DNA from: Alphaproteobacteria bacterium bin52
Lineage (GTDB): Bacteria > Pseudomonadota > Alphaproteobacteria > Thalassobaculales > Thalassobaculaceae
Assembly: GCA_002238645.1 (NCBI GenBank)
Contig: MPMT01000007.1
Span: 7,502-71,501, forward strand
Reading direction: 5' to 3'
Length of the DNA: 64,000 nucleotides
Shown here: one piece after another, positions 1-64,000 of the stretch
Position numbering within the stretch: position 1 is the stretch's first letter
Layout of the letters: the number at the start of each line of letters is the position of its first letter
Program-made: the position numbers and the translations under genes
Notes under the pieces: generated by a model
Database searches by the model: none
Told to the model about the DNA's origin: nothing
Seen by the model: only the letters and a program-made list of their open reading frames with translations

Positions 1-384
1 CTGAAGAAGGCCGTTGACTACGCCGGTGACCGATCGGTGTTCGGCCGCCCGATCGGCCAGAACCAGGGCATCCAGTTTCCGATCGCGAAGGCCTATGCGA
101 ATACCGAGGCTGCAGCGCTGATGGCGCAGCGCGCCGCCGAAATGTTCGAGGCGGGAGAGCCGTGCGGGGCGGAATCGAACATGGCCAAGATGCTGGCCGC
201 GGACGCGGCCTGGGAGGCCGGCGACGTGTGCGTCCAGACGTTCGGTGGGTTCGCCTTCGCCGAGGAATACGACGTGGAACGCAAGTACCGCGAGGCCCGA
301 CTCTACCGGGTTGCGCCGATCTCGACCAACCTGGTCCTGGCCTACCTCGCCGAGCATGTGCTGGGCCTGCCCAGGTCGTACTGA
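1..384 (+). CDS. Acyl-CoA dehydrogenase family protein, C-terminal fragment (5' end upstream of window)
   Basis: The frame is open from base 1 to TGA 382-384. The translation (...FGRPIGQNQGIQFPIAKAY...AKMLAADAAWEAGDVCVQTFGGFAFAEEYDVERKYREARLYRVAPISTN...) shows the C-terminal helical-domain pattern of ACAD enzymes. Confidence 0.8.
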   Translation: MKKAVDYAGDRSVFGRPIGQNQGIQFPIAKAYANTEAAALMAQRAAEMFEAGEPCGAESNMAKMLAADAAWEAGDVCVQTFGGFAFAEEYDVERKYREARLYRVAPISTNLVLAYLAEHVLGLPRSY

Positions 385-390
385 GGAGGT

Positions 391-1524
391 GTGATGCCGG
401 GACCGCTCGAGGGAGTACTTGTCGTCGCCCTGGAACAGGCGGTGGCGGCCCCGTACTGCACCAGCCGGCTTGCCGACGCCGGCGCCCGGGTGATCAAGGT
501 CGAACGGGCCGACGGGGATTTTGCTCGCGGATACGACCGCCAGGTCATGGGACAGTCGGCATACTTCGTGTGGCTCAACCGCGGAAAGGAAAGCCTGGTC
601 CTCGACATCAAGGACCCCGGGGACGCCTCCCTGCTCGAGCGCATCCTGTCGCGTGCCGATGTCTTCGTTCAGAACCTCGCGCCGGGCGCGGCCGGGCGGG
701 CGGGATTCGGGTCCGACGACCTGCGTCGGCGCTACCCCCGGCTCATCACCGTCGACATCTCCGGCTACGGCGAAAGCGGCCCCTATGCCTCGATGAAGGC
801 CTACGACTTCCTGGTGCAAGGAGAAAGCGGACTGATCTCGGTTACCGGTTCTCCTATGGAGATGGGCCGGGTCGGCGCCTCGGTCTGCGACATCGCTGCC
901 GGCATGTACTCCAAGATCGCCGTGCTCGAGGCGCTGATCGCGCGCTCGCGCACCGGCGAGGGCGCCTCCATCCGGACCTCGATGTTCGGCGGCATGGCGG
1001 AATGGCTGACCCCGTGGCTGCTGCATCACGCCTACGGCGAACTCGCCGAGCAGCGGATCGGCCTGCACCACCCGGCGATCGCGCCCTACGGCGCCTACGC
1101 CTGCGCCGGCGGGGCGCTGATCCTGATCGCGGTACAGAACGAGCGCGAGTGGCAGCGCCTGTGCGCCGAGGTGCTCGGCCGACCGGAGCTTGCAGATGAT
1201 GCCAGGGTGCATGACAACCCTGCCCGGCTCGCCAATCGCGCGTTCCTCGACGCCGAGATCAACACCGTCTTCTCCGGACTGTCCCGGGAGGCTGTCCGCG
1301 AGCGGCTGGAAGCGGCACGCATTGCCTATGGATCGGTGAATTCCATTGCCGATGTCCATGCCCACCCGGCACTTGAACGGATCCCGGTCGAGACACCGAG
1401 AGGGCCGGTCGAGGTCACCGCGCCGCCGGCGCGCCGCGCGGGCGAAAGGGAACCGGTCCTGCGCGTACCCGAACTCGGCGAGCACACCGGGTCAATCCGC
1501 GTCGAGTTTTCCCCGGCGGACTGA
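391..1524 (+). CDS. Family III CoA-transferase (CaiB/BaiF/Frc-like)
   Basis: 377-aa ORF starting 7 nt after the previous stop. Its N-terminus GVLVVALEQAVAAPYCTSRLADAGARVIKVERADGD is the characteristic opening of family III CoA-transferases. Confidence 0.85.
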   Translation: MMPGPLEGVLVVALEQAVAAPYCTSRLADAGARVIKVERADGDFARGYDRQVMGQSAYFVWLNRGKESLVLDIKDPGDASLLERILSRADVFVQNLAPGAAGRAGFGSDDLRRRYPRLITVDISGYGESGPYASMKAYDFLVQGESGLISVTGSPMEMGRVGASVCDIAAGMYSKIAVLEALIARSRTGEGASIRTSMFGGMAEWLTPWLLHHAYGELAEQRIGLHHPAIAPYGAYACAGGALILIAVQNEREWQRLCAEVLGRPELADDARVHDNPARLANRAFLDAEINTVFSGLSREAVRERLEAARIAYGSVNSIADVHAHPALERIPVETPRGPVEVTAPPARRAGEREPVLRVPELGEHTGSIRVEFSPAD

Positions 1525-1878
1525 CGGGGCACGCCTCCCTTCCGGCGCCCGGAACATGCCGGGTTCCCGGCGCGCGCATGACGGCGTTTCCGCTCGCGTT
1601 TTCCGGCCCGGCACACCGGGCGGGGATTGGCATTCGCACCCGCGCCCGCGGCGTTTCACCGATCCGCCGGCGATGATGACGGCCCGGGTGGAAGCGGTGA
1701 AATGTCGGGCGTTTCGGGTGGCCCAAAATTCCCTTTGTCACAGCGCGGATCTTCCCGTAGTGTTCCGCCGCCCGACGGTACGATTTGCAAGGATAATGAC
1801 ACGCGTACAGTCCGGGTCCGCCGGATGAACCAAGGGGGCACGGCGGAACAGTGTAACGATACGGGAGGACAACACGTC

Positions 1879-2949
1879 ATGACAAAACCGCTCGTGAAGA
1901 CGGTGGCGGCTGTTGCCGCGGCGGGTGCGCTTGCACTCGGTGCCGCAAGTGCTGCCCAGGCCCAGAAGGTCAACTGGAAGATGCAGTCGGCATTCGGATC
2001 CCAGATCGCCCACCTGGGTCCGGCAGGCCTGCGGATCGCCAATTTCGTGACCACCATGTCGAACAAGAAGTTCACGCTGAAGTTCTTCGAGCCCGGCGCG
2101 CTCATTCCGCCGTTCGAGTGCTTCGACGCGGTGTCCAAGGGTTCGGTCGAGTCCTGCTACACCACCCCCGGCTATCACACCGGCAAGTATCCGGGCCTCG
2201 CGTTCATGACCGCGGTGCCGTTCGGCCCGCAGTACGGCGAGTTCCTCGGCTGGCAGTGGTTCGGCGGTGGTCAGGAGATCGCCGACAAGATCTATGCCAA
2301 GCACAACCTGCGTTCGCTTGCGTGCGGATCGATCGGCGCCGAGACCTCCGGCTGGTTCAAGGAAGAGGTCAAGTCGCTTGACGACCTCAAGGGCATGAAG
2401 ATGCGTTTCTTCGGCCTGGGCGCGAAGGTCATGACCAAGATCGGCGTCTCGACCCAGCTGCTCGCCGGTGCCGACATCTATCCGGCGCTGGAGCGCGGCG
2501 TGATCGATGCGACCGAGTTCTCGATGCCGAACATGGACATCGACTACGGTTTCCACCAGATCGCCAAGAACAACTACTATCCTGGCTGGCACCAGCAGAT
2601 TTCCGTCGGCGAACTCCTGGTCAACCGGGAAAACCACGCCGGACTTCCCGAGCACTACCAGATGATGCTCGACGTGGGGTGCAAGGCCAACATGGTGATC
2701 GAGTATGCCGAGACCGAGGCCGAGAACCCGAAGGCCATGCAGGAAATGAAGTCCAAGCACGGTGTGACCAACCGGCGCTGGACCGACGATCAGCTGGCGG
2801 TGTTCGAGCGGGCCTGGCAGGAAGTGGTCGCCGAGGAATCCGCGAAGGACGCCACCTTCAAGGAATTTGCGGACAGCTACTTCGCATTCCGCGAGGTCTA
2901 CAAGATCTGGGGTGATGCCCAGGCCCTGAAGTCTTCCTACGTCGACTGA
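1879..2949 (+). CDS. TRAP transporter substrate-binding protein (DctP-type)
   Basis: I chose the internal ATG at 1879, preceded by GGGAGGA (1863-1869). It gives a signal peptide MTKPLVKTVAAVAAAGALALGAASAAQA. The mature part (KVNWKMQSAFG...KFFEPGALIPPFE...) looks like periplasmic TRAP solute receptors, and TRAP permease genes follow. Confidence 0.85.
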   Translation: MTKPLVKTVAAVAAAGALALGAASAAQAQKVNWKMQSAFGSQIAHLGPAGLRIANFVTTMSNKKFTLKFFEPGALIPPFECFDAVSKGSVESCYTTPGYHTGKYPGLAFMTAVPFGPQYGEFLGWQWFGGGQEIADKIYAKHNLRSLACGSIGAETSGWFKEEVKSLDDLKGMKMRFFGLGAKVMTKIGVSTQLLAGADIYPALERGVIDATEFSMPNMDIDYGFHQIAKNNYYPGWHQQISVGELLVNRENHAGLPEHYQMMLDVGCKANMVIEYAETEAENPKAMQEMKSKHGVTNRRWTDDQLAVFERAWQEVVAEESAKDATFKEFADSYFAFREVYKIWGDAQALKSSYVD

Positions 2950-3119
2950 TCGGCACTGAACTTCGGGTGAGTCCACCCGCGGTGAAACCGGGGCCTCGCG
3001 CCCCGGTTTTGCTGTCGAAACACCGCAGCCCGGTCGGCAACCGGACAGTGCGGCCGCCTGCGGGCCGCAACGCAGGGTGAGGCGCCCTGCACCGCGCCGA
3101 CGCGGTCAGACGCACGCAT

Positions 3120-4661
3120 GTGGAGAAACTCGCAATGATGGACCGCGTATCGGGCTGGACTTCGGAACGCAAGTCACTGGTCATCCTCGCCTCCTTCATC
3201 GGCTTCGTCGTGGCCGTGGGCATCGTGAGCGTCGGCATCGAATCCGGCACCGTGATGGCGGACTACGAGATCACCCGGTCGGCCGCGGTCCACGCCGTCG
3301 TGCGCGAGTACCTCTCGATCGCAATGTTCATGAGCCTCGCGATCCTGCTGTTCTCCGGCTACCCGGTCGCCTTCATCCTCGGCGGCCTGTCGATGCTGTT
3401 CGGACTTCTTGGCTACATGATGGGCTCGTTCCACCTGATCGAGTTCTTCAATTTCGTCCCTCGCATCTGGGGCATGGCGGCGGAAAACCTGGTCCTCGTT
3501 GCGGTTCCGGCCTTCGTGTTCATGGGGGTGATGCTGGAACGCAGCGGGATCGCGAACGACCTGCTCTACTGCGTCCAGGTGTTGCTGAAGCGCGTTCCGG
3601 GCGCACTCGCCCTCGCGGTCACGGTCATGGGAACAATCCTCGCGGCCATGACCGGCATCATCGGCGCCTCGGTGACCATGATGACCGCGCTTGCCCTGCC
3701 GACGATGATGCGCCAGGGCTACAGCCACGCGCTCTCGACAGGCGTGATCGCTGCATCTGGCACGCTCGGGATCCTGATCCCGCCCAGCATCATGCTGATC
3801 ATCATGGCCGACCTGATGGCAATCTCGGTCGGCAACGTGTTCATGGCCGCGATCCTGCCGGGACTGACCCTGTCCGCCTTCTACCTGGTGTTCGTGGCGA
3901 CACTCGCCGCGGTCCGGCCCGAAATCGCCCCGCCGCTGCCGCGGCACCTGCTCAACATCCCCCGCTCGGAGATGGCGCCCCTGGTCGCCCGCAGCTTCCT
4001 GCCGCCGGTGTTCCTGATCGGTCTGATCAAGGGCTCGATCCTGTTCGGCTGGGCCACGCCGTCCGAAGCCGGTGCGGTCGGCGCCTTCGGCGCGGCACTG
4101 CTTGCGGCCGCCAACCGTCGCCTGGACTTTGCGACCCTGGTCAATGTGTGCCAGACCTCGGCGCGAACCGTGTCGATGATCTTCTTCATTGTCGTCAGCG
4201 CCACCTGCTTCGCCTATGTCTACCGGTCCCTCGGCGGCGACGACGTGGTGGAGCACCTGATCATCGAGAAGGCCGGGCTCGGCCCGTGGGGCATGCTGAT
4301 CCTGGTAATGGTGATCGTGTTCTTCCTTGGCTTCTTCCTGGATTTCCTCGAGATCACCCTGATCGTCCTGCCGGTGTTCACGCCGCTGATCATCAACCTG
4401 GATTTCGGCGACCATGTCCCGACGAGCGAGATCAAGTACTGGTTCATCATCCTGCTGGCGGTCAACCTGCAGACGTCGTTCCTGACCCCGCCGTTCGGCT
4501 TCGCGCTGTTCTACATGAAGGGCATCGCGCCGCGGGAGATCAAGATTCAGTCGATCTACAAGGGCATTATCCCGTTTGTGATCCTGCAGGCGCTGGGCGT
4601 GGTGACGGTCATGGTTTGGCCCGACGTCGCGCTGTGGCTGATGCGATCGACCTATGGCTAG
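3120..4661 (+). CDS. TRAP transporter large permease (DctM-type), copy 1
   Basis: 513-aa polytopic membrane protein with DctM-like blocks (AVPAFVFMGVMLERSGIAN, GASVTMMTALALPTMM, LQTSFLTPPFGFALFYMKG). The exact start is uncertain. Confidence 0.85.
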   Translation: MEKLAMMDRVSGWTSERKSLVILASFIGFVVAVGIVSVGIESGTVMADYEITRSAAVHAVVREYLSIAMFMSLAILLFSGYPVAFILGGLSMLFGLLGYMMGSFHLIEFFNFVPRIWGMAAENLVLVAVPAFVFMGVMLERSGIANDLLYCVQVLLKRVPGALALAVTVMGTILAAMTGIIGASVTMMTALALPTMMRQGYSHALSTGVIAASGTLGILIPPSIMLIIMADLMAISVGNVFMAAILPGLTLSAFYLVFVATLAAVRPEIAPPLPRHLLNIPRSEMAPLVARSFLPPVFLIGLIKGSILFGWATPSEAGAVGAFGAALLAAANRRLDFATLVNVCQTSARTVSMIFFIVVSATCFAYVYRSLGGDDVVEHLIIEKAGLGPWGMLILVMVIVFFLGFFLDFLEITLIVLPVFTPLIINLDFGDHVPTSEIKYWFIILLAVNLQTSFLTPPFGFALFYMKGIAPREIKIQSIYKGIIPFVILQALGVVTVMVWPDVALWLMRSTYG

Positions 4662-4828
4662 GCCACCGGTCGTGGCGGGCGAGCGGGGCATTCCGGACCC
4701 GGAAGGGCACTTCACGGCCGTTCTTGTCGCGGGCCGTGTTGTGTCGGCCGGAAGTCTGGCGTAGATTTCGCACGATCGGGATCCGGGGGTGACCGTCGGC
4801 CCGACCAGGAACGGCTTGGGGAGAGGCA

Positions 4829-6361
4829 ATGGATCATTCAAGCGTGGGTGGCGGGCGCTCGGTCGAGGGCAAGATCGCCGTACTGCTGGGAACGCTGCTC
4901 GGGCTTGTCGTGCTGCTGGCAGGGTACGGCGCCTACAACTACTCGGGCTCGCTGATGGTCGAGGAGGAGATCTCGCGAGGCGAGGCCCTGACCTGGGTTG
5001 CCCAAGAGTACATTTCGATGGTCATGTTCGTGACCCTCGCGCTGCTGCTGTTCTCCGGCTATCCGGTCGCCTTCATCCTCGGTGGCCTGTCAATGCTGTT
5101 CGGGGTTCTGGGTTTTTTCCTTGAGACCTTCTCGCTGATCGAGTTCTTCAACTTCATCCCCCGTATCTGGGGCCAGGCGGCCGAGAACCTGGTGCTGGTC
5201 GCGGTTCCGGCGTTCGTGTTCATGGGCGTCATGATGGAGCGGAGCGGGATCGCCAACGACCTGCTGTACTGTGTCCAGGTACTTCTGAAACGGGTTCCCG
5301 GTGCGCTTGCACTTGCAGTGACAGTCATGGGCACGATCCTTGCGGCCATGACCGGGATCATCGGCGCGTCAGTCACCATGATGACCGCGCTCGCCCTGCC
5401 GACAATGATGCGCCAGGGCTACAGCCACGCGTTGTCGTGCGGCGTGATTGCGGCGTCGGGTACACTCGGGATCCTGATCCCGCCCAGCATCATGCTGATC
5501 ATCATGGCCGACCTGATGGCGATTTCGGTCGGCAATGTGTTCATGGCGGCGGTTGTCCCCGGTCTGACCCTCGCGGCCTTCTACCTGATCTTCGTCGCGA
5601 CAATATCAGCGGTCAAACCGAGCCTGGCACCACCGTTGCCCGCGAACCTTCTCAATGTCCCACGCAGCGAGATGGGACCGCTGATCGCACGCAGCTTCCT
5701 GCCGCCGGTGTTTCTGATCACGCTCATCAAGGGCTCGATCCTGCTCGGCTGGGCCACGCCGTCCGAGGCCGGTGCGGTCGGAGCCTTCGGTGCAACCCTG
5801 CTTGCGGCATTCAACAGGCGGCTGAGCAAGGAAACCCTGGTCGGGGTTTGTCACACCTCGGCGAAGACGGTCTCGATGATCTTCTTTATTGTCATCAGCG
5901 CCACCTGTTTCGCCTACGTCTACCGGTCGCTGGGCGGAGACGATGTCGTCGAACACCTCATCGTGGAGAAGGCAGGCCTGGACGCGTGGGGAATGCTGTT
6001 CCTGATCATGGCGATCGTGTTCTTCCTCGGGTTCTTCCTCGACTGGCTGGAGATCACCCTGATCGTGCTGCCGGTGTTCACGCCGCTCGTTGCCGGGCTG
6101 GACTTCGGCGGTCACCTGCCGCAGGAAGACATCAGGTTCTGGTTCATCATCCTGCTGGCTGTGAACCTGCAAACGTCATTCCTCACGCCCCCCTTCGGGT
6201 TTGCGCTGTTCTACATGAAGGGCATTGCGCCGCGTGAGATCAGGATCGAGTCAATCTACAAGGGCATCATCCCGTTCGTCTTCCTGCAGGCCCTGGGTGT
6301 CGTCACCATCCTGGCGTATCCGCAGGTCGCACTGTGGTTGATGCATGTCGTGCACGGGTAG
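4829..6361 (+). CDS. TRAP transporter large permease (DctM-type), copy 2 (tandem paralogue)
   Basis: 510-aa ORF that aligns by eye with copy 1 over nearly its full length, with long identical runs such as VPAFVFMGVM.ERSGIANDLLYCVQVLLKRVPGALALAVTVMGTILAAMTGIIGASVTMMTALALPTMMRQGYSHALS. Only the N-terminal ~60 aa differ strongly. Confidence 0.85.
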   Translation: MDHSSVGGGRSVEGKIAVLLGTLLGLVVLLAGYGAYNYSGSLMVEEEISRGEALTWVAQEYISMVMFVTLALLLFSGYPVAFILGGLSMLFGVLGFFLETFSLIEFFNFIPRIWGQAAENLVLVAVPAFVFMGVMMERSGIANDLLYCVQVLLKRVPGALALAVTVMGTILAAMTGIIGASVTMMTALALPTMMRQGYSHALSCGVIAASGTLGILIPPSIMLIIMADLMAISVGNVFMAAVVPGLTLAAFYLIFVATISAVKPSLAPPLPANLLNVPRSEMGPLIARSFLPPVFLITLIKGSILLGWATPSEAGAVGAFGATLLAAFNRRLSKETLVGVCHTSAKTVSMIFFIVISATCFAYVYRSLGGDDVVEHLIVEKAGLDAWGMLFLIMAIVFFLGFFLDWLEITLIVLPVFTPLVAGLDFGGHLPQEDIRFWFIILLAVNLQTSFLTPPFGFALFYMKGIAPREIRIESIYKGIIPFVFLQALGVVTILAYPQVALWLMHVVHG

Positions 6362-6376
6362 GGGAGGACGCAACTG

Positions 6377-7174
6377 ATGGCTGCCGAAGAAACGGTCCGG
6401 ATCGACACCGGTAACATTACGGGAGGCCGGCTGTTCAACAAGCCGACCGCCGATGCCCTGGTCGGGCTGTCGCTCACGCTCAGGGGATTCGTCGACTGGT
6501 GCGGACGGTACGCGTCACTGCTGTTCGTGCCGCTTATCCTCGTTACCGTGTACGATGTCTGCCTGCGCAAGACCGGCAAGTTCCAGATCGACCTGAAGTT
6601 CGCCGCCGAGGAGTGGGGACTGGGCCCGCTATTCGAGTCCACACTGCTGCAGGAAAGCCAATGGCACTTTCACACCGCACTGTTCGCTTTCGTACTCGGG
6701 TTCGGCTGCGTGTGGAATACCCAGGTCCGGGTTGACCTGGTGCGTGAACACCTTGCGTTCCGGCGCAAGGCATGGCTCGAACTGCTCGGTGCCACCTTCT
6801 TCATGCTGCCGTATACCGCGGTGGTGATCTACTTCGCGGCCTCGTTTTCCTACGACTCCTGGGCGATCAGCGAAATCTCCGCCTCCCAGGTCGGACTACC
6901 GCACCGATGGATCATCAAGACTGTGCTCACGCTCGGGTTCTGCGTCGCCTTCATCGCCGGGGTCGCTGTCTGGCTGCAAGCCCTGCTGGCACTGACCGCA
7001 CCTCGCGAGATGCGCTATGAGCTCATGACGCTCGAATGGCCGGAACTGACCGGTGCGACGATCGAGGGCAAGGAGCGGATAGAAGTCGATCTGAGCCTGT
7101 CGGTCGAGAAAGACATTGAACTCCAGACCAAGCAGGTTCTGGGTGAAGAAGTCGTGGAGAAACTTAAGACTTGA
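6377..7174 (+). CDS. TRAP transporter small permease (DctQ-type), unusually long
   Basis: 265-aa ORF starting 16 nt after DctM copy 2. It has DctQ-like hydrophobic segments (SLLFVPLILVTVYDVCLRK; SQWHFHTALFAFVLGFGCVWNTQVRVDLV) followed by a hydrophilic C-terminal tail. Confidence 0.75.
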   Translation: MAAEETVRIDTGNITGGRLFNKPTADALVGLSLTLRGFVDWCGRYASLLFVPLILVTVYDVCLRKTGKFQIDLKFAAEEWGLGPLFESTLLQESQWHFHTALFAFVLGFGCVWNTQVRVDLVREHLAFRRKAWLELLGATFFMLPYTAVVIYFAASFSYDSWAISEISASQVGLPHRWIIKTVLTLGFCVAFIAGVAVWLQALLALTAPREMRYELMTLEWPELTGATIEGKERIEVDLSLSVEKDIELQTKQVLGEEVVEKLKT

Positions 7175-7273
7175 TGCGGAAGCCCGCGGAAACGCGACCT
7201 TTTGTCCCTGCGGGCGCCCGACAAGTAACGGGCGCCCGTTTTTCTTGAAGTCACAGGAGCGCGTGTAAGCGAC

Positions 7274-7753
7274 ATGTGGAAGTGGCAGGATTTCCTGAAG
7301 CGCTACGTGTGGGACGAGGACACCACTCCGTACTTCACCGCAGTCGCGAAGCTCAGCCGCGGTCAGGCCGACAACGAACTGTTCTTCTTCGCCATCATGA
7401 CGTCGGTCCTGTTCGGGGTCGGGACGTTTGCCTCCATCTCCGGCCATGCGCCCTTCGGGGTTTCAAAGCTCGCGGCCATCTACTGTTTTACCGTCGTCTC
7501 CGCCGCGGTACTGGTCGGAACGGTCAAGATGGTCTACGCCGCCCTGTGGGTCGCCAGCGCACCGGTCATCGTATTCCTGGCAGTGCTGGGATTCGGGTTT
7601 CCGGACAACATGGCTCTGATCGACGAACTGGTCCTGCTGGTCCTCCTCCTGCTGCTGACCCGCTACATGTGGCGGGTGATCCAGATCTGCCGGATCTACC
7701 GGGTGCTGCCGCACCGCGAACCGCAGAACCGGTCGCGGCGCCGTCTGTTCTGA
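7274..7753 (+). CDS. Hypothetical membrane protein
   Basis: 159-aa ORF with about four hydrophobic segments. Composition looks coding, but I recognise no family. Confidence 0.5.
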   Translation: MWKWQDFLKRYVWDEDTTPYFTAVAKLSRGQADNELFFFAIMTSVLFGVGTFASISGHAPFGVSKLAAIYCFTVVSAAVLVGTVKMVYAALWVASAPVIVFLAVLGFGFPDNMALIDELVLLVLLLLLTRYMWRVIQICRIYRVLPHREPQNRSRRRLF

Positions 7754-7755
7754 TC

Positions 7756-8133
7756 GTGCAGACGCTGGCCCGACTGAACCAGGTACTGCTGGCCAGCTAT
7801 GGCTGGCACCAGCCGCTGTTCCTGACCGGCCTGGCCGCGCTTGGGGCCCTTGACCTTGCCTTCCTCGACGGCTGGGGGACCTTCTGGGTCATGCTGTCGT
7901 GGGGCATGGTCTTCGGTATTCACTTCATGGTGTTCCGCGCCCAGACGGTGGACGAGCGCTGGGTCCAGGAACGGACGATCTTCGACGTGCAGCGCCCCTG
8001 GGACACCGGCCACATCCAGGAGATCAAGAAGAGCCCGTTCGGCAGGTCGATCTATCGCACCGAACTCGGCCGGGTCGACGAACACGGCCGGCCGGTTTCC
8101 CGCCGTGAGGACACTCCGGCCGAACGGACCTGA
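7756..8133 (+). CDS. Hypothetical small membrane protein (2TM-like)
   Basis: GTG at 7756 lies 3 nt after the previous stop. The earlier part of ORF 7276-8133 is an out-of-frame overlap with the upstream gene. The product has two hydrophobic helices (LFLTGLAALGALDLAF, FWVMLSWGMVFGIHFMVF) and a charged tail. Confidence 0.45.
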   Translation: MQTLARLNQVLLASYGWHQPLFLTGLAALGALDLAFLDGWGTFWVMLSWGMVFGIHFMVFRAQTVDERWVQERTIFDVQRPWDTGHIQEIKKSPFGRSIYRTELGRVDEHGRPVSRREDTPAERT

Positions 8134-8332
8134 CGACGCCGTATCTGCCCGGCGGGGTCCCTCCCCGGCCAACGGAGCCGGCTGCCCGCCGGATCCGTCC
8201 CGTCGGACGGTACTGCCTGTCAGCCTGCACCGTGGTGAACCGGCCGGTGCCGCCCCATGATTCGCTTTTGCGAACCGCGGGACTGACGTACCCTTGTGGT
8301 CAGGTGGGCGGCATCGCTGGAGGTACGGGGCC

Positions 8333-10774
8333 ATGGCTGATCTTCCAGCTCATGCCCGGGTCGTCGTCATCGGGGGTGGCGTCGTCGGATGTTCCGTCCT
8401 CTACCATCTGGCTCTCGCCGGCTGGACGGACTGTGTGGTGCTGGAAAAGGCAGAACTTGCCTCCGGCTCGAGCTGGCACGCGGCGGGCAACTGTCCCAAT
8501 TTCTCGGCATCCTGGAGCATCATGAAGCTCCAGAGCGACTCGACCGCGCTCTACCGTGATCTCGCCTCGCGGCCTGATGCCCCGATCAACTACCACGTGA
8601 CCGGTTCGATTCGGCTCGCACACAGCGTGGCACGCATGCACGAGTTCACGCATGTGGTGTCCATGGGACGGAACATGGGGCTCGAGTTCGATCTTCTCGG
8701 TCCCGACGATCTGCGCGCCCGCTACCCGTTTCTCGAGACCCACGACCTGGAGGGCGGTCTGTGGGATCCGACCGACGGGGACATCGACCCATCGCAGCTG
8801 ACTCAGGCGCTGGCCGCCGCCGCGCGCAGCCTGGGTGCGAGCGTGATCCGGTTCTGCCCGGTCACAGGCGTCGAGCGCACCGCCGGGGGCTGGCGCGTGC
8901 TCACTCCGCAGGGCACGGTGAACTGCCGGTACGTGGTGAACGCCGCCGGTTACCGGGCGCGCGAAGTCGGGCGGATGTTCGGTCGCGAGGTCCCGTCGGT
9001 GGCCCTGTCGCACCAGTACATGGTCACGGAATCAATCGACGCCCTGGCCGGTCGCGACCAGAGGCTGCCGCTGCTGCGCGACCCCGACAGTTCCTGGTAC
9101 CTGCGACAGGAGATCGGCGGGCTGCTGCTCGGACCCTACGAGCGGAACTGCCGGGCGCACTGGACTGATCGCGACGACCCGATGCCCGACGACTTCTCGT
9201 TCCAGCTCTACCCGGACGACCTCGACCGGCTCGAGTGGTACATCGAGGATGCGTGCGCCCGGGTGCCGGTGCTGGGTACGGCCGGCGTCAGTCGGGTAGT
9301 CAACGGGCCCATTCCCTATGCGCCCGACGGCAATCCCCTGGTCGGACCGATGCCCGGTGTGCCCGACGCCTTCGAGGCCTGCGTCTTCACCTTCGGCATC
9401 GTCCAGGCCGGAGGAGCCGGAAAACTGCTGGCCGAGTGGATCACCGAAGGCGAGACATCAACCGACAGCTGGTCGGTCGACCCGCGTCGATTCGCCGACC
9501 ACGCCAACCAGGTCTACGCCCAAGCCAAGGGCATCGAGGTCTACTCGCACGAGTACGCCATGCATTTCCCGGGCATCCAGTGGCCGGCGGGCCGGCCGGC
9601 AAAGACATCCCCCGTCCATGCCATGCTGGAAGCCAGGGGTGCGGAGTTCGGTGCTGCCGGCGGCTGGGAGCGGGCCGACTGGTTTCCGCGGGACGGAGAC
9701 CGGCGTGGACCGGCCTGCGGATGGGGCCGGCAACACTGGTTCGAGACCGTGGGTGTAGAGTGCCGGCACGTCGCCCGCACGGTCGGTGTCCTGGACCTGC
9801 CCGGGTTCTCCCGTTTCGAGATCACGGGCTCCGACGCAGCCGCGTGGCTGCTACGAATGATCACAGGCCGGCTTCCGGCGCCGGGCCGGACCGGCCTTGC
9901 CTACTTCGCCTCTGCGGCGGGTCGGGTCCTGACCGAAATGACCATCACCCGGTTCGATGACGGCCGCTTCTGGCTGCTCGGGCCGGCCGGCGGCTACTGG
10001 CACGACCGTGACTGGCTCCTCGGGCACCGGTCGGGCGACGTGCGAATCGAGGATCTGACCAGCCGCTGGACGACGCTCGTCATCGCCGGACCACGGTCGC
10101 GCGAAGTGATGGCGACAGCGACGGAACTCGCGCTTTCGAACGAGGAATTTCCGTGGCTGCACCACCGTCCGGTCGAGGTGGCGATGGCGCGCGGACACGC
10201 GATTCGGGTCTCGTATACCGGCGAGCTCGGTTGGGAGCTTCATGTCCCGTTCGAACACGCCGCGGCCGTGTACCGCAAGGTGCTCGATGCCGGTGAGGCC
10301 TGCAGCATCGCCGATTTCGGGATGCTGGCGCTGGATTCAATGCGGATCGAAAAGGGCTACCGGTCCTGGAAGAGCGACCTCAGCAGCGACTACAGCATGC
10401 TCGAGAGCGGTCTGGCCGGCTGGATCGACTTTCGCAAGGACAAATTTGTCGGCCGGGCGGCACTGCTCGCGGAACGCGAGGCCGGAAGGATCCGCGATTG
10501 CGCCACGCTTCTCGTCGACGAACCGGCGCTGCCGGGACACGGCGAGGCGATCGCCCTGTCGACGGTGTTCGACGGGCCGACCCCGGTCGGGCTCGTGCTG
10601 TCGGCCGGCTACGGACACCGGGTCGGCCAGTCGCTGGCGCTTGCAGTCTGCAGGACCGCTGCACTCGAACCCGGCCGTGTGCTTGAAATCGAGATCCTGG
10701 GAGAACGGCGTGCGGCGCGGGTCGCACCGCGCCGGGCCGTCTATGACCCGGAGAACCTGCGTCTTAAGGCGTAA
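8333..10774 (+). CDS. FAD-dependent dehydrogenase with C-terminal GcvT-like folate-binding domain (dimethylglycine/sarcosine dehydrogenase family)
   Basis: Start ATG 8333 gives MADLPAHARVVVIGGGVVGCSVLYHLA, a dinucleotide-binding GxGxxG motif. The ~810-aa length and the C-terminal aminomethyltransferase-like part (..SYTGELGWELHVP..MRIEKGYRSW..) fit the DMGDH/SARDH architecture. Confidence 0.85.
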   Translation: MADLPAHARVVVIGGGVVGCSVLYHLALAGWTDCVVLEKAELASGSSWHAAGNCPNFSASWSIMKLQSDSTALYRDLASRPDAPINYHVTGSIRLAHSVARMHEFTHVVSMGRNMGLEFDLLGPDDLRARYPFLETHDLEGGLWDPTDGDIDPSQLTQALAAAARSLGASVIRFCPVTGVERTAGGWRVLTPQGTVNCRYVVNAAGYRAREVGRMFGREVPSVALSHQYMVTESIDALAGRDQRLPLLRDPDSSWYLRQEIGGLLLGPYERNCRAHWTDRDDPMPDDFSFQLYPDDLDRLEWYIEDACARVPVLGTAGVSRVVNGPIPYAPDGNPLVGPMPGVPDAFEACVFTFGIVQAGGAGKLLAEWITEGETSTDSWSVDPRRFADHANQVYAQAKGIEVYSHEYAMHFPGIQWPAGRPAKTSPVHAMLEARGAEFGAAGGWERADWFPRDGDRRGPACGWGRQHWFETVGVECRHVARTVGVLDLPGFSRFEITGSDAAAWLLRMITGRLPAPGRTGLAYFASAAGRVLTEMTITRFDDGRFWLLGPAGGYWHDRDWLLGHRSGDVRIEDLTSRWTTLVIAGPRSREVMATATELALSNEEFPWLHHRPVEVAMARGHAIRVSYTGELGWELHVPFEHAAAVYRKVLDAGEACSIADFGMLALDSMRIEKGYRSWKSDLSSDYSMLESGLAGWIDFRKDKFVGRAALLAEREAGRIRDCATLLVDEPALPGHGEAIALSTVFDGPTPVGLVLSAGYGHRVGQSLALAVCRTAALEPGRVLEIEILGERRAARVAPRRAVYDPENLRLKA

Positions 10775-10793
10775 CACACAGGGAGGAAGCGGC

Positions 10794-12371
10794 ATGGGCA
10801 CTTCGATCATCGACGCAACCCCGCGCCGGCGCCGCGGCCGGTCCGCCCGCCGCGAAGAACGTCTTGCACCGCTTGCAAACGACATCCGCCCGGTTCGCGG
10901 TGGCCTGGCAGGGGGATGGTACCGGCCGTTCGGCGACCACGACGTCGGCCGCATTCACCAGACGGTCCTCCAGGTACTGGAACAGTTCGGCCTGTCCGGC
11001 GCCACGGCCTCCTGCATAGAGCTGTGCGAAGCCGCGGGAGCCGTGCACGGCAGTGACGGCCGGTTGCGGTTCCCCCGCGCGCTGGTCGAGGACACCATTG
11101 CCGGCGCCGGCAGGAAGTTTCCGCTGCACGCACGCAACCCGGCACACGACATGGAGCCGTTCGGCTCGAACGTCTATTTCGGAACAGCCGGTGCGGCCAC
11201 GCAGATGGTCGATGTCGGGACCGCCTCCTACCGCAATGCCACAGTCCGCGACCTGTACCAGGCAGCCGTGCTTGTGGACCACCTCGACAACATCCATTTC
11301 TTCCAGCGCCCGGTCACCCCCACCGATGTCGAGGGGATGCTGCAGCTGGACACCAACACGCTGTACGCGTGTCTTGCGGGAACAGGCAAGCACATCGGTA
11401 CCAGCTTCACGAACCGCGCCGGTGCCGAACTGGGCCTGGAGCTCCTGCATGAGGTGGCCGGTGGCGAAAGGGCCTGGCGCGAGCGGCCGTTCGTCAGCAA
11501 TTCGAACTGTTTCGTGGTTCCTCCGCTGACCTTTGCCGAGGATGCCTGCGGTGTGCTGGAGACCTGTGTGCGCGGCGGCATGCCCGTACTGCTGCTCTCG
11601 GCCGGCCAGGCCGGCGCCACTGCCCCGGCGGCACTGGCGGGAGCGGTGGTTCAGGCCTGTTCCGAGGTCCTGGCGGGACTGGTCTACGTCAACGCCATCT
11701 GCCCCGGATCGCCGGCCATCTTCGGGACCTGGCCGTTCGTGTCGGACCTGCGGACAGGCTCGATGTCGGGAGGATCCGGCGAACAGGGCCTGCTGTCGGC
11801 CGCCTGCGGCCAGATGGCCCGCTTCTACGACCTGACCGGCGGGGCGCCGGCCGGCATGAGTGATGCCAAGCTGCCCGACTACCAGGCAGGCTACGAGAAG
11901 GGAGCCACCGCGATCATGGCCGGTCTCGCCGGTCTGAACCTCGTCTACGAGGCCGCCGGCATGCATGCATCCCTGCTCGGGTTCTGCCTCGAGAGCCTTA
12001 TCCTCGACAACGACCTCCTCGGCCAGGCGATGCGCGGAGTGCGCGGCATCGAGGTGACCGAGGACTCACTGTCGCTCGAGGTGATCCGGGAGGTGTGCTG
12101 CGACGGGCCGGGCCACTACCTCGGTCAGCCGCACACCCTGCGGCTGATGCAGCGCGAGTTTGTCTATCCGCAGGTGGGAGACCGGACCAGTCCCAAGGAA
12201 TGGGTCGAACTCGGCAAGCCGGACCAGGTCCGCAGGGCAACGGAAACCCGAAACCGGATCCTTGCGACCGATCGTCCCCGGCTGCTCGACAGCGATCTTG
12301 ACCGCCGTCTGCGGGCACGCTGTGACATCGTGATCCCGGACCGGGCGATGGGTCCGGCGGAGATACCGTAA
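10794..12371 (+). CDS. MttB-superfamily methyltransferase (non-pyrrolysine member; quaternary-amine methyltransferase candidate)
   Basis: ATG 10794 is preceded by GGGAGGAAG and lies 19 nt after the dehydrogenase stop. The ~525-aa product (..RIHQTVLQVLEQFGL..FVSNSNCFVVPPLTFAEDA..PVLLLSAGQAGATAP..LPDYQAGYEKG..) looks like the trimethylamine methyltransferase MttB family. There is no in-frame TAG. Confidence 0.85.
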   Translation: MGTSIIDATPRRRRGRSARREERLAPLANDIRPVRGGLAGGWYRPFGDHDVGRIHQTVLQVLEQFGLSGATASCIELCEAAGAVHGSDGRLRFPRALVEDTIAGAGRKFPLHARNPAHDMEPFGSNVYFGTAGAATQMVDVGTASYRNATVRDLYQAAVLVDHLDNIHFFQRPVTPTDVEGMLQLDTNTLYACLAGTGKHIGTSFTNRAGAELGLELLHEVAGGERAWRERPFVSNSNCFVVPPLTFAEDACGVLETCVRGGMPVLLLSAGQAGATAPAALAGAVVQACSEVLAGLVYVNAICPGSPAIFGTWPFVSDLRTGSMSGGSGEQGLLSAACGQMARFYDLTGGAPAGMSDAKLPDYQAGYEKGATAIMAGLAGLNLVYEAAGMHASLLGFCLESLILDNDLLGQAMRGVRGIEVTEDSLSLEVIREVCCDGPGHYLGQPHTLRLMQREFVYPQVGDRTSPKEWVELGKPDQVRRATETRNRILATDRPRLLDSDLDRRLRARCDIVIPDRAMGPAEIP

Positions 12372-12809
12372 CGGTGTCAGTAGCGACGCAAGGACGTGAA
12401 ATTCCGGCTGCATGCCGCGGTTCCGTGATTGGCGGCGTTCTCCCGTCGCCTGGGTACTCAGGCAGTGGCGTGCCCCCTGTCCCCGGACACGGGGCCGGTG
12501 GTGTGGGCGGCGAAATCCCGAGGGAGGATAGTGACAGCGACACAGCGCACCAGTGTTCCTGTTATGTGCCCGAATGACACATACAGTGTTTGACATACCG
12601 CATGACCGAACCGGTCATGTGTGCGGTCCTGTTCCCGCTGTTGCCGGAGGGGGCATCGACGTGTCGGACCGGGACCGCTCGATCAGCGACGGTCGAATCA
12701 CGCGGCATGACCGGAACGAAACAGAAGGACCGGGACGGGGAAACCATGCTCCGGTGGTCCCGGTGGACCGGACGCGCGCCGCGGCATGCCGTCCAGGCCG
12801 CATGAATAG

Positions 12810-13295
12810 GTGCTCCGGGTGCTCCTGTCCGATCCCGCCCGCGTGCAGGCACTGTTTCGCGATCACCTGCCGAACAATATCGTCGGACTTCTGGTCGATA
12901 CGCTCCCGGTCTAGGTGGACGGGACGTTCGTCGACGAGGCCCTGCGCGACAGTCGGAGCGATTTCCTGTTCGAGATCGAACTGAAGAGCGGGAAGTCCGC
13001 CGTCATATTCGTGCTCGTCAAACACAAGTCCCGGCCCGACCCGGCCACGCCGCTGCAGCTGGCGGGCTACATGGTGCGCATCTGGCTGCGGCATGCACAG
13101 GGCCGGGTCGAAGGCCCGCAGGAAGGCAAGGCGCGATTCCTCACGCAACTTCTGAAGCGCCGGTTCGGTCCGCTTCCCGACGAGTTGTCCGCGCGCATTG
13201 CGACGGCGAGCACCTCACAACCCGAACGGTGGCTTGAGGTCGCCATTGACGCACCCACCTGCGAGGCAGTGTTTCGCGCCGACAGGGCGCACTGA
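12810..13295 (+). pseudogene. Rpn-family (YhgA-like, PD-(D/E)XK) recombination-promoting nuclease/putative transposase, decayed
   Basis: The N-terminal block LLSDPARVQALFRDHLPNNIVGLLVDTLPV is followed by an in-frame TAG (12912-12914). The frame then continues VDGTFVDEALRDSRSDFLFEIELKSG..VLVKHKSRPD..LQLAGYMVRIW. It jumps to the C-terminal DUF4351-like tail (FLTQLLKRRFGPLPDELSARI), so the central part appears deleted. Confidence 0.6.
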
Positions 13296-13686
13296 GCGCC
13301 ACGCCCACGGTGATCGGAGCCTGAGCCGTGAGACCGGAGTTGCGATCGGGCTCCGTCCGTGCAGCGGCACCGGCCAGGGTTCCGGTTTGCGAGGCGGATT
13401 TCAAGCTGTTTTCCGGTCCTGATTGTCTCATCGCGTCAGAGTTCAAGACGGCCCGGACTGGCGGGAAGCTCCTGCGGTGCCACTGCGGATGAGGGCCAGA
13501 CGACGCCAAAGGTGAAAACGGGTGCGCGTCACGACGGCAGTCGCGGACAGACCGGCCTCGGGGCCGAATCCGGCGACAACGGGTTTGTCAGGGCCGCTCC
13601 GGCGTTGTCATTGCTCCTGTTTTCAAAGCGCGGCCCGCAGCCGGAATTCCGCGCATTATCCACCGCCAACAAGCAGCCGGGCCAGC

Positions 13687-14886
13687 CTACAAGCGGGGCG
13701 GAACGGCACGATGGGTCTCCGGCGCCCAGCGGGCGAAGGCGAGGCCGATGACCAGCAGGAGCAGCGCCGAGAGCATCAGGGCTGCGCCGGATCCGTGCAA
13801 GTCCACGATCAGGCCGAGCATGATCGGTCCGACCACGTAGCCGATGTCTCCCAGCATCCTGAACATGCTCATCGCGGATGCGTTCATGCCCCGAGGGGCG
13901 CTGTCGGCAGCATAGGCCGCGGGCGCCGATCCGCCGATGCTGGACGCAATGCCCCACAGCGCGTTGGCGGCAGCGAACCACAGGAATGAATCCGCCACGC
14001 CGAACATGACGAATGAGGCGCCGGTAATCGCGGTCGCCGGCACGATCACCACCTTGCGGCCCCATCGGTCGAGCGCCATTCCGGCCGGGTAGACCGCGAC
14101 CAGCCCGAGCACGCTGCCGACGGCGAGGCCGATACCGATCTCGTCGTAGTCGAGCCCGATCCGCATGCTGCCGATGATCGGCACCACGTTGAACAATCCG
14201 CCGGTACGGGTGAGCGCGTTGATCAGCGCGATGCCGCTGACCAGCATGAAACCGGTGTTGCTCCACAACAGCCTCATCTGCTGACCGAGCGGGGGGAGCC
14301 GGACGCCGCCGGACCGTCCGGTGGCAAGGTGCCGCGTCTCGGCAACCACGGTGAACGCCACCGCAGCGGCAACGAGACTGGCCGCGGCGCAGAACCAGAA
14401 CGGGGCGTCGAGCCCCCAGTGCTCGGCCAGGATACCGCCCGGCAGGGGTCCGATTCCGACCGCGAAGATGAAACTTCCCTGGTATATCGCGATCATCCGG
14501 CCGCGCCGTTCCGGTGTCGAGATATCCGCAAGCACGATCGAACCGGCGGTCACCGTCATGCCGGCACCGGCGCCCGCAACGAACCGGGTCAGCAGGAACT
14601 CGGGGTAGCCTGTCGCGGACACGCTCCAGACATTCCCGGCCGCCGACAGCAATCCACCGAGGACCAGGGCCCAGCGCCGTCCGAAACGGTCGGCGATCTG
14701 TCCACACGGCATGGCGAGTGCGAACCGGGCCAGACCGTACACCGCGATCGCCATGCCGATCGCCGTCGCCGAGACCCCGAACGAGGCGGCGTAGAGCGGC
14801 AACGACGGGACCATGGCGCCGAAACCGAGCTGGTTGGCGAAGATCAGCACGCACATCCACAGCAGGACGCGGCGCTCGGCAGTCAT
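13687..14886 (-). CDS. MFS transporter
   Basis: 399-aa protein with about 12 hydrophobic segments and an MFS loop motif (GQIADRFGRRW). Confidence 0.85.
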   Translation of the reverse strand: MTAERRVLLWMCVLIFANQLGFGAMVPSLPLYAASFGVSATAIGMAIAVYGLARFALAMPCGQIADRFGRRWALVLGGLLSAAGNVWSVSATGYPEFLLTRFVAGAGAGMTVTAGSIVLADISTPERRGRMIAIYQGSFIFAVGIGPLPGGILAEHWGLDAPFWFCAAASLVAAAVAFTVVAETRHLATGRSGGVRLPPLGQQMRLLWSNTGFMLVSGIALINALTRTGGLFNVVPIIGSMRIGLDYDEIGIGLAVGSVLGLVAVYPAGMALDRWGRKVVIVPATAITGASFVMFGVADSFLWFAAANALWGIASSIGGSAPAAYAADSAPRGMNASAMSMFRMLGDIGYVVGPIMLGLIVDLHGSGAALMLSALLLLVIGLAFARWAPETHRAVPPRL

Positions 14887-15004
14887 GGCGGATCAGGACC
14901 CGGCGGGGATCGGCCGGGTCACGCCGGAGCCGATGCAACGGGGCGGCGGCCGCGCCCCGCAGGCCCCCTCACCTCCCCGAAATCCGGCTTGCATGCGGCA
15001 ACGG

Positions 15005-15886
15005 TCACGCGTCGTCGGACGCGAACTGGCGCATCGCCTTCTGGAGCTTGGCAAATGCCCGAACCTCGATCTGGCGGATCCGTTCGCGGCTCACTCCGAA
15101 CTCCTGGCTCAGTTCCTCCAGTGTCATCGCCGGTTCCCGCATGCGACGTTCGATCAGGATCCGTCTCTCCCGTTCGTTGAGGTCCTCCATGCCGCGGGCA
15201 AGCATGTCACGACGCTGTTCGAGTTCCTGCTGCTCGCCGAGCATGTACTCCTGGTCCGGTTCCTCGTCGACCAGCCAGTCCTGCCACTCTCCGTCGCCCT
15301 CGATGGTGAGCGGAGCATTGAGCGAGTGATCCCGCCCGGCGATTCGCCGGTTCATTGCCACTACCTCATGCTCGGCCACGTTGAGCTGGTCAGCGATCGC
15401 GGTCACGTTCTCGGGCGAGAGATCACCTTCTTCCATGGCGCGGAGCTGGCCCTTGATGCGGCGCAGGTTGAAGAACAGCTTCTTCTGCGCCGCGGTGGTG
15501 CCGATCTTCACCAGTGACCAGGAATGCAGGATGTACTCCTGGATCGAGGCGCGAATCCACCACATGGCGTAGGTGGCAAGCCTGAAGCCGCGATCGGGGT
15601 CAAACCGCTTCACCGCCTGCATCATGCCGACATTGCCTTCCGAGATCAGCTCTGCCATCGGCAGGCCGTAGCTGCGGTAACCGGAGGCGATCTTGGCAAC
15701 CAGCCGCAGGTGGCTGGTGACCAGCCGGTGTGCCGCCTCGGTATCACCGTCCTCCTGCCAGCGCCGCGCCAGCATGTACTCCTCGTCCGGCTGCAGCATC
15801 GGAAACTTGCGTATCTCCTGCAGATACCTCGTAAGGTTGCTCTCGGCCCCCAGAGAGGGAATTGTTGCCGGTGGCTTCGCCATCAT
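15005..15886 (-). CDS. rpoH: RNA polymerase sigma-32 (heat-shock sigma factor RpoH)
   Basis: Contains the sigma-70 region 2 pattern (LRLVAKIASGYRSYGLPMAELISEGNVGMMQAVKRFDP), the RpoH box (AQKKLFFNLRRIK) and a region 4 HTH (TLEELSQEFGVSRERIRQIE). I chose the internal Met (MMAKPP) as start. Confidence 0.9.
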   Translation of the reverse strand: MMAKPPATIPSLGAESNLTRYLQEIRKFPMLQPDEEYMLARRWQEDGDTEAAHRLVTSHLRLVAKIASGYRSYGLPMAELISEGNVGMMQAVKRFDPDRGFRLATYAMWWIRASIQEYILHSWSLVKIGTTAAQKKLFFNLRRIKGQLRAMEEGDLSPENVTAIADQLNVAEHEVVAMNRRIAGRDHSLNAPLTIEGDGEWQDWLVDEEPDQEYMLGEQQELEQRRDMLARGMEDLNERERRILIERRMREPAMTLEELSQEFGVSRERIRQIEVRAFAKLQKAMRQFASDDA

Positions 15887-15936
15887 CCAGCTCTCCGGCT
15901 GCAGCTCCCGGCGCAGCATGTCGGTCTGTCCATCAT

Positions 15937-16953
15937 TCACGCCACCGCACTGTCGGCGGCGGCGAAGCACCGCACCGTTGTCGCCATGTCGGCAGGAACA
16001 TCACGCTCGAATTCCATCCACCTGCCATCGTCGGGATGGGCAAAGGCCAGGGTGTGCGCATGCAGTGCCTGGCGCCCGAGCGCCTTCGCCGCGGCAACCT
16101 GTTCCGCCAGGGCTCCCTTTCGGCGATATCCGCTGCCGTACAGCCGATCGCCGACCGGTGGATGGCCGATATGCGTCATATGCACCCGGATCTGGTGCGT
16201 GCGGCCACTCTCGAGCCTGCACTCAAGCAGGCTGGCCCGGGTTCCGAACCGCTCCACGACCCGGTAACGGGTCACGGCCGGCTTGCCGCCACGGCTGGTG
16301 ACCGCCATACGCTTGCGGTTGCGCCGGTCCCTTCCTATCGCGCCCTCAATCCGGCCCGCCCGCGACTCCGGCACTCCCCAGACCAGGGCCCGGTACCGCC
16401 GTTCCACCGTCCGTGCGGCAAACTGGTGCATCAGCCCGTGATGCGCCTCGTCGGTCTTGGCCACCACCAGCAGGCCGCTGGTATCCTTGTCGAGCCGGTG
16501 GACGATCCCCGGCCGCAACGCACCGCCAATGCCAGAGAGCGAGCCGCTGCAATGTGCCAGCAGGGCATTGACGAGCGTGTGATCCGGGGATCCGGGTGCG
16601 GGGTGAACCGCGAGGCCGGCCGGCTTGTCGAGAACGATCAGCGATGCATCCTCGTGCAGGATATCGATCGCGATATCCTGAGCCTCGGTCGCGATCGGGC
16701 GCGGTGCCGGAAGGGTCAGGACGTACCCGCATCCGGGTTTGACCGGTGCCGAGGGGTCGGCTATCGTCGCGCCGTCCGCCGAGACGAAGCCGTTCAGAAT
16801 CAGGGTCTTCACCCGACTGCGCGAGAGGCCCGGCACGCTGCCAAGCTCTGCAACTCGATCTGCAAGCCAGCGGTCAAGCCGGGTCACGCCGGCGTCCGGA
16901 GACGTCGGTTCACCGGCGCGAAACTGCAGAAGACGATCCTGTCGAGAGCTCAT
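15937..16953 (-). CDS. rluD: RluA-family 23S rRNA pseudouridine synthase with N-terminal S4 domain (RluD-like)
   Basis: Shows an S4-like segment (TRLDRWLADRV..SRSRVKTLILNGFVSADG) and the catalytic motif HRLDKDTSGLLVVAK. The start is taken at MSSRQDR. Confidence 0.85.
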   Translation of the reverse strand: MSSRQDRLLQFRAGEPTSPDAGVTRLDRWLADRVAELGSVPGLSRSRVKTLILNGFVSADGATIADPSAPVKPGCGYVLTLPAPRPIATEAQDIAIDILHEDASLIVLDKPAGLAVHPAPGSPDHTLVNALLAHCSGSLSGIGGALRPGIVHRLDKDTSGLLVVAKTDEAHHGLMHQFAARTVERRYRALVWGVPESRAGRIEGAIGRDRRNRKRMAVTSRGGKPAVTRYRVVERFGTRASLLECRLESGRTHQIRVHMTHIGHPPVGDRLYGSGYRRKGALAEQVAAAKALGRQALHAHTLAFAHPDDGRWMEFERDVPADMATTVRCFAAADSAVA

Positions 16954-17299
16954 GTCGGCCAAACCACAACAGACTGTCAGAACCGATCCGGTCCCGCCAA
17001 GCCTGCACGCGCTGAAACTCCTGGTGATCATAATGGGTGTGCTAATCGTGGCCGGCGTGATCACGATCGGAGTCACAGTATACAACCGGATGAGCTCCGG
17101 CGCCAGTCAGTCCGCCGGCGAGAACTTCGGTACCGTTTCGGCCCGGCTTCCGGCGGGACACGCGGTACACGGCATCTCGGCGGCAGGTAACAGTCTCTAC
17201 ATTCACCTGCAGGCGTTGGACGGCTCTGCCTCCGTCCTGGTCATCGATGGACGGACCGGCAGGCAGCGAGGCCGCATCGCGCTGGAACCGCACCCCTGA
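16952..17299 (+). CDS. Small membrane-anchored hypothetical protein
   Basis: The internal ATG gives MSAKPQQTV..LKLLVIIMGVLIVAGVITIGVTVY, a single TM helix, plus a ~70-aa soluble part. The gene is divergent from rluD. Confidence 0.5.
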   Translation: MSAKPQQTVRTDPVPPSLHALKLLVIIMGVLIVAGVITIGVTVYNRMSSGASQSAGENFGTVSARLPAGHAVHGISAAGNSLYIHLQALDGSASVLVIDGRTGRQRGRIALEPHP

Positions 17300-17311
17300 C
17301 AGGAGATCGAG

Positions 17312-18361
17312 GTGGAACACCGACCCATCAACCTTGCCAGTGACAACACTGCAGGCGCGCATCCCGAGGTAATGCGGGCGCTGGCGGATGCCGCCGCGAC
17401 ACCGGCGATGCCCTACGGAGACGACCCCTGGACCGCACGGCTTCAGGAGCGTGCCGCCGCCGCGTTCGAGCACCCGCTCGCCATCTACCCGGTCGGTACC
17501 GGGACGGCCGCCAACGCCCTGGCGCTTGCCACACTGGTCCCCTCCTGGGGGGTGGTCCTGTGCCATCATGCCGCCCATGTCGAGGAGGACGAATGCGCGG
17601 CGCCGGAGTTCTATTCCGGCGGTGCGAAACTGGCGTTGATGGACGGAGAGAACGGCAGGATCTCCGCCGACAGCCTCGCGGCCCGGCTCGACTTCGCCAC
17701 GCCGGCGCCGCGGGTGCACCGAGCCCAGCCGGCCGCCGTCAGCATCACCCAGTCCACCGAGTCCGGAACGGTCTATGGCCTGGACGAGGTTCGCGACATC
17801 TCCGCGGTCTGCAGGCAGCACGGTCTCGCGCTGCACATGGACGGCGCGAGGCTCGCCAATGCCGTTGCCGCGCTCGGGTGTTCACCGGCCGACATCACCT
17901 GGCGCAGCGGCGTCGATGTCCTCTCGCTCGGCGCCACCAAGAACGGCGCGCTGTGCGCCGAAACCGTGGTGTTCTTCGACACCGGGCTCTGCGACGAGTT
18001 CGAGTTCCGACGCAAGCGCGGCGGGCACCTGTTCTCGAAGATGCGGTTTGCCTCGGCGCAGATGGTGCCGTGGCTCGAGGAAGGGCGCTGGATCCGGCTT
18101 GCCGAACACGCGAACCGGATGGCGGTGGAACTCGCTGACGGGCTGGCCGGCATCCCCGGCATCACGCTGCAGTTCCCGGTCGAGACCAACATGATCTTTC
18201 TCGACCTACCGGTCGCGACCAGCGGTGCCCTTGCCCGGGCCGGGTGCCTGTTCTACAGCTGGGGCGAACGCGACGGGCGGGTCTCGGCCCGCCTTGTGAC
18301 CAGCTTCGAGACGACACGGGAGGACGTGGCGCATGTCATCGACACCGCCCGGGCAGGCTGA
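17312..18361 (+). CDS. Low-specificity threonine aldolase / beta-eliminating lyase family (PLP enzyme)
   Basis: GTG start is preceded by AGGAGA. The product carries INLASDNTAGAHPEVMRAL, GTGTAANALAL and a PLP-lysine context (VDVLSLGATKNGAL). Confidence 0.8.
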   Translation: MEHRPINLASDNTAGAHPEVMRALADAAATPAMPYGDDPWTARLQERAAAAFEHPLAIYPVGTGTAANALALATLVPSWGVVLCHHAAHVEEDECAAPEFYSGGAKLALMDGENGRISADSLAARLDFATPAPRVHRAQPAAVSITQSTESGTVYGLDEVRDISAVCRQHGLALHMDGARLANAVAALGCSPADITWRSGVDVLSLGATKNGALCAETVVFFDTGLCDEFEFRRKRGGHLFSKMRFASAQMVPWLEEGRWIRLAEHANRMAVELADGLAGIPGITLQFPVETNMIFLDLPVATSGALARAGCLFYSWGERDGRVSARLVTSFETTREDVAHVIDTARAG

Positions 18362-18383
18362 GACCGCCGGTCCGCGGCCCCGG

Positions 18384-18566
18384 TCAGCACCTGCGACAGC
18401 GAATCACCTCGAAGATCTCCTCCCAGTCCCCGTCTTCGGCGCAGAAGTCGAGCAGGCAGCGCAGGGCCTTGCTCCGGTCCTCGAGACCGTGCTTCTGCAT
18501 CGCATCGTCAAGCATCGCCAGGGAATCCTCGTGGACGTTGAAGCTATGCTCTACCAGTTCGGACAT
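18384..18566 (-). CDS. Small hypothetical protein (60 aa, acidic, C-terminal CRRC)
   Basis: The internal Met gives MSELVEHSFNVHEDSLAMLDDAMQKHGLEDRSKALRCLLDFCAEDGDWEEIFEVIRCRRC. Composition looks coding, but I recognise no family. Confidence 0.35.
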   Translation of the reverse strand: MSELVEHSFNVHEDSLAMLDDAMQKHGLEDRSKALRCLLDFCAEDGDWEEIFEVIRCRRC

Positions 18567-18652
18567 TGTCGCCCTCCTGCCGGATCGTGGAACGCAACCG
18601 ACAGTGTGCGAAGCAGGGACGATCGAGGTCAAGCCTGCCCGGGCCAGCACTC

Positions 18653-19876
18653 GTGACCGACCGGCTGCCCCACACATCCTGGGACCCGGATCGTGCAGGC
18701 GCACTGGACGGCGTGCGGGTGCTCGACCTGTCGCGACTGGTCGCCGGCAATGTCATCACCCACGTGCTGGCCGACCACGGGGCCGAGGTGGTGAAGATCG
18801 AGCGACCGGGCGTCGGCGATGACCTGCGCAACTGGCTGGTCGACGGCGTCAGTACCTTCTGGAAGGTCTACTGCCGCAACAAGCTGAGTGTCACTCTCGA
18901 CCTGCGCCGGCCGCGCGGACGCGAGATCCTGCTCGCCCTCGCGGCCGATGCGCGGGTGCTGGTGGAGAATTTCCGGCCGGGGACCCTGGAGCGCTGGGGC
19001 CTGGGTCCCGACGATCTCCACGCGGTCAACCCGTCGCTGGTCATTGTCAGGGTCTCGGGCTGGGGCCAGACCGGCCGCTGGAGTCACCGGCCCGGGTTCG
19101 GCAGCCTGGTCGAGGCCATGTCCGGCTTTGCCGCCATGAACGGGTTTGCGGACCGCCCGCCGGTGCTGCCGCCGCTGGCGCTCGCCGACATGATCGCCGG
19201 GCTGTATGGCGCCTTTGCCACCATGGTCGCGACCCGCGAAATCGAGATGAAGGGTGGCCGCGGCCAGGTAATCGACCTGTCCCTGTTCGAACCGATCCTC
19301 TCGGTCCTCGGGCCAATGGCGGCCAACCACGCGCTCTCGGGCCAGGTCCCGCCGCGCACAGGCAGCCTGTCGACCACCACCGCACCGCGGAACGTCTATG
19401 CGTGTCGCGACGGCAAGTACGTGGCCCTGTCGGCATCCATGCAGGCGATGCACGAGAGGCTGATGCGGACCATCGGGCGGGAAGACCTGATCGACGATCC
19501 ACGGTTCCGGACCAATACCGACCGGCTGCGCAACAACCACCTGCTCGACCCGATCGTCGCCGAATTCATGGCCGCGCGAACCCAGGAGGAGTGCCTCGAG
19601 ATCTTCGAGGCCGCCGCGGTCACGGTCGGGGCCGTTGCCGACATCGAACATCTTGTCGACCACGACTACGTGGTGGAGCGGGGCTCGCTCGCCCGACTGC
19701 CCGACGGGCAGACCGGAACCCTGCCCATGCACGCACCGGTCCCGAGACTGTCCGGGACCCCGGCGGTCCTCCGGCACCCGGCGCCGGACCTCGGCGAACA
19801 CAACGAGCGCATCCTGGGCGGGATCGGCATCGGGGCCGCGGAGCGCGCCGAACTGGCCAGAGAGGGGATCATCTGA
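18653..19876 (+). CDS. Family III CoA-transferase (CaiB/BaiF-like), second copy in window
   Basis: GTG 18653 gives ..LDGVRVLDLSRLVAGNVITHVLADHGAEVVKIERPGVGDD, the family III opening. Its stop overlaps the next start (ATGA at 19874-19878). Confidence 0.85.
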   Translation: MTDRLPHTSWDPDRAGALDGVRVLDLSRLVAGNVITHVLADHGAEVVKIERPGVGDDLRNWLVDGVSTFWKVYCRNKLSVTLDLRRPRGREILLALAADARVLVENFRPGTLERWGLGPDDLHAVNPSLVIVRVSGWGQTGRWSHRPGFGSLVEAMSGFAAMNGFADRPPVLPPLALADMIAGLYGAFATMVATREIEMKGGRGQVIDLSLFEPILSVLGPMAANHALSGQVPPRTGSLSTTTAPRNVYACRDGKYVALSASMQAMHERLMRTIGREDLIDDPRFRTNTDRLRNNHLLDPIVAEFMAARTQEECLEIFEAAAVTVGAVADIEHLVDHDYVVERGSLARLPDGQTGTLPMHAPVPRLSGTPAVLRHPAPDLGEHNERILGGIGIGAAERAELAREGII

Positions 19877-20769
19877 TGAGCACGCCCACCCAGCCTTTGT
19901 GGCGATCGATGCTGTACGTGCCGGCCACCAGCGAACGGTTCGTTGCCCGGGCACACGAACGTGGCGCCGACGCCATCAAGATCGACCTCGAGGATGCGGT
20001 CGCCCCGGCCGAGAAGCCGCGCGCCCGCGGCCTGGTCCGTGATGTCGCCCGCGCGGTCTCGCGCGGCGGCGCCGATGTCCTGGTGCGGATCAACCGGCCA
20101 CTGCATCTCGCGGTACCCGACATCGAGGCCTCGGTCTGGCCCGAGGTCGACGGCCTGGTCCTGCCGAAGGTGGATACCGCGCACTTTGTCGAGACCCTGT
20201 GCGAGATGATCGGGGAACTCGAGCGCGAACGCGGAATGGAACACGGCCATACCAGGCTCATGATCCTGATCGAGACCCCGCGCGGCTATGCCAATGTCCG
20301 CGCCATCGCGCAGTCCACGCCGCGGCTCGCGGCCCTTGCCCTCGGCCAGGAGGATTTCGCGGCGGAAATGGGCATGGCTGAGCCGGACGGGCTGCAGCTG
20401 CTGTCGTTCTACCAGGGGGTGCAGGTCGCGGCACGCGAAGCCGGGGTCATGCCCATCGGCTACCCGGGGTCGATCGCGGAGTTTACCGACCTTGCGCTGT
20501 TCCGCTCCAACGTGGAGGCGGCACGCCGGCTCGGGTTCGACGGCGGCGCCTGCATTCACCCCGCACAGGTGCCGATCCTGAACGACGTGTTCACCCCGGG
20601 CGAGGCGGAGGTCGTCCGGGCCGAAGCGATGGTCGCGGCCTACGACGCGGCGATGGCGGCGGGCGACGGCGCCGTCGCCTTCGAGGGCAAGATGATCGAT
20701 GTTCCGGTCGTGGCGCGGGCACAGCGCGTTCTCGACATCCGCGACCGCATCGCGGCGCGGGCCCGGTGA
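19876..20769 (+). CDS. HpcH/HpaI aldolase - citrate lyase beta-subunit-like (CitE/malyl- or citramalyl-CoA lyase family)
   Basis: MSTPTQPLWRSMLYVPATSERFVARAHERGADAIKIDLEDAVAP matches the CitE-family N-terminal pattern. The gene is translationally coupled to the CoA-transferase. Confidence 0.85.
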   Translation: MSTPTQPLWRSMLYVPATSERFVARAHERGADAIKIDLEDAVAPAEKPRARGLVRDVARAVSRGGADVLVRINRPLHLAVPDIEASVWPEVDGLVLPKVDTAHFVETLCEMIGELERERGMEHGHTRLMILIETPRGYANVRAIAQSTPRLAALALGQEDFAAEMGMAEPDGLQLLSFYQGVQVAAREAGVMPIGYPGSIAEFTDLALFRSNVEAARRLGFDGGACIHPAQVPILNDVFTPGEAEVVRAEAMVAAYDAAMAAGDGAVAFEGKMIDVPVVARAQRVLDIRDRIAARAR

Positions 20770-20793
20770 TAGACCCGCGGGCGCGGAACCCAG

Positions 20794-21291
20794 ATGGCTG
20801 ACGTCACCCGCAGCCTCCACCGGCATCCGGTCACCCGCCAGCAGAAGAACCTGTTGCTGGCCGAACCGATCGCCCGGCTGTCGCCGGAACGCTTCCGCGG
20901 CCTTGCCATCGATCCGGCGCTGGTCGACGCCCTGGACCTGAAGTACCTGGCGCTGGTCGCCATCGACTTCGTCATGGAACGCTCCGCCGTTGATGGTGGC
21001 GCGACCGATGAGGAGATCGTCGCGTTTCTCGCGTCCGAAGCGCACTTGATGCAACCTGCCCTGAACCAGGAGGAGTGCCGCCGGATTGGCCGGGTGATCG
21101 TGGACCAGCTCGTCAATGCGCGCGACAGTCACCGGGCGCTCAGCGAACGCTATTTCAGCCGCGACGAAGCGAATCAGAGATCAAAACATACAGCTTTGAT
21201 GTTTGCGACGATAGCACACCAGACCTATTCGAATCCCGTTGAACGCAAACGCGATTTTCGAGATTCAATTGCGTCAACAAGGAAAACTTGA
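20794..21291 (+). CDS. Orphan/chimeric ORF crossing the left junction of the lower-GC cassette (probable 5' gene remnant)
   Basis: The first ~120 codons are high-GC and protein-like (..DPALVDALDLKYLALVAIDFVMERS..EEIVAFLASEAHLMQPALNQEECRRIGRVIVDQLVNA). After about 21170 the composition becomes AT-richer and the reading looks arbitrary up to the stop. Confidence 0.35.
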   Translation: MADVTRSLHRHPVTRQQKNLLLAEPIARLSPERFRGLAIDPALVDALDLKYLALVAIDFVMERSAVDGGATDEEIVAFLASEAHLMQPALNQEECRRIGRVIVDQLVNARDSHRALSERYFSRDEANQRSKHTALMFATIAHQTYSNPVERKRDFRDSIASTRKT

Positions 21292-21353
21292 CTAGAAGTA
21301 GAGTTGCGGGAGGTGGCCGGATTGACGAATGATCGGCCAGTGCGGAGGTTCCA

Positions 21354-23900
21354 TTGCTGAGCTTTTTTTGGAAAATTACTCGAATTATTTTCTTTTACAC
21401 GCTCTATTTTTTTGCCGCTTTAATGATTGTCACCTTTGTTTTGCAGTCTTGGTCAGACGGTGGCCAGATGCTGTTTGCGTTCGGTGTTCCTGTTATTCTG
21501 GTCTGGTGGCACGAGAGGAGACGATCTCAAAAAGTTGCCGCCAAATCCGTTGCCGAGGAAAGCTCGAATACACGACCATCCCAACCAGAGCCAGCGGCGC
21601 GGCCCAGTGCCTACGAAAAACGTGTCGAGCGCAAGCGCGCTAGAACTCGCGAAGTCGATGCTCCCCAAGCATCGTCGTCGGCGCAGGCCTATGCCCCTCC
21701 AAAGCGGGACTCCGCCGAGATCGTTCGCGCCGGAAAGTCTGCGGTACCGGCTCTTGCAGCAGCCGCTGAAAGAAAGCAGCCTGCGCGAGTGGCATCGACC
21801 ACATCGGCGCGATCACGGAAAAGCGGGTGGGTCCCGTCTGGCGAAACGGCAAGCGTGGCAGGCCGCAACATCGGTGGAATGATCTATGTGGGCACCCCTC
21901 CGTTGCTGAACACCTACGGGTATCGCGACAAGTGCCGGGCCTATATCGATCCGTCCCTTTCGATCGCCCGCTCGGGCATCGACAAAGCTGGCGACGGCAT
22001 GCCCTATTGGCCGGGGTACTCAGATATTTCGCCCCAATGCCGGGCAACCTATTTGGAGTGGCTGGCCAGTGGGCGAAGCAACGCCTCCTACAACCCTGGC
22101 TATATGTTCCTGTACTTCTACGGGCTTGAACGCCGCTTCTTCGTCGACCAGCCAAACGAAGATGCCAAGGATATCATCAAGGAGGTTCGGCGGTTGCAAT
22201 CGCTCTACCCCGACAACCACTCCGTTGGACGATATCTAGGCGAGTTCCTTGACATCGCGATGCTTGCCGAAACCGATCTCAACTCGATCGAACCTGTTTT
22301 CGAACGACAGAGTTGGGAACTGCCGTTCTCACTGAAATACGCAATCGGTGCTCGGATCGACAAAGGCAAAAACTTGACCGCTGACTGGCTGCTAAGTTGG
22401 TTGATCTGCCATCCTGAAAGCAATCTGAGAACTTCCGCCACGCGCTGCCGTGACGAGTTCATCGCTCTCTTTCGCATGAAATTTGAACAGCGTTTCCCTG
22501 ACGGGCTTAAAGTCAACAAACCCAGGAAGAAGCTTACGGCGTCCTATCGTGCCGCTTCCAGTGAGTTCCAGGGTACGACCAACCCTACCGTCAATGGCAA
22601 ACCGGTCCCGGATATCTCCGGGTTGCGGAAGCCAATCGAGATTGCACAAGAGCTGGCCGATGAGGTTATGAACGACCTCGACAAACTGAGCCGTTTCTTG
22701 GGCCGAAATCCTGATGGCCGCGGGAGTGTTCAAGCTCATGCCTTGCTGCCATCCCAACTGTGGCAATCATTTCCGTCTGAGGAAATAGACCGCTTGAAGT
22801 CATGGGCTAGCGATGTCGTCGACCAAGGTGGATTGGTACCGCTGGAGGAGGTGATACGGCGTATGGAGGGCGAATCAAACGAGAAGATCAGGAAGCGGCA
22901 GATGACAGGAGCTGCGGATGCTTTGGCGCGGCTTGGCTTTGGTTTGGCGCCCGACCCTCGGTTCGCGCTACGATCTCCCAAACCGGAAGAACCGGTTGTT
23001 CTGTTCAGCCTGGGCGAACCCATCGAAAAGCTGGAAGAAGTTTCTGACAGCTATCGGAGCGCTTTGGTGGAATTGGCGCTCGGGTCATTCGTCGCCCATG
23101 CAGACGGTCGCATCGCGGAGCCTGAGCGCAAGGCGCTTGAGGAGCAAGCCTCTGCCGCGTCGCTCGGTGATCATGAACGTCGTAGGCTCCGCGCAAACCT
23201 TGAATGGTTTCTTGCCGTGCCACCGGACATGACGCTTTTGCGGCGAAAACTGAAGGAAGTTGACCAGGACAGTCAAACCGCCATGCGGGTGGCGTTGGTT
23301 AGCGCTGCACACGCCGATGGAATCATTCACTCCGACGAAGTCGCGAGCATTGAGAAACTCTACAAGGCCTTGGGCCTTGATCCTACGCTTGCCTATTCGG
23401 ACCTGCATGCGGGTGAAGTTGCGGATGGTCCGCGCACGGTTCGGCCTTTTCAGCCGGGTCGTCCAGGCGAAGCGATCCCCGAACCGGAAAAAGCCAGCGG
23501 GGCAAAGCTCGATGCCTCGCGGATTGCGGCGATCCGTTCGGACACGGAGCGGGTGGCGTCCCTCCTCGGTCAGATTTTTAATGTCGAAGAAGAAGAAAAC
23601 GGCGTCTCCGCTTCTGACAACCAAGGCCTGCTGGCAGGGCTTGATCCGAAGCACGGTGCCCTGGTTCTAGAATTGGTTGGCCGGGAGCATTGGTCAGAGG
23701 CCGAGTTTGAGCGGCTCTGCGTTACGCATGGTTTGATGGCCTCCGGGGCGTTGGAAGTCGTGAACGAATGGGCCTTCGAGACCTACGACGACGCGCTTCT
23801 CGATGAATATGATGGATACGAGGTGTCTCCGGACATTGCGGAGGCAGTAAAGGATAATATGGAAGCGGAGGGCAGGGATGTCAAAATTGAAACCACGTGA
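21354..23900 (+). CDS. sngA: TerB-N / TerB / TerB-C domain protein (Shango SngA-like)
   Basis: TTG start is preceded by GGAGGT. The N-terminus is a TM helix. The protein carries a TerB-N-like block (MPYWPGYSDISPQCRATYLEWLASGRSN..GYMFLYFYGLERRFF). It also has a TerB-like block (LVELALGSFVAHADGRIAEPERKALEE) and a TerB-C-like tail (..EHWSEAEFERLCVTHGLMASGALEVVNEWAFE). Confidence 0.8.
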   Translation: MLSFFWKITRIIFFYTLYFFAALMIVTFVLQSWSDGGQMLFAFGVPVILVWWHERRRSQKVAAKSVAEESSNTRPSQPEPAARPSAYEKRVERKRARTREVDAPQASSSAQAYAPPKRDSAEIVRAGKSAVPALAAAAERKQPARVASTTSARSRKSGWVPSGETASVAGRNIGGMIYVGTPPLLNTYGYRDKCRAYIDPSLSIARSGIDKAGDGMPYWPGYSDISPQCRATYLEWLASGRSNASYNPGYMFLYFYGLERRFFVDQPNEDAKDIIKEVRRLQSLYPDNHSVGRYLGEFLDIAMLAETDLNSIEPVFERQSWELPFSLKYAIGARIDKGKNLTADWLLSWLICHPESNLRTSATRCRDEFIALFRMKFEQRFPDGLKVNKPRKKLTASYRAASSEFQGTTNPTVNGKPVPDISGLRKPIEIAQELADEVMNDLDKLSRFLGRNPDGRGSVQAHALLPSQLWQSFPSEEIDRLKSWASDVVDQGGLVPLEEVIRRMEGESNEKIRKRQMTGAADALARLGFGLAPDPRFALRSPKPEEPVVLFSLGEPIEKLEEVSDSYRSALVELALGSFVAHADGRIAEPERKALEEQASAASLGDHERRRLRANLEWFLAVPPDMTLLRRKLKEVDQDSQTAMRVALVSAAHADGIIHSDEVASIEKLYKALGLDPTLAYSDLHAGEVADGPRTVRPFQPGRPGEAIPEPEKASGAKLDASRIAAIRSDTERVASLLGQIFNVEEEENGVSASDNQGLLAGLDPKHGALVLELVGREHWSEAEFERLCVTHGLMASGALEVVNEWAFETYDDALLDEYDGYEVSPDIAEAVKDNMEAEGRDVKIETT

Positions 23901-25185
23901 GCGCGATGCGATTGTACAGGCGCTGCGGGCCGGGGTCGTGCCCAAGCTTGGCCTAAGCCACATCCAGGTAGGCCGCGTCCGGGAAATCGAAGAACTCGTC
24001 AAAGACATGGACCGGATATCGGATGGCGGTTCGGCTATCCGGTTCATTGTTGGCGAATACGGGTCGGGCAAAACATTCTTCATGAACCTCATCCGGCTCG
24101 TTGCCCTCGAAAAGGGTCTGGTCGTGATGTTCGCGGACCTGGCGCCAGACCGGCGCATTCACGCCACGGGAGGGCAAGCTAGGGGGCTCTATGCCGAGAT
24201 GGCCCGAAACCTTTCAACGCGGACGAAACAAGATGGAGGGGCTTTGGCCAGTGTCGTGGAGCGGTTCGTCAGCCAAGCTCACCGCGACGCCGAAGAGCGC
24301 GATTTGCCCACGGGCTCTGTCATTCGGGAACGCCTAGGTCACTTCGAAGAACTCACTGGGGGTTTTGAGTTCGCAGAGGTCGTCCGGCGATATTGGGAAG
24401 GCCATGAGACGGGAGACGACGAACTGAAATCTGCCGCCTTGAGATGGCTGCGCGGTGAATTCGCCACACGCACTGACGCCCGAAAGGCTCTCGGTGTGCG
24501 CACGATCATCGACGATGCGAGAGTCTATGACCACCTTAAGCTGATGTCGGCATTTGTGTGCGAGGCCGGCTACAAGGGACTGCTTGTTGGCCTTGATGAG
24601 ATGGTGAACCTCTACAAGCTCACCTCTTCCCAGGCTCGCAACGCGAATTACGAGCAAATCCTCCGTATCCTCAACGATGTGCTGCAAGGCAGTGCTGAGA
24701 ACCTTGGTTTCCTCATGGGTGGCACACCGGAGTTTCTGATGAACACGCGTCGGGGGCTTTACAGTTACGAAGCCCTCCAGTCACGTTTGGCCGAAAACAC
24801 CTTCGCGCGCGACGGATTGGTCGATCTTTCCGGGCCGGTTGTTCGGCTTGCCAGCTTGACCCCCGAGGATCTCTTTGTGCTTCTGGGCAATGTTCGGCGC
24901 ATCATGCAGGACGACGCCAGCGCTTTGCCAGACGATGCGCTGGAGGCCTTCATGGCGCACTGTTCGGATCGTATCGGCGAAGCCTATTTTCGCACGCCGC
25001 GCAATACGGTGATGGCCTTCGTGAACTTGCTTTCCGTGCTTGAGCAAAATCCCGGTGTCGAATGGAACGATCTGATTGAAGAGATCGAGGTCGCGGAGGA
25101 CCTCGGCGAAGACATGACGGAGGTGGACGAGGAAATTGGCGCGCAAGACTCCGGTGACGATGATCTGATCAGCTTCAAACTCTGA
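23878..25185 (+). CDS. sngB: P-loop ATPase of the DUF2791 / BREX-type ATP-binding family (Shango SngB-like)
   Basis: The gene overlaps sngA by 23 nt. It has Walker A GEYGSGKT (24052-24075) within VGRVREIEELVKDMDRISDGGSAIRFIVGEYGSGKTFFMNLI, as I recall for DUF2791 proteins. Confidence 0.8.
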   Translation: MSKLKPRERDAIVQALRAGVVPKLGLSHIQVGRVREIEELVKDMDRISDGGSAIRFIVGEYGSGKTFFMNLIRLVALEKGLVVMFADLAPDRRIHATGGQARGLYAEMARNLSTRTKQDGGALASVVERFVSQAHRDAEERDLPTGSVIRERLGHFEELTGGFEFAEVVRRYWEGHETGDDELKSAALRWLRGEFATRTDARKALGVRTIIDDARVYDHLKLMSAFVCEAGYKGLLVGLDEMVNLYKLTSSQARNANYEQILRILNDVLQGSAENLGFLMGGTPEFLMNTRRGLYSYEALQSRLAENTFARDGLVDLSGPVVRLASLTPEDLFVLLGNVRRIMQDDASALPDDALEAFMAHCSDRIGEAYFRTPRNTVMAFVNLLSVLEQNPGVEWNDLIEEIEVAEDLGEDMTEVDEEIGAQDSGDDDLISFKL

Positions 25186-25190
25186 CGCCG

Positions 25191-27362
25191 ATGAGCAGTG
25201 CGTTCGATAAACTTGCAAGGCCTGTCCAGAAATGGATACGCCAGCAGGGCTGGCGCGAGCTTCGAGACATCCAGGCGCGATCCATCCGAACGATCTGCGA
25301 CAGCAATGCCGACTTGATCGTCGCGGCATCGACGGCAGGCGGAAAGACTGAGGCGGCGTTCCTGCCGCTGATTTCGCAAGTTCTTAATGAGCCCCCTGAC
25401 GGCTCGGGATTTGACCTGCTCTATATTGGTCCGCTCAAGGCATTGATCACAGATCAAGCCATGAGGCTGGAGGGCATCTGCCAGGAGGCAGAGATGCCGG
25501 TTGTTCCTTGGCATGGGGATATTTCGCAGTCGATCAAAACCCGCGCGTTGAAATTTCCCAGAGGGATCCTGCTGATCACGCCTGAGTCGCTTGAGGCGCT
25601 GTTCATCCGTCGTGGTTTAGAACTCCTTCGCCTGTTTGGTGCGACACGGACCGTCGTGATCGACGAGTTACACACGGTGCTCGACAGCGAGCGTGGCGTG
25701 CAGCTCCGTTCTCTGCTGACCCGCCTCGAGCTGGTGGACAACCGCCCGATCCGCCGCATAGGTCTGTCCGCCACGCTTGGCGATATGGGCCTCGCCAAGG
25801 CCTATCTACGCCCGGACAACGCTAGCGCTGTTCAACTGATCGAGGCTGAGGGCGGTGAAGCCGAACTGCGGCTCCAACTCCGCGGCTACCTGTCAGGCGA
25901 TAAAGACGAAAGCAGCCCATCCGCAACCGATGCGATCGCGGCACATCTGTTCAATCACCTTCGTGGCAGCGACAACCTGGTGTTCGCCGGAGCACGCCAG
26001 CGAGTCGAGATCTACGCGGATCGTTTGCGAGAACTCTGCGAAAAAGAACACCTGCCGCAGGAATTCTATCCCCACCACGCGAGCCTCTCCCGCGAACACC
26101 GTGACTTCGTAGAGCGCCGTCTCAAGGACCCCGCGAAACCGACAACTGCGGTTTGCACGTCGACGCTCGAGCTCGGCATAGACATTGGTGACGTGACCTG
26201 TGTGGCCCAAATCGGGGCGCCATTCAGCGTTGCCACGTTGCGACAACGGCTCGGCCGATCAGGCCGGCGCGAGGGACAGCCAGCAATCCTAAGGCAGTAC
26301 GCTGTCGAGACCAAGCTGACGCCGGAGAGCAGTTTCGTTGATCGCCTCCGTCTTGGCCTGGTCAGGTCTATCGCGATGATCGACTTGCTTTTGGAAGGCT
26401 GGTGCGAACCGCCAAAACCGCAGGCGCTTCATCTCTCGACACTGGTCCACCAGTTGTTATCGGTGATTGCGCAGCGTGGCGGTGCTTCCGCAGGCGCTAT
26501 ATACAATGTGCTCTGCCGTGAGGGCCCATTCCGAAAGGTCACGACCGAGGTCTTCGCGGATGTGCTGCGCGCGATCGGTCACCCTGAGACCGGTTTGATC
26601 GAGCAGTCTGGAAGCGGCCTCCTGCTCTTAGGTTCCGCGGGCGAGAGGTTGGTCGAGCATTACAGCTTCTATGCCGTGTTCCAGACGCCTGAGGAGTTCC
26701 GTCTGGTTGCAGATGGGCGGGACCTTGGCACCCTGCCAATCGACAATATCCTTGCACCGGGTATGCTTCTGATCTTTTCGGGGCGGCGTTGGGCGGTTCA
26801 AGAAATCCATGATCGCGAAAAGGTCATCGTGGTCAAACCCGCCAAGGCAGGTGTGCCGCCTGTCTTTGGCGGCGCTGCGGGTGACATTCATGACACCGTG
26901 ATTGATCGGATGTTCGCGGTTCTCGAAGGAGATGCCAAACCGGTCTACATGGACACGGTTTCCCTTTCGATGCTTGAGGAAGCGCGAGCCCATTATGTTC
27001 AACTAGGGTTTCGGACTAACAACATCCACAGTCTCGGTGAGCACACATCGATCATCGCAACGCGAGTTGGGACGGTGAAGACATCAACCCTCGCTCTCGC
27101 ACTCAGAAGCATAGGGTTTTCGGTCGAGCAACATGACGGGTTCTTGCTTGGGGAAGCTGGGGATGAAACACCCGATATTCAATCGGCACTAGGGGAAATT
27201 GTGTCCGGCGAACCCGTAGACCTGTTTGCCGGTGCAGGAAACCTAGTTACCGAGAAGTTTCATCGTTACCTGTCGCTGCCCCTTTTGGAGTTGGATGCCG
27301 CTTCTTCCAAGCTTGTGCCCGATCTTCTTCCGAGGGTGGCCAGTCGGATTTTTCAGGAATGA
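25191..27362 (+). CDS. sngC: DEAD/DEAH-box (Lhr-like) helicase (Shango SngC-like)
   Basis: The gene starts 5 nt after the sngB stop. It has helicase motif I AASTAGGKT and motif II VIDELH, plus later motifs (VFAGARQRVE, TSTLELGIDIGD, QRLGRSGRR). Confidence 0.85.
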   Translation: MSSAFDKLARPVQKWIRQQGWRELRDIQARSIRTICDSNADLIVAASTAGGKTEAAFLPLISQVLNEPPDGSGFDLLYIGPLKALITDQAMRLEGICQEAEMPVVPWHGDISQSIKTRALKFPRGILLITPESLEALFIRRGLELLRLFGATRTVVIDELHTVLDSERGVQLRSLLTRLELVDNRPIRRIGLSATLGDMGLAKAYLRPDNASAVQLIEAEGGEAELRLQLRGYLSGDKDESSPSATDAIAAHLFNHLRGSDNLVFAGARQRVEIYADRLRELCEKEHLPQEFYPHHASLSREHRDFVERRLKDPAKPTTAVCTSTLELGIDIGDVTCVAQIGAPFSVATLRQRLGRSGRREGQPAILRQYAVETKLTPESSFVDRLRLGLVRSIAMIDLLLEGWCEPPKPQALHLSTLVHQLLSVIAQRGGASAGAIYNVLCREGPFRKVTTEVFADVLRAIGHPETGLIEQSGSGLLLLGSAGERLVEHYSFYAVFQTPEEFRLVADGRDLGTLPIDNILAPGMLLIFSGRRWAVQEIHDREKVIVVKPAKAGVPPVFGGAAGDIHDTVIDRMFAVLEGDAKPVYMDTVSLSMLEEARAHYVQLGFRTNNIHSLGEHTSIIATRVGTVKTSTLALALRSIGFSVEQHDGFLLGEAGDETPDIQSALGEIVSGEPVDLFAGAGNLVTEKFHRYLSLPLLELDAASSKLVPDLLPRVASRIFQE

Positions 27363-27514
27363 AGAACGCATTCCGGGTGAACACGGTGATCGAGCGCGTT
27401 CTCTACCCGTGCGGCATCGACCGCGACGATGGCGATCTCGCTGTCGGGCGTGAGGGTCTGGATGCGGCCGACGAAGCCGGATTTCTGCCGGGTGAACTTA
27501 CCGATTTGCGGCAT
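27353..27514 (-). pseudogene. DUF736-family protein fragment (conjugative-element associated), 3'-truncated
   Basis: MPQIGKFTRQKSGFVGRIQTLTPDSEIAIVAV matches the DUF736 N-terminus (xIGxFTxxxxGFxGxIxTLT). Only ~53 codons remain, and the end overlaps the sngC stop. Confidence 0.55.
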
Positions 27515-27582
27515 GGGATTTTCCTTTCCTGTGTGGCGGAGTGGGCCGGGAACGGCCGGCATGTCCGCTCACGTGCAGGCGT

Positions 27583-28041
27583 TCACCGCGTTGACGCCTG
27601 CCGTTCGAGGCGGCCGTCGCCGTTCTCGTCGGTCCAGATCGGCACGACGCGCGCAGCGACGGATGCGAGGGGAAGCGGCCCGAAATACCGACCGTCCAGG
27701 CTGTCTTCCGTGTCCCAGTTCATCAGGAACACATCGCCATTGGCGATTACTCGGCAGCCCTGCCAAGAGGGCAGTTGGCGGCCCCGGCTGTCGCGTTCAC
27801 GGGCTTTGCCATAGGCGTGATCGTAAGCAGTGATCTGCGCGCCAATCCGGCACACTTGGGTGCCGGGGAGCACCAGAACGCGTTTGATCAGAGGAACGCC
27901 GAGCGGAAGATAGCCACGCGCGTCGAGGAAGCCCGCGAGATCGTCCGGCAACATGACCGCGACGAGATCGCCGACCTCAAGCCGCCCCACAGGGCGACCG
28001 AAATAGAGGCCGATCGACGCGCTGGCCGAGGCATTCCAGAT
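27583..28041 (-). pseudogene. traF: Conjugal-transfer signal peptidase TraF (S26 family), N-terminally truncated
   Basis: ..IWNASASASIGLYFGRPVGRLEVGDLV..GYLPLGVPLIKRVLVLPG..GDVFLMNWDTEDSLDGRYFGPLP matches Rhizobiales-type TraF. The N-terminal TM part and start codon are missing, and the open frame stops at the IS fragment junction (about 28042). Confidence 0.65.
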
Positions 28042-28043
28042 CC

Positions 28044-28424
28044 ATCACCGGCGTCGGACCGATCGCCGCCGCAGCCCTGATCGCCTGGATGCCGGAACTT
28101 GGCACGATCGGCAACCGGCAGGCTGCCGCTCTGCTCGGTGTTGCCCCGTACGCCCGCGACAGCGGGACATCCTCCTGAAACCGCCATGTCCGGGGGCCCC
28201 GCAGACGACCGCGCGATGTTGTCTACATGGCCGCGTTGTCGGCAATCAACTGGAACCCGGACCTGCGCAACTTCGCCAAACGGTTCCGCAATGCCGGCAA
28301 GGCCCACAAGGTGGGTGTTGTCGCGGTCATGCGCGAACTGATCGTCCTGGCCAATATCCTGCTTGGCCAGCAGCGCTCCTGGACCCCACAGCCGCCCGTC
28401 ACCGCAGCAGAAACGAACGCGTGA
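28044..28424 (+). mobile_element. IS110-family transposase, 3' fragment with in-frame stop (IS remnant)
   Basis: ITGVGPIAAAALIAWMPELGTIGNRQAAALLGVAPYARDSG..(TGA 28176-28178)..RHVRGPRRRPRDVVYMAALSAINWNPDLRNFAKRFRNAGKAHKVGVVAVMRELIVLANILL is the C-terminal (Transposase_20) half of IS110-type transposases. The N-terminal DEDD half is absent. Confidence 0.65.
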
Positions 28425-28527
28425 TCACACTCAACGAGATGCTGTCAATCGATCGAACCAGTCAAAGACACGCCGCGAGTGCGTGGCGCCCGGAAGCGAT
28501 CGAGGGCAACGACCCCGGGGATAACCT

Positions 28528-28547
28528 TGTGGATAAACTGTGGATAA
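28528..28547 (+). promoter_or_regulatory. Two tandem perfect DnaA-box nonamers (TGTGGATAA) spaced 11 bp start-to-start
   Basis: TGTGGATAA occurs at 28528-28536 and again at 28539-28547, in the same orientation. It is the reverse complement of the TTATCCACA consensus. Function is unproven. Confidence 0.4.
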
Positions 28548-28589
28548 ATCCCAAACCCGCCAACCACGCCCCCTTGACGCGAAACATGG

Positions 28590-31383
28590 ATGCTCGCCGA
28601 TACCGGTCAGCAGCATCATGACGCCGAGGACAACTACCGGCTGCATGCTGCCGCACTCGCCGACATCGAACGGATGCGGTCCGAGGCCCAGGGCCTGCAG
28701 CGGAGCATCGACGCGGCCAATGCCGACCTCGCACCGCAGCGCGACCACCTCGCGCGCACGGGAGCCCACCTGAAGGCCACGCTGCTCCACCATGTCGAAC
28801 AGCGCCGGAAGCACCTGGCGGAGCACGAACGTGCGTGTCGATCGCTTGAGGATGATGCCGCCCGAACCGATGACAGGCGCCAGAGACTGTTGAGCACTCG
28901 GGACACGGAACGCGAGGAAACAACCAGGTTCGCCACCATGCTCGACACTGCGGCCCGGGCGGCCGAACGGTTGCGGGAACAGGGCGTTCTCGAAATCGAG
29001 GCGGCAGGAGAGGATGCGAGCCGCCAAGCCTGCCTCGAATGCCGCATCACACTGCGCGAAGGCCGTGCCCGGCTCGATGCAGGGCTTGAGCGGGATCGCG
29101 GTCCCGCACCGGGACGCGCTCGAAGCCGCGCGTCGCGCGATTGCGAACGCCCCCGAACCGAACAGACCGCTGATGGTGGCCACCGCCGACGACACGCCTT
29201 CGGACGCGCCTGATGACAGGTTCGTCATCCCGCACCCGCGTGATGCGGCCTACAGCCAGCTGGCCGCCCGGGACGGGCAGTCCCAGGTCGAGGATGAGCT
29301 TCAGGACCTCGCGCGACGCATCGACGAGCTCCGGCCCCGGCTTGAGCGCCTCGAAGAACTGCATCGCACTCACACCCTGTGGCGCCGCACCGCGCCTGAA
29401 CGAAAGGAGCTGCTCAAGCGTATCGACGAGGCGGAGCGCACCCGGGCCAGATATGACCGGGAAGTCGAGCAACTCGATGCATCGGCCGAGGCTCACGCAA
29501 ATCGGGCCAGGGACCATCGCCGCGCTGCTACCCAGGCGGACCACGAGGCCGTAGTCCACCGGACCCGCGCCGGTCGGGCCCGGGAACAGTTCGAGGAACA
29601 TGAACGCCATGAGACCGACTGGAAGCGCGAACAGCTCGCACATGCCGACCGGGCGGAACTGGCCATACGCGACGCCGAAGCAGCCCTTGCGGAGCGCGAC
29701 CGGCCGAACGACCAGGCCCGGGCGGAGGCCGGGGAAGCCGGAGCAGCGGCGCGCGAGGCAGCCGGTTTCGAGACCGAGGCCGATGCCGTCTCGCCCGTCG
29801 CCGGCCCGGGCTCCGTTTACCGAGACCTTGCTACACTGCGCGACGGTTTCAACGCCGAACGCAAGAGCTTGGAAGCACTTGAAGGCGGCAGGGTTGACCG
29901 GCTGCGCGGCGAAAAGGATGGCTTGGACAAGCAGCTCGTGCGCGCCGAACAGAAGTACGGCGCCGACCATCATCAATTCGACCGCGAGCGGGTGCGCGCG
30001 CTACTGGAGCAGAGCCTGGTTGAGGATGGCGCCCGCAGGGCCGCGACCACCCTCGACGCTGCCCGCGCCGCGCTTACCGATGCCGAGGTCGAGGAACGCC
30101 ACACCCGACACCAGTTCGAGCAGGAGCAGCGCCGGTTTGCCGAGATATTCGGCACTGGCGATGCCGACGACCTTTGCGATACGGACGATCTCGATGCGCT
30201 GCGCCGAAACGCGCAGGTCGGGGCCGAGACCCGTGAACGGGAGGCGCGCAGACACGAGCAGGACGCGGAGGCGGCCAGCTCGACTGCCGCAGCGGCCGAA
30301 GCCACCGCCGGGACTTTCCGGAACCGGGCCCGTGAGATTACGGGTCACCTGCCCGACGGGTTCGGCACCCCCGGCCGGGTTGCACAAGTGCCGGACGATC
30401 AGGCACTCGACGATGCCGTCGATACCCTGGTCCGCACACTGCGCGATGGCAACCGGACCCTCGCCGATGCCGAACAGGCGCTTCTCGACCGGCACGAGGA
30501 GGAACGCGGGTTCGCCACGTCCGACGGGTTCCGCGTCCTGAAGGGCGAAAGCCAGGTCGCCTCCAATCTCGCCGCCAACTCGGCCCGTGACGCTGCCGAT
30601 GCCGCGGAGCAGACCGCCCGGCTGATCGACGACAGACTGGCGACGATCGATCACGACCTTGCACGACTCGATCATGACCTTGCAACCTGCACCGGCGAAC
30701 TCGACATGCTGCTGCGCAGGGCGCTCGGAATCCTGGGCCGGATGGTGCGCGACGGGCGTATCCCCGACGGCGTACCGCGGTTCGGTGGCCAGAGCGTGTT
30801 CCGGATCGGGACCGACCTGTCGCGTCTTGCTTCCGACCGCAGACGGGACATCCTCGAGCAATACGTGACCGATCTGGCCGAGTCGAAACGGGTCCCCGAC
30901 ACCGGCCAGAACCTGGCGGCGGAGCTCGTGGACCGGCTGCGGGTTGCCCGCGGCATTTCCAGGCTCGGCATAAGAATTCTGAAACCGAAAGGTGAGAACG
31001 AGACCGAGTAAATGCCGCTCGAACAGACTGCGGTCTCCGGGGGCGAGCTTCTGACGGCGGCAATGATGATCTACCTCGTGGTCGCGCGTCTGCGTGCGGA
31101 GGAACTGCACGGCACAACAGGCGATGCCGGGATCCTGATGATGGACAACCCGCTGGGCAAGGCGAACAAGGCCCTGCTGGTCAAGACCCAGATCGGCCTT
31201 GCCGACGCGATGGGCATCCAGCTGTTCTATGCCACCGGCATCCAGGACACGAACGCGCTCGGGGAGTTCGAGAACATAGTCCGGCTGCGCCGGGCCTGGC
31301 GCGAACTCGGCACCGACAGGATCCATCTCGCGGTCGAGGCGATGCAGGCCCACGTCGACAGCTTGGAGCGGACAAATGGGTGA
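28590..31383 (+). pseudogene. SMC-like (JetC/MksB-like) ATPase remnant: coiled-coil arms plus C-terminal head, lacking the N-terminal Walker A head
   Basis: The long Glu/Arg/Ala/Leu coiled-coil reading is split between frame 0 (28590-29213) and frame 1 (29014-31011). That requires a frameshift near 29085-29110. An in-frame TAA (31009-31011) is followed directly by MPLEQTAVSGGELLTAAMMIY...GILMMDNPLGKANKALL (ABC/SMC signature SGGE plus a Walker-B-like segment). No P-loop head lies upstream. Confidence 0.55.
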
Positions 31384-32427
31384 CTTCGTCGGACACCTGC
31401 GCGGCCTCGGCAAGCGGCGGTTCACGCTCGAGGAACTGCGAACTGCGCATCTCGCCGCCTTCCCCGAGGCGGCGGACGCCCTTGCCCCGCGTCGGTTGCT
31501 GCTCGAGGCGCTCGAAGACGCACGGGCAGCCGGTCACATCGCCCTGCCGCACACCAAGTACTGGGAACGGACCGGGACGCCGCACCTGCCGAAGTCGGCT
31601 ACGCTGTACGCTGAAGGGCTCGCCGCAGGACCGGTACCCTGGCCGGTGGCCTGGGTCCCCGAACTTGCCTTTGCCTACAGCGAACGGGGCCGGTACCGCA
31701 CCGCGCTCACCGCCATCAACCGCTTCCTGCTCAGGCACCGGAACACTGCCCTGCGCGAGGTACCGGTCAACGAACGGTCGCTGCAGATCTTCGGCAACGA
31801 GAAGCGGCTCGAGACCGATCTCGACACCGACGGCTCCACCCTGTTTGGTGGCCGCATCCCCCTGGGACTGATCGGCTGCCGCCCGGTCACGCCGCCGCTT
31901 GCGTTCGAGAAACCGAACCGGCCCGCGCCCGGGATGCCGGTCCTGGTGCTGGAGAACCTGCATCCGTGGGAGAGTTTCCGGCTGTGGAACGCGACGCGGG
32001 GCAGCTACGCCGCCATCGCCTGCGGTTACGGCAACGCCCTGCGCAAGACGCACAGGCAGCTCGAACAGGTCGCGGAGCTGCCGGCGCATCCGGACTGCTC
32101 TACTTCGGCGACCTGGATCCGCCGGGTCTGGAGATCCCGACCGCGGTCAACCGCGAGCGGCAGGCCCGGGGTCTTGCGCCGCTCGAGCCGCACTGCGGAC
32201 TCTATCGCTGGCTACTGCGCCACGGCTGCCGGTGGCTCAGCGATGCCGGCGCGAAGCAAAGCCGCGCCCCGGCTGACCTGTCAAACTAGCTGCCGGACGA
32301 CATCGCCGCCGGTCTCGCGGAGCTGTGGGCAGCCGGAGAGGTAATCCCGCAGGAGAGTTTCAGCACCGATCAGCTGGCCGGACCCGACGCCGTCTGGGTC
32401 CTGCCCGGCCGGGCCGTGCCGTCGTGA
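31376..32427 (+). pseudogene. JetD/MksG-like (DUF2220 Toprim) protein, disrupted
   Basis: The gene overlaps the preceding ORF by 8 nt. It contains VLVLENLHPWESF. After a frame change near 32090-32100 it reads LLYFGDLDPPGLEIP, a Toprim/DUF2220-like motif. An in-frame TAG at 32287-32289 follows, and the reading continues to 32427. Confidence 0.6.
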
Positions 32428-32508
32428 CCGTGCCCGGCGATTGCGCAACACTTGATTGACCGATAGAAACCGGTGCCCTGAACCTGTCAGCCATTCCGGA
32501 CACCGCCC

Positions 32509-34191
<1,683 letters not shown>

Positions 34192-34579
34192 CGCAAACGC
34201 GGACAGGTCCTTCCGGAAACAGCCGCAAGCGGCGCGCCCGGCACCATGACGCGAAACCTGCCGGCGGCGCCATCAGCGGGCCCGCGACCGCCACCCGTGC
34301 GGTCCGGTTCCGCTGCGCCGCCCCCTCCACGCGACTGGCCGCGCCCATTGACCAGGCGTCCGACGCACCCTTCGCGCACCTCCTGCCGGCGCGCAGATCA
34401 GTCTTCGGAATGACCCGGAACGATCGGTTGTCGGCGGGACCTCGTTGGCCGACGGTGCGGACTTTGGTGGACTGGGTGTGCTTCGCGGGAGCGTCTGTGC
34501 GACGTCACCGGGAGGCCGGACCCGAGCCGTGGGTTGCACGGCCATTCTCGTCGGCTTCTGCGCGTGCTGGAGGGATACG

Positions 34580-35605
34580 TCAAAGGGTGAGCCCTTCGGG
34601 CAATGCGACCTCTCCCGCTTCGCCCCTTGCCAACGGCACGGTCCGGTCCACTAGATCGCGCACGAGTTGTTGATGGCTGCCGAGCTTTCGGTTTCTTCCC
34701 AGGTGCTCCAGCCGATCCGCCATCGAGCGCATGAGGTCCGTCCCGCCGCGCACCTCCACACTCGGATCGGCGATACAGACGCGGAGCAGCCCTCGGACGA
34801 TGAACACGGTGTAGCGAAGCTCGAGTGCCCACTGGCCCTTGCCGCCGGGACGCCGGTCCGAGCGGCCCGCAGAGAGCCAGTCGAGCGCCGTGGTCGTGAG
34901 ACGCGTCACCTGGGAACGAAGTGCCGGGCGAGCCGCGAGCAGATCAGTCGTTTCCATTCTGCGGCCCATCGGATGGCTGATCGCCGCCAGCAAGAATTTG
35001 TCCGGTGTCGTGCCGTCCCAACAGCCAAGCAGGGTCTCCCAGACCGTCGCGAGGGCTGAGACCGTGTTCGTGCTCCGGCCGATCCCGGAGTAGGCGGCCC
35101 ACGCGCTGAAGGGGTTGTCGAGCCCGAGGCGGTCGGCAACGGCGCGGCCTTCGTCGGAGGTGCGCGCGAGCCCGGAAGCGAGCCTCAACGCGAGGGAGTC
35201 GGGGGCGTTCGTGAACATCCATGTCGGTACGGTGTGGACTCGATTGAGCGAGGCTCCCCTCTTGACCGTGCGTTGGCCGGTCAGCACTTCCTCAAAGCGA
35301 CCGACCATCGCGTCCCCGGCGTCGTTCACCAGGCGTCGACGTTCGCGTTCGGTCGTCTTGGCCTTGGGGGGGTCCGGATCTCGTACCCAAGGGGGGTCCC
35401 CCGCGCTGTCGATCGGATACCGGAGGTCGCTCCATTTCGAGTTGAAGATGTCGTAAAGACTCTTGTAGAGGTCGACAATCCTGGATCCTTCGGTGCGATC
35501 GTCTCGCCACCAGTCGCGAAGCTCGGCCAAATGGCTCTCGAGTTCGAGCCAAGCGTCCTCGTCGGCCTCGAAGACGTAAAGCAGAGGGATGGCCGCGACG
35601 TTCAT
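34580..35605 (-). CDS. Unknown 341-aa protein, last gene (E) of the McrBC-derived five-gene operon
   Basis: ATG 35603-35605 lies 13 nt downstream of the gene D stop and is preceded by a purine-rich AAGAGAG. The upstream part of track ORF 34580-36316 is an out-of-frame overlap with D. Composition looks coding, but I recognise no family. Confidence 0.6.
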   Translation of the reverse strand: MNVAAIPLLYVFEADEDAWLELESHLAELRDWWRDDRTEGSRIVDLYKSLYDIFNSKWSDLRYPIDSAGDPPWVRDPDPPKAKTTERERRRLVNDAGDAMVGRFEEVLTGQRTVKRGASLNRVHTVPTWMFTNAPDSLALRLASGLARTSDEGRAVADRLGLDNPFSAWAAYSGIGRSTNTVSALATVWETLLGCWDGTTPDKFLLAAISHPMGRRMETTDLLAARPALRSQVTRLTTTALDWLSAGRSDRRPGGKGQWALELRYTVFIVRGLLRVCIADPSVEVRGGTDLMRSMADRLEHLGRNRKLGSHQQLVRDLVDRTVPLARGEAGEVALPEGLTL

Positions 35606-35618
35606 CTCTCTTACCCGT

Positions 35619-38600
35619 TCAGTCGGGGTCCGACACACGAAGGATGGCGGGATGGGTCGCGATCTCACGACCGTCCAGCCCGTAAGGGTGGTGGTACAGC
35701 ACGAGTTGCGGCTCGCCTCCAAGCGGTCGCACGCGCACCCTCGGCTCAAGGCGCGTGTAGCCCCCGTGAAGTGCGCTGCGGTCGAGTTTGACCTCCTGGC
35801 GGTACTTCTCGTTGCCGGCCCCGGCGAGGAAGCCCTCCTGCCACTGGCCCTCCAGCCGTCGTCGCAGCTTGACCGGAACGCGCCATTCACCGGGCTGTAT
35901 CGAGAGCAGCACCTCATGCTGGGCTGGGGTAGTCCATAGGCCTCGGCCGGCTTCCAGCGCCTCGCGCTCGGGGATGAGGCGGAGCCACCAGCGTCCGTCC
36001 TCGTCTTCCTCGCATTTGTCGAGCGCAAGCCCCTCCGGCGGGGCGGCGACCTCGATGGCCAGGCTTTCGACGTGGTCGAGCCAGCAGACGTCGCCTTCGT
36101 CGAGGCGGCGTCCGATCTCCCAAGCACCCCGGAGGGTCTGCTCCGGCTCGACGGCCAGTACGGTGAGACCCGGCAACGCCGAGCTGATTTCTCGGGCTCC
36201 CGCGTCGCTCCAGCCCGGGATCGGACTCTCGACGAGAATTCGGCGGCAGCCGGTGCGTTCGGACAGGGCTCGGAGCGTTGCAACGAGCGATTCGTCGACG
36301 TCAATGGGGCGTGCATTGGGATCGTGACGACGCCGTATGGGAACCGCCTCGCCCCGCGTGAAGAGAAACGTCGATGTATTGCCCTCGTGCGGTTTTATCC
36401 GAGCCGCATCAAGGTGGAGGATGTCGGTCTGCGTCTTCAGATCGTCGACGTTCACTCCGGTTCGAGACCACGCGGCCTCGGCGGCGCGAAGTCGGCGGGG
36501 CCAGGGGGCCTCCCGGCCGGTGGCGACCGCGGAACCGCGAGTCATCCGCTCGACCAACAGCGGGACCTCGGCGCGCTGCCACGGCCGCAGCCGCGTATGG
36601 GTGAGGGCGACTTCGCCGTCCACCTGAACGATGAGGTAGTCTCCGGGCGCTCCACCGGTCAGTTTGTGGCCCTCCGTCACTGCGACGGACCGCCAGACGA
36701 GGAGGCAGCGCCGGTGCGGCCCGACGGCTTTGGAGAGGCCGTCGGCGACGCGTCGCTGTCTCTCTCCCGCTCGTAGCCCAGTGTCGGGCACGATCGCGAC
36801 GGCGAGCGGGTCGTCGCCCATGAGGCGGCGTACTGCGGACGAGACGAGTTCGTTGGCGAGGTCCATGGTCTCGATGTCGCCCAAAGGGATGTATGAGGCG
36901 GACCCGGTGGTCGGCTGGATCCTGGCTTGCGCGGCGACTTCTGTTGCCTCCCCGATCCCCCTTGCGCGAAGCGCCGTTCCGAGGAAGCGGACGTCGACCG
37001 ATCCGGTCGAATCTTCGCGGGCGAGGCGGGAGAACGAGGAGCGGAGATCGAGAGAGACGATGCCCGACCGGCTGCCGGATCGCCGGAGGCGTCCCAAGGG
37101 TGGTTCCGGGGCCAGCTTGGCGCCTCTTGGAACGCTGTGGAGGGTGGATGCGGTCGCTCGTTCGAGGAGCTTTCTTGTCCAGACCCGCCAGTTCCTCGCG
37201 CCGGTGTTGGTCGGGAGGGTGACGAGTCTTTCGCGCCGAGCCCGGCCGATCCAGTCAGCGCGATCGCTCGCGATCACGTGCAGCGCCGGACCGGGACCGA
37301 GCACGGTTGCGATCGCGCCGATCATGCAGCGGTCGTCCGTCGCGACCGAGAGGGAGGCGGAGGCGTGCTTGCCGACACGCAGGACGAGCGACGGGCCGTC
37401 GTCGGTCCAGTGTCGTCCCTGCGCCGGGGCGTCGCGCCGGATCGCGAGCGGGCCGCTCGCCACCACGAGTGGGGAGCTCTCGCCGAGCATGGCGCATATG
37501 GTTGCCTGGGCCTCATCCCGGCGGGTGAGCCCCTGCCAGATCCACTGCTGCTCGGCGCGCTGTTCCTGGCGGAGGAGGTCCAACCACGCCCCGAGGACAC
37601 GCCGGTAGCGCTCGTCGTGACGAAGCGCAAAACTCCGGTTCGTCGCCGTCGCGGCGTCGTGGGCCGGGGCTTGACGCGCGCCTTGGAGACGGAGTCCGTC
37701 GGCGACGCGCCGTGCCCGGTTCTGCATCGAACGTACGAGCTCGGCTCCGTGCGCCATATCGCCGCGCTCGGCAAGCCAAGACCTGGCCTCCGTGTCGTAG
37801 AGCGCCGCATAGGCGACCACGACGCGGTTCTCCAGGGTGTCGGTAGTCGCGTAGCGCTCCGGCGTCACCATCCTCTGCCGGGGGCCGCAGCGCTCCGCCG
37901 TCGAGCGTCCGGCTTGTCTGCACAGCCACCGGATCGTCTTGGCGTCCACCTCGCGTACCTTCGACAGGCGCACCGGGCGGTGGCGGCGGCGGAGGAGTCG
38001 ACGTGGGCTCCCCTCAATGCCCGCGAGCACAGGCAACAATGCCCGGGCCTGTTCCCGGAGGAGCTCTCCCAACGGATCGACCGCCTCCGGGTCGGCCTCG
38101 CTCGCGAGAATCGCGGCCGATGTGCGCCAGAGCACGGACTGGTCATGGCAGACCGCGCTCGCGTCCGCGACGCGCTTCATGCGGTTGGCGGCGCGGTCCA
38201 ACCTATCGAGGGTCCGTCCGGAGCGTTGCTTTGTTGCCGATGTACCCGCAGCTTGGCGCCGCCCTTCCCATGACTCGACGTTGATCGTGAACGACTGGTC
38301 GAGTGTTACCCAGACACGAATTCGACTGACCCGGGCCGGTCGGGCGGGGAGGTGCCACGCCAACCATTCGGCATCGATGTCGAGGCTCCCCGTGCCGCGC
38401 CCGCGGGTTCGCGGAAGATGTTGCCGGCTTCCCAGATAGATCCAGGGTGGAACCTCGCAGAGGGTGGAGTGCTCCGTGGGGGAGAGTCGATCGACGATCA
38501 GAATCGCATCGGCACGGGCGCGGTCCGGACCAAGCTCCTCCCCGCTCCGGACCGGTTGCACGACCGCCGAGCCGTCCCCGGCAACGGCAGCATGCAGATC

Positions 38601-38630
38601 GTACAGACTCCGGGCGACGCGAATCCTCAA
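35619..38630 (-). CDS. 1003-aa protein (gene D): McrC/DUF2357-like N-terminal half fused to a putative degenerate Hsp70/actin-like ATPase-fold half
   Basis: The TTG start lies 3 nt after the gene C stop; an alternative GTG sits at codon 23. The TLENR motif (aa 265-269, nt 37824-37838) is followed by the RYRRVLGAWLDLL helix, as in McrC-type partners. Residues ~520-850 follow the Hsp70 motif order (IVSLDLRSSFS; LAVAIVPDTGLRAGERQRRVADGLSKA; LIVQVDGEV; RILVESPIPGW; AVEPEQTLRGAWEIG). Confidence 0.7.
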   Translation of the reverse strand: MRIRVARSLYDLHAAVAGDGSAVVQPVRSGEELGPDRARADAILIVDRLSPTEHSTLCEVPPWIYLGSRQHLPRTRGRGTGSLDIDAEWLAWHLPARPARVSRIRVWVTLDQSFTINVESWEGRRQAAGTSATKQRSGRTLDRLDRAANRMKRVADASAVCHDQSVLWRTSAAILASEADPEAVDPLGELLREQARALLPVLAGIEGSPRRLLRRRHRPVRLSKVREVDAKTIRWLCRQAGRSTAERCGPRQRMVTPERYATTDTLENRVVVAYAALYDTEARSWLAERGDMAHGAELVRSMQNRARRVADGLRLQGARQAPAHDAATATNRSFALRHDERYRRVLGAWLDLLRQEQRAEQQWIWQGLTRRDEAQATICAMLGESSPLVVASGPLAIRRDAPAQGRHWTDDGPSLVLRVGKHASASLSVATDDRCMIGAIATVLGPGPALHVIASDRADWIGRARRERLVTLPTNTGARNWRVWTRKLLERATASTLHSVPRGAKLAPEPPLGRLRRSGSRSGIVSLDLRSSFSRLAREDSTGSVDVRFLGTALRARGIGEATEVAAQARIQPTTGSASYIPLGDIETMDLANELVSSAVRRLMGDDPLAVAIVPDTGLRAGERQRRVADGLSKAVGPHRRCLLVWRSVAVTEGHKLTGGAPGDYLIVQVDGEVALTHTRLRPWQRAEVPLLVERMTRGSAVATGREAPWPRRLRAAEAAWSRTGVNVDDLKTQTDILHLDAARIKPHEGNTSTFLFTRGEAVPIRRRHDPNARPIDVDESLVATLRALSERTGCRRILVESPIPGWSDAGAREISSALPGLTVLAVEPEQTLRGAWEIGRRLDEGDVCWLDHVESLAIEVAAPPEGLALDKCEEDEDGRWWLRLIPEREALEAGRGLWTTPAQHEVLLSIQPGEWRVPVKLRRRLEGQWQEGFLAGAGNEKYRQEVKLDRSALHGGYTRLEPRVRVRPLGGEPQLVLYHHPYGLDGREIATHPAILRVSDPD

Positions 38631-38633
38631 TTG

Positions 38634-40535
38634 CTAATCCGCGCGGGTCCGGTCGAGGCCGAGCCAAGTGAACGTGCTGTGGTTCGGGATGGCGTCGATA
38701 CGGGCGTCGAGCGCCGAGGCAAGGTCGTCGTCGCCCACGTTCTCGACCACGTCGCGCAGCGTACGGAGGCCTTTTCTCAACGCGTCCGTATCTTCGGAGC
38801 CGTTGAGCTTCGGGAGCACTCTCATCTCGACTTGGTCCGCGATGGCGTGCCGCCAGCTTCCGGGATAGCAGCGGACGTAGTGGTACATCGCCTGCACCAC
38901 GCGGTGCCCGACCCCCCGCTCGCACTCCGTGATCGCCCGTGCGATTTCGCGAATGGAGCCCTCGACCGCGAGCATGTCGGTGTCTTCCCGCTTCCGGCCG
39001 CACCACTTCTCGAAGAGCATTGCCGTCACATATTCTGTCTGCCGAGGGGCGGCCGGCTCGTCGCTCAGTCGATCCACCTGGAGATTCCCCTCGCTTGGCG
39101 CAGCGAAGCGCAGGGTGTTGCTCCGGTCAAGGACCTTGTCGGAAAGACTTTGCGTTGTTTCGTCCTCGTTGAGCGTTCCCGTCCAGAGCACACGATACGG
39201 AATGGCGAGGCGCATCGCCTGGATCTCGCCGTTTGCGCGTTTCGGCATCTGGATCGCGACTTGGCTTTCAGCGTAACCCGCCCCCCCCGGCTCGCGCATT
39301 TCAAGCCGACTCAGGAGTTCAGCGAAGTAGTACTCCGTGCGGGCGAGGTTCATCTCGTCGAGGAGGATGACGGCCAGCCGATTGGTGAATCGTTTGGCTT
39401 CGTCCGGCCAGTTGGCACTGTCGAAGTGCACCAGTAGCTGGGCTCGCTCGGTGGCCCTGTATTGCCCGGAGATGTAGTCGTAGAAGCCAAGCAGGTCCTG
39501 CGGGCTGTCCCATCCCGGCTCCACCGGGACGTGGAGGAACGCGGCGCCGAGGGCGCGAGCATACTCCCTCGGGAGCTGCGATTTTCCCGTTCCGGATACG
39601 CCAGCAAGGACGGTTAAAGGCGAGATTGACCGAGTCTTCACGGCGGTGTGAAAGGCCCTCACCGTGCGGGGGTGGTAGCGAAGCCTCTGGGCTTCGAGCT
39701 GCTGCTCGAGGTTGTCGAGAAACTCGTCCTCCCGCTCCACGGGCCGATCCGTCGGCAGCGGCTCGTAGTCCTCTACTTCGGTCAGGCAAGCGGGGGTGTC
39801 ACGGAGCTCGTCGATCCCTGGTCCCGTCTCTTCCGGACGATCCACCTGCACTCGCAACGGTCCCTCGGGAAACGTCACCTCTCCTCCGGTGAGCTGGGCA
39901 TTCTCGAGTGCCTCTTTCACTTCCTTCGCCGCAGCCAGCTCCTGGAGCGCGTTGTCGCGTTGGCGTATCGCGCCCTCGCACTCCTCCCTTGCTTGGTCCC
40001 GAGTACGGCGAGCCTCCTGCGCGTCGGCCTGAAGCTCTGAAACTTCCTTCTTCAGGTGACTGATTTGGTCGCGCAATCGCGCATGCAGTTCGCTGTGCTT
40101 CTCCAGTTCCACCTCAAGGCGCTTCTTCTCTGCGTCGAGGCCATCTGTGGCCCGCCGCAAGCGTTCCATCTCTGCGAGTTTCTCGTCGGCTCCTTGGAGT
40201 TGGCGTTGCTTCTGGTCGAGGCGGCTCTCGAGTTCCGCAACCGTACGGTTGACCTCTTCGCGAGCCGTGTCGAGGGCCTGTTCGTCTCGCTGGATCTGCT
40301 GTGCCTGTTCAATCGTGTTCTTCGCGTCGCGATATTCGGCGTCGATCGAGGTGAGCGACGCCGAGACGCGATCATGCTCGGCCAGGAGCTGGGCGATCCT
40401 CGCTCGCCACAGGTCCAGTTCGCCTCGCCGAACAGCCCCGACAAAGATCGCCACGGCAAAGCCGACGAGGACCGCGGTCAGCGTGGTGGCCCCGTGGAGT
40501 ATCCATCCTTGCGCTACCCACGACGGCCAAGTCAT
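38634..40535 (-). CDS. Membrane-anchored coiled-coil McrB-like AAA+ GTPase (gene C)
   Basis: It has an N-terminal TM helix (ILHGATTLTAVLVGFAVAIFVGAV) and ~170 aa of coiled coil. Walker A GVSGTGKS is at 39579-39602 and Walker B is AVILLDEMNLA. GTLNEDETTQSLSDKVLDRSNTLRF matches the McrB/AAA_5 signature. The start overlaps the gene B stop (ATGA). Confidence 0.8.
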   Translation of the reverse strand: MTWPSWVAQGWILHGATTLTAVLVGFAVAIFVGAVRRGELDLWRARIAQLLAEHDRVSASLTSIDAEYRDAKNTIEQAQQIQRDEQALDTAREEVNRTVAELESRLDQKQRQLQGADEKLAEMERLRRATDGLDAEKKRLEVELEKHSELHARLRDQISHLKKEVSELQADAQEARRTRDQAREECEGAIRQRDNALQELAAAKEVKEALENAQLTGGEVTFPEGPLRVQVDRPEETGPGIDELRDTPACLTEVEDYEPLPTDRPVEREDEFLDNLEQQLEAQRLRYHPRTVRAFHTAVKTRSISPLTVLAGVSGTGKSQLPREYARALGAAFLHVPVEPGWDSPQDLLGFYDYISGQYRATERAQLLVHFDSANWPDEAKRFTNRLAVILLDEMNLARTEYYFAELLSRLEMREPGGAGYAESQVAIQMPKRANGEIQAMRLAIPYRVLWTGTLNEDETTQSLSDKVLDRSNTLRFAAPSEGNLQVDRLSDEPAAPRQTEYVTAMLFEKWCGRKREDTDMLAVEGSIREIARAITECERGVGHRVVQAMYHYVRCYPGSWRHAIADQVEMRVLPKLNGSEDTDALRKGLRTLRDVVENVGDDDLASALDARIDAIPNHSTFTWLGLDRTRAD

Positions 40536-41578
40536 TGGGACGTACCAACCGCGGTTCCGATGAGCCGTTGCAGCTCCTCCAACCCAGCTTTGGCTTCATC
40601 CCGCGCCGTCCGGAGACGGGTGAGGTCGGAGCGAAGCGCCGCTTTCTTTGCTTCGAGTTCAGTGACCTGCCGTTCCGCTGCCCCGCGGCTCGCCTCTACC
40701 CGATCCAACGCCGCTTGCGCTTCGTGCATGCGCGACTCGGCGTCCAGGGCTTCCTGAACAGCCGCTTCGCGGTCCTTTCCCATCTGCGCCATTGCTTCGG
40801 CCGCGTTGCGAACGGTGCCTTCGAGGCGTTTCTCGTCGTCGCGAAGCCGCGTGATCCGGGCTTCCAGACCCGCTGCCTCGGGACCGAGCTTGAGGAGCTG
40901 AGCTTCGAGCGCGCGGTGCTGCGTCTCGAGGCGGACCTTCTCGCGGTTTGCTTCCTCGACCTGCTCGAGCGTGGCGCTAAGCTCCTCGCGTGCCTTTTCG
41001 TTTCCAGTCACAGTCTCGGTCAGCGATCGCTTTGCTTCGGTGAGGTCGGTGCGCGCTTGATCAAGCTCACTGCGGGCATTCGTCGTGGCGGAGCGGACAT
41101 CCTCAAGCTGGCGCGTCCCAGTTTCGAACAACTGTTCCAGCTCGGTTTTCTGTTGTTGGAGGCCTTCAATCGAGAGTCCGAGATCCCGTTGACGGCGTTC
41201 GAGCGTGGCGACGTTGGCTGACAGGTCGGCTTCCGTCTTCCCAAGCTGCTTGACGCTTTCCCGGGTTGCGTTCTCCTCTTCTTGAATCGTCCGCAGAGTC
41301 GTATGGGCGTGGTTTAGCCGGGTCGTCACTTCGTCGGCTTCCAGCCGAATCTGCTCCGTCTGCTCAACCAGTTTCTCGATCTGAAGCTCAAGGCGATCGC
41401 GGCGCTGGCCGAGTTGCTCCACGTCGGCCTCAAGTGCCAAGCGCTGCCCGGGAAGCCCCTCAAGTGCGTCGTCCACCTGCGAACGGGCGATGTTGAGCAG
41501 GGCGGCCGTGACGATCATTGCCAATGCCAAGGCCGACAAGACGATCCTTCCTCCTGTCGAGACCAACTTTGTGCTCAT
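40532..41578 (-). CDS. Membrane-anchored all-coiled-coil protein (gene B)
   Basis: The internal ATG at 41576-41578 overlaps the gene A stop (ATGA). The product has a TM helix (IVLSALALAMIVTAALLNI) followed by ~300 aa of uninterrupted heptad-like Glu/Leu/Arg/Gln/Ala sequence. Confidence 0.7.
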   Translation of the reverse strand: MSTKLVSTGGRIVLSALALAMIVTAALLNIARSQVDDALEGLPGQRLALEADVEQLGQRRDRLELQIEKLVEQTEQIRLEADEVTTRLNHAHTTLRTIQEEENATRESVKQLGKTEADLSANVATLERRQRDLGLSIEGLQQQKTELEQLFETGTRQLEDVRSATTNARSELDQARTDLTEAKRSLTETVTGNEKAREELSATLEQVEEANREKVRLETQHRALEAQLLKLGPEAAGLEARITRLRDDEKRLEGTVRNAAEAMAQMGKDREAAVQEALDAESRMHEAQAALDRVEASRGAAERQVTELEAKKAALRSDLTRLRTARDEAKAGLEELQRLIGTAVGTSQ

Positions 41579-42525
41579 TGTTCTCTCAGTTCCTCTATTC
41601 GTTGCTGGACGCGGGCGGCACATGCCCGAGCGTCTTGGTCGACCTGATCGGACCAGAAGCGAAGTGGCTCCCAACCGAGCAGTCGCATGCGGCGGTCGCG
41701 GTCGACATCCTCTGGGCGGAGGCGTCCGTCGGGTCCCTGATGGTAGAGGCGTCCGTCGACCTCGATGTCGAGCCGCACGATTGGGGGCCCGGGCTCCTCA
41801 TAAGCGAAGTCGAGCCAGCTTCCGCCCACCGGCCGCTGGCTCTCGACCTCGATTTGGGCGCCGGCGAGCGCGGCTTCGAGGTGCCGTTCACTGTTCGAGG
41901 CGGTCCCACCACGGCCGCGTTCGGCCTCGCGGGTGATCGCACGCTCTGCCCAACGGGCGAGCCCCGCCAGCCCTTCCGGGGTGGTGCATGGACCAACGAA
42001 GTGGACGAGCGTTCCTGCATGGCGGAAAGCGGTGAGGAGTTCGTGCTCCGCTACGTCGGGAAGTACCGTGGTCGTGTCCCAGTAGACCAGATCGCCGTTC
42101 ATGCCGATCAGCTTGGCGCGCTCTGACTCGGTCAGCTGACCTGTAAGGACCTCAACACGGGGAGCTTCCGACAACAGAATCTTGGCGAGCGTGATCTCGG
42201 CCGCGATGCGGTTCGGGATCTGTTTGGGGGGACAGGTGGTCCAATGCCAACGTTGCCAATTCTTGCGGGCGTCGGCGAGCGTCCAGCCGCGAATTCTGGA
42301 GGGGAAGACCTTCCCATCTAGAAGCAGGCGGCAGACCTCGAGGAGCGCCCCGGGGCTGAGGGTTACGGCTTCGCCATCGGAGCATACTCGGCTCAGCCGT
42401 ACGCCTGCGAGTCGAGCGGTATGGCGAGCGCCGAGCCAGCGTCCTTGGGGTCGAGCTTGCGAGGGAAGTCGGGATTCCAACGGGGGATCTGCGGTCTCGT
42501 GCGCGGCGTGCTGAGGTTCGCCCAT
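41575..42525 (-). CDS. Protein with C-terminal DUF559 / Vsr-like PD-(D/E)XK endonuclease domain and unknown N-terminal ~210 aa (gene A)
   Basis: The C-terminus (..SWLDFAYEEPGPPIVRLDIEVDGRLYH...DVDRDRRMRLLGWEPLRFWSDQV) matches the DUF559 pattern (xDF..., IExDG, RDxxLxxxGWxVLRF). The putative catalytic D239/E255/D257 are present. Confidence 0.7.
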   Translation of the reverse strand: MGEPQHAAHETADPPLESRLPSQARPQGRWLGARHTARLAGVRLSRVCSDGEAVTLSPGALLEVCRLLLDGKVFPSRIRGWTLADARKNWQRWHWTTCPPKQIPNRIAAEITLAKILLSEAPRVEVLTGQLTESERAKLIGMNGDLVYWDTTTVLPDVAEHELLTAFRHAGTLVHFVGPCTTPEGLAGLARWAERAITREAERGRGGTASNSERHLEAALAGAQIEVESQRPVGGSWLDFAYEEPGPPIVRLDIEVDGRLYHQGPDGRLRPEDVDRDRRMRLLGWEPLRFWSDQVDQDARACAARVQQRIEELREQ

Positions 42526-43790
42526 CGTGCCGCCCGCGATGAGGGGGAACTACCCGCAGGCTATAGGTACGAGACCGAAACCGTGGCCGATTTCACGCGC
42601 CGGGACAGAATGCCGCGATTTGGGGGGCGAAGCTGCCTCGACAGACATTCCCGAGACCCCGTCGGTGGCGGCGGACGACTTGCTTCCCGACACATACAAC
42701 ATTGCACACTCCCCTCGTTAATCGTCCGGGAGGAACCGGGACGATTCGCTATTCCGCTTTGCCCTCCCGCACTAGATACGCCGCCGGGCGCCTGAGCCCG
42801 GCCCCGGGAAGCCGGTCAACGCCGCAATCTGTCGCAGGCCGCCGTCGAATGCACTCCCTTCGAATAAAGATCTCATCTGATAGCCGAGTTTAGCCGTATC
42901 GACAACATAAACCTGTCGTGGTTTCCGTGTGCTGAGCCGCTCCTCAGCATGAGAATAGGTTCCAGCCGCACGAGCGGGACTTCGGGCCTATTCGGGGTCG
43001 TCGTCCCGGCCGCGATCGCCGCCACTCCCGCCCAGCCGTTGCTGGCGTTGGCCGAGCACGGGGTGCGGCTGATCGCCGCGGCGCGCTGGTAGCGGGCCGG
43101 AGGCCTGAGGGGACCAGCAGCGGCCGCGCGAGGTGTTCGGCCGGAATACGTTCGTCGAGCGCGTCGGCGACTTTGCGCTCAAGTCGATCCCGAGAGCCAG
43201 CGACCCACGGTCGCATCGTGGCGGTGCGGGCGTATAGTCCCGGCAGCGCAGTGTCGGTGCGGCTGATGACCGTCGAGAACGGCCGGAGCGTCCTGCGGGT
43301 GGCGAACCCCGGCCGATCCGGAACGGCGAGGCCGGCCGGCCGGTTCCTCCCGGGCCATCAGACGTCACGGGTGCTCCGACGCACGGCCGCCCTGCGAACG
43401 CTCCCACTCCGACAACGGCGTACCCCCGCATTCAGGCGGGAACACGAACGCCCTCCCGGCGATCCGGGTGCGGGCCCGGATCGAAACCCCTACCCGGGAT
43501 TTCCGCCAAGCCGGTCGTGGTCGCTTCGGCGACCGCGTCTTCGCCGCCGCCATGAGCCGCCGCCTCGAACCGGGAGTTACCCGGGATGACCCCCCAGGGA
43601 GTGAGCCGGTGGCGCGGCCGGCACCGACCGCAGTGCGGCAGGCCGTTTGCGCTCCCGTACCGACTCGACTGCGGCCGGGACAGTCGGTCAGCTCGTGAGG
43701 ACGAGAGGGATTGGGGGCGTGCAGGCAATGGTGCGAGCAGACGTGACGTCAGGTCCCGGCAGGACCCTGCTGTTCAGACCTGCGCGGTTG

Positions 43791-44426
43791 CTATGACTTG
43801 CTGACCAGGGAGATGTCGAGTCCCTCGAGCCGTCGCTGCATTTCGGTCAGCAGCACCTCCACTCGGCCACCGTTGGACCGGATCACCGAGGCGTACTCGT
43901 TGCGCTGGGTAATCCCGAGACTGATGCCGGCGATCACGAGGTCGATCACCTTGAAGCCATCCCCGTTGTTCACGAGCCTCCAGTCCAGCGAAATCGGCGT
44001 CATCTCGCCGTTAGATGCCCGGGTCTCGACCAGGATATGTCCCTGCTTGCTGAACCCGTGGCCAACGACCTCGACCGTGTAATGACTGTGGGACGTGAAC
44101 CGCTGGGCATAGGTGTGGATCACCAGGTCGCGGAACAGCACCTGGTAGTGCTGCCGGTCGGCCTCTGACAGGCGCCGCCAGTAGCGACCCAGCACGAACC
44201 GCGATATCCACTTCAGGTCGAAGTCACGATCAAGGATCTGGCCGTAGAGTTCGTGGCGCGCATCCCTCGACATGCTCGCATCGCCGGCGATGGACAGTGC
44301 CCGGTTGGACAGTTCGCTCACGAACTGCTCCGCCGCCTTGCCGGTCTCAGCCGCGGAGACGTCGCTGCGCCATGCCCAGGACGCCATCACCACCACAATG
44401 ACAAGCAGGAGTCCCCGCACCCTCAT
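43791..44426 (-). CDS. mlaC: MlaC/Ttg2D-family phospholipid-binding periplasmic protein
   Basis: Shows a signal peptide (MRVRGLLLVIVVVMASWAW..SAA) and the family pattern ILDRDFDLKWISRFVLGRYWRRLSEADRQHYQVLFRDLVIHTYAQRF. Confidence 0.8.
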   Translation of the reverse strand: MRVRGLLLVIVVVMASWAWRSDVSAAETGKAAEQFVSELSNRALSIAGDASMSRDARHELYGQILDRDFDLKWISRFVLGRYWRRLSEADRQHYQVLFRDLVIHTYAQRFTSHSHYTVEVVGHGFSKQGHILVETRASNGEMTPISLDWRLVNNGDGFKVIDLVIAGISLGITQRNEYASVIRSNGGRVEVLLTEMQRRLEGLDISLVSKS

Positions 44427-44470
44427 CGCCGTCTCCGTCTCAGTCGCAACCAAACCGGTGTGTCCAAAGA

Positions 44471-45235
44471 CTACTCGGACGCCTTGGGCTTCGAACGCAC
44501 GTTCCCGTCAGCAGGTTCCTGATCAAACGCAGGTGAGTCCGGCATCTCGCCATTGCTGATCACCGCCGCCCGGTGCTGACGATAGATGGATCGGGCAGCT
44601 GCGTAGAAGTCGATCGAATTCTCGCGCAGATCGTCGATCGTTTCAAAGTTCTCGTCGCGGAAGTCGATGCCCGTCATTGCGGTGCGACCCAACTGGACCC
44701 GATAGCGGACCTCACTGTGGCCGAGGAGACCGATCGGGTCGACCAGGGCCTCGACGACGATACCGATGGTATCGCGTCCGTTCGACAGCCCGAGCAGGGG
44801 CAGGACCAGGTAGGGACCACCGCCAACCCCATGCACGGCCAACGTCTGTCCGAAGTCCTCGTCGCGATGCATCAGTCCGAATGCGCTCGCCGGGTCGCCA
44901 AGGCCGGCGGTCAGCCCGTTGATGAAGAACCTGGATACAGTGACACCCGCCTGCTCGACATCACCCTGAAGCAGGTTGTTTGCCAACAGCAGCGGGCTCC
45001 TGAGCCAGGTCAGGAAATTCCTGATACCGTCGCGAATCGGTGTCGGCAGGACGGTCCGGTACACCCAGGTCACCGGCCGCACGACCACCTGGTCGACAGC
45101 ATCGTTGAAGGCGAACACCGACCGGTTCAGCCCTTCCAGCGGGTCGCCATCGTCGAGGGCCGAATCCGACGGTACCGTCGTGCAGGCCGGGAGCAGCAGC
45201 ACCATAACCAGAGCCAGGCGACGCGCCATTCGCAT
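44471..45235 (-). CDS. mlaA: MlaA/VacJ-family outer-membrane lipoprotein
   Basis: Shows a lipobox (LLLPAC) and NRSVFAFNDAVDQVVVRPVTWVYRTVLPTPIRDGIRNFLTWLRSPLLLANNLLQG, typical of VacJ/MlaA. Confidence 0.85.
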   Translation of the reverse strand: MRMARRLALVMVLLLPACTTVPSDSALDDGDPLEGLNRSVFAFNDAVDQVVVRPVTWVYRTVLPTPIRDGIRNFLTWLRSPLLLANNLLQGDVEQAGVTVSRFFINGLTAGLGDPASAFGLMHRDEDFGQTLAVHGVGGGPYLVLPLLGLSNGRDTIGIVVEALVDPIGLLGHSEVRYRVQLGRTAMTGIDFRDENFETIDDLRENSIDFYAAARSIYRQHRAAVISNGEMPDSPAFDQEPADGNVRSKPKASE

Positions 45236-45637
45236 CCATCGGCTGACTGATGTCCAGAACCCGTCCGCCGGGCCGGAACGACCGAAGATCCGATCGGTAG
45301 CCGTCACGCAGACTCCGCTCATCGTACTCCCCCTGGCTTCACGCCCGAGCCGGTGCACTATCAGCAGTTACGCCCCACAGCAAGTTGTCACTCCGAACGG
45401 CTGGCCCACCGGTCACGACTCCGCTGGCCCGTGACCGGGTCACATGTCGTGTGGTCATGGCGTTGTGGACCACTACATCCGGAGTCTGGCAGGATGCATC
45501 CTCCCGAGGCCGAGGTGTTCCGCAGCACCATGCAAAGTGACAATTGCGTCGCACTTGTGTCGTGCAGGCAACACACCGTCGATGACCGGCGGGGAACGGC
45601 AACCGCGGTTCCCGGTGGGAAGGAGGGCACGACGCAG

Positions 45638-47884
45638 ATGGCCGACCATCCACACTTCTCCGGCACAGACGCGCCGGAGGGCCGCTACCTTGACGGTCTC
45701 AATCCCGCGCAGCGCGAAGCCGTCGAAAAGCTGGATGGACCGCTGCTGGTCCTGGCCGGAGCCGGGACCGGAAAGACAAGGGTTCTCACCACCCGGCTTG
45801 CCCATCTGCTCGCGACCGGGGCAGCCCGGCCGTGGTCGATCCTCGCGGTTACCTTCACGAACCGGGCGGCACGCGAAATGAACGACCGGGTCACCCGGCT
45901 TCTCGGCGACGAACCGCCGGGGATATGGCTCGGCACCTTCCATGCCCTCGGCTCGCGTATCCTGCGCCGGCACGCCGAGCTCGCCGGTCTGCAGCCCAAC
46001 TACATCATTCTCGACACCGACGACCAGATCAGACTGCTGAAGCAGATTCTCGCGGCAGAGGAAATTGACGAGAAACGCTGGCCGGCCCGAGCCCTGATCC
46101 ATGCCATCCAGCGCTGGAAGGACCGGGGTCTGACCCCGGGGGCGGTGACGAACGAGGGCACCGAAGGTCTGGCGGGAGGGCGATTGCCGGAGATCTACGC
46201 GCAGTACCAGCAGCGGCTCGAGGCGCTCAACGCCGTGGATTTCGGGGACCTGCTGCTGCACTGCCTGGAAATATTCAAGGCCAACCCCGACGTTCTGGGC
46301 TACTATCAGGACCGTTTCAGCCACGTCCTGGTCGATGAGTACCAGGACACGAACGTTGCCCAGTACCTGTGGCTGCGCCTCCTGGTCCAGAAGCGGAACA
46401 ACCTGTGCTGCGTCGGCGACGAGGATCAGTCGATCTACAACTGGCGCGGCGCCGAGATCGGGAACATCCTTCGCTTCGAAAGCGACTTTCCCGGTGCAAC
46501 AGTCATCCGGCTCGAACAGAACTACCGGTCGACGTCGCACGTGCTGGCAGCCGCTTCCTCACTCATCTCCAACAACCGCGAGCGCCTGGGAAAGACTCTG
46601 TGGACCGACGGGGCCAAGGGCGAGAAGCTCATCGTGCACAGCGTCTCCGACAGCGATGCCGAGGCGCGTACCCTGGCCGAGCGGATCACCACGCGGCACG
46701 GTGACGGGACCCCGCTGGCGCAGATGGCGATCCTGGTCAGGGCCGGGTTCCAGACCCGCGCGTTCGAGGAGTGGTTCCTGCGAACCGGACTTCCCTACCG
46801 GATTGTCGGCGGTGCGCGGTTCTACGAACGTCTCGAAATCCGTGACGCCATTGCCTATCTGCGCGTGATCCGACACCCGCACGACGACCTGGCGCTCGAG
46901 CGGATTTTGAACCGGCCCAAGCGTGGGCTCGGACCCGCCGCGCTCCAGGCGCTGCATGCCCGGGCGCGCGAGGACGGACATTCGGTCTGGGCAGCGATTC
47001 GCGCCGTGGTGGACCAGGGGACCCTGCGTCCGCAGGCAACCAGGGCACTCCGGTCCCTGCTCGAGGACTTCGAGCGATGGCAGTCGCTCGAGTCCACCGT
47101 CTCTCCGGCTGCGCTGGCGGGAACGGTTCTCGATGAATCGGGTTACACCGGCATGTGGATGGCCGAAAAGTCGCCGGAAGCGATGGGCAGGCTCGAGAAT
47201 CTCAAGGAACTGGTTGATGCGCTCAACGAGTTCGAGTCCCTCGACGCCTTCCTCGAACACATCGGCCTGGTCATGGACGCGGCCCACGACGAGACCCAGG
47301 ACCGGATCAGCCTGATGACGATCCACGCGGCCAAGGGTCTCGAATTCGACGCGGTCTTCCTGCCGGGTTGGGAGGGAACCCTGTTCCCGCATCCCCGCTC
47401 CGTCGGAACCGCGCGGGGTCTCGAGGAGGAACGCCGCCTCGCCTACGTGGCGCTCACCCGGGCACGCGAGGCGGTCGAGATCAGCCACGCGGCGGCACGG
47501 TTTGCCCAGGGCGGCTGGCGCCCGAGCCATCCGTCGCGGTTCCTGGATGAACTGCCGACCGGCCACGTCACCCGCCGCGGCAGGACGCAGCGCACGCAGT
47601 GGCCGGGTCACGGCATGGTGGCCCCAAGTCAACAGCGCGGGCCGGGGTACCGGCGGCGGCCCGCACCCGTTGACCCCATCCGGCTGAACGACATGCGCAG
47701 ACAGTCCGGTGGTGGCGTTGTGATCGACGGGTCGAGCAGCCAGGCCTGGACCGCCGGCGACCGGGTGTTTCACCTGAAGTTCGGCATGGGCACGGTCGAG
47801 AGCGTCGACGGCGAGAAGGTCCAGGTCGCGTTCGACAAGGCCGGGCGAAAGATGGTCGTCGCGCAGTACATTTCACGCCCGTGA
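45638..47884 (+). CDS. uvrD: ATP-dependent DNA helicase UvrD/PcrA family (DNA helicase II)
   Basis: ATG 45638 is preceded by AGGAGGG. The product begins LNPAQREAVEKLDGPLLVLAGAGTGKTRVLTTRLAHL, with motif II VLVDEYQDTN and later UvrD motifs (TIHAAKGLEF, LAYVALTRAR). Confidence 0.9.
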   Translation: MADHPHFSGTDAPEGRYLDGLNPAQREAVEKLDGPLLVLAGAGTGKTRVLTTRLAHLLATGAARPWSILAVTFTNRAAREMNDRVTRLLGDEPPGIWLGTFHALGSRILRRHAELAGLQPNYIILDTDDQIRLLKQILAAEEIDEKRWPARALIHAIQRWKDRGLTPGAVTNEGTEGLAGGRLPEIYAQYQQRLEALNAVDFGDLLLHCLEIFKANPDVLGYYQDRFSHVLVDEYQDTNVAQYLWLRLLVQKRNNLCCVGDEDQSIYNWRGAEIGNILRFESDFPGATVIRLEQNYRSTSHVLAAASSLISNNRERLGKTLWTDGAKGEKLIVHSVSDSDAEARTLAERITTRHGDGTPLAQMAILVRAGFQTRAFEEWFLRTGLPYRIVGGARFYERLEIRDAIAYLRVIRHPHDDLALERILNRPKRGLGPAALQALHARAREDGHSVWAAIRAVVDQGTLRPQATRALRSLLEDFERWQSLESTVSPAALAGTVLDESGYTGMWMAEKSPEAMGRLENLKELVDALNEFESLDAFLEHIGLVMDAAHDETQDRISLMTIHAAKGLEFDAVFLPGWEGTLFPHPRSVGTARGLEEERRLAYVALTRAREAVEISHAAARFAQGGWRPSHPSRFLDELPTGHVTRRGRTQRTQWPGHGMVAPSQQRGPGYRRRPAPVDPIRLNDMRRQSGGGVVIDGSSSQAWTAGDRVFHLKFGMGTVESVDGEKVQVAFDKAGRKMVVAQYISRP

Positions 47885-48879
47885 CCGGCGCCCCTGCCGC
47901 GGTCTGGAGCATCACCGTTGACGCACCCGGCACGGCGGCGCAGGCATTTGCCGACACCCTCGAGCCGCATGTGGACAGTGTCTCGGTCTTTGCCGGGGAC
48001 GAGGACCGTACCGTCATGGCGATCGTCTCCGGCCTCGTGGACTGGGCAGTGCTGGTCCGCGCCATCGAGACCACGGCGCACGAGTACGCCATTCCCGTCC
48101 CCCGGATCGTTCACGAGCGGCTCGACGGGATCGACTGGCTCGGGCGCAACCGAAGTCACTTTCCGAAGTTGAGGTACGGCCGGTTCCTGGTCCACGGTGC
48201 TCACCACCGGCCCATCGACCGCTGCGGCCTGTTCGCGATCGAGATCGAGGCCGGACGCGCCTTCGGTTCCGGCACCCATGCCAGTACCGAGGGTTGTCTG
48301 CGCGCACTTGACCGGCTCGCAAGGTCGGTGCGCCCGCGCAGGATCATCGACCTCGGTTGCGGGTCAGGAATTCTCGCGATCGCAGCCGTACGACTGTGGC
48401 CGCGCGCCTGCGTGCTGGCGCTTGACTGCGACCCTGCCGCGGTCGAAACCGCCCGCAACAACGCGGCAATCAACCGGGCCGCCTCCCGCATCGTGGTGCG
48501 GAGCGCAACAGGATTTTCCGGTGTGAGGATCACCGCTGACCTCGTGACGGCGAACATTCTCGCAGAACCACTGGTCGCACTGGCCCCGGATGCGGCGCGC
48601 CGGATTCGCGGTGCAGGACACATCGTGCTTTCAGGCGTGCTCGCGAGCCAGGCCCGCGGGGTGCGTGCGGCATACCGTTGCCACGGGTTCAGACAGGTTC
48701 GGCAGATACTGATCGGCGACTGGTGCACGCTGGTGCTGAAGCGGACACGCGACGGAGGGTCGCTTCCGGATTGGACGGCCGGCGGGGTCGGAACCGCCGG
48801 CCGTCACGTGCAGGGCTGCAGAGGGGGAGGAACTCTCATGCAACCCGGCGCGTCCGCCCCTGGGAGACGTTGCGGTTGA
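47881..48879 (+). CDS. prmA: Ribosomal protein L11 methyltransferase PrmA
   Basis: The start overlaps the uvrD stop (GTGA). SAM motif IIDLGCGSGILAIAA and GRAFGSGTHASTEGCL fit PrmA. The 3' tail beyond ..CTLVLKRT may be a non-conserved extension. Confidence 0.85.
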   Translation: MTGAPAAVWSITVDAPGTAAQAFADTLEPHVDSVSVFAGDEDRTVMAIVSGLVDWAVLVRAIETTAHEYAIPVPRIVHERLDGIDWLGRNRSHFPKLRYGRFLVHGAHHRPIDRCGLFAIEIEAGRAFGSGTHASTEGCLRALDRLARSVRPRRIIDLGCGSGILAIAAVRLWPRACVLALDCDPAAVETARNNAAINRAASRIVVRSATGFSGVRITADLVTANILAEPLVALAPDAARRIRGAGHIVLSGVLASQARGVRAAYRCHGFRQVRQILIGDWCTLVLKRTRDGGSLPDWTAGGVGTAGRHVQGCRGGGTLMQPGASAPGRRCG

Positions 48880-49264
48880 CCGGAAGCACAATGGCGGGAC
48901 CGCTCGCCTCGGATGATTCGGCCCCGATGACACGGCCGGCAAGGATGTGGCCGACAAGCACGTCGACATCATGACGTGTCAGGCCGATGTCGCGGAGCTG
49001 ATAGTCGCTCAGGCGCTCGAGTGCAGCACGGGTCTTCATCGCAACCTGCCAGCGCCGAACCATCCGCAGGGCACCGGTGATGCCGTGCCCGAACGCGCGA
49101 AATGCCCTTTCGACCAGCGTAACCATGTAGGCGCTGCGGGCGGCGCGGCCTGCGGCGAGCAGGCGCTCGACCTGCGTGTGATCAGGAAACGGAAACCGGG
49201 CGATCGGCGTGTTTGCCGGCTGACCCGAAGCGTGCAGAGCGGCGGTGGCATCGATCATTTTCAT
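48836..49264 (-). CDS. DUF1127 domain-containing protein
   Basis: It contains the DUF1127-like segment RRWQVAMKTRAALERLSDYQLRDIGLTRHDV. At 142 aa it is longer than typical family members. Confidence 0.6.
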   Translation of the reverse strand: MKMIDATAALHASGQPANTPIARFPFPDHTQVERLLAAGRAARSAYMVTLVERAFRAFGHGITGALRMVRRWQVAMKTRAALERLSDYQLRDIGLTRHDVDVLVGHILAGRVIGAESSEASGPAIVLPVNRNVSQGRTRRVA

Positions 49265-49582
49265 TTCAGGCCTCCAGTACCCGACGGGCAGGTTCCCGAC
49301 GAGCCAAGCTGTTCATGTGAGCAATCCAAATTTGGTGAGTATGCCGTCTTTGCACCAGACGAGAATCTGCACGGCTGCACTGCACGATCGGCATGGCGGC
49401 CCGGAGTTTCTGGCGCATCCGCCGCCGTATACACCTGCTCCGCACGTGCTTTCCTGCCCCCGACGCAGGGCGGGGTTGCACCGGACGCATGAATGCCGTG
49501 CTGTTGTTCGGCCATCTTGCCGGCTCTCCGTCGTGGCCCTATCGTCCGGGAACACCTGACCTGACCGGGACACGCAATCACC

Positions 49583-51613
49583 ATGAGCGGTTCCCTCGAC
49601 AACGGCAGTTTCGAATCCGCCACCGCTCTCGCCCGCGAACTCGGCAGCCGTGGCCACGAGATTTCGCCTGACGGGCTGCTGGAAATCCTTGACGGTGTGA
49701 ATGCCACGCCGCTCGAGAATGACGATGAAAGCTGGCTCGAGATGCTGGGCTCTCCGTCCGACGCCGGGTTGAGACAGGGACTGCTTGCACTGCGTGCCCA
49801 CCGGGCCTCGCGTACACCGACATCGTCTCTCGCAGGGACCGAACGGCTTTCCCGGCTGCGTCGCGCACTGCGCACCCAGGGGCTCGACGGCCTCGTGCTG
49901 CCACGGGCCGACGAGCACCAGGGCGAGTTCCTGCCCCACCGGTCCGAACGCGTGGCATGGCTGAGCGGATTCACCGGGTCGGCGGCGGTGGTGGCAGTGC
50001 TGCAGGACCGCGCCGCGATTCTCACTGACGGACGCTACACGATCCAGGTCGCCCAACAGGTCGATACTTCGGTGTGGGAGGTGCGGCACGTCACCCGTGA
50101 GCCGCTCGCGGACTGGATCAGCGAACACGTACGGCAGGGTCACCGGATCGGGTACGACCCGTGGCTGCACAGCATCCAGTCCGCCCGTACCCTGGAAGCG
50201 GCGGTGGAACGGGCCGGCGGCACTCCCGTTGCCCTCGAGGCCAACCCGATCGACCGGCTGTGGGAGCACCGGCCGGCTGCCCCGCTCTCGCCCGCGGTTC
50301 CGCATCCGGAACAGCATGCCGGGCAGTCATCCGCCGGCAAGCGCGAGGCCATCGCCGACATCCTCGCTGCCGAGGGTCACGACGCGACGGTACTGACCTC
50401 GCCCGAGTCCATCGCGTGGTTGCTCAACATCCGGGGGCGTGACGTCCCGAGCACTCCGCTCTGCCTGTCGTTCGCAATCCTCGACCGGGCCGGTACCGTC
50501 GAGCTGTTCGTCGACCGTCGCAAGATCACCGACGCGACCCGGGCCCATCTGGGAAACGCCGTGTCGATCCATCCACCGTCTGGCCTTGCCGCGGCACTCG
50601 CGCACCGCGCCTCCCGTGGCGCACGGCTGCGGCTCGACCCGGCCTCGAGCCCGGTCTGGATCGCGAACCATGTCACTGCGTCGGGCGGTACGGTGGTGAC
50701 CGGCCCCGACCCGGTGGTGCTGCCACGCGCGCGCAAGAACACGATCGAGATCAAGGGAGCACGGGCGGCACACCGACGTGACGGAACGGCCTTCGTGCGG
50801 TTCCTGTGCTGGTTTGCGAGCGAAGCTCCCTCGGGCCGGCTCGATGAGCAGGGAGCAGCGGACCGGCTGCGCGCGTTCCGCGCCGAGCAGGAGCTGTTCG
50901 CCGGCCTCAGTTTCGACACGATATCGGCGGCGGGGCCGAACGGTGCCATCGTCCACTACCGGGTCACTCCACAGACCAACCGGACCATTCGCCCGGGTGA
51001 CCTCTACCTGGTGGATTCGGGCGCACAGTACCGGGACGGAACCACCGATATCACCCGCACCATCGCCGTCGGCGATCCCGGCGCACAGGCCCGCGACCGG
51101 TTCACCCGGGTCCTCAAGGCGCACATCGCGCTCGCCACCATGCGGTTCCCCGAGGGGACAACCGGGGACCGGCTCGACGCAGTGGCAAGGGCGCCACTGT
51201 GGCAGGCGGGCATCGACTTCGATCACGGCACCGGTCACGGGGTCGGATCCTATCTCGGTGTCCACGAGGGCCCGCAGTCGATTTCCGGGCGCTCCGGCAC
51301 GGTCGGACTCGAGCCGGGCATGATCGTGTCCAACGAACCGGGGTACTATCGCGAGGGCGAGTACGGTATCCGCCTGGAAAACCTGCTGGTGGTCCGCGAG
51401 GAACAGCCGGAGGGCGGTGAGCGAAACATGCTGGGCTTCGAGACCATAACCCTTGCCCCGTTCGACCGCTCGATGATCACGACCGACCTGCTCGCCGCGC
51501 ACGAGATCGACTGGATCAATCAGTACCACGCTCGGGTCCGCGACACCCTCTCGCCGGACCTCGAGCCCGAGGTGAGCCGCTGGCTCGGTGAGGCTACCCG
51601 ACCACTCGACTGA
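49583..51613 (+). CDS. pepP: Xaa-Pro aminopeptidase (M24B, aminopeptidase P family)
   Basis: Shows a creatinase-like N-domain (GLDGLVLPRADEHQGEFL..WLSGFTGSAAVVAVL) and the M24 metal-site signature (DSGAQYRDGTTDITRT, HGTGHGVGSYLGVHEGP, SNEPGYY). The start is possibly later than 49583. Confidence 0.85.
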   Translation: MSGSLDNGSFESATALARELGSRGHEISPDGLLEILDGVNATPLENDDESWLEMLGSPSDAGLRQGLLALRAHRASRTPTSSLAGTERLSRLRRALRTQGLDGLVLPRADEHQGEFLPHRSERVAWLSGFTGSAAVVAVLQDRAAILTDGRYTIQVAQQVDTSVWEVRHVTREPLADWISEHVRQGHRIGYDPWLHSIQSARTLEAAVERAGGTPVALEANPIDRLWEHRPAAPLSPAVPHPEQHAGQSSAGKREAIADILAAEGHDATVLTSPESIAWLLNIRGRDVPSTPLCLSFAILDRAGTVELFVDRRKITDATRAHLGNAVSIHPPSGLAAALAHRASRGARLRLDPASSPVWIANHVTASGGTVVTGPDPVVLPRARKNTIEIKGARAAHRRDGTAFVRFLCWFASEAPSGRLDEQGAADRLRAFRAEQELFAGLSFDTISAAGPNGAIVHYRVTPQTNRTIRPGDLYLVDSGAQYRDGTTDITRTIAVGDPGAQARDRFTRVLKAHIALATMRFPEGTTGDRLDAVARAPLWQAGIDFDHGTGHGVGSYLGVHEGPQSISGRSGTVGLEPGMIVSNEPGYYREGEYGIRLENLLVVREEQPEGGERNMLGFETITLAPFDRSMITTDLLAAHEIDWINQYHARVRDTLSPDLEPEVSRWLGEATRPLD

Positions 51614-51650
51614 CGGTTCATCCCTGCAGCAACACGGAGTGACCTGACCC

Positions 51651-52439
51651 ATGGAGTTCGAGACCATCAAGTTCGACCGCGCCGACGGCATCGCCCGCAT
51701 CGTGCTCGACCGCCCCGAGACCGGTCATGCGATCAACCGGACCTTTGCGCTGGAGTTCATGGAAGCGGCACTGAGAACAAGCACCGACCCCGGGGTGCGA
51801 TGCTGCCTTCTTACCGCCACCGGCGACATGTTCGGGTTCGGCGGTGACCTCAAGTACTTCGCAGGCCAGACCGAGCAGATCGAGTATCGGCTGATCGAGC
51901 TCACCGCCCTGGTGCACCAGGGGATCCAGCGGCTTCGGCACATGGATGCGCCGCTGATCATCGCGGTCAATGGCATGGCTGCCGGCGGTGGCTTCAGCAT
52001 GACGTTGTTCGGCGACATCGTGCTTGCCGCCCGGTCGGCCCGGTTTACCATGGCCTATACCCGGGCCGGCCTGTCGCCGGATGCCAGTTCTTCGTACTTC
52101 CTGCCTCGCCTGGTCGGGCTCAGGAGGGCCCAGGAACTGATCCTGACCAACCGGGTGCTCGACGCAGGGGAGGCGCTCGACTGGGGATTGATCACCCGAG
52201 TGGTCGATGACGACGCTCTTGCCGACGAGGCCGAGACGCTGGCGCAAAGCATCGCCGCCGGACCGACCCGCGCATATGGTGCGGTGAAGCGCCTGCTCGG
52301 ACGCAGCTTCGAGCAGGCGCTTGAGGTCCAGCTCGAAGAGGAATCGCGCCATATCGGTGCAATGGCCGCCACCGCGGACGGTCGCGAGGGGCTTGATGCC
52401 TTCCTTGCCAAGCGACGGCCGACGTTCCGGGGAGAATGA
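51651..52439 (+). CDS. Enoyl-CoA hydratase/isomerase (crotonase) family protein
   Basis: 262-aa ORF with the crotonase patterns [10 protein letters not shown] and [27 protein letters not shown]. Confidence 0.85.
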
Positions 52440-52443
52440 CGGC

Positions 52444-53343
52444 ATGGAACGGCTTCGGAAGCACCACACCGAGATCGACGGGTACGGCATGGCCTGGGTC
52501 GAGGCTGGAGCCGGGGCTCCGATCGTTTTTCTGCACGGCAACCCGACCTCTTCATGGTTGTGGCGGAACATAATGCCGGTGCTCACCGGACACGGCCGGT
52601 GCCTGGCACCGGACCTGATCGGCATGGGTGATTCCGCCAAGCTCGCACACCCGGGTCCGGACAGGTACCGGTTCGTCGAGCACCGCCACTATCTGGACGG
52701 TCTGCTCGATGCCCTGGAGGTGAGCAGCGATGTCACCTTCGTGGTGCACGATTGGGGGTCGGCGCTGGGCTTCGACTGGGCACGGCGGCATCCGGACCGG
52801 ATGCGGGGCATCGTTTACATGGAGGCGATCGTACGTCCCCTGACCTGGGACGAATGGAATCCGCAGGCGCGACGGGTATTCGAGGGGTTCCGGTCGCCAG
52901 CCGGTGAGGAAATGATCCTCGGGAAGAACCTGTTCGTCGAGCGGGTGCTGCCGGGTTCGATCATGCGCCAGCTGACTGACGAGGAGATGGACGAGTACCG
53001 CCGGCCCTTCGCCGAGCCGGGAGAGGACCGCAGACCGACGCTGACCTGGCCGCGGCAGATCCCGATCGACGGCACGCCGGGCGACGTGACCGCGATCGTG
53101 CGCGACTACGCGGACTGGCTCTCGACGTCACCACTGCCCAAGCTGTTCATCAACGCCGAGCCGGGCGCGATCCTGGTCGGCGCCCAGCGTGAGTTCTGCC
53201 GGAGCTGGCCGAACCAGACCGAGGTGACCGTCGCGGGCAGTCACTTCATCCAGGAGGATTCTCCTGGCGAGATCGCACAGGCGATCGCCGCCTGGCTCGA
53301 CGCTCAGGCGCCGGCGGTCGGGCGGGCACCGGCGCGTTCGTAG
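52444..53343 (+). CDS. Haloalkane dehalogenase-family alpha/beta hydrolase (HLD-II-like)
   Basis: ATG 52444 gives ..[19 protein letters not shown].. and the nucleophile elbow [11 protein letters not shown]. It also has a cap-domain pattern ([29 protein letters not shown]) and a C-terminal GSHFIQED. Confidence 0.8.
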
Positions 53344-53915
53344 AAGCCGGCGATATTGGTGTGCGCCTCATTGATCGGCTGACCGACCCGGGCGGCGAAG
53401 TGAAGGAAGCAGTAGAGCATGATGTCGGCGAGGGTGAACCTGTCGCCGCACACCCAGGTCTTGCCCTGCATCTGTCCGTCGAGCCAGGCCAGGCCGTCCT
53501 GTGCCACCGCCTTCAGTCCGTCGGCCGCTTCGGGCACGCACCGGATGCGGGATTCGAACATCTTGAGCCCGTCGGAAAACCGAAAGCCGTTCGCCGCCGG
53601 CTCGCAGAACGAGAGGTCAATGCGCCTGGTCCACATCCGGGTTTCGCCGCGTTCGTCCGGCGTAGTGCCGATCAGGGCCGGGGCCGGATGGATATCCTCA
53701 AGATACTCACAGATGGCAGTGATCTCCGTAACGACCAGGCCACTGTCGGTCACCAGGGCCGGACTCTGCCCGCGTGGGTTGACCGCCAGGTACGCCTCAC
53801 GCCGGTTCTCGCCGCCCATCAGGTCAACTGTCTCCATCGGGATATCCATGTTCTTCTCGGCCATAAACATGCGCACAACGTGCGGGTTCGGCCCGATCGA
53901 CTGGTAGAGCTTCAT
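53304..53915 (-). CDS. Glutathione S-transferase family protein
   Basis: The internal Met gives [34 protein letters not shown] (thioredoxin-like N-domain) plus a helical C-domain. The upstream part of the track ORF looks non-coding. Confidence 0.85.
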
Positions 53916-54534
53916 GATGTGTTGACTCCATTTCGGATGTGAACGACAGGCACGCCCTGCCCATGCCGGAAAGTCGTTGCGCGCGCAAGACAAGAAGTCC
54001 GGCAACTTGGGTCTCCTTCGAGGCCGCAGGCCGGCGCATAACCAGCCGGCCTCAACCCGACGCGACTCACGGTACTGAAGCAACTCGCTGATTTCTGATG
54101 GGATTGCGAGCGCAAACCCTTTCCCCGAAAAAGGGTGCTGGCGGATCGGTTGGGCCTCGGTCGTCGACAGGTCCTGCGTCATATCGCCGATCCCGAGACA
54201 GCCGGGCTTGTCGAACGGGTCGAGCGACGTGCCCCACAACGGCGGCAAGCTGACGAACCAGTACGACCTCAGCGGCCTGACGGAACGATTGAAGAAGCTG
54301 GAGCCTGATTTCCGCAAGGTGGAGGATGACATCGACAAGGCCCGAAGAACGGCCTCGAAGCGCGGCTATAGCAAGGGTTGGACGGCTGGAGAGCAAAGGC
54401 CGGCGTGATGGGCGGCTCCATCCAAACAAGACCCCGGGGCGCATACCGGGTGGCAGAAGCGGCTCCGGGGTGTACACGGTGAACATGGAGAACCAGGCGG
54501 CAGGCGTCGGGCTCTACCTGCACGATCGTGTCCT

Positions 54535-54560
54535 ACCCGGGGAGCCCAGGTTCCCCGGGT
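54535..54560 (-). terminator. GC-rich hairpin downstream of the ABC ATPase gene (weak intrinsic-terminator candidate)
   Basis: ACCCGGGGA (54535-54543) pairs with TCCCCGGGT (54552-54560) across an 8-nt loop, 25-50 nt past the stop at 54585. No U-tract follows on the transcribed strand. Confidence 0.3.
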
Positions 54561-54584
54561 GGCGCCTTGCGGACGTCTTCAGCG

Positions 54585-55757
54585 TCAGGTCACGGACGGG
54601 GCATGGCTCCGCTGGCTCAGGAGGCCCCGGTAGATTTCCTCGTCACTGATGACGCCGATGAGACGTCCCTCTTCGACCATCAGCACCGGTCGTCCGGTAC
54701 GGTGCCGGATCTCGATGGCCACGCGCATGCCCAGTTCGGCCGGTGCCGCGCAGATCTCGCCGGTGGCAAGCGCGGCGAGGTCCATCTCCGGATTGTAGTG
54801 CCAAATCCGGGCCGGGCCGGGCTCGACCGTCGCCTCCAGAGGCGCACCATCCGCTCCGAGCGCGATGCGGTTCCGCCCGGATAGGTCGAGCAGCAGGGCA
54901 TCTCCCTCGCGCCGGATATCCTCCACGGGGGTCATCAGCGAGCGGCATCGCAGCACGTTGAGCGCGTCCATGTGCGCAATGAACTCGGAGACGTAGGCGT
55001 TCGCCGGGTTCAGCAGGATTTCCTCCGGCTCACCGAACTGCACGATCCGGCCGGCCTCCATGATGGCGATGTGCTGGCCGAGCTTGAGCGCCTCGTTGAG
55101 GTCGTGGCTGACGAACAGGATCGTCTTGCCGAGACGGCGCTGGAGGCCGAGCAGTTCGTCCTGCAGGTGTTCACGGATCAGGGGATCGAGGGCGGAGAAC
55201 GGCTCGTCCATGAGCAGGATATCGGAGTCGGTCGCAAGCGCACGGGCGAGGCCAACGCGCTGTTGCATGCCGCCCGAAAGCTCATGGACGAAGTGCTCGC
55301 GCCAGCGGTCGAGACCGACCAGCTTCAGCTTTTCTTCCACCACTGTATCGCGTTCGGCGCGGTTCATTCCCCGCAGTTCGAGGCCGAAGCTGACGTTCTC
55401 CTGGACCGTGCGCCATGGCAGCAGCGCGAATTGCTGGAACACCATGGCGATGCGCTCCATGCGCATGTGCCGGAGCATCGCGGCATCGCAGCCGGCGATA
55501 TCGAGCGTGGACCCGCCATCCTGCACGAGCACCTGGCCGCGCGTCACCGGGCAGAGCCCGTTGACGGCGCGGAGCAGCGTCGACTTGCCCGAACCCGAAA
55601 GGCCCATCAACACGCAGACCTCGCCGCGCCGCACGGCAAGCGAGGCACCGGCCACGCCCACGACCACGCCCGTGGCATCGTGGATTTCCTGCCGGTCCGC
55701 GCCCCGGTCAAGCAGGTCCAGCGCGGCACGGGCGTCGCCGCCGAACAGGATGTCCAC
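54585..55757 (-). CDS. Glycine betaine/proline-type ABC transporter ATP-binding protein with C-terminal CBS pair (ProV/OpuAA/TmoV-like)
   Basis: Shows Walker A GLSGSGKST, signature LSGGMQQRVGLARAL and Walker B ILLMDEPFSALD, with a ~120-aa CBS-like tail. Confidence 0.85.
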   Translation of the reverse strand: MDILFGGDARAALDLLDRGADRQEIHDATGVVVGVAGASLAVRRGEVCVLMGLSGSGKSTLLRAVNGLCPVTRGQVLVQDGGSTLDIAGCDAAMLRHMRMERIAMVFQQFALLPWRTVQENVSFGLELRGMNRAERDTVVEEKLKLVGLDRWREHFVHELSGGMQQRVGLARALATDSDILLMDEPFSALDPLIREHLQDELLGLQRRLGKTILFVSHDLNEALKLGQHIAIMEAGRIVQFGEPEEILLNPANAYVSEFIAHMDALNVLRCRSLMTPVEDIRREGDALLLDLSGRNRIALGADGAPLEATVEPGPARIWHYNPEMDLAALATGEICAAPAELGMRVAIEIRHRTGRPVLMVEEGRLIGVISDEEIYRGLLSQRSHAPSVT

Positions 55758-55784
55758 GTCCCTGAGCTCGATGGTGTGAATGGT

Positions 55785-56633
55785 TCAGCCCCTGTCCCGG
55801 CCCCCGCCGGGCTGCTTGCATATCCGGTCCAGCAGGATGGCGACGATCACGATGGCAAGCCCGGCCTCGAAGCCTTTGGCGATGTTGACCGTGTTGAGCG
55901 CGCGCAGTACCGGCACGCCGAGTCCCGGGGCACCCACCATCGCGGCAATGACTACCATGGAGAGGCTCAACATGATGCACTGGGTCACACCCGCCATGAT
56001 GGTCGGCATGGCATGCGGCAGCTCCACCTTCCACAGCAGCTGGCGGCGCGTTGCCCCGAAGGCCTCCCCGGCCTCGAGCAGCGGCTGCGGCACGCTGGAA
56101 ATGCCGAGATGGGTGAGCCGGATCGGGGCCGGGATGGCGAACACCACCGTCGAGATGAGCCCCGGCACCACACCCAGCCCGAACATGATCATGGTCGGGA
56201 TCAGATAGACGAAGGTCGGAATGGTCTGCATGAGGTCCAGTATCGGCCGGATGGCGTTGTACAGCCACGGCCGGTGCGCCGCCGCAATGCCGACAGGGAC
56301 ACCCACGACGATGCAGACCGCGGTGGAAAAGAGGATCAGCACCAGCGTCTGGACCGTGGTCTCCCAGTAGCCGAGGTTGATGACCAGCAGCAAGGTGAGC
56401 AGGACCGCAAGGGCCAGCTTCCAGGACCGGTGAAGCCAGAAGGCGAACGCGGCGACGGCCGCCACCAGCAGCAGCGGCGGGAGGGCGAGCGCCAGCGTGG
56501 TCAGTCCCTCTATCGGGAATGCAAGGAGCTCGGAGAGAAAGTCAAAGAACCAGGCGACGTGGTCCAGCAGCAGGTTGACAAAGGACTCGATCCACTTGCC
56601 CAGCGGGATCTTGTGATCCGTCAGCCAGTCCAA
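55785..56633 (-). CDS. Glycine betaine/proline-type ABC transporter permease (ProW/TmoW-like)
   Basis: 282-aa polytopic protein with an EAA-loop-like segment (LLEAGEAFGATRRQLLWKVELPHAMP). Confidence 0.85.
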   Translation of the reverse strand: MDWLTDHKIPLGKWIESFVNLLLDHVAWFFDFLSELLAFPIEGLTTLALALPPLLLVAAVAAFAFWLHRSWKLALAVLLTLLLVINLGYWETTVQTLVLILFSTAVCIVVGVPVGIAAAHRPWLYNAIRPILDLMQTIPTFVYLIPTMIMFGLGVVPGLISTVVFAIPAPIRLTHLGISSVPQPLLEAGEAFGATRRQLLWKVELPHAMPTIMAGVTQCIMLSLSMVVIAAMVGAPGLGVPVLRALNTVNIAKGFEAGLAIVIVAILLDRICKQPGGGRDRG

Positions 56634-56675
56634 GACCGTCCCCAGGCAATCCGAACCGCCGGGACCGGAGTACGA

Positions 56676-57623
56676 CTAGAGCCCCAGATGCGCCCTGACA
56701 GCGGCCTGGCCGTCACCGCCGTCCATGGTGGTGACACCGTCGAGCCAGCCGGTCAGGATCTCCGGATTGGCCTTGAGCCATGCGGTCGCTGCCTTGTCCG
56801 GCTCCTCCTTCTCATCGAGGATCGCGGTCATGATCTCGTTTTCCATCGCCAGCGTGAATTCGAGATTGGCCAGCAGCCTGCCGACATTGGGACATTCCCC
56901 GGTGTAGCCGCGCCGGACATTGGTAAACACCTCGGCACCGCCGAAATTCGGCCCGAACCAGTCATCGCCGCCATCGAGATAGGTTAGCTCGAAGTTGGAG
57001 TTCATCGGGTGCGGTTCCCAGCCCAGGAACACGATCCATTCATCCCGACGGTTTGCCCGGACGACCTGGGCCAGCATGCCCTGCTCGCTGGACTCGACCA
57101 CCTCGAAGCCCTTCAGCCCGAAGGCATCCTGGTCGATCATGCTCTGGATCAGCCGGTTGCCGTCATTTCCGGGTTCGATGCCGTAGATCTTGCCGTCCAG
57201 CTTGTCGCGGTGCCCGGCGATGTCGCCGAAGTTCGCGATACCGCCGTCCGCCGCTGCCTTGTTGACGGCAAGCGTGTACTTGGCACCGGTCAGGTTCATG
57301 CCCACGGTCTCGACCGAGCCATCCTCGCGATAGGGCGCTATATCCGCCTCCATCGTCGGCATCCAGTTGCCGAGGAACACATCGATGTCGCCGTTCTTGA
57401 GTCCCTGGTAGGTCACCGGCACCGAGAACACGTTCGCGCTCGGTTCGTAACCGAGGCCCGTCAACACCACCGAGGTGGCTGCGGTGGTGGAAGTGATGTC
57501 AGTCCATCCGACGTCCGAAAACCGGACAGACTTGCAGGAATCGGGATCGGCCGCCCAGCTGGTGGATGAGACCGTCAGGGCCGAAACGATACCGATCGCC
57601 GCCACTCGCATGTGCCATGTCAT
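56676..57623 (-). CDS. Glycine betaine/quaternary-amine ABC transporter substrate-binding protein (ProX/OpuAC/TmoX-like)
   Basis: Shows a signal peptide (MRVAAIGIVSALTVSSTSWA) and OpuAC-type patterns (VRFSDVGWTDITSTTA, GDIDVFLGNWMP, YGIEPGNDGN). Confidence 0.85.
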   Translation of the reverse strand: MTWHMRVAAIGIVSALTVSSTSWAADPDSCKSVRFSDVGWTDITSTTAATSVVLTGLGYEPSANVFSVPVTYQGLKNGDIDVFLGNWMPTMEADIAPYREDGSVETVGMNLTGAKYTLAVNKAAADGGIANFGDIAGHRDKLDGKIYGIEPGNDGNRLIQSMIDQDAFGLKGFEVVESSEQGMLAQVVRANRRDEWIVFLGWEPHPMNSNFELTYLDGGDDWFGPNFGGAEVFTNVRRGYTGECPNVGRLLANLEFTLAMENEIMTAILDEKEEPDKAATAWLKANPEILTGWLDGVTTMDGGDGQAAVRAHLGL

Positions 57624-58255
57624 CGTCCTGCCCTCCCGATTTACGGTTTCGCCCTCGTTGCGCTGTGCGCACGCAAAATCATGGTAGCGCTACACTGTCC
57701 GCGAAGTCCATTGCGGCGTTTGCGGGCTCCGGACGTCTTCGTCCATGCGGAACGCAGGCAACCGGGCACTGAACGCTGCGTTGCGCACGGGCACCTGCCG
57801 CCGCAGGGGGGGGCAGAAAGGTGAGCGATGCGGCCGGGCACCCCCGACTTGCAGGAATGCTCTGGTTCCGCGACGCCTGATGGCCTGCATGACCGGCCGG
57901 AGAGCCCGAACGGCACGCGAGGCAGACCGGCACCGCGGCAGTGGCGGAAGCCCGGAGTCGGAGACCCTCGGATGGCCCGGTTTGCGAGGTTTCCCACCTG
58001 GAGGATCGCCCTGCACGGGCGCGGCGGACCGGTCTCCGGGCCCGCGCGAGACCGGCCGGCCGGGTTGCGGACGAGAGCGCCGAGGCCACGTGCCTCATGA
58101 TCTTCGGGTTGGCTGGCGGTCGAAACAGGCGTCAGGCCGCGTCGTGGCATCGATTGCCGAGACCTCGCGTCGCACCGTTTTTCCGTCCTGACGCGGACGG
58201 GGCGCGCACTCTGGCCGCGACAGTCGTTGAGGTCGCCAAAATCGGCTGGGCTCCG

Positions 58256-58990
58256 CTACAAAAAATCCCGTTCGTGAACAATTGTCGTGAGATAGCCTGC
58301 GGACAAGAGCCGGCGGGTGTCGGTCATTTCCACGGGCTGTTCCTGGCGCCAGATGTCGAGCACGTCGCGCGCGCGATTCCCGGCAGCGGCCTGGATCCTG
58401 GCGTCGTACAGGGCCATCCGGGCATCGTCCCCGGCGGCATCGGCCCGGCCAGACAGCACCCGCGCGATTTCAATGACTTCCGTGTTGTTCGGCCCGAACG
58501 CCTGCTCCCGTTCGGCGAGCGCGGCCGTGAGCAGGACATCGGCATTTTCGTCGTCGTCCAGGAAAAGCCGGGAAATCGCGAGGTTGAAGCGGGTCAGCGC
58601 CGCCGCACCGCTCAGGAATTCGCGGTGCCTTGCACGCCGGACATCGCCATAGGCCGCGACATGGCGCTGTTCCATACGCTGGTGAAAAAGCGAACTGCGG
58701 GGCATGGCGCTGACCGCCATGCTTTGCGTCCACCTCAGCGCGGCCTCCCACGAGGCAAGCGCGGACGTCAGGGCGGGGACCGCGGCGTCGTGATCCTGAT
58801 CGATCAGGAGAGCGAGCGCGCTGTTGTTCTCGCTGGCGGCCCGGCGCGGATCCCCGTGCGGAAAGCCCTGCGCCAAAGCACCCGCCCGCCACCACAGGTG
58901 AACCGCCTCCTCGCTCCGCGCCGCACGGTAAGCGCCGAGCGCCGCCATCGAGAGGGCATCCCACTCCCACTCCGTCGCCACGTCGGCCAT
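58256..58990 (-). CDS. Hypothetical helical protein (245 aa) immediately downstream of tmm
   Basis: The internal Met (MADVATEWEWDALS..) lies 20 nt after the tmm stop. The sequence is Ala/Leu/Arg-rich and helical-looking, and I recognise no family. Confidence 0.5.
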   Translation of the reverse strand: MADVATEWEWDALSMAALGAYRAARSEEAVHLWWRAGALAQGFPHGDPRRAASENNSALALLIDQDHDAAVPALTSALASWEAALRWTQSMAVSAMPRSSLFHQRMEQRHVAAYGDVRRARHREFLSGAAALTRFNLAISRLFLDDDENADVLLTAALAEREQAFGPNNTEVIEIARVLSGRADAAGDDARMALYDARIQAAAGNRARDVLDIWRQEQPVEMTDTRRLLSAGYLTTIVHERDFL

Positions 58991-59010
58991 GTTCGGACGT
59001 TCAGACAGCG

Positions 59011-60366
59011 TCAATCGTTCCGGAGATAGCTCTCCATCGAATCGTCCATGGCATCGACCCAGGCAGTATGATGGGTCGGAGCCATCGTACCGGTCATTAC
59101 CGACCTGTACGCGTTGTCCCGGAATGTCATGATGTTCTGCTTCTTGTGCTTCTTCCACTGGAAGAAGGCGTCGTTCGCGCCGTCCACATCGAAGCTCGGA
59201 TAGTCGGTCTCGGCGCTCAGCTCCCTGACGTAGTCACCCTGATAGCGGATCGCGGCGTAGTCGTCTTCGAGGGCGTCTTCCCTGGACTCCCGGTCCGCGA
59301 CGTCGGCAGCCCGGTCGTCCCGGACCGGCACCTCGATCCGCCCCATGATGATGTCCCGCACATACCAGGCCTGAGCGTCGAACATGTTGAAGGTGTACCA
59401 CTGGTCCTGCATGCCGAGATAGAACAGCTTCGGATTGTCCACCCACACGACGCCCTTGTAGAGGTCGGCCACCGCAAGCCGGTTGGCGGACTGAAGGCGG
59501 AGTTCCGGTGCCATGAACGGGAAGTGGTGCAGATAGCCCGTGCACAGGATGATGGCATCGACATCGGCCGTTGAGCCGTCCTTGAAGGTGCAGGTGTTGC
59601 CCTCGACCTTCTGCAAGAGCGGCACCTCTCTCCAGTTGTCCGGCCAGTCATAGCCCATGGCCGCAGTGCGGTGGCTGACCGTGACGGACCTGCAGCCATA
59701 CTTCCAGCACTGGGAGCCGATGTCCTCGGCCGAATAGCTGGTGCCGATGATCAGGATGTCCCTGTCCTTGAACTCAACGGCGTCTCGGAAATCGTGGGCG
59801 TGCAGCACGCGGCCGTTGAACCGGTCCAGGCCGTCGAAATGCGGCACGTTCGGGGTCGAGAAATGACCAGTCGCGACGACGACATGGTCGAAGCTCTCGA
59901 TGGTCTCTTCGTCGGTCACGAGATTGTGAGCAGCGACGGTGAACAGGCCCGTTGCGTCGTCATAGTCGACCCGCCGGACAATCGTCCGGAAGCGGATCGC
60001 ATCGCGCACGTCCGCCCTTTTAACCCGGCCCTCGATGTAATCGAACAGCACTTCGCGCGGCGGATAGGAGGCGATCTGCTTCCCGAAATGTTCCTCGAAG
60101 GTGTAGTCCGCGAACTCCAGCCCTTCCTTGGGGCCATTCGACCACAAATACCGGTACATCGAGCAATGGACCGGTTCGCCGTATTCATCCAGCCCGGTGC
60201 GCCACGTGTAGTTCCACAAACCACCCCAGTCCGCCTGTTTCTCGTAGCAGACAATTTCCGGAACGTCCGCGCCGCCGGCCTTCGCCGACTGGAACGCCCT
60301 CAACTGGGCGAGACCGGACGGCCCCGCACCGATCACACCAACCCGTTTGCCCATGACTTTACTCAC
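59011..60366 (-). CDS. tmm: Flavin-containing monooxygenase (bacterial trimethylamine monooxygenase Tmm-like)
   Basis: Carries the FAD motif GAGPSGL, the FMO motif [11 protein letters not shown] (FxGxxxHxxxF/Y) and the NADPH motif [10 protein letters not shown]. The ~450-aa length fits, and the sequence closely resembles Tmm as I recall it (..[31 protein letters not shown]..). Confidence 0.85.
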
Positions 60367-60795
60367 TGTCCTGGCCGGCGATCCGGTCTGATCGGAATCG
60401 CCCGCGCGGTTTCAAAACTTCGCCTCGGCAGCCATAACCAATCCGTACCAATCAAAACCACTATGCGCCGCCCTATGCCCATATGGCTTCGATTCCTGGC
60501 AGTGACTCGGCTCGCCGGGATCGGGTGGCATCAAGCACAATAGCAACATTACCGCATATCCCGCTTGCATCCAGCCCCCAATTGGCCATACTGTACGGGA
60601 TTGACCGCAATCGTGCAAACTCGGTTGATCTGCCGTGCGAAATGGTCAAAATTGGTCATGGTGCCGGCGGATCGGCACCCGGTTACGGTCGATTGCGCAG
60701 ACTTGACGGCGTGTTTTCGGGTTGCCGTTCAGCCCCTTGGCGACGCCGCCGGGCAACAGGCGCAGGCGCAGGCGTATCAAATCAGGGAGGAACGC

Positions 60796-62106
60796 ATGTT
60801 GCGCAAGTCACTCGACAAGAAAATCAGCAGGCGGAAGTTTCTGGGAACCACCGCGGCGTCGGGGACGGCGCTGGCGGCGATGGGCGGCGGCCTGTCGCGT
60901 GTTGCCTTCGCCGACAGCGACACCATCAAGATCGGATTCCTGGCCCCGCTCACGGGCCCGGTGTCGGCCTGGGGCAAGCCCGGTCTGGACGGCTGCCTGA
61001 TCTGGGCGGATTGGGTCAACGCCAAGGGCGGCGTCAATGTCGGCGGAAAGTCGTACAACATCGAATTCGTCGGCTACGACAACGAGTACGACGCCGCCAA
61101 GGCAAAAGCCGGCGCCACCAAGCTCATCAAGGAGGACGGCGTCAAGTTCATCATGATGCTGGGCGGCGACACCTGGCCCGGTGTGGAGAAAATCGCCGAA
61201 CGCGAGGGTATGCTGTTCTCGACGCTGCTGCCGAGCGACCTGTCGCCTGACAGTACCACCCTTGTGGCGCCTTGCGAGGTGCATCCCATCTACAACGTGA
61301 CCGGCGTCGAGTGGCTGGCGGAGAACAAACCTGACCTGAAGACCGCCGTCATGTGCGCACAGGACGACTCCCTGGGCAAGCCGTCGGTGGCGACCTACCT
61401 GGCAGCGTTCGAGGCGGCAGGGATTGAGATGATCGACGACCCCCTGTTCTTCGACCCGACGACAACCGATTTCGCGCCGGTCATGACCAAGCTGCTGGCC
61501 GGGAACCCGGACATCCTCTGTCTGGATACCTGCTACGCCGACTATGTCCACCCGTTGTGCGAACAGGCGTTCCAGCAGGGTTACAAGGGGCAGATCATTT
61601 CCTGTACCGCCGACTTCTACCAGAACATCATCGAGAAGACGTCGGCAGAGTTCATGGAGGGCTTCATCTTCCAGTTCCCGGACTTCGACGACCCGGCACT
61701 GAACAGCGAGGGAGTGAACTTCGTCAATCCGAACGAGTTCTACACCGAATACGCCAAGCGTTACGGCGCCTCGCAATGGGGCGCCGTGTCCTGGGAATAC
61801 GCCTCGATCATGGACTTGTGGGCGGACGCCGCCAGTCGGGCGGGCAGCGCCGAACCGGCGGCCGTCCTGGAGGCGATGAAGGCTGGCGGCACGGGCAAGC
61901 ATGCTTTCGGAACGGCGGACTGGTGGGGCACGGAACTGTTCGGCATCGACAACGCCCTGGTCGGCGACTGGCCGGTCGTGGTCATCGAAGGCGGCAAGGC
62001 CACGATCAAGGAGTTCAGGTCCATTCCCGCCTGGTGGGACAAGCACAAGGACCTGATGATCAAGCACATGACGGCCCTGGACCAGATGTGGAACCAACGC
62101 GGCTGA
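60796..62106 (+). CDS. ABC transporter substrate-binding protein, type I periplasmic binding fold (LivK/amide-urea-like), Tat signal
   Basis: ATG 60796 is preceded by AGGGAGGAA. The product has a twin-arginine signal (SRRKFLGTTAASGTALAAMGG) followed by DTIKIGFLAPLTGPVSAWG, typical of LivK-type receptors. Confidence 0.8.
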   Translation: MLRKSLDKKISRRKFLGTTAASGTALAAMGGGLSRVAFADSDTIKIGFLAPLTGPVSAWGKPGLDGCLIWADWVNAKGGVNVGGKSYNIEFVGYDNEYDAAKAKAGATKLIKEDGVKFIMMLGGDTWPGVEKIAEREGMLFSTLLPSDLSPDSTTLVAPCEVHPIYNVTGVEWLAENKPDLKTAVMCAQDDSLGKPSVATYLAAFEAAGIEMIDDPLFFDPTTTDFAPVMTKLLAGNPDILCLDTCYADYVHPLCEQAFQQGYKGQIISCTADFYQNIIEKTSAEFMEGFIFQFPDFDDPALNSEGVNFVNPNEFYTEYAKRYGASQWGAVSWEYASIMDLWADAASRAGSAEPAAVLEAMKAGGTGKHAFGTADWWGTELFGIDNALVGDWPVVVIEGGKATIKEFRSIPAWWDKHKDLMIKHMTALDQMWNQRG

Positions 62107-62213
62107 GGCTCCGCGTGCCGCATGGCTTGCAGTGCTACTAGAGGCTGCCGGGATCGGGCACTGCCCGGTCCCGGCAGCGTTTGTGCGCCCAGCCGTCGAG
62201 GCACGCTGATCTG

Positions 62214-63077
62214 ATGGACCTGCTGTGGCAGACCGCCGTCAACGCGACCTATGCCGCCAGTTACATGGCGCTGATCGCGGTCGGGCTGGTGATGATCTTC
62301 GGCGTCATGGGCGTCATCAACTTCGCCCACGGCGAACTGTACATGCTGGGCGCCTATTGCGTGGTATTCCTGTACGCTCAGGAGACCTTCCCGTTCCTGC
62401 TCGCGGTCGCCGCCGGCCTTGTCTTTGTTGGCTTTGTCGGCGTCATCATGGAACGAACGATGTTCCGCCCGCTGCGCGACAATCCGTTGGGAGGCCTCAT
62501 TGCCTCCATCGGGTTCCTTCTGATCCTACAAACTCTGGCTGTGTTCGGCTTCGGCCGGCGCATGGGCCATGTGCCGCCTTCGACCCAGGGCAAGATCGAG
62601 ATGTTCGGCGCCGTCCTGACATATCAGCGGCTGTTTGTGGTCGTCGCCGCCATCCTGTTGCTCGCCGCTCTTTGGGTTTTCCTCAAGCGCTCGAAATTCG
62701 GCCGGGCCTTGCGTGCCTGCGCCCAGGACGCCGAAGCTGCCTCCCTCCAAGGCATCTCGATGAACCAGACGGCACGCGTCGCCATGTTCATCGGCGCCGC
62801 GCTGGCGGGCGTAGCCGGCGCCCTGACGGCGCCTCTGGTCAGCCCGACACCCTATATCGGCCACTCGATCATCGTCACGGCATTCATCATCATCATCGTC
62901 GGCGGTGTGGGCAGTCTTGAAGGCGCGGTCATCGCGGCGGTTATCTATGCCTTCGTCCACACCTTCGTAACCACGTTCTTTGACGGGGTGATCGCCAACA
63001 TCGTCGGGCTGGCCCTCATGCTCGCCGTGCTTGTGACCCGGCCGACCGGTCTGTTCGGGGCGAGGGAACGTGCCTGA
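62214..63077 (+). CDS. Branched-chain-amino-acid-type ABC transporter permease (LivH-like)
   Basis: MDLLWQTAVNATYAASYMALIAVGLVMIFGVMGVINFAHGELYMLGAY is the LivH-family opening. The product is ~287 aa and polytopic. Confidence 0.85.
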   Translation: MDLLWQTAVNATYAASYMALIAVGLVMIFGVMGVINFAHGELYMLGAYCVVFLYAQETFPFLLAVAAGLVFVGFVGVIMERTMFRPLRDNPLGGLIASIGFLLILQTLAVFGFGRRMGHVPPSTQGKIEMFGAVLTYQRLFVVVAAILLLAALWVFLKRSKFGRALRACAQDAEAASLQGISMNQTARVAMFIGAALAGVAGALTAPLVSPTPYIGHSIIVTAFIIIIVGGVGSLEGAVIAAVIYAFVHTFVTTFFDGVIANIVGLALMLAVLVTRPTGLFGARERA

Positions 63078-63090
63078 ACCGACGAACACC

Positions 63091-64000
63091 ATGCCGACTG
63101 CGGGCCCCGCCGGTTCGATCCGGCGGGCCGTGTGGCGACTGCGGCTGGTCTTTCTGTTCGCGATACTGGCGGCCCTGCCGTACCTGCTGAGCTACTCGCA
63201 GCAGGAAATCGCGGTCCTCCTCGTCATCAACGTCCTCCTGGTTTGCAGCTACCGGCTGTTGACGCTGACCGGCGAATGGTCGCTCGGCCATGTTGTCATC
63301 ATGGGAGTCGGAGCCTATGCCAGTGCGCTGCTGGCTAAGCAGTTCGGCGTTCCGGTACCGCTCTCCATGCTCCTTGGGGGCTGCATGGCGGCGGCCATCG
63401 CGGCGCTTCTGAGCTTCCCGTTGTTCCGGATGAAGGGCTTCTATTTCCTGATCGGCTCGTTCGCAGCCGGCGAGATCATCCGGCTGATCTGGAAACGCTT
63501 CACCGATCCTTTCGGTGGTCCCAAGGGTCTGAAGCGCATCGATCCCTTTCCCAACATCGAAACCGGCTTTCTTTCGATCGATTTCTACGAGCCGGTCAAC
63601 TACTACTTCCTGTCGTTGGTGATCGTCTCGGCCTCGCTGTTTGTCCTCTACCGCGTTGAACGGTCGCGCATCGGGCTGACCTTCCACGCGATCCATTGGC
63701 AGGACCGGCTTGCCGAGTCAGTGGGCGTGGACACGTTCCGCTACCGCACCCTCGCCTTCGTCATCGCCTCCTTTTTCGCCGGGATCGCCGGCGGGCTGTA
63801 CGCTCATTATGTTGGCGCGGTGAATCCAACCCGTTTCAGCGTCGACCAGATGGTCTATGTCCTGGTCTGGGCAGTTGTCGGCGGCACCACCACCTTGCAC
63901 GGCCCGATTCTCGGCGTTGTCGTGCTCACGGTCATCAACGAGATCGTCCTGCGTGCCCTGGGCCTGGATACGGCGCGTCCCCTGATCTACGGCGCCATCC
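63091..64000 (+). CDS. Branched-chain-amino-acid-type ABC transporter permease (LivM-like), 3' end outside window
   Basis: ATG 63091 lies 13 nt after the LivH stop. The frame stays open to the window end (so it is not in the ORF track). The sequence ..LLTLTGEWSLGHVVIMGVGAYASALLA..IGLTFHAIHWQDRLAESVGVD..AFVIASFFAGIAGGLYAHY is LivM-like. Confidence 0.8.
   Translation, partial: MPTAGPAGSIRRAVWRLRLVFLFAILAALPYLLSYSQQEIAVLLVINVLLVCSYRLLTLTGEWSLGHVVIMGVGAYASALLAKQFGVPVPLSMLLGGCMAAAIAALLSFPLFRMKGFYFLIGSFAAGEIIRLIWKRFTDPFGGPKGLKRIDPFPNIETGFLSIDFYEPVNYYFLSLVIVSASLFVLYRVERSRIGLTFHAIHWQDRLAESVGVDTFRYRTLAFVIASFFAGIAGGLYAHYVGAVNPTRFSVDQMVYVLVWAVVGGTTTLHGPILGVVVLTVINEIVLRALGLDTARPLIYGAI

Follow-up and report, generated by a model that had tools for sequence, protein, structure and literature searches.

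A predicted Shango (SngABC) defence cassette amid type III Wadjet remnants in a draft alphaproteobacterial genome

Background

Shango (SngABC) was described in Pseudomonas aeruginosa PA14 and E. coli (Millman et al. 2022, bioRxiv 10.1101/2022.05.11.491447; Johnson et al. 2023, PMC10250203) and, according to the account given in Millman et al., the triad was first predicted in the 2012 comparative genomics of Anantharaman, Iyer and Aravind. Its TerB-type protein is encoded together with a BrxD-like ATPase and an Lhr-like helicase of the DEAD/DEAH kind. Anti-phage activity was shown for both the PA14 and the E. coli systems, tested homologues conferring a modest 10-100-fold protection, and membrane surveillance has been proposed in the literature on Shango. 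Examples on Roseobacter-group plasmids are Sulfitobacter faviae SCSIO W1865 plasmid 4, Roseovarius indicus pRIdsm_03 and Sulfitobacter sp. D7 p3SUD7. The cassette of the first was already published as Shango, with SngA at 1-2544, SngB at 2522-3829 and SngC at 3835-6012 (PMC10221251).

The window analysed here is a stretch of 64,000 nucleotides from contig MPMT01000007.1 of Alphaproteobacteria bacterium bin52. It harbored all three components of the PA14 and E. coli systems, arranged as they are there, in a copy that belongs to an alphaproteobacterial lineage, and its genes were spaced exactly as those of S. faviae, with an overlap of 23 nt and a gap of 5 nt. Plasmid copies aligned over their full length with the proteins found here (81-82 % amino acid identity for SngA, 88 % for SngC), and SngB displayed up to 97 % identity with related copies. 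Unlike the Roseobacter plasmid copies, this cassette was located amid conserved host genes, on a draft contig, and its flanks were unrelated to the plasmid contexts.

Organization and identity of the cassette

Three adjacent and co-directional genes were found on the + strand, as expected of a Shango operon: sngA (21354-23900, 848 aa, TTG start), sngB (23878-25185, 435 aa) and sngC (25191-27362, 723 aa). The first two overlapped by 23 nt (ATGTCAAAATTGAAACCACGTGA) while five nt (CGCCG) separated sngB from sngC. For each of them the best PADLOC match was the Shango-specific HMM, SngA, SngB and SngC, respectively. The A-B-C order was retained in 76 of 80 related Shango loci, and a TerB_N/TerB_C gene likewise preceded the ATPase-helicase pair in 76 of these 80 relatives. 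The interval 21258-27362 very probably represents a complete, compact SngABC operon of this known anti-phage system, its anti-phage role being assigned here by homology; this high confidence was given to the preferred reading as a whole. The three genes form an ordinary intact copy of the already named system. The cassette is devoid of nuclease and toxin genes, which is consistent with the modest protection afforded by the tested homologues.

An upstream leader (21258-21353, + strand) is likely the promoter region. Homology with two other Shango cassettes (L038 and L039) began at 21258 in blastn searches, and that with most other cassettes at 21335-21459. A consensus scan upstream of sngA revealed no convincing sigma-70-like promoter. 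A Shine-Dalgarno sequence, GGAGG, was present at 21344-21348, five nt ahead of the TTG codon. Plasmid relatives use ATG one codon downstream, so translation of sngA could be weaker here. An open reading frame overlapping the sngC stop (27359-27814, + strand) was rejected as a fourth gene, being antisense to fragments of DUF736 and TraF genes.

The three components

Pfam detected TerB_N (4.2e-64), TerB (1e-7) and TerB_C (1.3e-24) in SngA, and the SngA model was its sole PADLOC match (2.6e-101). The protein successively displayed a hydrophobic helical hairpin (residues ~2-57), a basic juxtamembrane stretch, a disordered linker (69-155) and a core composed of TerB_N (161-361), a middle alpha/beta region, TerB (574-678) and TerB_C (712-832). 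Its N-terminus was strongly hydrophobic, the 19-residue Kyte-Doolittle window peaking at 2.37 (residues 11-29), and the AlphaFold2 model (mean pLDDT 78.5) placed helices at 2-28 and 35-69, followed by the disordered linker. As the PADLOC profile comprises 528 positions, compared with the 848 aa of SngA, and its match started at residue 122, the hairpin and the disordered tether fell outside that model. The hairpin was nevertheless kept in 97 of 103 long homologues, and a TM-like segment preceded the core in 63 of 105 distant representatives of the SngA family. Two acidic pairs of the TerB domain, D584/E591 and D655/E662, were invariant across 100 homologues. Foldseek placed no PDB structure significantly close to the SngA model, the top match having E 0.15; neither did a sequence search against the PDB yield a match for SngA, nor did NCBIfam include a model for it. 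Local resemblances to winged-helix DNA-binding domains (~80 residues, probability 0.5-0.8, E ~3) were not taken as evidence.

SngB matched Pfam PF10923 (BrxC_BrxD, 1.7e-151), the family formerly named DUF2791. Its Walker A motif GEYGSGKT (residues 59-66, nt 24052-24075) and Walker B motif LLVGLDEM (nt 24580-24603) were intact. The PADLOC SngB model (9.2e-175, 580 bits) clearly surpassed BrxD (3.7e-46, 156 bits), and the score against the NCBIfam BrxD equivalog, 154 bits, was below the cut-off of 350 bits. A sequence search against the PDB returned no match for SngB. Compared with type 2 BREX, SngB shares PF10923 with BrxD, whereas no BREX core gene turned up among the flanking ORFs scanned and a TerB-type partner was present instead. 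Its sequence thus characterizes SngB as a predicted BrxD-like P-loop ATPase, a relative of BrxD rather than a member of that family.

SngC displayed the DEAD and Helicase_C domains in Pfam and scored 895 bits with the PADLOC SngC model (1.3e-269) versus 370 bits with BrxHI (6.5e-111). The helicase motifs were intact: motif I AASTAGGKT (residues 45-53, nt 25323-25349), motif II DELH (residues 158-161, nt 25662-25673), motif III SAT (nt 25767-25775) and motif VI QRLGRSGR (nt 26244-26267). Lhr structures 5v9x and 7lhl were the top matches of SngC in a PDB sequence search (1.5e-27), and the full-length AlphaFold2 model best matched Mycobacterium smegmatis Lhr (5v9x, E 1.7e-26, TMq 0.68), with which it shares the four-domain fold of the Lhr core. 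The nearest NCBIfam model was the ligase-associated DNA-damage-response DEXH helicase (TIGR04121), reached with 220 bits versus a cut-off of 850. The modelled fold points to an SF2 helicase of the Lhr-core type standing outside the Lhr-type orthologous group. As both SngB and SngC scored below the respective equivalog cut-offs, BrxD and Lhr-type, they are considered relatives and not members of these families.

An earlier note on this DNA, made from its letters, had proposed a Shango-type cassette of three co-directional genes joined by a 23-nt overlap and a 5-nt gap, encoding a TerB-N/TerB/TerB-C protein with an N-terminal TM helix, a DUF2791-type ATPase with GEYGSGKT and an Lhr-like helicase with AASTAGGKT and DELH. 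Its coordinates proved exact, all domains and motifs were recovered as given above, and the N-terminus of the first protein proved strongly hydrophobic. The two outcomes it had named as fatal to the Shango assignment, missing domains or attribution to another system, did not occur: Pfam found the domains and PADLOC designated SngA, SngB and SngC.

Horizontal origin and integrity

GC content fell from 0.687 in 20600-21170 to 0.386 in 21354-21480, with the drop at ~21170. Over the block 21172-27362 it was 0.572, compared with 0.649 for the whole window and ~0.65-0.68 in the flanks. Similarly, GC3 of sngABC (0.61-0.67) departed from that of 21 host genes (0.828 +/- 0.035; z -4.5 to -6.1). Copies on Roseobacter plasmids displayed the GC content of the cassette found here (~0.57-0.58). 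At least 14 plasmids of this group carried the whole cassette, at ~82 % nucleotide identity and within unrelated flanks. In a one-genome-per-species collection, 550 related stretches were confirmed, and the cassette was also encountered in genomes of many other alphaproteobacterial species. Within the host family, a SngB homologue was found in only two of 63 genomes and in none of three congeners; the three same-genus genomes lacked the cassette at this locus and elsewhere. Homology to other cassettes was limited to 21258-27365.

As judged from these sequence comparisons, horizontal entry into this 65-68 % GC genome, from an alphaproteobacterial pool of plasmids and genomic islands, is strongly supported. 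The AT-richness and foreign origin announced in the earlier note were thus borne out, both by the GC and codon profiles and by the absence from congeners, the plasmid-like composition and the mobile-element debris alongside. With dS to the nearest plasmid copies at ~0.9, none of these plasmids was the direct donor. Neither border of this foreign DNA was marked by direct or inverted repeats, so that arrival by site-specific integration or by transposition is not supported.

The ~6 kb of the cassette displayed neither premature stop, frameshift nor motif loss, the ATPase and helicase motifs being intact. Ratios of dN/dS to the plasmid copies were low (0.11, 0.02 and 0.075 for sngA, sngB and sngC, respectively), and mostly reflect the history before integration. 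Purifying selection has thus acted on the intact system, and the open frames, the motifs and these ratios indirectly support the view that this copy of Shango is probably functional.

The foreign block and the Wadjet remnants

The foreign block of ~7.4 kb (21172-28600) is composed of Shango, a DUF736/TraF fragment of a conjugative element and a truncated element of family IS110. At its left end, a junction of 86 bp (21172-21257) separated the jetA stub from the conserved part of the cassette; it lacked homology both to jetA of congener G002 and to all 80 related Shango loci. Abutting the sngC stop, a DUF736 gene fragment (27365-27514, - strand) retained only the N-terminal 50 codons (Pfam 1.9e-8, profile positions 1-44 of 99). 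It was followed by a TraF-type S26 signal peptidase fragment devoid of its N-terminus (27583-28041, - strand; Peptidase_S26 4e-21, profile positions 53-167 of 168). The stretch 27376-28041 was 92.5 % identical in nucleotides to Paracoccus pantotrophus plasmid pPAN3, this homology ending at 28041. Next came the 3' part of an insertion sequence (28040-28596, + strand), of which the genome contained at least six further copies, 90-95 % identical, all with a common right terminus at 28594-28597. As read from its protein sequence, the element presumably belongs to family IS110; Pfam gave no match for the one translated frame searched. Where the element ends on the right, it originally entered jetC.

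The block was flanked by remnants of type III Wadjet (JetABCD), an SMC-like system directed against plasmids. On the left, a jetA stub (20794-21171, + strand) comprised the first 126 codons of JetA and was cut at the junction: residues 1-126 of intact G002 JetA aligned in tblastn at 89.7 % identity, where the alignment ended, and PADLOC matched JetA3 (2.5e-23) at profile positions 13-131 of 477. On the right, a jetC remnant (28602-31380, + strand) had lost ~358 residues from its N-terminus, the Walker A head among them. It displayed a frame change with an internal deletion near 29086-29108, and further on an in-frame stop (TAA) at 31009-31011. G002 JetC residues 359-557 aligned with it in frame 3 and 676-1442 in frame 1, and PADLOC recognized only positions 682-1435 of the JetC3 profile. 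A jetD pseudogene (31256-32424, + strand) was frameshifted near 32081, residues 2-277 of G002 JetD aligning in frame 2 and 279-391 in frame 1; only positions 11-237 of 345 of the JetD3 profile were matched in its open frame. No jetB, and thus no complete open jetABCD set, was found at this locus, and no second JetC3 was found in the genome.

Congener G002 displayed intact JetA3, JetC3 and JetD3 (PADLOC) and JetB between the same flanking genes, collinear with these remnants. Its JetB had no PADLOC match and was assigned by position and size only. Pfam recognized none of the type III Wadjet proteins, not even the intact ones of G002, and the Wadjet assignment rests on PADLOC models and collinearity. 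By alignment, the block replaces jetA from codon 127 onwards, the whole of jetB and jetC up to codon ~358, which leaves Wadjet dead here. It may have been inactivated by the Shango block itself, or already by the IS110 insertion before Shango arrived.

Alternative explanations

Three other explanations of the cassette were weighed. It could be structurally intact and yet a silent or ineffective passenger, perhaps poorly expressed since a rearrangement placed it between pseudogenes, and simply not decayed so far. The scrambled surroundings built of gene fragments, the TTG codon in place of the ATG of relatives, the consensus scan devoid of a strong sigma-70-like promoter and a dN/dS in which selection preceding integration is not told apart from later selection are all in keeping with such a state. 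However, ~6 kb of cassette remained undamaged while the adjoining Wadjet remnant gained a nonsense codon and a frameshift and lost internal sequence, and the conserved leader with its good GGAGG Shine-Dalgarno was kept; a silent passenger was accordingly considered improbable.

The triad could also be a membrane-linked module for stress or DNA repair rather than primarily an anti-phage one, TerB pointing to tellurite or metal stress and SngC to an Lhr-type DNA-damage responder. Indeed, Lhr, the best structural match of SngC, is a repair helicase, the nearest NCBIfam model of SngC is the DNA-damage-response helicase cited above, and it was in operons for tellurite resistance that TerB was originally described (Shango literature). 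Yet the score of SngC fell well short of the Lhr-type equivalog cut-off (220 versus 850 bits), and no further ter genes or ligase were detected by Pfam among selected ORFs between 15 and 44 kb. Sporadic occurrence on plasmids and islands, with two of 63 family genomes, is typical of defence cargo and not of housekeeping repair, and homologous systems were shown experimentally to restrict phages, all of which makes this explanation highly improbable. The same search left no place for membership in a ter operon, TerA, TerC, TerD, TerE and TerZ being without a match. Finally, a stray BrxD/BrxHI module of type 2 BREX would account for the name of PF10923 (BrxC_BrxD) and for the secondary PADLOC matches to BrxD and BrxHI. 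Shango models were nonetheless 3.7-fold (SngB versus BrxD) and 2.4-fold (SngC versus BrxHI) higher in bits, the NCBIfam BrxD score failed its cut-off, a TerB_N/TerB_C gene stands ahead of the pair in most relatives, and no BREX core gene, of the kind of PglX, PglZ or BrxA/B/C, was found by Pfam and PADLOC among the flanking ORFs scanned. The neighbors are the jetA stub, the DUF736, TraF and IS fragments and the jetC and jetD remnants, and the probability of a BREX module is practically negligible. A Shango operon thus remains the preferred reading.

Proposed mechanism

A hydrophobic hairpin at the N-terminus of SngA would anchor the protein in the inner membrane, both ends lying in the cytoplasm, and a disordered tether of ~90 residues would carry the TerB_N-TerB-TerB_C core along the cytoplasmic face. 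This core might sense the entry of a phage genome, or else an ion or a ligand that signals perturbation of the membrane; the likely detector would be the acidic pairs of TerB, which are invariant. SngA would then recruit or release the BrxD-like SngB and SngC, a putative Lhr-type 3'-5' translocase, onto the invading DNA. Driven by ATP, SngC could unwind this DNA or strip proteins from it, and so block phage replication or expose the DNA to host nucleases. As the SngA core had neither a significant fold match in the PDB nor a solved sequence relative, the sensor role is conjecture.

Taken jointly, Shango would be a membrane-stationed sentinel whose TerB acidic pairs perceive, at the inner membrane, either the phage genome or the leak of ions that goes with its entry, and which loads a nuclease-free SngB-SngC motor directly onto the entering DNA end; separately, the locus would be the record of a trade-off between Shango and Wadjet. 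This joint reading is tentative and rather unlikely to hold. In such a trade-off, plasmid-derived DNA bearing Shango may have put an end to Wadjet, a defence against plasmids, and thereby opened the strain to them.

Conclusion

As a copy of Shango, the cassette contributes little that is new: the system already has a name and was validated experimentally in other species, it is detected by standard defence finders, and a ~82 % identical plasmid relative is published. This lineage nevertheless offers a clean, compact and nuclease-free module of three genes, with a conserved hairpin and invariant TerB acidic pairs, which makes it handy for testing the idea of membrane surveillance. The locus is also a natural example of the turnover of defence islands, in which DNA derived from plasmids and IS elements and carrying one defence system overwrote an anti-plasmid system. 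Since a congener retains the intact ancestral arrangement, this event can be reconstructed base by base.

Cassette layout and assignment

The cassette was an intact and unexceptional representative of the known anti-phage family Shango (SngABC), carried on a horizontally acquired insert of low GC content. It consisted of sngA (21354-23900, forward strand, 848 aa), sngB (23878-25185, forward, 435 aa) and sngC (25191-27362, forward, 723 aa), with a 23-nt overlap between the first two and a 5-nt gap between the last two; the three co-directional ORFs and both junctions lay exactly where the earlier note had placed them. A Shine-Dalgarno sequence (GGAGG) was located 5 nt 5' of the TTG start of sngA. 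The ATG used by plasmid-borne relatives aligned with a CTG one codon downstream (21354-21359), and the TTG start may reduce translation of SngA. Walker A (GEYGSGKT, residues 59-66) and Walker B (LLVGLDEM) were found in SngB, while SngC displayed AASTAGGKT (residues 45-53), DELH (residues 158-161), motif III (SAT) and motif VI (QRLGRSGR); GEYGSGKT, AASTAGGKT and DELH had been read correctly from the start. A 151-codon ORF (27359-27814, forward) overlapped the sngC stop (ATGA) and resembled a coupled fourth gene; it was rejected as most likely spurious because it is antisense to DUF736 and TraF fragments.

Pfam detected TerB_N (4e-64), TerB (1e-7) and TerB_C (1e-24) in gene 1, PF10923 BrxC_BrxD (formerly DUF2791) in gene 2 (1.7e-151), and DEAD and Helicase_C in gene 3. 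Best PADLOC matches were SngA (2.6e-101), SngB (9.2e-175) and SngC (1.3e-269), the runners-up being BrxD for gene 2 (156 bits vs 580 for SngB) and BrxHI for gene 3 (370 bits vs 895 for SngC). The NCBIfam BrxD equivalog scored 154 bits on SngB (cut-off 350) and the Lhr-type DEXH model 220 bits on SngC (cut-off 850), so that both proteins are relatives rather than members of these families. With all three Sng models on top and the TerB_N, TerB, TerB_C and PF10923 domains present, the Shango identity proposed earlier can be held with high confidence.

Architecture of SngA and SngC

In the AlphaFold2 model of SngA (100 homologues, pLDDT 78.5), residues 2-28 and 35-69 formed two N-terminal helices, residues 69-155 were disordered, residues 156-685 were modelled with confidence as a folded core, and a TerB_C module occupied residues 721-840. 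The hydropathy of the first helix reached 2.37 (19-residue window), and this helix is probably a membrane-spanning segment, in agreement with the N-terminal TM helix initially claimed for gene 1. A second hydrophobic stretch, MLFAFGVPVILVWW, was short, yet better conserved than the first helix, with G36, L40, F41, P46, V50, W51, W52, E54, R56 and R57 near-invariant. It was followed by a basic cluster, which would fit an N-in/C-in hairpin. Residues 37-57 (window 21462-21524) and the basic cluster were more conserved than the first TM helix, and this conservation suggests a specific role beyond anchoring.

An exhaustive search gathered SngA relatives in 4005 clusters at 50 % identity. Their common core corresponded to residues ~150-835 and was preceded by variable N-terminal heads ranging in length from 0 to ~700 residues; the sensor-head region of the family therefore appears modular. 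The hairpin was kept in 97 of 103 long homologues and a TM-like segment preceded the core in 63 of 105 representatives with the TerB_N hallmark, indicating that an anchor is usual for the family and not peculiar to this copy. The TerB acidic pairs D584/E591 and D655/E662 were invariant in 100 homologues.

Searches by sequence retrieved no solved relatives of SngA or SngB, and Foldseek gave no significant PDB match for the SngA model. Residues ~477-552 and 765-824 were modelled with helix-strand-helix-helix-strand-strand topologies, for which winged-helix DNA-binding folds were matched only weakly and locally (E about 3, not significant); they hint at a DNA-binding module. By sequence, the closest solved relatives of SngC were Lhr structures 5v9x and 7lhl (1.5e-27). 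Its AlphaFold2 model (29 homologues, pLDDT 80.8, pTM 0.81), superposed along its entire length, fitted best on the Mycobacterium smegmatis Lhr core with ssDNA (E 1.7e-26, TMq 0.68), followed by MrfA, and no extra nuclease-like domain was seen in it.

Distribution and horizontal transfer

The whole cassette was found at ~82 % nucleotide identity on 14 Roseobacter-group plasmids (Sulfitobacter, Roseovarius, Ruegeria, Phaeobacter, Paracoccus and Sagittula), where its flanks were mutually unrelated. S. faviae plasmid 4 carries a copy with the identical 23-nt overlap and 5-nt gap, and this copy is already listed as Shango (PMC10221251). In a collection with one genome per species, 550 stretches encoded a SngB relative; the best 80 were almost all from Alphaproteobacteria (SngB identity up to 97 %), and the genes ran A-B-C in 76 of these 80, while contig ends cut three of the remaining four. 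Homology to related loci was restricted to 21258-27365, i.e. the operon with a leader of at most 96 nt, ending at the sngC stop.

GC content was 0.51-0.62 across 21000-27500 against 0.65-0.70 on either side (500-nt windows), falling to 0.386 at 21354-21480, and GC3 was 0.61-0.67 in sngABC against 0.828 +/- 0.035 in 21 host genes of the window; the AT-richness originally noted, including that of 21354-21480, was thus real. The GC content of the cassette (0.57) equalled that of the plasmid copies (0.57-0.58). SngB homologues occurred in two of 63 genomes of the host's taxonomic family and in none of three congeners. Low GC and GC3, plasmid copies and absence from the congeners together bore out the horizontal acquisition previously claimed. 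Against two plasmid copies, dN/dS was 0.11 for sngA, 0.02 for sngB and 0.075 for sngC (dS ~0.9).

Possible mode of action

SngABC combined a hydrophobic TerB-type protein that probably spans the membrane with a BrxD-like ATPase and a helicase of the Lhr-core type, active-site motifs being intact throughout; the cassette encoded neither a nuclease nor a toxin. Shango homologues of PA14 and E. coli lower phage plating 10-100-fold (Millman et al. 2022, 10.1101/2022.05.11.491447; Johnson et al. 2023, PMC10250203). No mechanism was found reported in the literature searched, and the part of TerB domains in defence was called unclear by a September 2025 preprint. SngA might sit in the inner membrane and watch its cytoplasmic face via a flexible tether; entry of phage DNA, or a membrane or ion signal, would make it engage SngB and SngC, and SngC would move 3'-5' on the invading DNA, blocking replication or exposing the DNA to host nucleases. 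This specific sequence, from sensing by SngA at the membrane to SngB/SngC action on phage DNA, is put forward tentatively and may well be wrong.

Three rival readings of the triad have a low probability. A silent passenger is improbable, as 6 kb remained intact beside a visibly decaying Wadjet system. A stress or repair module would fit poorly with the sporadic, plasmid-borne distribution and is very unlikely. That the SngB-SngC pair is a BREX fragment seems scarcely credible, given that HMM scores favoured the Shango models and that no BREX core gene turned up in the neighbouring ORFs examined by Pfam and PADLOC.

Replacement of a Wadjet locus

In two congeners (G001 and G003), homology to the left flank stopped directly after the HpcH-type lyase gene (20769 and 20775) and resumed just before the ABC-F gene (32262 and 31768), which delimits the whole intervening span as an island. 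To the right of the ABC-F gene, a second variable island (34300-43600, genes about 34580-42525) was absent from all three congeners; its genes included those for a McrC-like DUF2357 protein (1003 aa) and for a McrB-like protein with AAA_5 that matched PADLOC PDC-M26A.

The third congener (G002) shared the sequence as far as 21167, and sharing resumed at about 28640. Its four intervening genes (479, 246, 1442 and 391 aa) formed an intact type III Wadjet (PADLOC JetA3 1.2e-81, JetC3 7.3e-200, JetD3 2.7e-69; JetB by position only). In the window, this system was destroyed: jetA was reduced to codons 1-126 (20794-21171), jetB was absent, jetC survived as residues 359-557 (28602-29108, one frame) and 676-1442 (29086-31380, a different frame, with an in-frame stop at 31009-31011), and jetD was frameshifted near 32081. 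No further JetC3 was found anywhere in the bin52 genome. dN/dS was higher for the Wadjet remnants (0.18-0.54) than for neighbouring host genes (0.04-0.14).

Between the remnants lay a foreign block (21172-28600) composed of an 86-bp stretch matching neither jetA of G002 nor the 80 related loci, Shango, fragments of DUF736 (N-terminal, Pfam 1.9e-8) and of a TraF-type S26 peptidase (N-terminally truncated), and an IS110-family element of which the 3' portion is left (28040-28596, family read from the protein sequence). The DUF736/TraF piece (27376-28041) was 92.5 % identical to the conjugative replicon pPAN3 of Paracoccus pantotrophus, well above the ~82 % of Shango to any plasmid, so that the two pieces probably had different donors or arrival times. 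The right end of the IS110-family element (28594-28597) coincided in at least six other copies of the same genome. The element was present in at least seven copies (90-95 % identity; contigs C94, C37, C60, C17, C11 and C100), at least one of which begins at a contig end (C37:1-271), and may thereby contribute to the fragmentation of the assembly. No repeats were found at the borders of the block. In the simplest history, the IS110-family element would have inserted into jetC, after which illegitimate or IS-mediated rearrangement, in one or several steps, would have imported conjugative-element DNA and Shango and removed jetA' through 'jetC.

The locus is of interest chiefly for its context: DNA of plasmid and IS origin that carried Shango overwrote an anti-plasmid Wadjet system, the ancestral state of which is kept in a congener.

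Follow-up and report, generated by a model that had tools for sequence, protein, structure and literature searches.

What kind of system is encoded by five tightly packed genes in the window, a 64,000-nucleotide stretch of alphaproteobacterial DNA, and is it still functional? An earlier note had proposed a candidate defence operon belonging, or related, to the CoCoNuTs (coiled-coil nuclease tandem), a computationally defined branch of McrBC (Bell et al., eLife 2024, PMC11090510). We put the probability at about three in four that these genes make up an intact 8-kb defence cassette that moves horizontally, a streamlined derivative of Type III-B CoCoNuT in the McrBC-like branch of Type IV restriction. 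The novelty lies in the rearranged, helicase-less form of the CoCoNuT and not in a new kind of system, and the defence role is predicted from homology and context.

Operon layout and the GTPase

An ORF check of the window confirmed the five minus-strand genes of the earlier note, coordinates included:

41575–42525, minus strand: gene A, 316 aa; truncated helicase-nuclease CnuH
40532–41578, minus strand: gene B, 348 aa counted from ATG; TM-like helix and coiled coil
38634–40535, minus strand: gene C, 633 aa; CnuB, with TM helix, coiled-coil stalk and McrB-like AAA+ GTPase
38634–39818, minus strand: GTPase domain of C (aa ~240–633), with Walker A G312–S319, Walker B L391–N396 and NxD
35619–38630, minus strand: gene D, 1003 aa, TTG start; CnuC and the N-terminal ~500 residues of CnuD
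34580–35605, minus strand: gene E, 341 aa; split-off CnuD C-terminal domain

Direct reading of the sequence recovered the operon as it had been described, with its quoted motifs. ATGA overlaps join both A to B and B to C; the TAG stop of C is followed by CAA and the TTG start of D, a gap of 3 nt, and 13 nt including AAGAGAG lie between the TGA stop of D and the ATG of E. The nuclease gene A is translationally coupled and lies upstream of the other cassette genes, and the reading frame of B can be extended to a TTG at 41674. No promoter or terminator of the cassette was predicted.

Gene C carries a Walker A motif (G312-V-S-G-T-G-K318-S), a Walker B motif (L391-L-D-E-M-N396), the further motif GTLNEDETTQSLSDKVLDR and an NxD signature (N456-E457-D458(-E459)). 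The Walker A, Walker B and NxD residues are invariant both in 19 and in 114 aligned homologues, and those of GTLNEDETTQSLSDKVLDR likewise in the 114. NxD in place of NxxD marks the McrB branch that contains the CoCoNuTs (PMC11090510), and this clade-defining signature upholds the placement of the locus in or near that branch. The expected AAA_5/McrB assignment was also obtained, with matches to Pfam AAA_5 (E 6e-5, 23.5 bits; cut-off 22) and to the PADLOC profile PDC-M26A (2e-36). Searches returned 3543 homologues of C, and identity to the closest CnuB among 185,579 reference genomes is only 35–39%.

An AlphaFold2 model of C, built from the 114-sequence alignment (mean pLDDT 80.5), consists of a single helix (aa 11–210) and a globular part (aa 240–633), with a coiled-coil stalk of ~170 residues. 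Foldseek placed the model in the AAA+ clade that includes MoxR, BchI, MCM and dynein; McrB was matched (6ut3_D, E 4.7e-6; 6hz4_E, E 3.9e-5) without being singled out among these relatives, and profile searches of PDB sequences gave no McrB or McrC match.

Partners of the GTPase

Each of the two coiled-coil proteins has a single N-terminal hydrophobic segment (Kyte–Doolittle 19-mer >1.6), at aa ~11–38 in C and aa ~5–35 in B. Gene B, described earlier as almost pure coiled coil, indeed matched only coiled-coil families in domain and profile searches. Sequence homology to the proteins in the CnuA position could not be demonstrated; B shares its TM and coiled-coil architecture and its position with the gene upstream of CnuB in 64 of 73 related loci, and is a second membrane-anchored coiled-coil protein that holds the CnuA position. 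The two membrane anchors to which the earlier note drew attention are present but not special to this locus, being predicted in 75 of 78 CnuB proteins as well as in those 64 of 73 upstream proteins.

Gene D divides into two parts:

37086–38630, minus strand: N-terminal half of D (aa 1–515), CnuC/McrC homologue; putative N-terminal beta region and DUF2357 helical domain
35619–37085, minus strand: C-terminal half of D (aa 516–1003), N-terminal ~500 residues of CnuD; predicted Hsp70-like NBD and start of SBD-beta

The N-terminal half contains the anticipated DUF2357 (McrC N-domain; Pfam, aa 190–271, E 1e-7), and its TLENR motif (T265–R269) is invariant or nearly so among CnuC homologues. Residues 54–450 align with CnuC residues 59–461 of relatives (blastp, E to 8e-40), and an exhaustive search with this half gave 602 matches, nearly all to CnuC proteins of ~500 aa. 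Neither within it nor in its region beyond DUF2357 is there a recognisable or conserved PD-(D/E)xK motif, an absence that suggests loss of the nuclease. It thus seems improbable that D is the nuclease of a classical, modification-dependent McrBC system. The tightly joined pair of McrB-like and McrC-like genes and the appearance of McrB among the Foldseek matches fit such a system, but C has NxD and not NxxD, and a TM helix and coiled coil occupy the place of the McrB DNA-binding domain, while D lacks a conserved D...(D/E)xK after DUF2357 and runs on into a CnuD-like module, and a separate nuclease gene is coupled upstream.

That module continues into gene E. Together, D 516–1003 and E are colinear with full-length CnuD: D 641–991 matches CnuD 152–504 (blastp), and E aa 3–339 matches the last ~335 residues of CnuD proteins (841–868 aa) from helicase-less relatives at 27–31% identity (blastp, E to 5e-42). 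Full CnuC–CnuD fusions are known, among them the 1360-aa P0140, whose residues 1048–1358 also match E (E 1e-35), and the D/E split point aligns to the motif SIPELYIFE. By homology, D joins CnuC to the Hsp70-like portion of CnuD, and E, previously an unknown fifth gene, is the remaining CnuD C-terminal domain as a gene of its own. No PADLOC model matched D or E, and E also had no Pfam, NCBIfam or PDB sequence match; the corresponding CnuD region has been termed HEAT-like, a description that would extend to E by sequence homology (PMC11090510).

The earlier reading of the C-terminal half of D as Hsp70-like holds at the level of the family in profile–profile comparison, this half being invisible to Pfam and PDB sequence searches. 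The CnuD profile matched the Hsp70 profile (hhalign, 91.5%, E 8.5e-7) over 378 columns spanning NBD, linker and SBD start; putting the window sequence in the first row left the alignment unchanged but weaker (37.5%, E 3.5e-4). The ATPase motifs of the predicted NBD are degenerate. The AlphaFold model of D had a pLDDT of 33.

Gene A, taken at first for a separate Vsr-like protein, does contain a Vsr nuclease and is more precisely a truncated helicase-nuclease:

41575–41910, minus strand: predicted Vsr/DUF559-like PD-(D/E)xK nuclease domain of A (aa ~206–316)

The A family (A6) and the CnuH family (A7) matched in an hhalign comparison (probability 99.7%, E 1.6e-26), in which residues 60–313 of A aligned to the ~290 columns at the end of CnuH (~1050 aa). 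Of CnuH, no more than the final ~250 residues are left, comprising a degenerate C-terminal RecA2 stub and the Vsr/DUF559 nuclease, with no Walker A/B helicase core; across helicase-less loci, tblastn similarity to CnuH is likewise restricted to the Vsr part. Homology identifies A as the C-terminal remnant of a CnuH helicase–Vsr fusion from which the helicase core was deleted. Its C-terminal end gave the expected DUF559 match (aa 214–310; Pfam MTES_1575, E 3e-10; DUF559, E 7e-6; both past cut-off), matches PDB 3hrl, a DUF559 endonuclease-like protein (E 2.5e-5), and shares 38% identity with the Vsr end of a CnuH. Residues D239, E255, D257 and H262 are invariant among homologues, and this domain is the only predicted active nuclease of the cassette.

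Lineage, mobility and selection

A comparison set of 80 related genomic loci, mostly from Alphaproteobacteria, is dominated by the order helicase–Vsr, TM–coiled coil, CnuB, CnuC, CnuD. We equate these loci with Type III-B by their match to its published description, CnuH(helicase–Vsr)–CnuA–CnuB–CnuC–CnuD (Bell et al., PMC11090510). The CnuB clade that contains C is nested among loci so arranged, and in the CnuB tree the window groups with the helicase-less loci as a single clade (bootstrap 196/200). The helicase-less clade is old and diverse, at about 36% identity to C, and its A-like proteins of 300–330 aa have invariant nuclease residues. The arrangement, which the earlier note could not match to a described subtype, can be specified as a Type III-B CoCoNuT in rearranged form.

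Other genomes also keep the five genes together as a conserved unit, within a block of DNA homology:

34519–42549, no strand assigned: conserved mobile cassette, shared with contigs L003, L095 and L096 (blastn)

The window matches these three metagenomic contigs at 83–93% DNA identity only over 34519/34573–42549; the L003 match begins at 34776, that contig ending within gene E. The same five genes are present in all three, with flanks unrelated to those of the window that carry integrases, a recombinase, transposases and prophage genes. Recurrence of the same 8-kb block in three independent metagenomic contigs indicates that the cassette is real, far beyond chance.

All five genes are under purifying selection relative to the three relatives (dN/dS 0.16–0.46). 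By gene or domain, values run from 0.13 to 0.46, with the exception of the N-terminal stub of A (0.44–0.62): 0.13–0.15 for the GTPase domain of C, 0.15–0.20 for the nuclease domain of A (whole A, 0.35–0.42), 0.16–0.24 for E, 0.25–0.39 for the C-terminal half of D and 0.34–0.46 for B. Selection of this kind on five intact reading frames, the retention of the arrangement in at least four contigs with differing flanks, and the age, diversity and invariant nuclease residues of the helicase-less clade all argue against a functionless Type III-B remnant in which helicase deletion, fusion and fission were steps of pseudogenisation. We consider such decay very unlikely, even though the helicase core is gone, gene boundaries are rearranged, no promoter was detected, the homology block stops 24 nt upstream of A and an adjacent Wadjet cassette is visibly degraded.

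The genomic setting bears on function. As the earlier note had it, EttA and MlaC flank the region and immunity genes lie beside the cassette, in the form of a complete Shango system; the neighbouring Wadjet cassette is only a degraded remnant. In L003, a PARIS-like gene pair adjoins the cassette. Defence systems as neighbours, and accessory genes (Vsr nuclease, CnuC, CnuD) that correspond to the CoCoNuT III-B set, weigh against a different reading, in which an McrBC-derived, membrane-associated machine related to CoCoPALM serves the cell or a mobile element, for example in DNA uptake, conjugation or plasmid competition. The TM–coiled-coil–GTPase fusion does resemble the FtsB-like fusion of CoCoPALM (PMC11090510), and the cassette is carried by integrative or mobile elements, but no signal-peptidase or pilus-assembly genes occur within or beside it; we regard such a role as very unlikely.

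Proposed mechanism and comparison with known systems

We infer a possible assembly, trigger and substrate (DNA or RNA) as follows. By the McrBC paradigm, C would assemble into a hexameric GTPase ring anchored at the inner membrane, D would insert its DUF2357 part into the ring and stimulate GTP hydrolysis, and the coiled coils of B and C would bundle together and bring in the other subunits. The Hsp70-like module, catalytically degenerate and made up of the C-terminal half of D with E, may act as a sensor of foreign nucleic acid or a phage product, and the GTPase cycle could then license A to cut invading nucleic acid near the membrane. In the helicase-less lineage, the GTPase motor alone would have to provide any translocation once given by the helicase. 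DNA is the more likely substrate of A, since Vsr/DUF559 enzymes are DNA endonucleases.

An appreciable minority possibility, at about a third of the weight of the main reading in our judgement, is RNA targeting or abortive infection. The Hsp70-like module would bind viral or aberrant RNA or ribosome-associated substrates, and the Vsr-like nuclease would degrade RNA, or attack the nucleic acids of host and phage alike, so that cells would become dormant or die and incoming DNA would not be directly restricted. For III-B, RNA targeting is the reading favoured by the CoCoNuT authors, who deduce it from the Hsp70-like CnuD proteins and point out that PD-(D/E)xK nucleases are able to cleave RNA (PMC11090510); degenerate ATPase motifs fit a binding role. 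The statement that the branch was experimentally uncharacterised no longer applies throughout: a 2026 preprint (10.64898/2026.04.06.716636) reports phage protection, against RNA phages too, by a Type II CoCoNuT-like locus, which favours a defence role and, as regards the RNA phages, RNA targeting. It does stand for Type III-B and the helicase-less lineage, on which we found no experimental report in the literature. Against RNA, besides the known activity of Vsr/DUF559 enzymes, domain searches found no HEPN, cold-shock, YTH or SmpB-like RNA-binding domain in the cassette, and the membrane tethering of the two coiled-coil proteins is at least as compatible with interception at the envelope.

Among known systems, CoCoPALM, a pilus-linked clade named without detailed description (PMC11090510) and for which we found no later paper, also has TM and coiled-coil helices ahead of an NxD McrB-like GTPase; here, signal-peptidase and pilus genes are absent and the partners are CoCoNuT III-B components. 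The DUF559/MTES_1575 ends of Hhe, ProA and PDC-S37 match the nuclease domain of A, but these and PDC-M26 are single large helicase-nucleases or a profile-only candidate, whereas A has no helicase. Canonical McrBC (E. coli, T. gammatolerans) likewise pairs an AAA+ NTPase with a DUF2357 partner in tandem, and its McrB AAA+ domains (6ut3, 6hz4) match the fold of C; the present cassette differs in having NxD and not NxxD, a membrane anchor and coiled coil with no DNA-reader domain, a McrC homologue without recognisable PD-(D/E)xK and three extra genes.

Type III-A CoCoNuTs also combine DUF2357 and an Hsp70-like module in one polypeptide, CnuCD, which includes a HEAT-like domain; their partners, namely a CnuH that carries SmpB-like and RNase-toxin-like domains, a CnuE containing two HEPN domains and, usually, TerY-P (PMC11090510), are all absent here. 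The fusion in D arose inside a III-B-like clade and is thus convergent with that of III-A. Relative to Type III-B itself, the cassette has neither the SF1 helicase core nor the wHTH and OB-fold domains described at the N-terminus of III-B CnuH (PMC11090510); its CnuC and the Hsp70-like portion of CnuD form a single protein, and the CnuD C-terminal domain is encoded by a separate gene. It shares with Type III-B the NxD coiled-coil McrB-like GTPase, the stand-alone coiled-coil protein just upstream, the DUF2357 McrC homologue without nuclease motif, CnuD-homologous sequence, the Vsr/DUF559 effector nuclease and the lack of a TerY-P module.

The coupled operon and its GTPase

The earlier note read five minus-strand genes of Alphaproteobacteria bacterium bin52 as a member or relative of the CoCoNuT branch of McrBC-derived systems. 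This reading is supported, and the finding is real: gene C carries the NxD signature and, like gene B, a coiled coil, and a DUF2357 partner lies adjacent. The gene set that the CoCoNuT census gives for Type III-B comprises CnuH-Vsr, CnuA, CnuB, CnuC and CnuD (PMC11090510), and the five open reading frames of the cassette can be set against it.

Genes of the cassette (open reading frames, window coordinates) and their Type III-B equivalents
Gene A, 41575-42525, minus strand: Vsr-like nuclease, C-terminal end of CnuH
Gene B, 40532-41578, minus strand: coiled-coil protein in the position of CnuA
Gene C, 38634-40535, minus strand: NxD GTPase, CnuB
Gene D, 35619-38630, minus strand, TTG start: CnuC with the N-terminal part of CnuD
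Gene E, 34580-35605, minus strand: C-terminal domain of CnuD

All five frames, with the coordinates, overlaps and gaps first described for them, are present on direct reading. ATGA overlaps join A to B and B to C, the C-D spacing is 3 nt, and the D-E spacing is 13 nt and includes a ribosome-binding-like AAGAGAG; the Vsr-like nuclease gene A belongs to the same translationally coupled operon as C and D. Profile searches gave the expected Pfam domains, AAA_5 in C, DUF2357 in D and MTES_1575/DUF559 in A, and an NCBIfam search of the five proteins added nothing specific. PADLOC, also proposed as a check, matched C (PDC-M26A, 2e-36) and gave no match for D or E, the latter having no Pfam match either. 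HEPN, SmpB-like and RNase-toxin-like domains are absent from all five proteins (Pfam, NCBIfam and PADLOC), and no helicase gene was found anywhere in the cassette by ORF map or Pfam.

Gene C was proposed to be an McrB/AAA_5 GTPase behind a transmembrane (TM) helix and a coiled coil, and several results agree with this. Its Pfam AAA_5 match is just over the cut-off (E 6e-5). In alignments of 19 and 114 homologues, Walker A (G312..K318-S319) and Walker B (L391-N396) are invariant, as are the N, E and D of the signature N456-E457-D458-E459 in 'GTLNEDETT'. NxD instead of NxxD, followed by E or D, is the mark of the McrB branch that holds the coiled-coil-fused CoCoNuT GTPases (PMC11090510). Homologues of C number 3543 at E<=1e-5, with a tight group at 77-95% identity, beyond which identity drops to <=44%. 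An AlphaFold2 model built on the 114-sequence alignment (mean pLDDT 80.5) has an unbroken helix at aa 11-210 and, after a linker predicted to be disordered, a globular domain at aa 240-633, and matches to coiled-coil families cover aa ~33-213.

Searched against the PDB with Foldseek, the modelled globular domain falls in an AAA+ group with MoxR-like 2r44, BchI/ChlI, MCM, dynein, RavA and NorQ; McrB is among the matches (6ut3_D, E 4.7e-6; 6hz4_E, E 3.9e-5; also 6ut4_A) and is not the top one. As modelled, C has the AAA+ fold of the MoxR/McrB/dynein group. Because McrB ranks below the top, the fold alone cannot tell it from its AAA+ neighbours; it is compatible with McrB, and the specific McrB assignment rests on the NxD signature together with the DUF2357 partner. 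Profile searches of PDB sequences with C or its GTPase domain did not reach McrB, and full-length C profiles retrieved coiled-coil proteins only.

Gene B, directly upstream of the CnuB equivalent, matches only coiled-coil families, over its whole length (Pfam, PADLOC, NCBIfam), and an N-terminal TM-like segment is its sole other feature. We equate it with CnuA by position and architecture only; its homology to the CnuA proteins of relatives is not demonstrable beyond composition and architecture, with blastp not significant. There is a single N-terminal hydrophobic segment in B (aa ~5-35) and likewise one in C (aa ~11-38). The earlier note counted two membrane anchors among the peculiarities of this locus. 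They are indeed predicted, and they are near-universal in the family: in the loci related to C (L001-L083), N-terminal TM-like segments occur in 75/78 CnuB proteins and in 64/73 upstream coiled-coil proteins, so membrane anchoring is a family trait. In its main text, the CoCoNuT paper speaks of transmembrane helices for the CoCoPALM clade only (PMC11090510). Anchors this widespread on both coiled-coil proteins suggest the membrane as the site of action of these systems.

A truncated CnuH and a rearranged CnuD

What had been called a separate Vsr-like protein does hold a nuclease domain, at A aa 214-310, matched by Pfam MTES_1575 (E 3e-10, 40.3 bits, cut-off 38.2) and DUF559 (E 7e-6, 26.3 bits, cut-off 20.6) and by the DUF559 structure 3hrl (PDB, E 2.5e-5), with D239, E255, D257 and H262 invariant among 8 homologues. 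The description can be refined to that of a truncated CnuH. In hhalign, A (316 aa) and its 300-330-aa homologues line up with only the final ~290 columns of CnuH, a protein of ~1050 aa (99.7%, E 1.6e-26, part of the score being due to the Vsr domain). What is matched is the tail of the second RecA-like domain, where the helicase motifs are degenerate, together with the Vsr domain; Walker A/B are absent from A in this alignment. For the N-terminal stub the alignment has weaker support, from tblastn matches to several helicases that begin as early as aa ~150-165 of A.

Gene D matches Pfam DUF2357 at aa 190-271 (E 1e-7, 32 bits, cut-off 23.3). Pfam finds no nuclease domain in it, and 16 aligned CnuC sequences have no conserved D...(D/E)xK motif beyond DUF2357; an inactive or missing McrC nuclease is suggested. 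A search of 5.8 billion proteins gave only eight close homologues of D (79-94% identity) and a single distant one. When 1.84 billion cluster representatives were searched exhaustively with HMMER, proteins of the 1003-aa form made up just one 50% cluster, and of the 602 matches at E<=1e-3 nearly all of the best ones listed are ~500 aa long and cover the N-terminal half of D only.

The remainder of D and the whole of E are accounted for by CnuD. By blastp, D aa 54-450 aligns with CnuC aa 59-461, D aa 641-991 with CnuD aa ~150-505, and E aa 3-339 with the C-terminal ~335 residues of CnuD (identity 27-31%, E-values down to 5e-42). Placed end to end in a multiple alignment, D 516-1003 and E run colinear with the whole of CnuD, and the two genes part at a conserved motif, which reads 'IPELYIFE' in relatives and 'IPLLYVFE' where E starts. 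From this colinearity, D is a fusion of CnuC with the N-terminal part of CnuD and E is the detached C-terminal domain, the first ~500 CnuD residues being joined to CnuC and the last ~340 forming E. The 'unknown fifth gene' of the earlier note is now read as this domain, a region described as HEAT-like (PMC11090510).

Complete CnuC-CnuD fusions are rare. One such protein, P0140 (1360 aa), has its E-like domain at aa 1048-1358, and another, P0132 (1241 aa), is similar; they are a plausible intermediate between separate genes and the fused-then-split arrangement of the window, and suggest that fusion preceded fission. A different, independent CnuC-CnuD fusion occurs within a helicase-Vsr system in Kiritimatiellae/gut-MAG loci (L001 3279-6341, L035 3662-6700, L039 11947-14973), where the order is coiled coil, CnuB, a 1020-aa DUF2357 protein and, downstream, helicase-Vsr. 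This 1020-aa protein holds a CnuD-like region (hhalign 99.1% against the CnuD profile).

D had been described as McrC with an Hsp70-like half; DUF2357 marks the McrC-like part, and the likeness to Hsp70, in the part colinear with CnuD, appears at the level of family profiles. Compared by hhalign with a profile of E. coli DnaK plus ten plasmid-borne DnaK, HscA, HscC and other Hsp70-family sequences, the CnuD profile aligns with a probability of 91.5% (E 8.5e-7) over 378 colinear columns, which run from the nucleotide-binding domain through the interdomain linker into the beginning of the substrate-binding domain and pair GxDLNGW with GIDLGTTNS, LLWRPVAA with IINEPTAA and LDxLP with LLDVTPLSLG. 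With fewer sequences and that of the window as first row, the pairing is unchanged but its probability is only 37.5% (E 3.5e-4). Neither Pfam nor phmmer/hmmsearch of PDB sequences matched D or 22 CnuD homologues to Hsp70, and for these 22 Pfam reported no domain of any kind. The PDB sequence searches with D, with C and with the CnuD, GTPase-domain, CnuC and E-family profiles retrieved no Hsp70, McrB or McrC and nothing else of meaning, and a homologue search with the CnuD profile returned close D homologues only. The AlphaFold2 model of D, from an alignment of 10 close sequences, is unusable (mean pLDDT 33). The Hsp70-likeness thus has support at the level of family profiles, in agreement with the published description of CnuD, and is putative for the structure of D itself.

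The Hsp70 catalytic ATPase residues (phosphate-1 DxG(T/S), E171 and phosphate-2 DLGGGT) are not matched by the window or CnuD sequences. In the hhalign alignment the E171 position is the R of 'WRP/S' in CnuD and the phosphate-2 motif is unconserved, and D of the window has 'DLRSS' where relatives and Hsp70 have 'DLNGW/DLGTT'. These degenerate motifs agree with the published view of CnuD as a poor ATPase (PMC11090510).

Relatives, mobility and genomic context

The C alignment, scanned against 185,579 reference genomes, yielded 80 loci, the best with <=39% full-length identity to C. Most related loci, which are mostly alphaproteobacterial, share one layout (tblastn, ORF maps): a ~1050-aa SF1 helicase ending in Vsr/DUF559, a TM-plus-coiled-coil protein, CnuB, a ~500-aa DUF2357 protein and a 780-930-aa protein. 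We equate these loci with Type III-B by their architecture and the published description. Of the 83 loci related to C, nine are helicase-less and have a short A-like gene, among them the close metagenomic relative L003. In a neighbour-joining tree restricted to 79 CnuB GTPase domains of the window and related loci, the window sits within a group of loci whose genes are those published for III-B. There it forms a helicase-less clade with L003, L004, L006, L008, L010, L011 and L042 (bootstrap 196/200); L012, on a short contig, also falls inside this clade and L013 just outside. The CoCoNuT paper calls the helicase association 'nearly completely conserved', and its main text describes no helicase-less form (PMC11090510).

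The earlier note had set store by the co-conservation of the five genes in other genomes. They are kept, in the same order, on L095 (1.98-Mb contig) and L096 (451-kb), and on L003 (17-kb) up to the contig end inside E. DNA identity between the window and these relatives is 83-93% and is confined to 34519/34573-42549; the flanks are unrelated, those of the relatives carrying integrases, a serine recombinase, transposases, ParA, reverse transcriptase and prophage genes. The conserved block stops 24 nt upstream of the A start codon in all three close relatives (window 42526-42549) and, in L096 and L095, 7-61 nt past the E stop (window 34519-34579). It seems to have no promoter of its own: a promoter/terminator scan found none, and terminator-like sites are no commoner than in shuffles. 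Neither terminal direct or inverted repeats at the cassette ends nor a tRNA nearby were found.

dN/dS (Nei-Gojobori), window against L003, L095 and L096
A, whole: 0.35-0.42
A, N-terminal stub: 0.44-0.62
A, Vsr domain: 0.15-0.20
B: 0.34-0.46
C, whole: 0.17-0.19
C, GTPase domain: 0.13-0.15
D: 0.19-0.32
E: 0.16-0.24

A pseudogenised remnant was considered and rejected, since dN/dS is 0.13-0.62 per gene or region and the same genes recur in L003, L095 and L096 between unrelated flanks; on these grounds the cassette is a selected, mobile unit rather than a decaying remnant.

As first described, the cassette lies between core genes, with EttA to one side and MlaC/MlaA to the other. Of the immunity cassettes neighbouring it, Shango is complete and Wadjet is present as a degraded remnant.

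Defence genes beside the cassette (window coordinates)
Shango system SngABC, 21354-27362, plus strand: complete
SngA, plus strand: TerB_N/TerB/TerB_C, 848 aa, PADLOC E 3e-101
SngB, plus strand: BrxC/D-type ATPase, 435 aa, PADLOC E 9e-175
SngC, plus strand: DEAD helicase, 723 aa, PADLOC E 1e-269
Wadjet type III, 29014-32344, plus strand: degraded remnant

The GC content of the Shango stretch (0.55-0.60 versus ~0.67) suggests recent acquisition. In the Wadjet remnant, the JetC match begins only at model position ~682 and is broken by a stop at 31009-31011, that of JetD is confined to model positions 11-237 of 345, and neither JetA nor JetB was identified in window 27800-29000. The ~1.2 kb from the cassette to mlaC (42550-43790) contains no convincing ORF, Rfam match or tRNA. 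In L003, the 86%-identical relative, an AAA_15/AAA_21 ATPase and a DUF4276 protein (2941-4574) form a PARIS-like pair ~1.5 kb upstream of the cassette, another defence-island context. Elsewhere in the window, Rfam PYLIS_3 (pyrrolysine insertion sequence) matches 11856-11955 on the plus strand (57.9 bits) inside an uninterrupted MttB-superfamily CDS (ORF 10242-12371, Pfam MTTB 1e-106) adjoined by a DAO/GCV_T dehydrogenase gene; as this CDS has no in-frame stop, the match reflects coding-sequence similarity in a non-pyrrolysine MttB homologue.

Proposed action and comparison with known systems

From the McrBC paradigm and the anatomy of the proteins, C would form a membrane-tethered hexamer, with the DUF2357 domain of D stimulating its GTPase and the coiled coils of B and C serving as a scaffold, and the degenerate Hsp70-like module (the C-terminal half of D with E) may act as the sensor. 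A, predicted to be the sole active nuclease, would be licensed by the GTPase cycle. DNA is the substrate we favour for it, since Vsr/DUF559 nucleases are endonucleases of DNA and the complex would sit where foreign DNA enters. A serious rival is RNA, which the CoCoNuT authors favour as the target of III-B (PMC11090510). Among CoCoNuTs, experimental evidence is limited to the Type II CoCoNuT-like locus 'Obs' of Pseudomonas aeruginosa, which protects against PP7 and LeviOr01, both RNA phages, and the DNA phage MPK7 (preprint 10.64898/2026.04.06.716636); we found no literature follow-up on III-B or CoCoPALM.

A broader reading, to which we give roughly one chance in four, has two parts. The helicase-less clade (the cassette and loci in Paracoccaceae, Arenicellales, Porisulfidus and other MAGs) would be an undescribed CoCoNuT subtype in which the SF1 helicase, hitherto treated as a near-obligate Type II/III partner, is dispensable; and the whole III-B-like family would form a membrane-tethered complex in which the Hsp70-like module, catalytically dead, detects some phage product at the envelope and, through the NxD GTPase, gates the Vsr nuclease. 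If true, this sensing and localisation principle would be new to proposals for McrBC-derived systems.

CoCoNuTs are a large, computationally defined McrBC-like branch with almost no experimental work, and the cassette is a compact natural variant of five genes and 8 kb, self-contained and mobile. Three natural dissections (the helicase deleted with the nuclease kept, the McrC-like adaptor fused to the Hsp70-like module, and the C-terminal domain of that module detached) make it an attractive minimal construct for asking how an NxD McrB GTPase couples to a non-McrC nuclease, what the Hsp70-like module senses and whether the helicase is needed. It is thereby a good experimental entry point to CoCoNuTs.

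Canonical McrBC has NxxD, an N-terminal DNA-binding domain in McrB and a PD-(D/E)xK nuclease in McrC; membership was rejected given the NxD signature, the TM and coiled-coil N terminus of C, and D without a nuclease motif or Pfam nuclease domain. CoCoPALM was rejected as well, as the cassette and its flanks in the window, L003, L095 and L096 hold no signal-peptidase-family or pilus-assembly genes. With the CoCoNuT clade the cassette shares the NxD GTPase (C), the long coiled coil, here both fused (C) and adjacent (B), the neighbouring DUF2357 McrC homologue (D, following C) and a tightly associated other nuclease (A, in the coupled operon). Type III-A has a CnuE that carries two HEPN domains and a CnuH that carries SmpB-like and RNase-toxin-like ones, all of them absent from the five proteins of the cassette; only the CnuC-CnuD fusion is common to both. 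In Type III-B, CnuH joins a UPF1-like SF1 helicase to a Vsr-like nuclease, whereas A keeps the C-terminal end only; the separate, coiled-coil-only CnuA has its counterpart by position and architecture in B; and CnuD (Hsp70-like NBD/SBD plus HEAT-like) is separate from CnuC, whereas the cassette splits CnuD between D and E. The layout, which the earlier note could match to no described subtype, lacks two defining features of III-B. With helicase-fused CnuH and separate CnuD both missing, it is a variant rather than III-B sensu stricto. The locus probably descends from a Type III-B CoCoNuT and would work like one; rather than a system of a new kind, it is a compact CoCoNuT that has undergone natural reduction.

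Follow-up and report, generated by a model that had tools for sequence, protein, structure and literature searches.

The 64,000-nucleotide window, the whole stretch of DNA analysed here, derives from an Alphaproteobacteria MAG (bin52; GCA_002238645.1, MPMT01000007.1:7502-71501) and contains on its minus strand an 8-kb cassette of five tightly packed or overlapping genes (Table 1). These encode a Vsr-like nuclease, a CnuA-like and a CnuB-like protein, the protein of gene D and that of gene E. The cassette lies between an ABC-F/EttA gene on one side and MlaC/MlaA genes on the other. It has a counterpart in a second locus, L004, with 92.6% nucleotide identity across 8032 bp, and the flanks on either side of the two copies are unrelated. 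We consider it probable (about 0.8) that this is a mobile cassette carrying an McrBC-derived system of the CoCoNuT type, and that gene D represents its CnuC-CnuD component. CoCoNuTs are predicted anti-phage systems (Bell et al. 2024, eLife 13:RP94800; PMC11090510).

Table 1. Features of the cassette and of gene D in the window (aa, residues of the respective protein).
Feature	Position	Strand	Basis
Whole cassette (Vsr-like nuclease, CnuA-like, CnuB-like, gene D, gene E)	34519..42549	-	Sole stretch common to the window and locus L004
Vsr-like protein, 316 aa, nuclease domain aa ~190-315	41575..42525	-	Pfam MTES_1575, DUF559
CnuA-like protein, one predicted N-terminal transmembrane helix followed by a long coiled coil	40532..41578	-	Matches to coiled-coil families
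CnuB-like protein, 633 aa, predicted N-terminal transmembrane helix, coiled coil aa ~35-215, McrB-type AAA+ GTPase	38634..40535	-	Pfam, PADLOC
Gene D, 1003 aa, CnuC-like adaptor fused to Hsp70-like NBD and SBD-beta	35619..38630	-	Single ORF, BLAST
DUF2357 (McrC N-terminal) core of D, aa 190-271	37818..38063	-	Pfam PF09823
Middle region of D, aa ~382-494	37149..37487	-	Aligns with ~500-aa stand-alone CnuC homologues
Linker and divergent first part of Hsp70 lobe I in D, aa 495-588	36867..37148	-	pLDDT < 50
Hsp70-like nucleotide-binding domain core of D, aa 589-850	36081..36866	-	Confident AlphaFold2 model
Interdomain linker motif of D (W850-L-D-x-V854), then SBD-beta-like domain, aa 851-1003	35622..36080	-	All-beta model, Foldseek
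Gene E, 341 aa, C-terminal helical domain of CnuD as a gene of its own	34580..35605	-	BLAST

The Vsr-like protein matches the Pfam families MTES_1575 (3.4e-10) and DUF559 (7e-6), and the residues LDFA...IEVDGR..H...RD are kept in seven orthologues, which makes it the likely effector, with an apparently intact PD-(D/E)xK nuclease domain. Two other loci, L011 and L013, encode helicase-Vsr proteins whose Vsr end shares 34-38% identity with residues 185-310 of the 316-aa protein; its N-terminal ~190 residues show no match to the helicase of these proteins. Judged from the translation, the CnuA-like gene likely starts with an ATG at 41578, which follows immediately on the stop codon of the gene before it. 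The sole matches of its product are weak and sub-threshold, to coiled-coil families (SMC, Rad50, DivIC), and its hydrophobic N-terminal segment is kept in orthologues. The CnuB-like protein contains Pfam AAA_5 at aa 309-415, matches PADLOC PDC-M26A at 2e-36 and retains Walker A and Walker B; seven orthologues preserve GVSGTGKS, ILLDEMN and LNEDE, the last being NxD with an E after it in the context GTLNEDET. Over its full length it is 35-37% identical to the CnuB proteins of the helicase-containing loci L011 and L013, which have GTMNEDES. Its region aa ~35-215, as well as nearly all of the CnuA-like protein, matches only coiled-coil families (SMC, Rad50, JetC), and the N-terminal hydrophobic segments of both proteins can be read as transmembrane helices. 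The CnuB-like gene is located upstream of D and ends 3 nt before the D start. Gene E begins 13 nt after the D stop in another frame, and its residues 5-339 align with residues 519-841 of a stand-alone CnuD (BLAST, E 4e-38), that is, with the helical C-terminal domain which Bell et al. (PMC11090510) call HEAT-like; no Pfam match was found for gene E.

Gene D is, as the earlier note had it, a single uninterrupted ORF of 1003 codons with the start codon TTG. Its sequence is identical to an NCBI 'DUF2357 domain-containing protein' of an Alphaproteobacteria MAG, and proteins of the same length that are 79-94% identical to it occur in independent assemblies. The McrC/DUF2357-type ENR motif proposed earlier lies at aa 264-269 (DTLENR) inside the DUF2357 core, which matches PF09823 with E 1e-7 and 32 bits (cut-off 23.3); the same family is matched by 40 of 41 aligned homologues. 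In BLAST comparisons aa 69-450 align with stand-alone CnuC (E 1e-42), and aa 641-981 with residues 146-488 of stand-alone CnuD (E 5e-7). D is thus collinear with CnuC followed by the NBD and SBD of CnuD.

As judged from its sequence, the N-terminal part of D is an McrC/DUF2357 adaptor that carries no recognisable nuclease motif. When PDB sequences were searched with a profile of this N-terminal family, no McrC structure was recovered. That D is instead an intact McrC nuclease with unrelated insertions, itself cleaving the target, is very improbable. Such a reading could draw on the ~110 residues of the middle region (aa 382-494) that D has in common with stand-alone CnuC, which could be a remnant of a nuclease fold; yet the lack of a convincing PD-(D/E)xK triad noted earlier is borne out, since neither D nor any of 40 homologues of the N-terminal half matches a PD-(D/E)xK family. 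In D itself no (D/E)xK motif follows DUF2357, and a column that is mostly Glu in the homologues is occupied by Ala430. In addition, the operon encodes the separate, apparently intact Vsr-like nuclease. The middle region may be an inactivated nuclease remnant.

The second half of D was proposed in the earlier note to be an Hsp70/actin-fold module joined to this adaptor and ending in a beta-rich tail of ~150 residues without assignment. An AlphaFold2 model of aa 495-1003 (pTM 0.73) agrees well with the first of these proposals. The pLDDT of aa 589-850 is ~76-96 for most 10-residue blocks, falling to 55-69 near aa 595-604, 615-624 and 745-774. A Foldseek search of the PDB with the model gave 197 matches at E <= 0.001, the best 50 of which are all Hsp70-family structures or complexes with one, headed by DnaK (E 3e-10, probability 1.0, ~460 columns). 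Structures comprising both NBD and SBD align over ~450-500 columns with E 3e-10 to 1e-8, and NBD-only structures over ~300 columns with E ~1e-6. The model thus supports an Hsp70 unit as the predicted fold of aa ~590-1003. Because the match spans both NBD and SBD, the tail (aa 851-1003) can be assigned to the beta substrate-binding domain; it is beta-rich, as had been supposed, but it does not lack an identity.

The Hsp70 relationship is visible only at the level of structure. D has no match to PF00012 or to NCBIfam that would indicate an Hsp70, sequence searches of the PDB with D or with the profile of its family returned no Hsp70 and indeed no match at all, and the hhalign comparison with DnaK is non-significant (probability <= 1.5%). 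Since no sequence method detects Hsp70 and the identity to Hsp70 structures is 9-14%, one could argue that aa 520-850 adopt a generic actin-like (ASKHA) or an unrelated fold and resemble Hsp70 motifs by coincidence. We regard this as highly improbable and largely refuted: the best 50 of the 197 matches do not include MreB, actin or sugar kinases, and the match runs through the linker into SBD-beta, which is specific to Hsp70. Bell et al. (PMC11090510), moreover, independently assigned an Hsp70 NBD and SBD to the separate CnuD proteins of Type III CoCoNuTs. D is tied to these proteins by locus L013, whose homologous CnuD (P0218) sits in an operon of published Type III-B composition. In the model, D shares with canonical (DnaK, BiP, Hsc70) and non-canonical Hsp70s (Hsp110/Sse1, Ssz1) a two-lobed actin-like NBD, a hydrophobic linker and a beta-sandwich SBD, as well as the domain order and the sequence of secondary-structure elements. 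Unlike these proteins, D has no alpha-helical lid and is followed by a different helical domain, that of gene E; lobe I in the D clade is shortened and divergent, and its start (aa 495-588, including the phosphate-1 region) is unreliable in the model. This stretch shows no BLAST similarity to the CnuD N-terminus, and the dN/dS for aa 496-608 is 0.21.

Five motifs in Hsp70 order had been proposed for this half of D, and four of them fall on confidently modelled elements in that order. LAVAIVPD (aa 609-616) forms a strand and LLVWRSVAV (aa 643-651) a strand followed by a helix; YLIVQVDGEV (aa 665-674) forms a beta hairpin, RILVESPIPGW (aa 797-807) again a strand followed by a helix, and AVEPEQ...EIG (aa 826-840) a helix. 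The fifth, the phosphate-1 candidate IVSLDLRSSFS (aa 524-534), is located inside the low-confidence stretch aa 495-588. It was paired with the phosphate-1-like FVTLDVNGW of the family in a 6-sequence alignment and in a weak hhalign comparison (probability 18%), but with the family strand LGFRSCLY in a 71-sequence alignment. Its equivalence to phosphate-1 is therefore ambiguous, as is the position of D528, which may correspond to DnaK D8.

The replacement of key glycines and threonines claimed earlier is borne out when DnaK residues are mapped onto D by motif order and by the secondary structure of the model. On this indirect mapping, DnaK E171 corresponds to R647 of D and D194 to Q669, G196-G198/T199 correspond to D671-G672-E673/V674, and G341-G342 to E801-S802. 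The family shows hardly any variation at WRSVA (aa 646-650), E801 and P803, and on the same mapping WRSVA, E-S-P and N-R-R/D-G-E stand family-wide in place of NEPTAA, GGQ and GGG. The Hsp70-like unit of D thus appears to be catalytically degenerate, with its signature catalytic and glycine residues replaced.

In an alternative reading, the domain still binds ATP or ADP and acts as a nucleotide-dependent switch without meaningful hydrolysis, like Hsp110/Sse1 or Ssz1; the bound nucleotide would control whether the SBD docks and, through this, how active CnuB is. Bell et al. (PMC11090510) argue that CnuD homologues probably bind ATP/ADP and hydrolyse it very poorly. Foldseek places Sse1 and Ssz1 high among the structural matches of D (ranks 11, 19 and 22), and D528 may stand at the D8 position. 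The interdomain linker is near-invariant, the residues W-L-D-x-V being kept in 58-60 of 61 relatives, and docked, ATP-type DnaK fits the model more closely (rmsd ~8-10 A) than the undocked form does (17-25 A). However, if the mapping is correct, Glu-Ser-Pro takes the place of the adenosine/phosphate Gly-Gly throughout the family, D has D-G-E and its relatives have N-R-R for the phosphate-2 glycine loop, and all family members carry Arg at the position of E171. The D clade also has a divergent phosphate-1 region, for which the model is poor. We therefore regard nucleotide switching as possible but rather doubtful.

In most relatives the adaptor (CnuC, ~500 aa) and the Hsp70-like protein (CnuD, ~850 aa) are encoded separately, so that homologues are indeed split into two genes elsewhere; the split is the rule and the fusion the exception. 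Separate CnuD proteins are found, for example, at L001 and L008-L010, and the five-gene operon is kept at L001, L003, L008, L009 and L010. In view of the separate genes in most relatives, and of a CnuD gene broken by an insertion at L002, one may ask whether the fusion and the D/E split are an assembly or frameshift artefact or signs of a decaying pseudogene. This is extremely improbable: versions of 1003 aa or of 980-1010 aa, differing mainly in the called start, are present in several independent assemblies at 79-94% identity, and the same pair of 1003 and 341 aa is found at L004 and for 12 further members of the 341-aa cluster. There are also other, independent fusions (P0012, 1241 aa; P0020, 1360 aa; P0009, 1020 aa). 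The dN/dS of D against L004 is 0.19 overall and 0.11-0.34 across all domains, exceeding 0.34 in none of them. The dN/dS in every domain, together with the near-invariant linker, suggests that D is still functional.

Among published systems the locus is closest to the Type III-B CoCoNuT, which consists of a CnuH helicase-Vsr protein, CnuA, CnuB, CnuC and CnuD (Bell et al. 2024; PMC11090510). As in Type III-B, CnuA is separate and, apart from its N-terminal hydrophobic helix, consists of coiled coil only. CnuB combines an N-terminal coiled coil with a GTPase of the NxD type, the CnuC part has DUF2357 and apparently no active nuclease, an Hsp70-like NBD/SBD is accompanied by a helical domain, a Vsr-like PD-(D/E)xK nuclease serves as second nuclease, and the host is alphaproteobacterial. 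Unlike in Type III-B, a CnuH helicase is lacking and the Vsr domain resides on the 316-aa protein; CnuC and the CnuD NBD/SBD form one protein, and the CnuD helical domain is a gene of its own (E). Nearly all published Type II and III systems contain CnuH (PMC11090510); no SF1 UPF1-like helicase is encoded within the cassette. In all eight helicase-less loci of this kind that were examined (the window, L001, L003, L004, L008, L009, L010 and, judged from its ORF layout alone, L002), the Vsr domain likewise sits on a small protein without a helicase match. At L011 and L013, a helicase-Vsr protein adjoins homologous CnuB, CnuC and CnuD genes; the CnuB of L013 is 37% identical to that of the window, and its CnuC, CnuD and Vsr domains are detectably homologous.

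The earlier note had considered such a coupling of substrate sensing to a GTPase motor unusual. The arrangement does have a precedent: fusions of DUF2357 with an Hsp70 NBD/SBD (CnuCD) have been described in Type III-A CoCoNuTs (Bell et al. 2024; PMC11090510). Like these, D joins an McrC N-terminal adaptor covalently to a degenerate Hsp70 NBD/SBD and is partnered with a coiled-coil NxD McrB-like GTPase. In Type III-A systems, CnuH bears SmpB-like and RNase-toxin-like domains, CnuE has two HEPN domains, and TerY-P is usually present as well; no such gene lies in or beside the cassette. Type III-A CnuCD combines DUF2357 and the Hsp70-like NBD/SBD with HEAT-like repeats, and cold-shock domains are often found in it. 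Neither the nuclease region nor the beta-sandwich at the N-terminus has been retained there. D, in contrast, has no helical domain, which is in gene E, and retains the N-terminal and middle regions common to stand-alone CnuC. Because the regions retained or lost and the partner genes differ, the fusion in D looks independent of that in Type III-A, which was compared by its description. The design of D was thus already described in 2024, and the locus is a rearranged variant without the usual helicase and with shifted gene boundaries. Compared with the E. coli and Thermococcus McrBC systems (Type IV restriction), it likewise encodes an AAA+ GTPase with a DUF2357 partner immediately downstream, but the GTPase has NxD instead of NxxD, a predicted transmembrane helix and coiled coil take the place of the DNA-reading domain, and the partner D has no PD-(D/E)xK nuclease motif.

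Our literature search found Bell et al. and a preprint citing them, but no experimental study of any CoCoNuT component, and because CnuH is lacking in the cassette, the published mechanism may not transfer. McrC-type partners stimulate the GTPase via a conserved Arg/Lys contacting the signature-motif Asp (PMC11090510). By analogy with McrBC, the DUF2357 part of D would insert into a CnuB hexamer and stimulate GTP hydrolysis. The Hsp70-like unit would not be a chaperone ATPase but a ligand-binding clamp or a linker-coupled switch, which might recognise phage-derived or aberrant RNA or peptide, RNA being favoured as ligand by Bell et al. (PMC11090510), and pass the signal on to the GTPase. Nucleic acids would then be cleaved by the Vsr-like protein and not by D. 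The fusion of CnuC to the NBD/SBD would fix a 1:1 stoichiometry, which relatives would reach with separate proteins.

The reading of gene D as a McrC adaptor joined to a degenerate Hsp70 is right. The gene is a single open reading frame of 1003 codons, uninterrupted as the earlier note had claimed, which starts with TTG 3 bases past the stop codon of the upstream gene, and its exact product is on record at NCBI as a "DUF2357 domain-containing protein" of an Alphaproteobacteria MAG. Independent metagenome assemblies contain seven full-length orthologues (980-1010 aa, 79-94% identity) and a 772-aa fragment. Comparison of the window with a 92.6%-identical copy of the cassette gives a dN/dS of 0.19 overall and 0.11-0.34 per domain; the Hsp70-like domain of D is not decaying and is under purifying selection. 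An assembly artefact as the source of the fusion was rejected on the basis of these orthologues and the overall dN/dS.

In the N-terminal half of D, aa 190-271 match the Pfam family DUF2357 (the N-terminal domain of McrC) with E 1e-7 and 32 bits, above the cut-off of 23.3, and the McrC-style ENR motif recognized previously lies inside this match as DTLENR (aa 264-269). An exhaustive phmmer search gave 602 relatives, nearly all of which correspond to aa ~60-460 only and are stand-alone proteins of ~470-560 aa. When D and 40 relatives of its N-terminal half were scanned against Pfam, DUF2357 was matched in 40 of the 41 sequences and PD-(D/E)xK nuclease families in none. Moreover, (D/E)xK is absent from aa 382-494, the region following DUF2357; Glu predominates among homologues at a single column there, and D has Ala430 at this position. 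At the level of sequence, the statement that a convincing nuclease triad is missing after the ENR motif therefore holds, and D as an intact McrC nuclease was rejected on the same findings. No McrC structure in the PDB was matched by a profile of the N-terminal family.

The C-terminal half is far more elusive. Residues 480-1003 had no match in Pfam, NCBIfam, PADLOC or PDB sequences when used as a single sequence, nor did the family profile match the PDB; hhalign of two profiles of this family (A4, A5) against E. coli DnaK gave probabilities of at most 1.5%, with the top alignment on the wrong lobe. Since all profile libraries missed it, only a structure prediction from an alignment built for the purpose could confirm the fold. 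Of the 150 best representatives, just two others, P0012 (1241 aa) and P0020 (1360 aa), are collinear with D past aa 460; D 69-981 aligns to P0012 64-1010 by BLAST (2e-40). In a word-index homologue search, a four-sequence profile of the C-terminal half retrieved no more than two fragments. With the corresponding part of P0012 as a single-sequence query, 59 additional relatives were obtained; almost all are separate proteins of ~830-890 aa without a Pfam domain. Scans of our collections placed the domain at three genome loci and two metagenome loci (L005, L006).

A 13-sequence alignment gave an AlphaFold2 model with a pLDDT of 40, which was left out of structure searching. With 71 sequences, aa 495-1003 were modelled with a pTM of 0.73 and a mean pLDDT of 69.5; aa ~589-995 are mostly confident and aa 495-588 have pLDDT values below 50. 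Foldseek found 197 PDB matches to this model at E <= 0.001, the best being DnaK (7krv_B, E 3e-10, probability 1.0), and the best 50 of the 197 are all Hsp70-family structures or Hsp70-containing complexes (DnaK, BiP, Hsc70, mortalin, Sse1, Ssz1). A generic actin-like domain was rejected on account of these 50 matches. Constructs comprising NBD and beta substrate-binding domain (SBD-beta) align over 450-500 columns, whereas NBD-only structures align over ~300 columns with E ~1e-6; the model therefore holds both domains, an Hsp70 NBD and an SBD-beta. The Hsp70/actin fold proposed for the C-terminal half, a very divergent Hsp70 fold guessed from sequence alone, is thus borne out by the model. The tail had been described as beta-rich and left unassigned; beta-rich it is, and by structure match aa ~851-1003 are now predicted to be the SBD-beta.

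Four of the five Hsp70 motifs listed previously fall on the expected secondary-structure elements in the order of an Hsp70 NBD; the phosphate-1 candidate is ambiguous. This candidate, IVSLDLRSSFS, is paired with the family sequence FVTLDVNGW in a small alignment and in a weak global hhalign alignment (probability 18%), which would put an Asp, D528, at the position of DnaK D8, and with the next strand, LGFRSCLY, in the 71-sequence alignment; D 496-640 had no BLAST similarity to residues 1-145 of typical relatives. The key Hsp70 residues are replaced, as had been stated, at positions inferred from motif order and predicted secondary structure to correspond to those of E. coli DnaK, whose numbering was checked. 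The catalytic Glu of NEPTAA (DnaK E171) is R647 within WRSVA, invariant in all relatives with a residue at this column. The phosphate-2 loop DLGGGT (DnaK D194, G196-G198, T199) reads Q669, D671-G672-E673 and V674 in D, and S-V-N-R-R-T in typical relatives. The Gly-Gly of the adenosine motif (DnaK G341-G342) is E801-S802 followed by P803, with the E and the P near-invariant. It is against these replacements that the main rival explanation has to be weighed, namely that the NBD of D still binds nucleotide and works as a switch, as in Hsp110 and Ssz1; we consider it unlikely, if still a serious contender. We favour an Hsp70-like unit that would act as a ligand binder and not as a chaperone ATPase. 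Its ligand may be RNA, which Bell et al. favour (2024; PMC11090510), or alternatively a peptide.

The linker W850-L-D-x-V854 is near-invariant and is the positional counterpart of DnaK VLLLDV; because it is conserved, docking between NBD and SBD may still relay a signal. In superpositions of NBD and SBD together, the model agrees with docked, ATP-type DnaK and Sse1 structures with an rmsd of ~8-10 A (7krv, 4b9q, 4jn4, 2qxl) and much worse with undocked structures (17-25 A; 2kho, 2v7y, 4ani), which suggests that the modelled unit is constitutively docked.

D belongs to a cassette of five tightly packed genes on the minus strand, which are listed together with neighbouring genes in the following table.

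Genes of the cassette and of nearby regions, with window coordinates
Feature	Position	Strand	Size	Characteristics
Vsr-like protein	41575-42525	-	316 aa	C-terminal Vsr-like nuclease domain (MTES_1575/DUF559 match); conserved D, ExD, H, RD residues
CnuA-like protein	40532-41578	-		Transmembrane helix, coiled coil
CnuB-like protein	38634-40535	-		Transmembrane helix, coiled coil, McrB-like GTPase
Gene D	35619-38630	-	1003 aa	DUF2357 adaptor, predicted Hsp70-like NBD/SBD-beta
Gene E	34580-35605	-	341 aa	No Pfam match; BLAST match (4e-38) to residues 519-841 of separate proteins related to the C-terminal half of D
TerB_N/TerB/TerB_C protein	within 21354-27362	+	848 aa	
BrxC/BrxD-family ATPase	within 21354-27362	+	435 aa	E 2e-151
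DEAD/Helicase_C helicase	within 21354-27362	+	723 aa	
Open reading frame	29014-31011	+	665 aa	No Pfam match
Open reading frame	31376-32344	+	322 aa	No Pfam match

Bell et al. (2024, PMC11090510) define CoCoNuT systems by coiled coils, a second nuclease and a McrB-like GTPase of the NxD type. The CnuB-like protein carries the motifs GVSGTGKS, ILLDEMN and LNEDE, the last being the NxD motif followed by E. The earlier note saw in D an unusual way of coupling substrate sensing to a GTPase motor, but the arrangement has a precedent: Type III-A CnuCD joins an Hsp70-like NBD/SBD and HEAT-like repeats to DUF2357, and degenerate nucleotide motifs and a proposed role in RNA binding are given for CoCoNuT Hsp70-like proteins (PMC11090510). 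With the fusion published in 2024, D is therefore no discovery of principle. What the locus adds is a small CoCoNuT-like cassette of five genes that has no helicase.

Type III-B, found mainly in Alphaproteobacteria, consists of CnuH (a helicase-Vsr fusion), CnuA, CnuB, CnuC and CnuD; CnuH is nearly universal in Types II and III (PMC11090510). One related locus, L013, matches this composition exactly, and a second, L011, has a fused CnuCD with the helicase-Vsr gene downstream. The window shares 35-37% identity with both over the full length of CnuB and 34-38% in the Vsr domain. Judged by the published description and not by Type III reference sequences, Type III-B is therefore its closest counterpart, although the window lacks CnuH. 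With Type III-A it has the idea of a C-D fusion in common but none of the other genes; moreover, Type III-A reportedly lost N-terminal and middle regions, both of which D keeps, a comparison again made with the published description and not with reference sequences.

In the Vsr-like protein aa 1-190 are conserved among helicase-less relatives; these N-terminal ~190 residues matched no family and not the CnuH helicase. The CnuB-like and CnuA-like proteins each open with a single hydrophobic, transmembrane-like helix, which is conserved in all orthologues (L001, L003, L008-L011, L013), including those of helicase-containing loci; the available parts of Bell et al. (PMC11090510) make no mention of membrane anchoring for Type III-B.

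In our main reading of the mechanism, the DUF2357 domain would, by analogy with McrBC, engage a CnuB hexamer and stimulate GTP hydrolysis, nucleic acid would be cleaved by the Vsr-like protein, and the transmembrane helices of CnuA and CnuB would put the machine at the membrane. A more far-reaching and less likely reading, to which we give a probability of roughly 0.3, is that the window and the loci L001, L003, L004 and L008-L010 represent an undescribed CoCoNuT subtype, helicase-less and membrane-tethered, in which a small protein carries the Vsr-like nuclease behind a new N-terminal domain of ~190 aa. The CnuC/CnuD boundaries in the D clade would then have shifted in an event separate from Type III-A, and the Hsp70-like unit would be a nucleotide-free clamp whose linker-docking allostery links the capture of a ligand at the membrane with activation of the GTPase and release of the nuclease.

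Split homologues, for which a check had been proposed, are the norm: fusions make up 3 of the 150 best representatives in the N-terminal search, and of the 60 proteins related to the C-terminal half only one is fused. In L008, L009, L010 and L001 the operon order is Vsr-like protein (304-365 aa), coiled-coil protein, GTPase, DUF2357 protein (489-509 aa) and Hsp70-like protein (838-860 aa). The usual relatives thus encode CnuC and NBD-SBD-helical as two products, P0012 and P0020 are each a single fused protein, and the window encodes CnuC-NBD-SBD and helical. L011 (1-9415) has the order coiled-coil protein, CnuB, fused DUF2357-Hsp70-like protein (P0009, 1020 aa) and UPF1-like helicase-Vsr (1020 aa), the last being downstream and not upstream of the other parts; this different arrangement points to repeated reshuffling of these modules. 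Natural fused and split pairs of adaptor and Hsp70 provide a ready set of constructs for testing the communication between a dead Hsp70 and a McrB-type GTPase. Our literature search found no experimental studies of CoCoNuT components, which makes a small, self-contained cassette a convenient starting point.

In L002, from an Alphaproteobacteria MAG, the CnuD-like gene is split at 7489-9941 by a ~2.4 kb insert with an oppositely oriented 550-aa ORF, probably an insertion sequence, and this copy is therefore likely inactive.

An 8.03-kb block (34519-42549) is exactly the stretch in common with another genome, and nothing is shared beyond it; its flanks are EttA and MlaC/MlaA in the window, and integrase and recombinase genes in the other genome. 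About 7 kb from the cassette, the three genes at 21354-27362 have a G+C content of 0.57-0.60 compared with ~0.66 and appear to form a second module of defence type, acquired separately. Between them and EttA, 28431-32344 holds several long, Pfam-less ORFs in overlapping frames.
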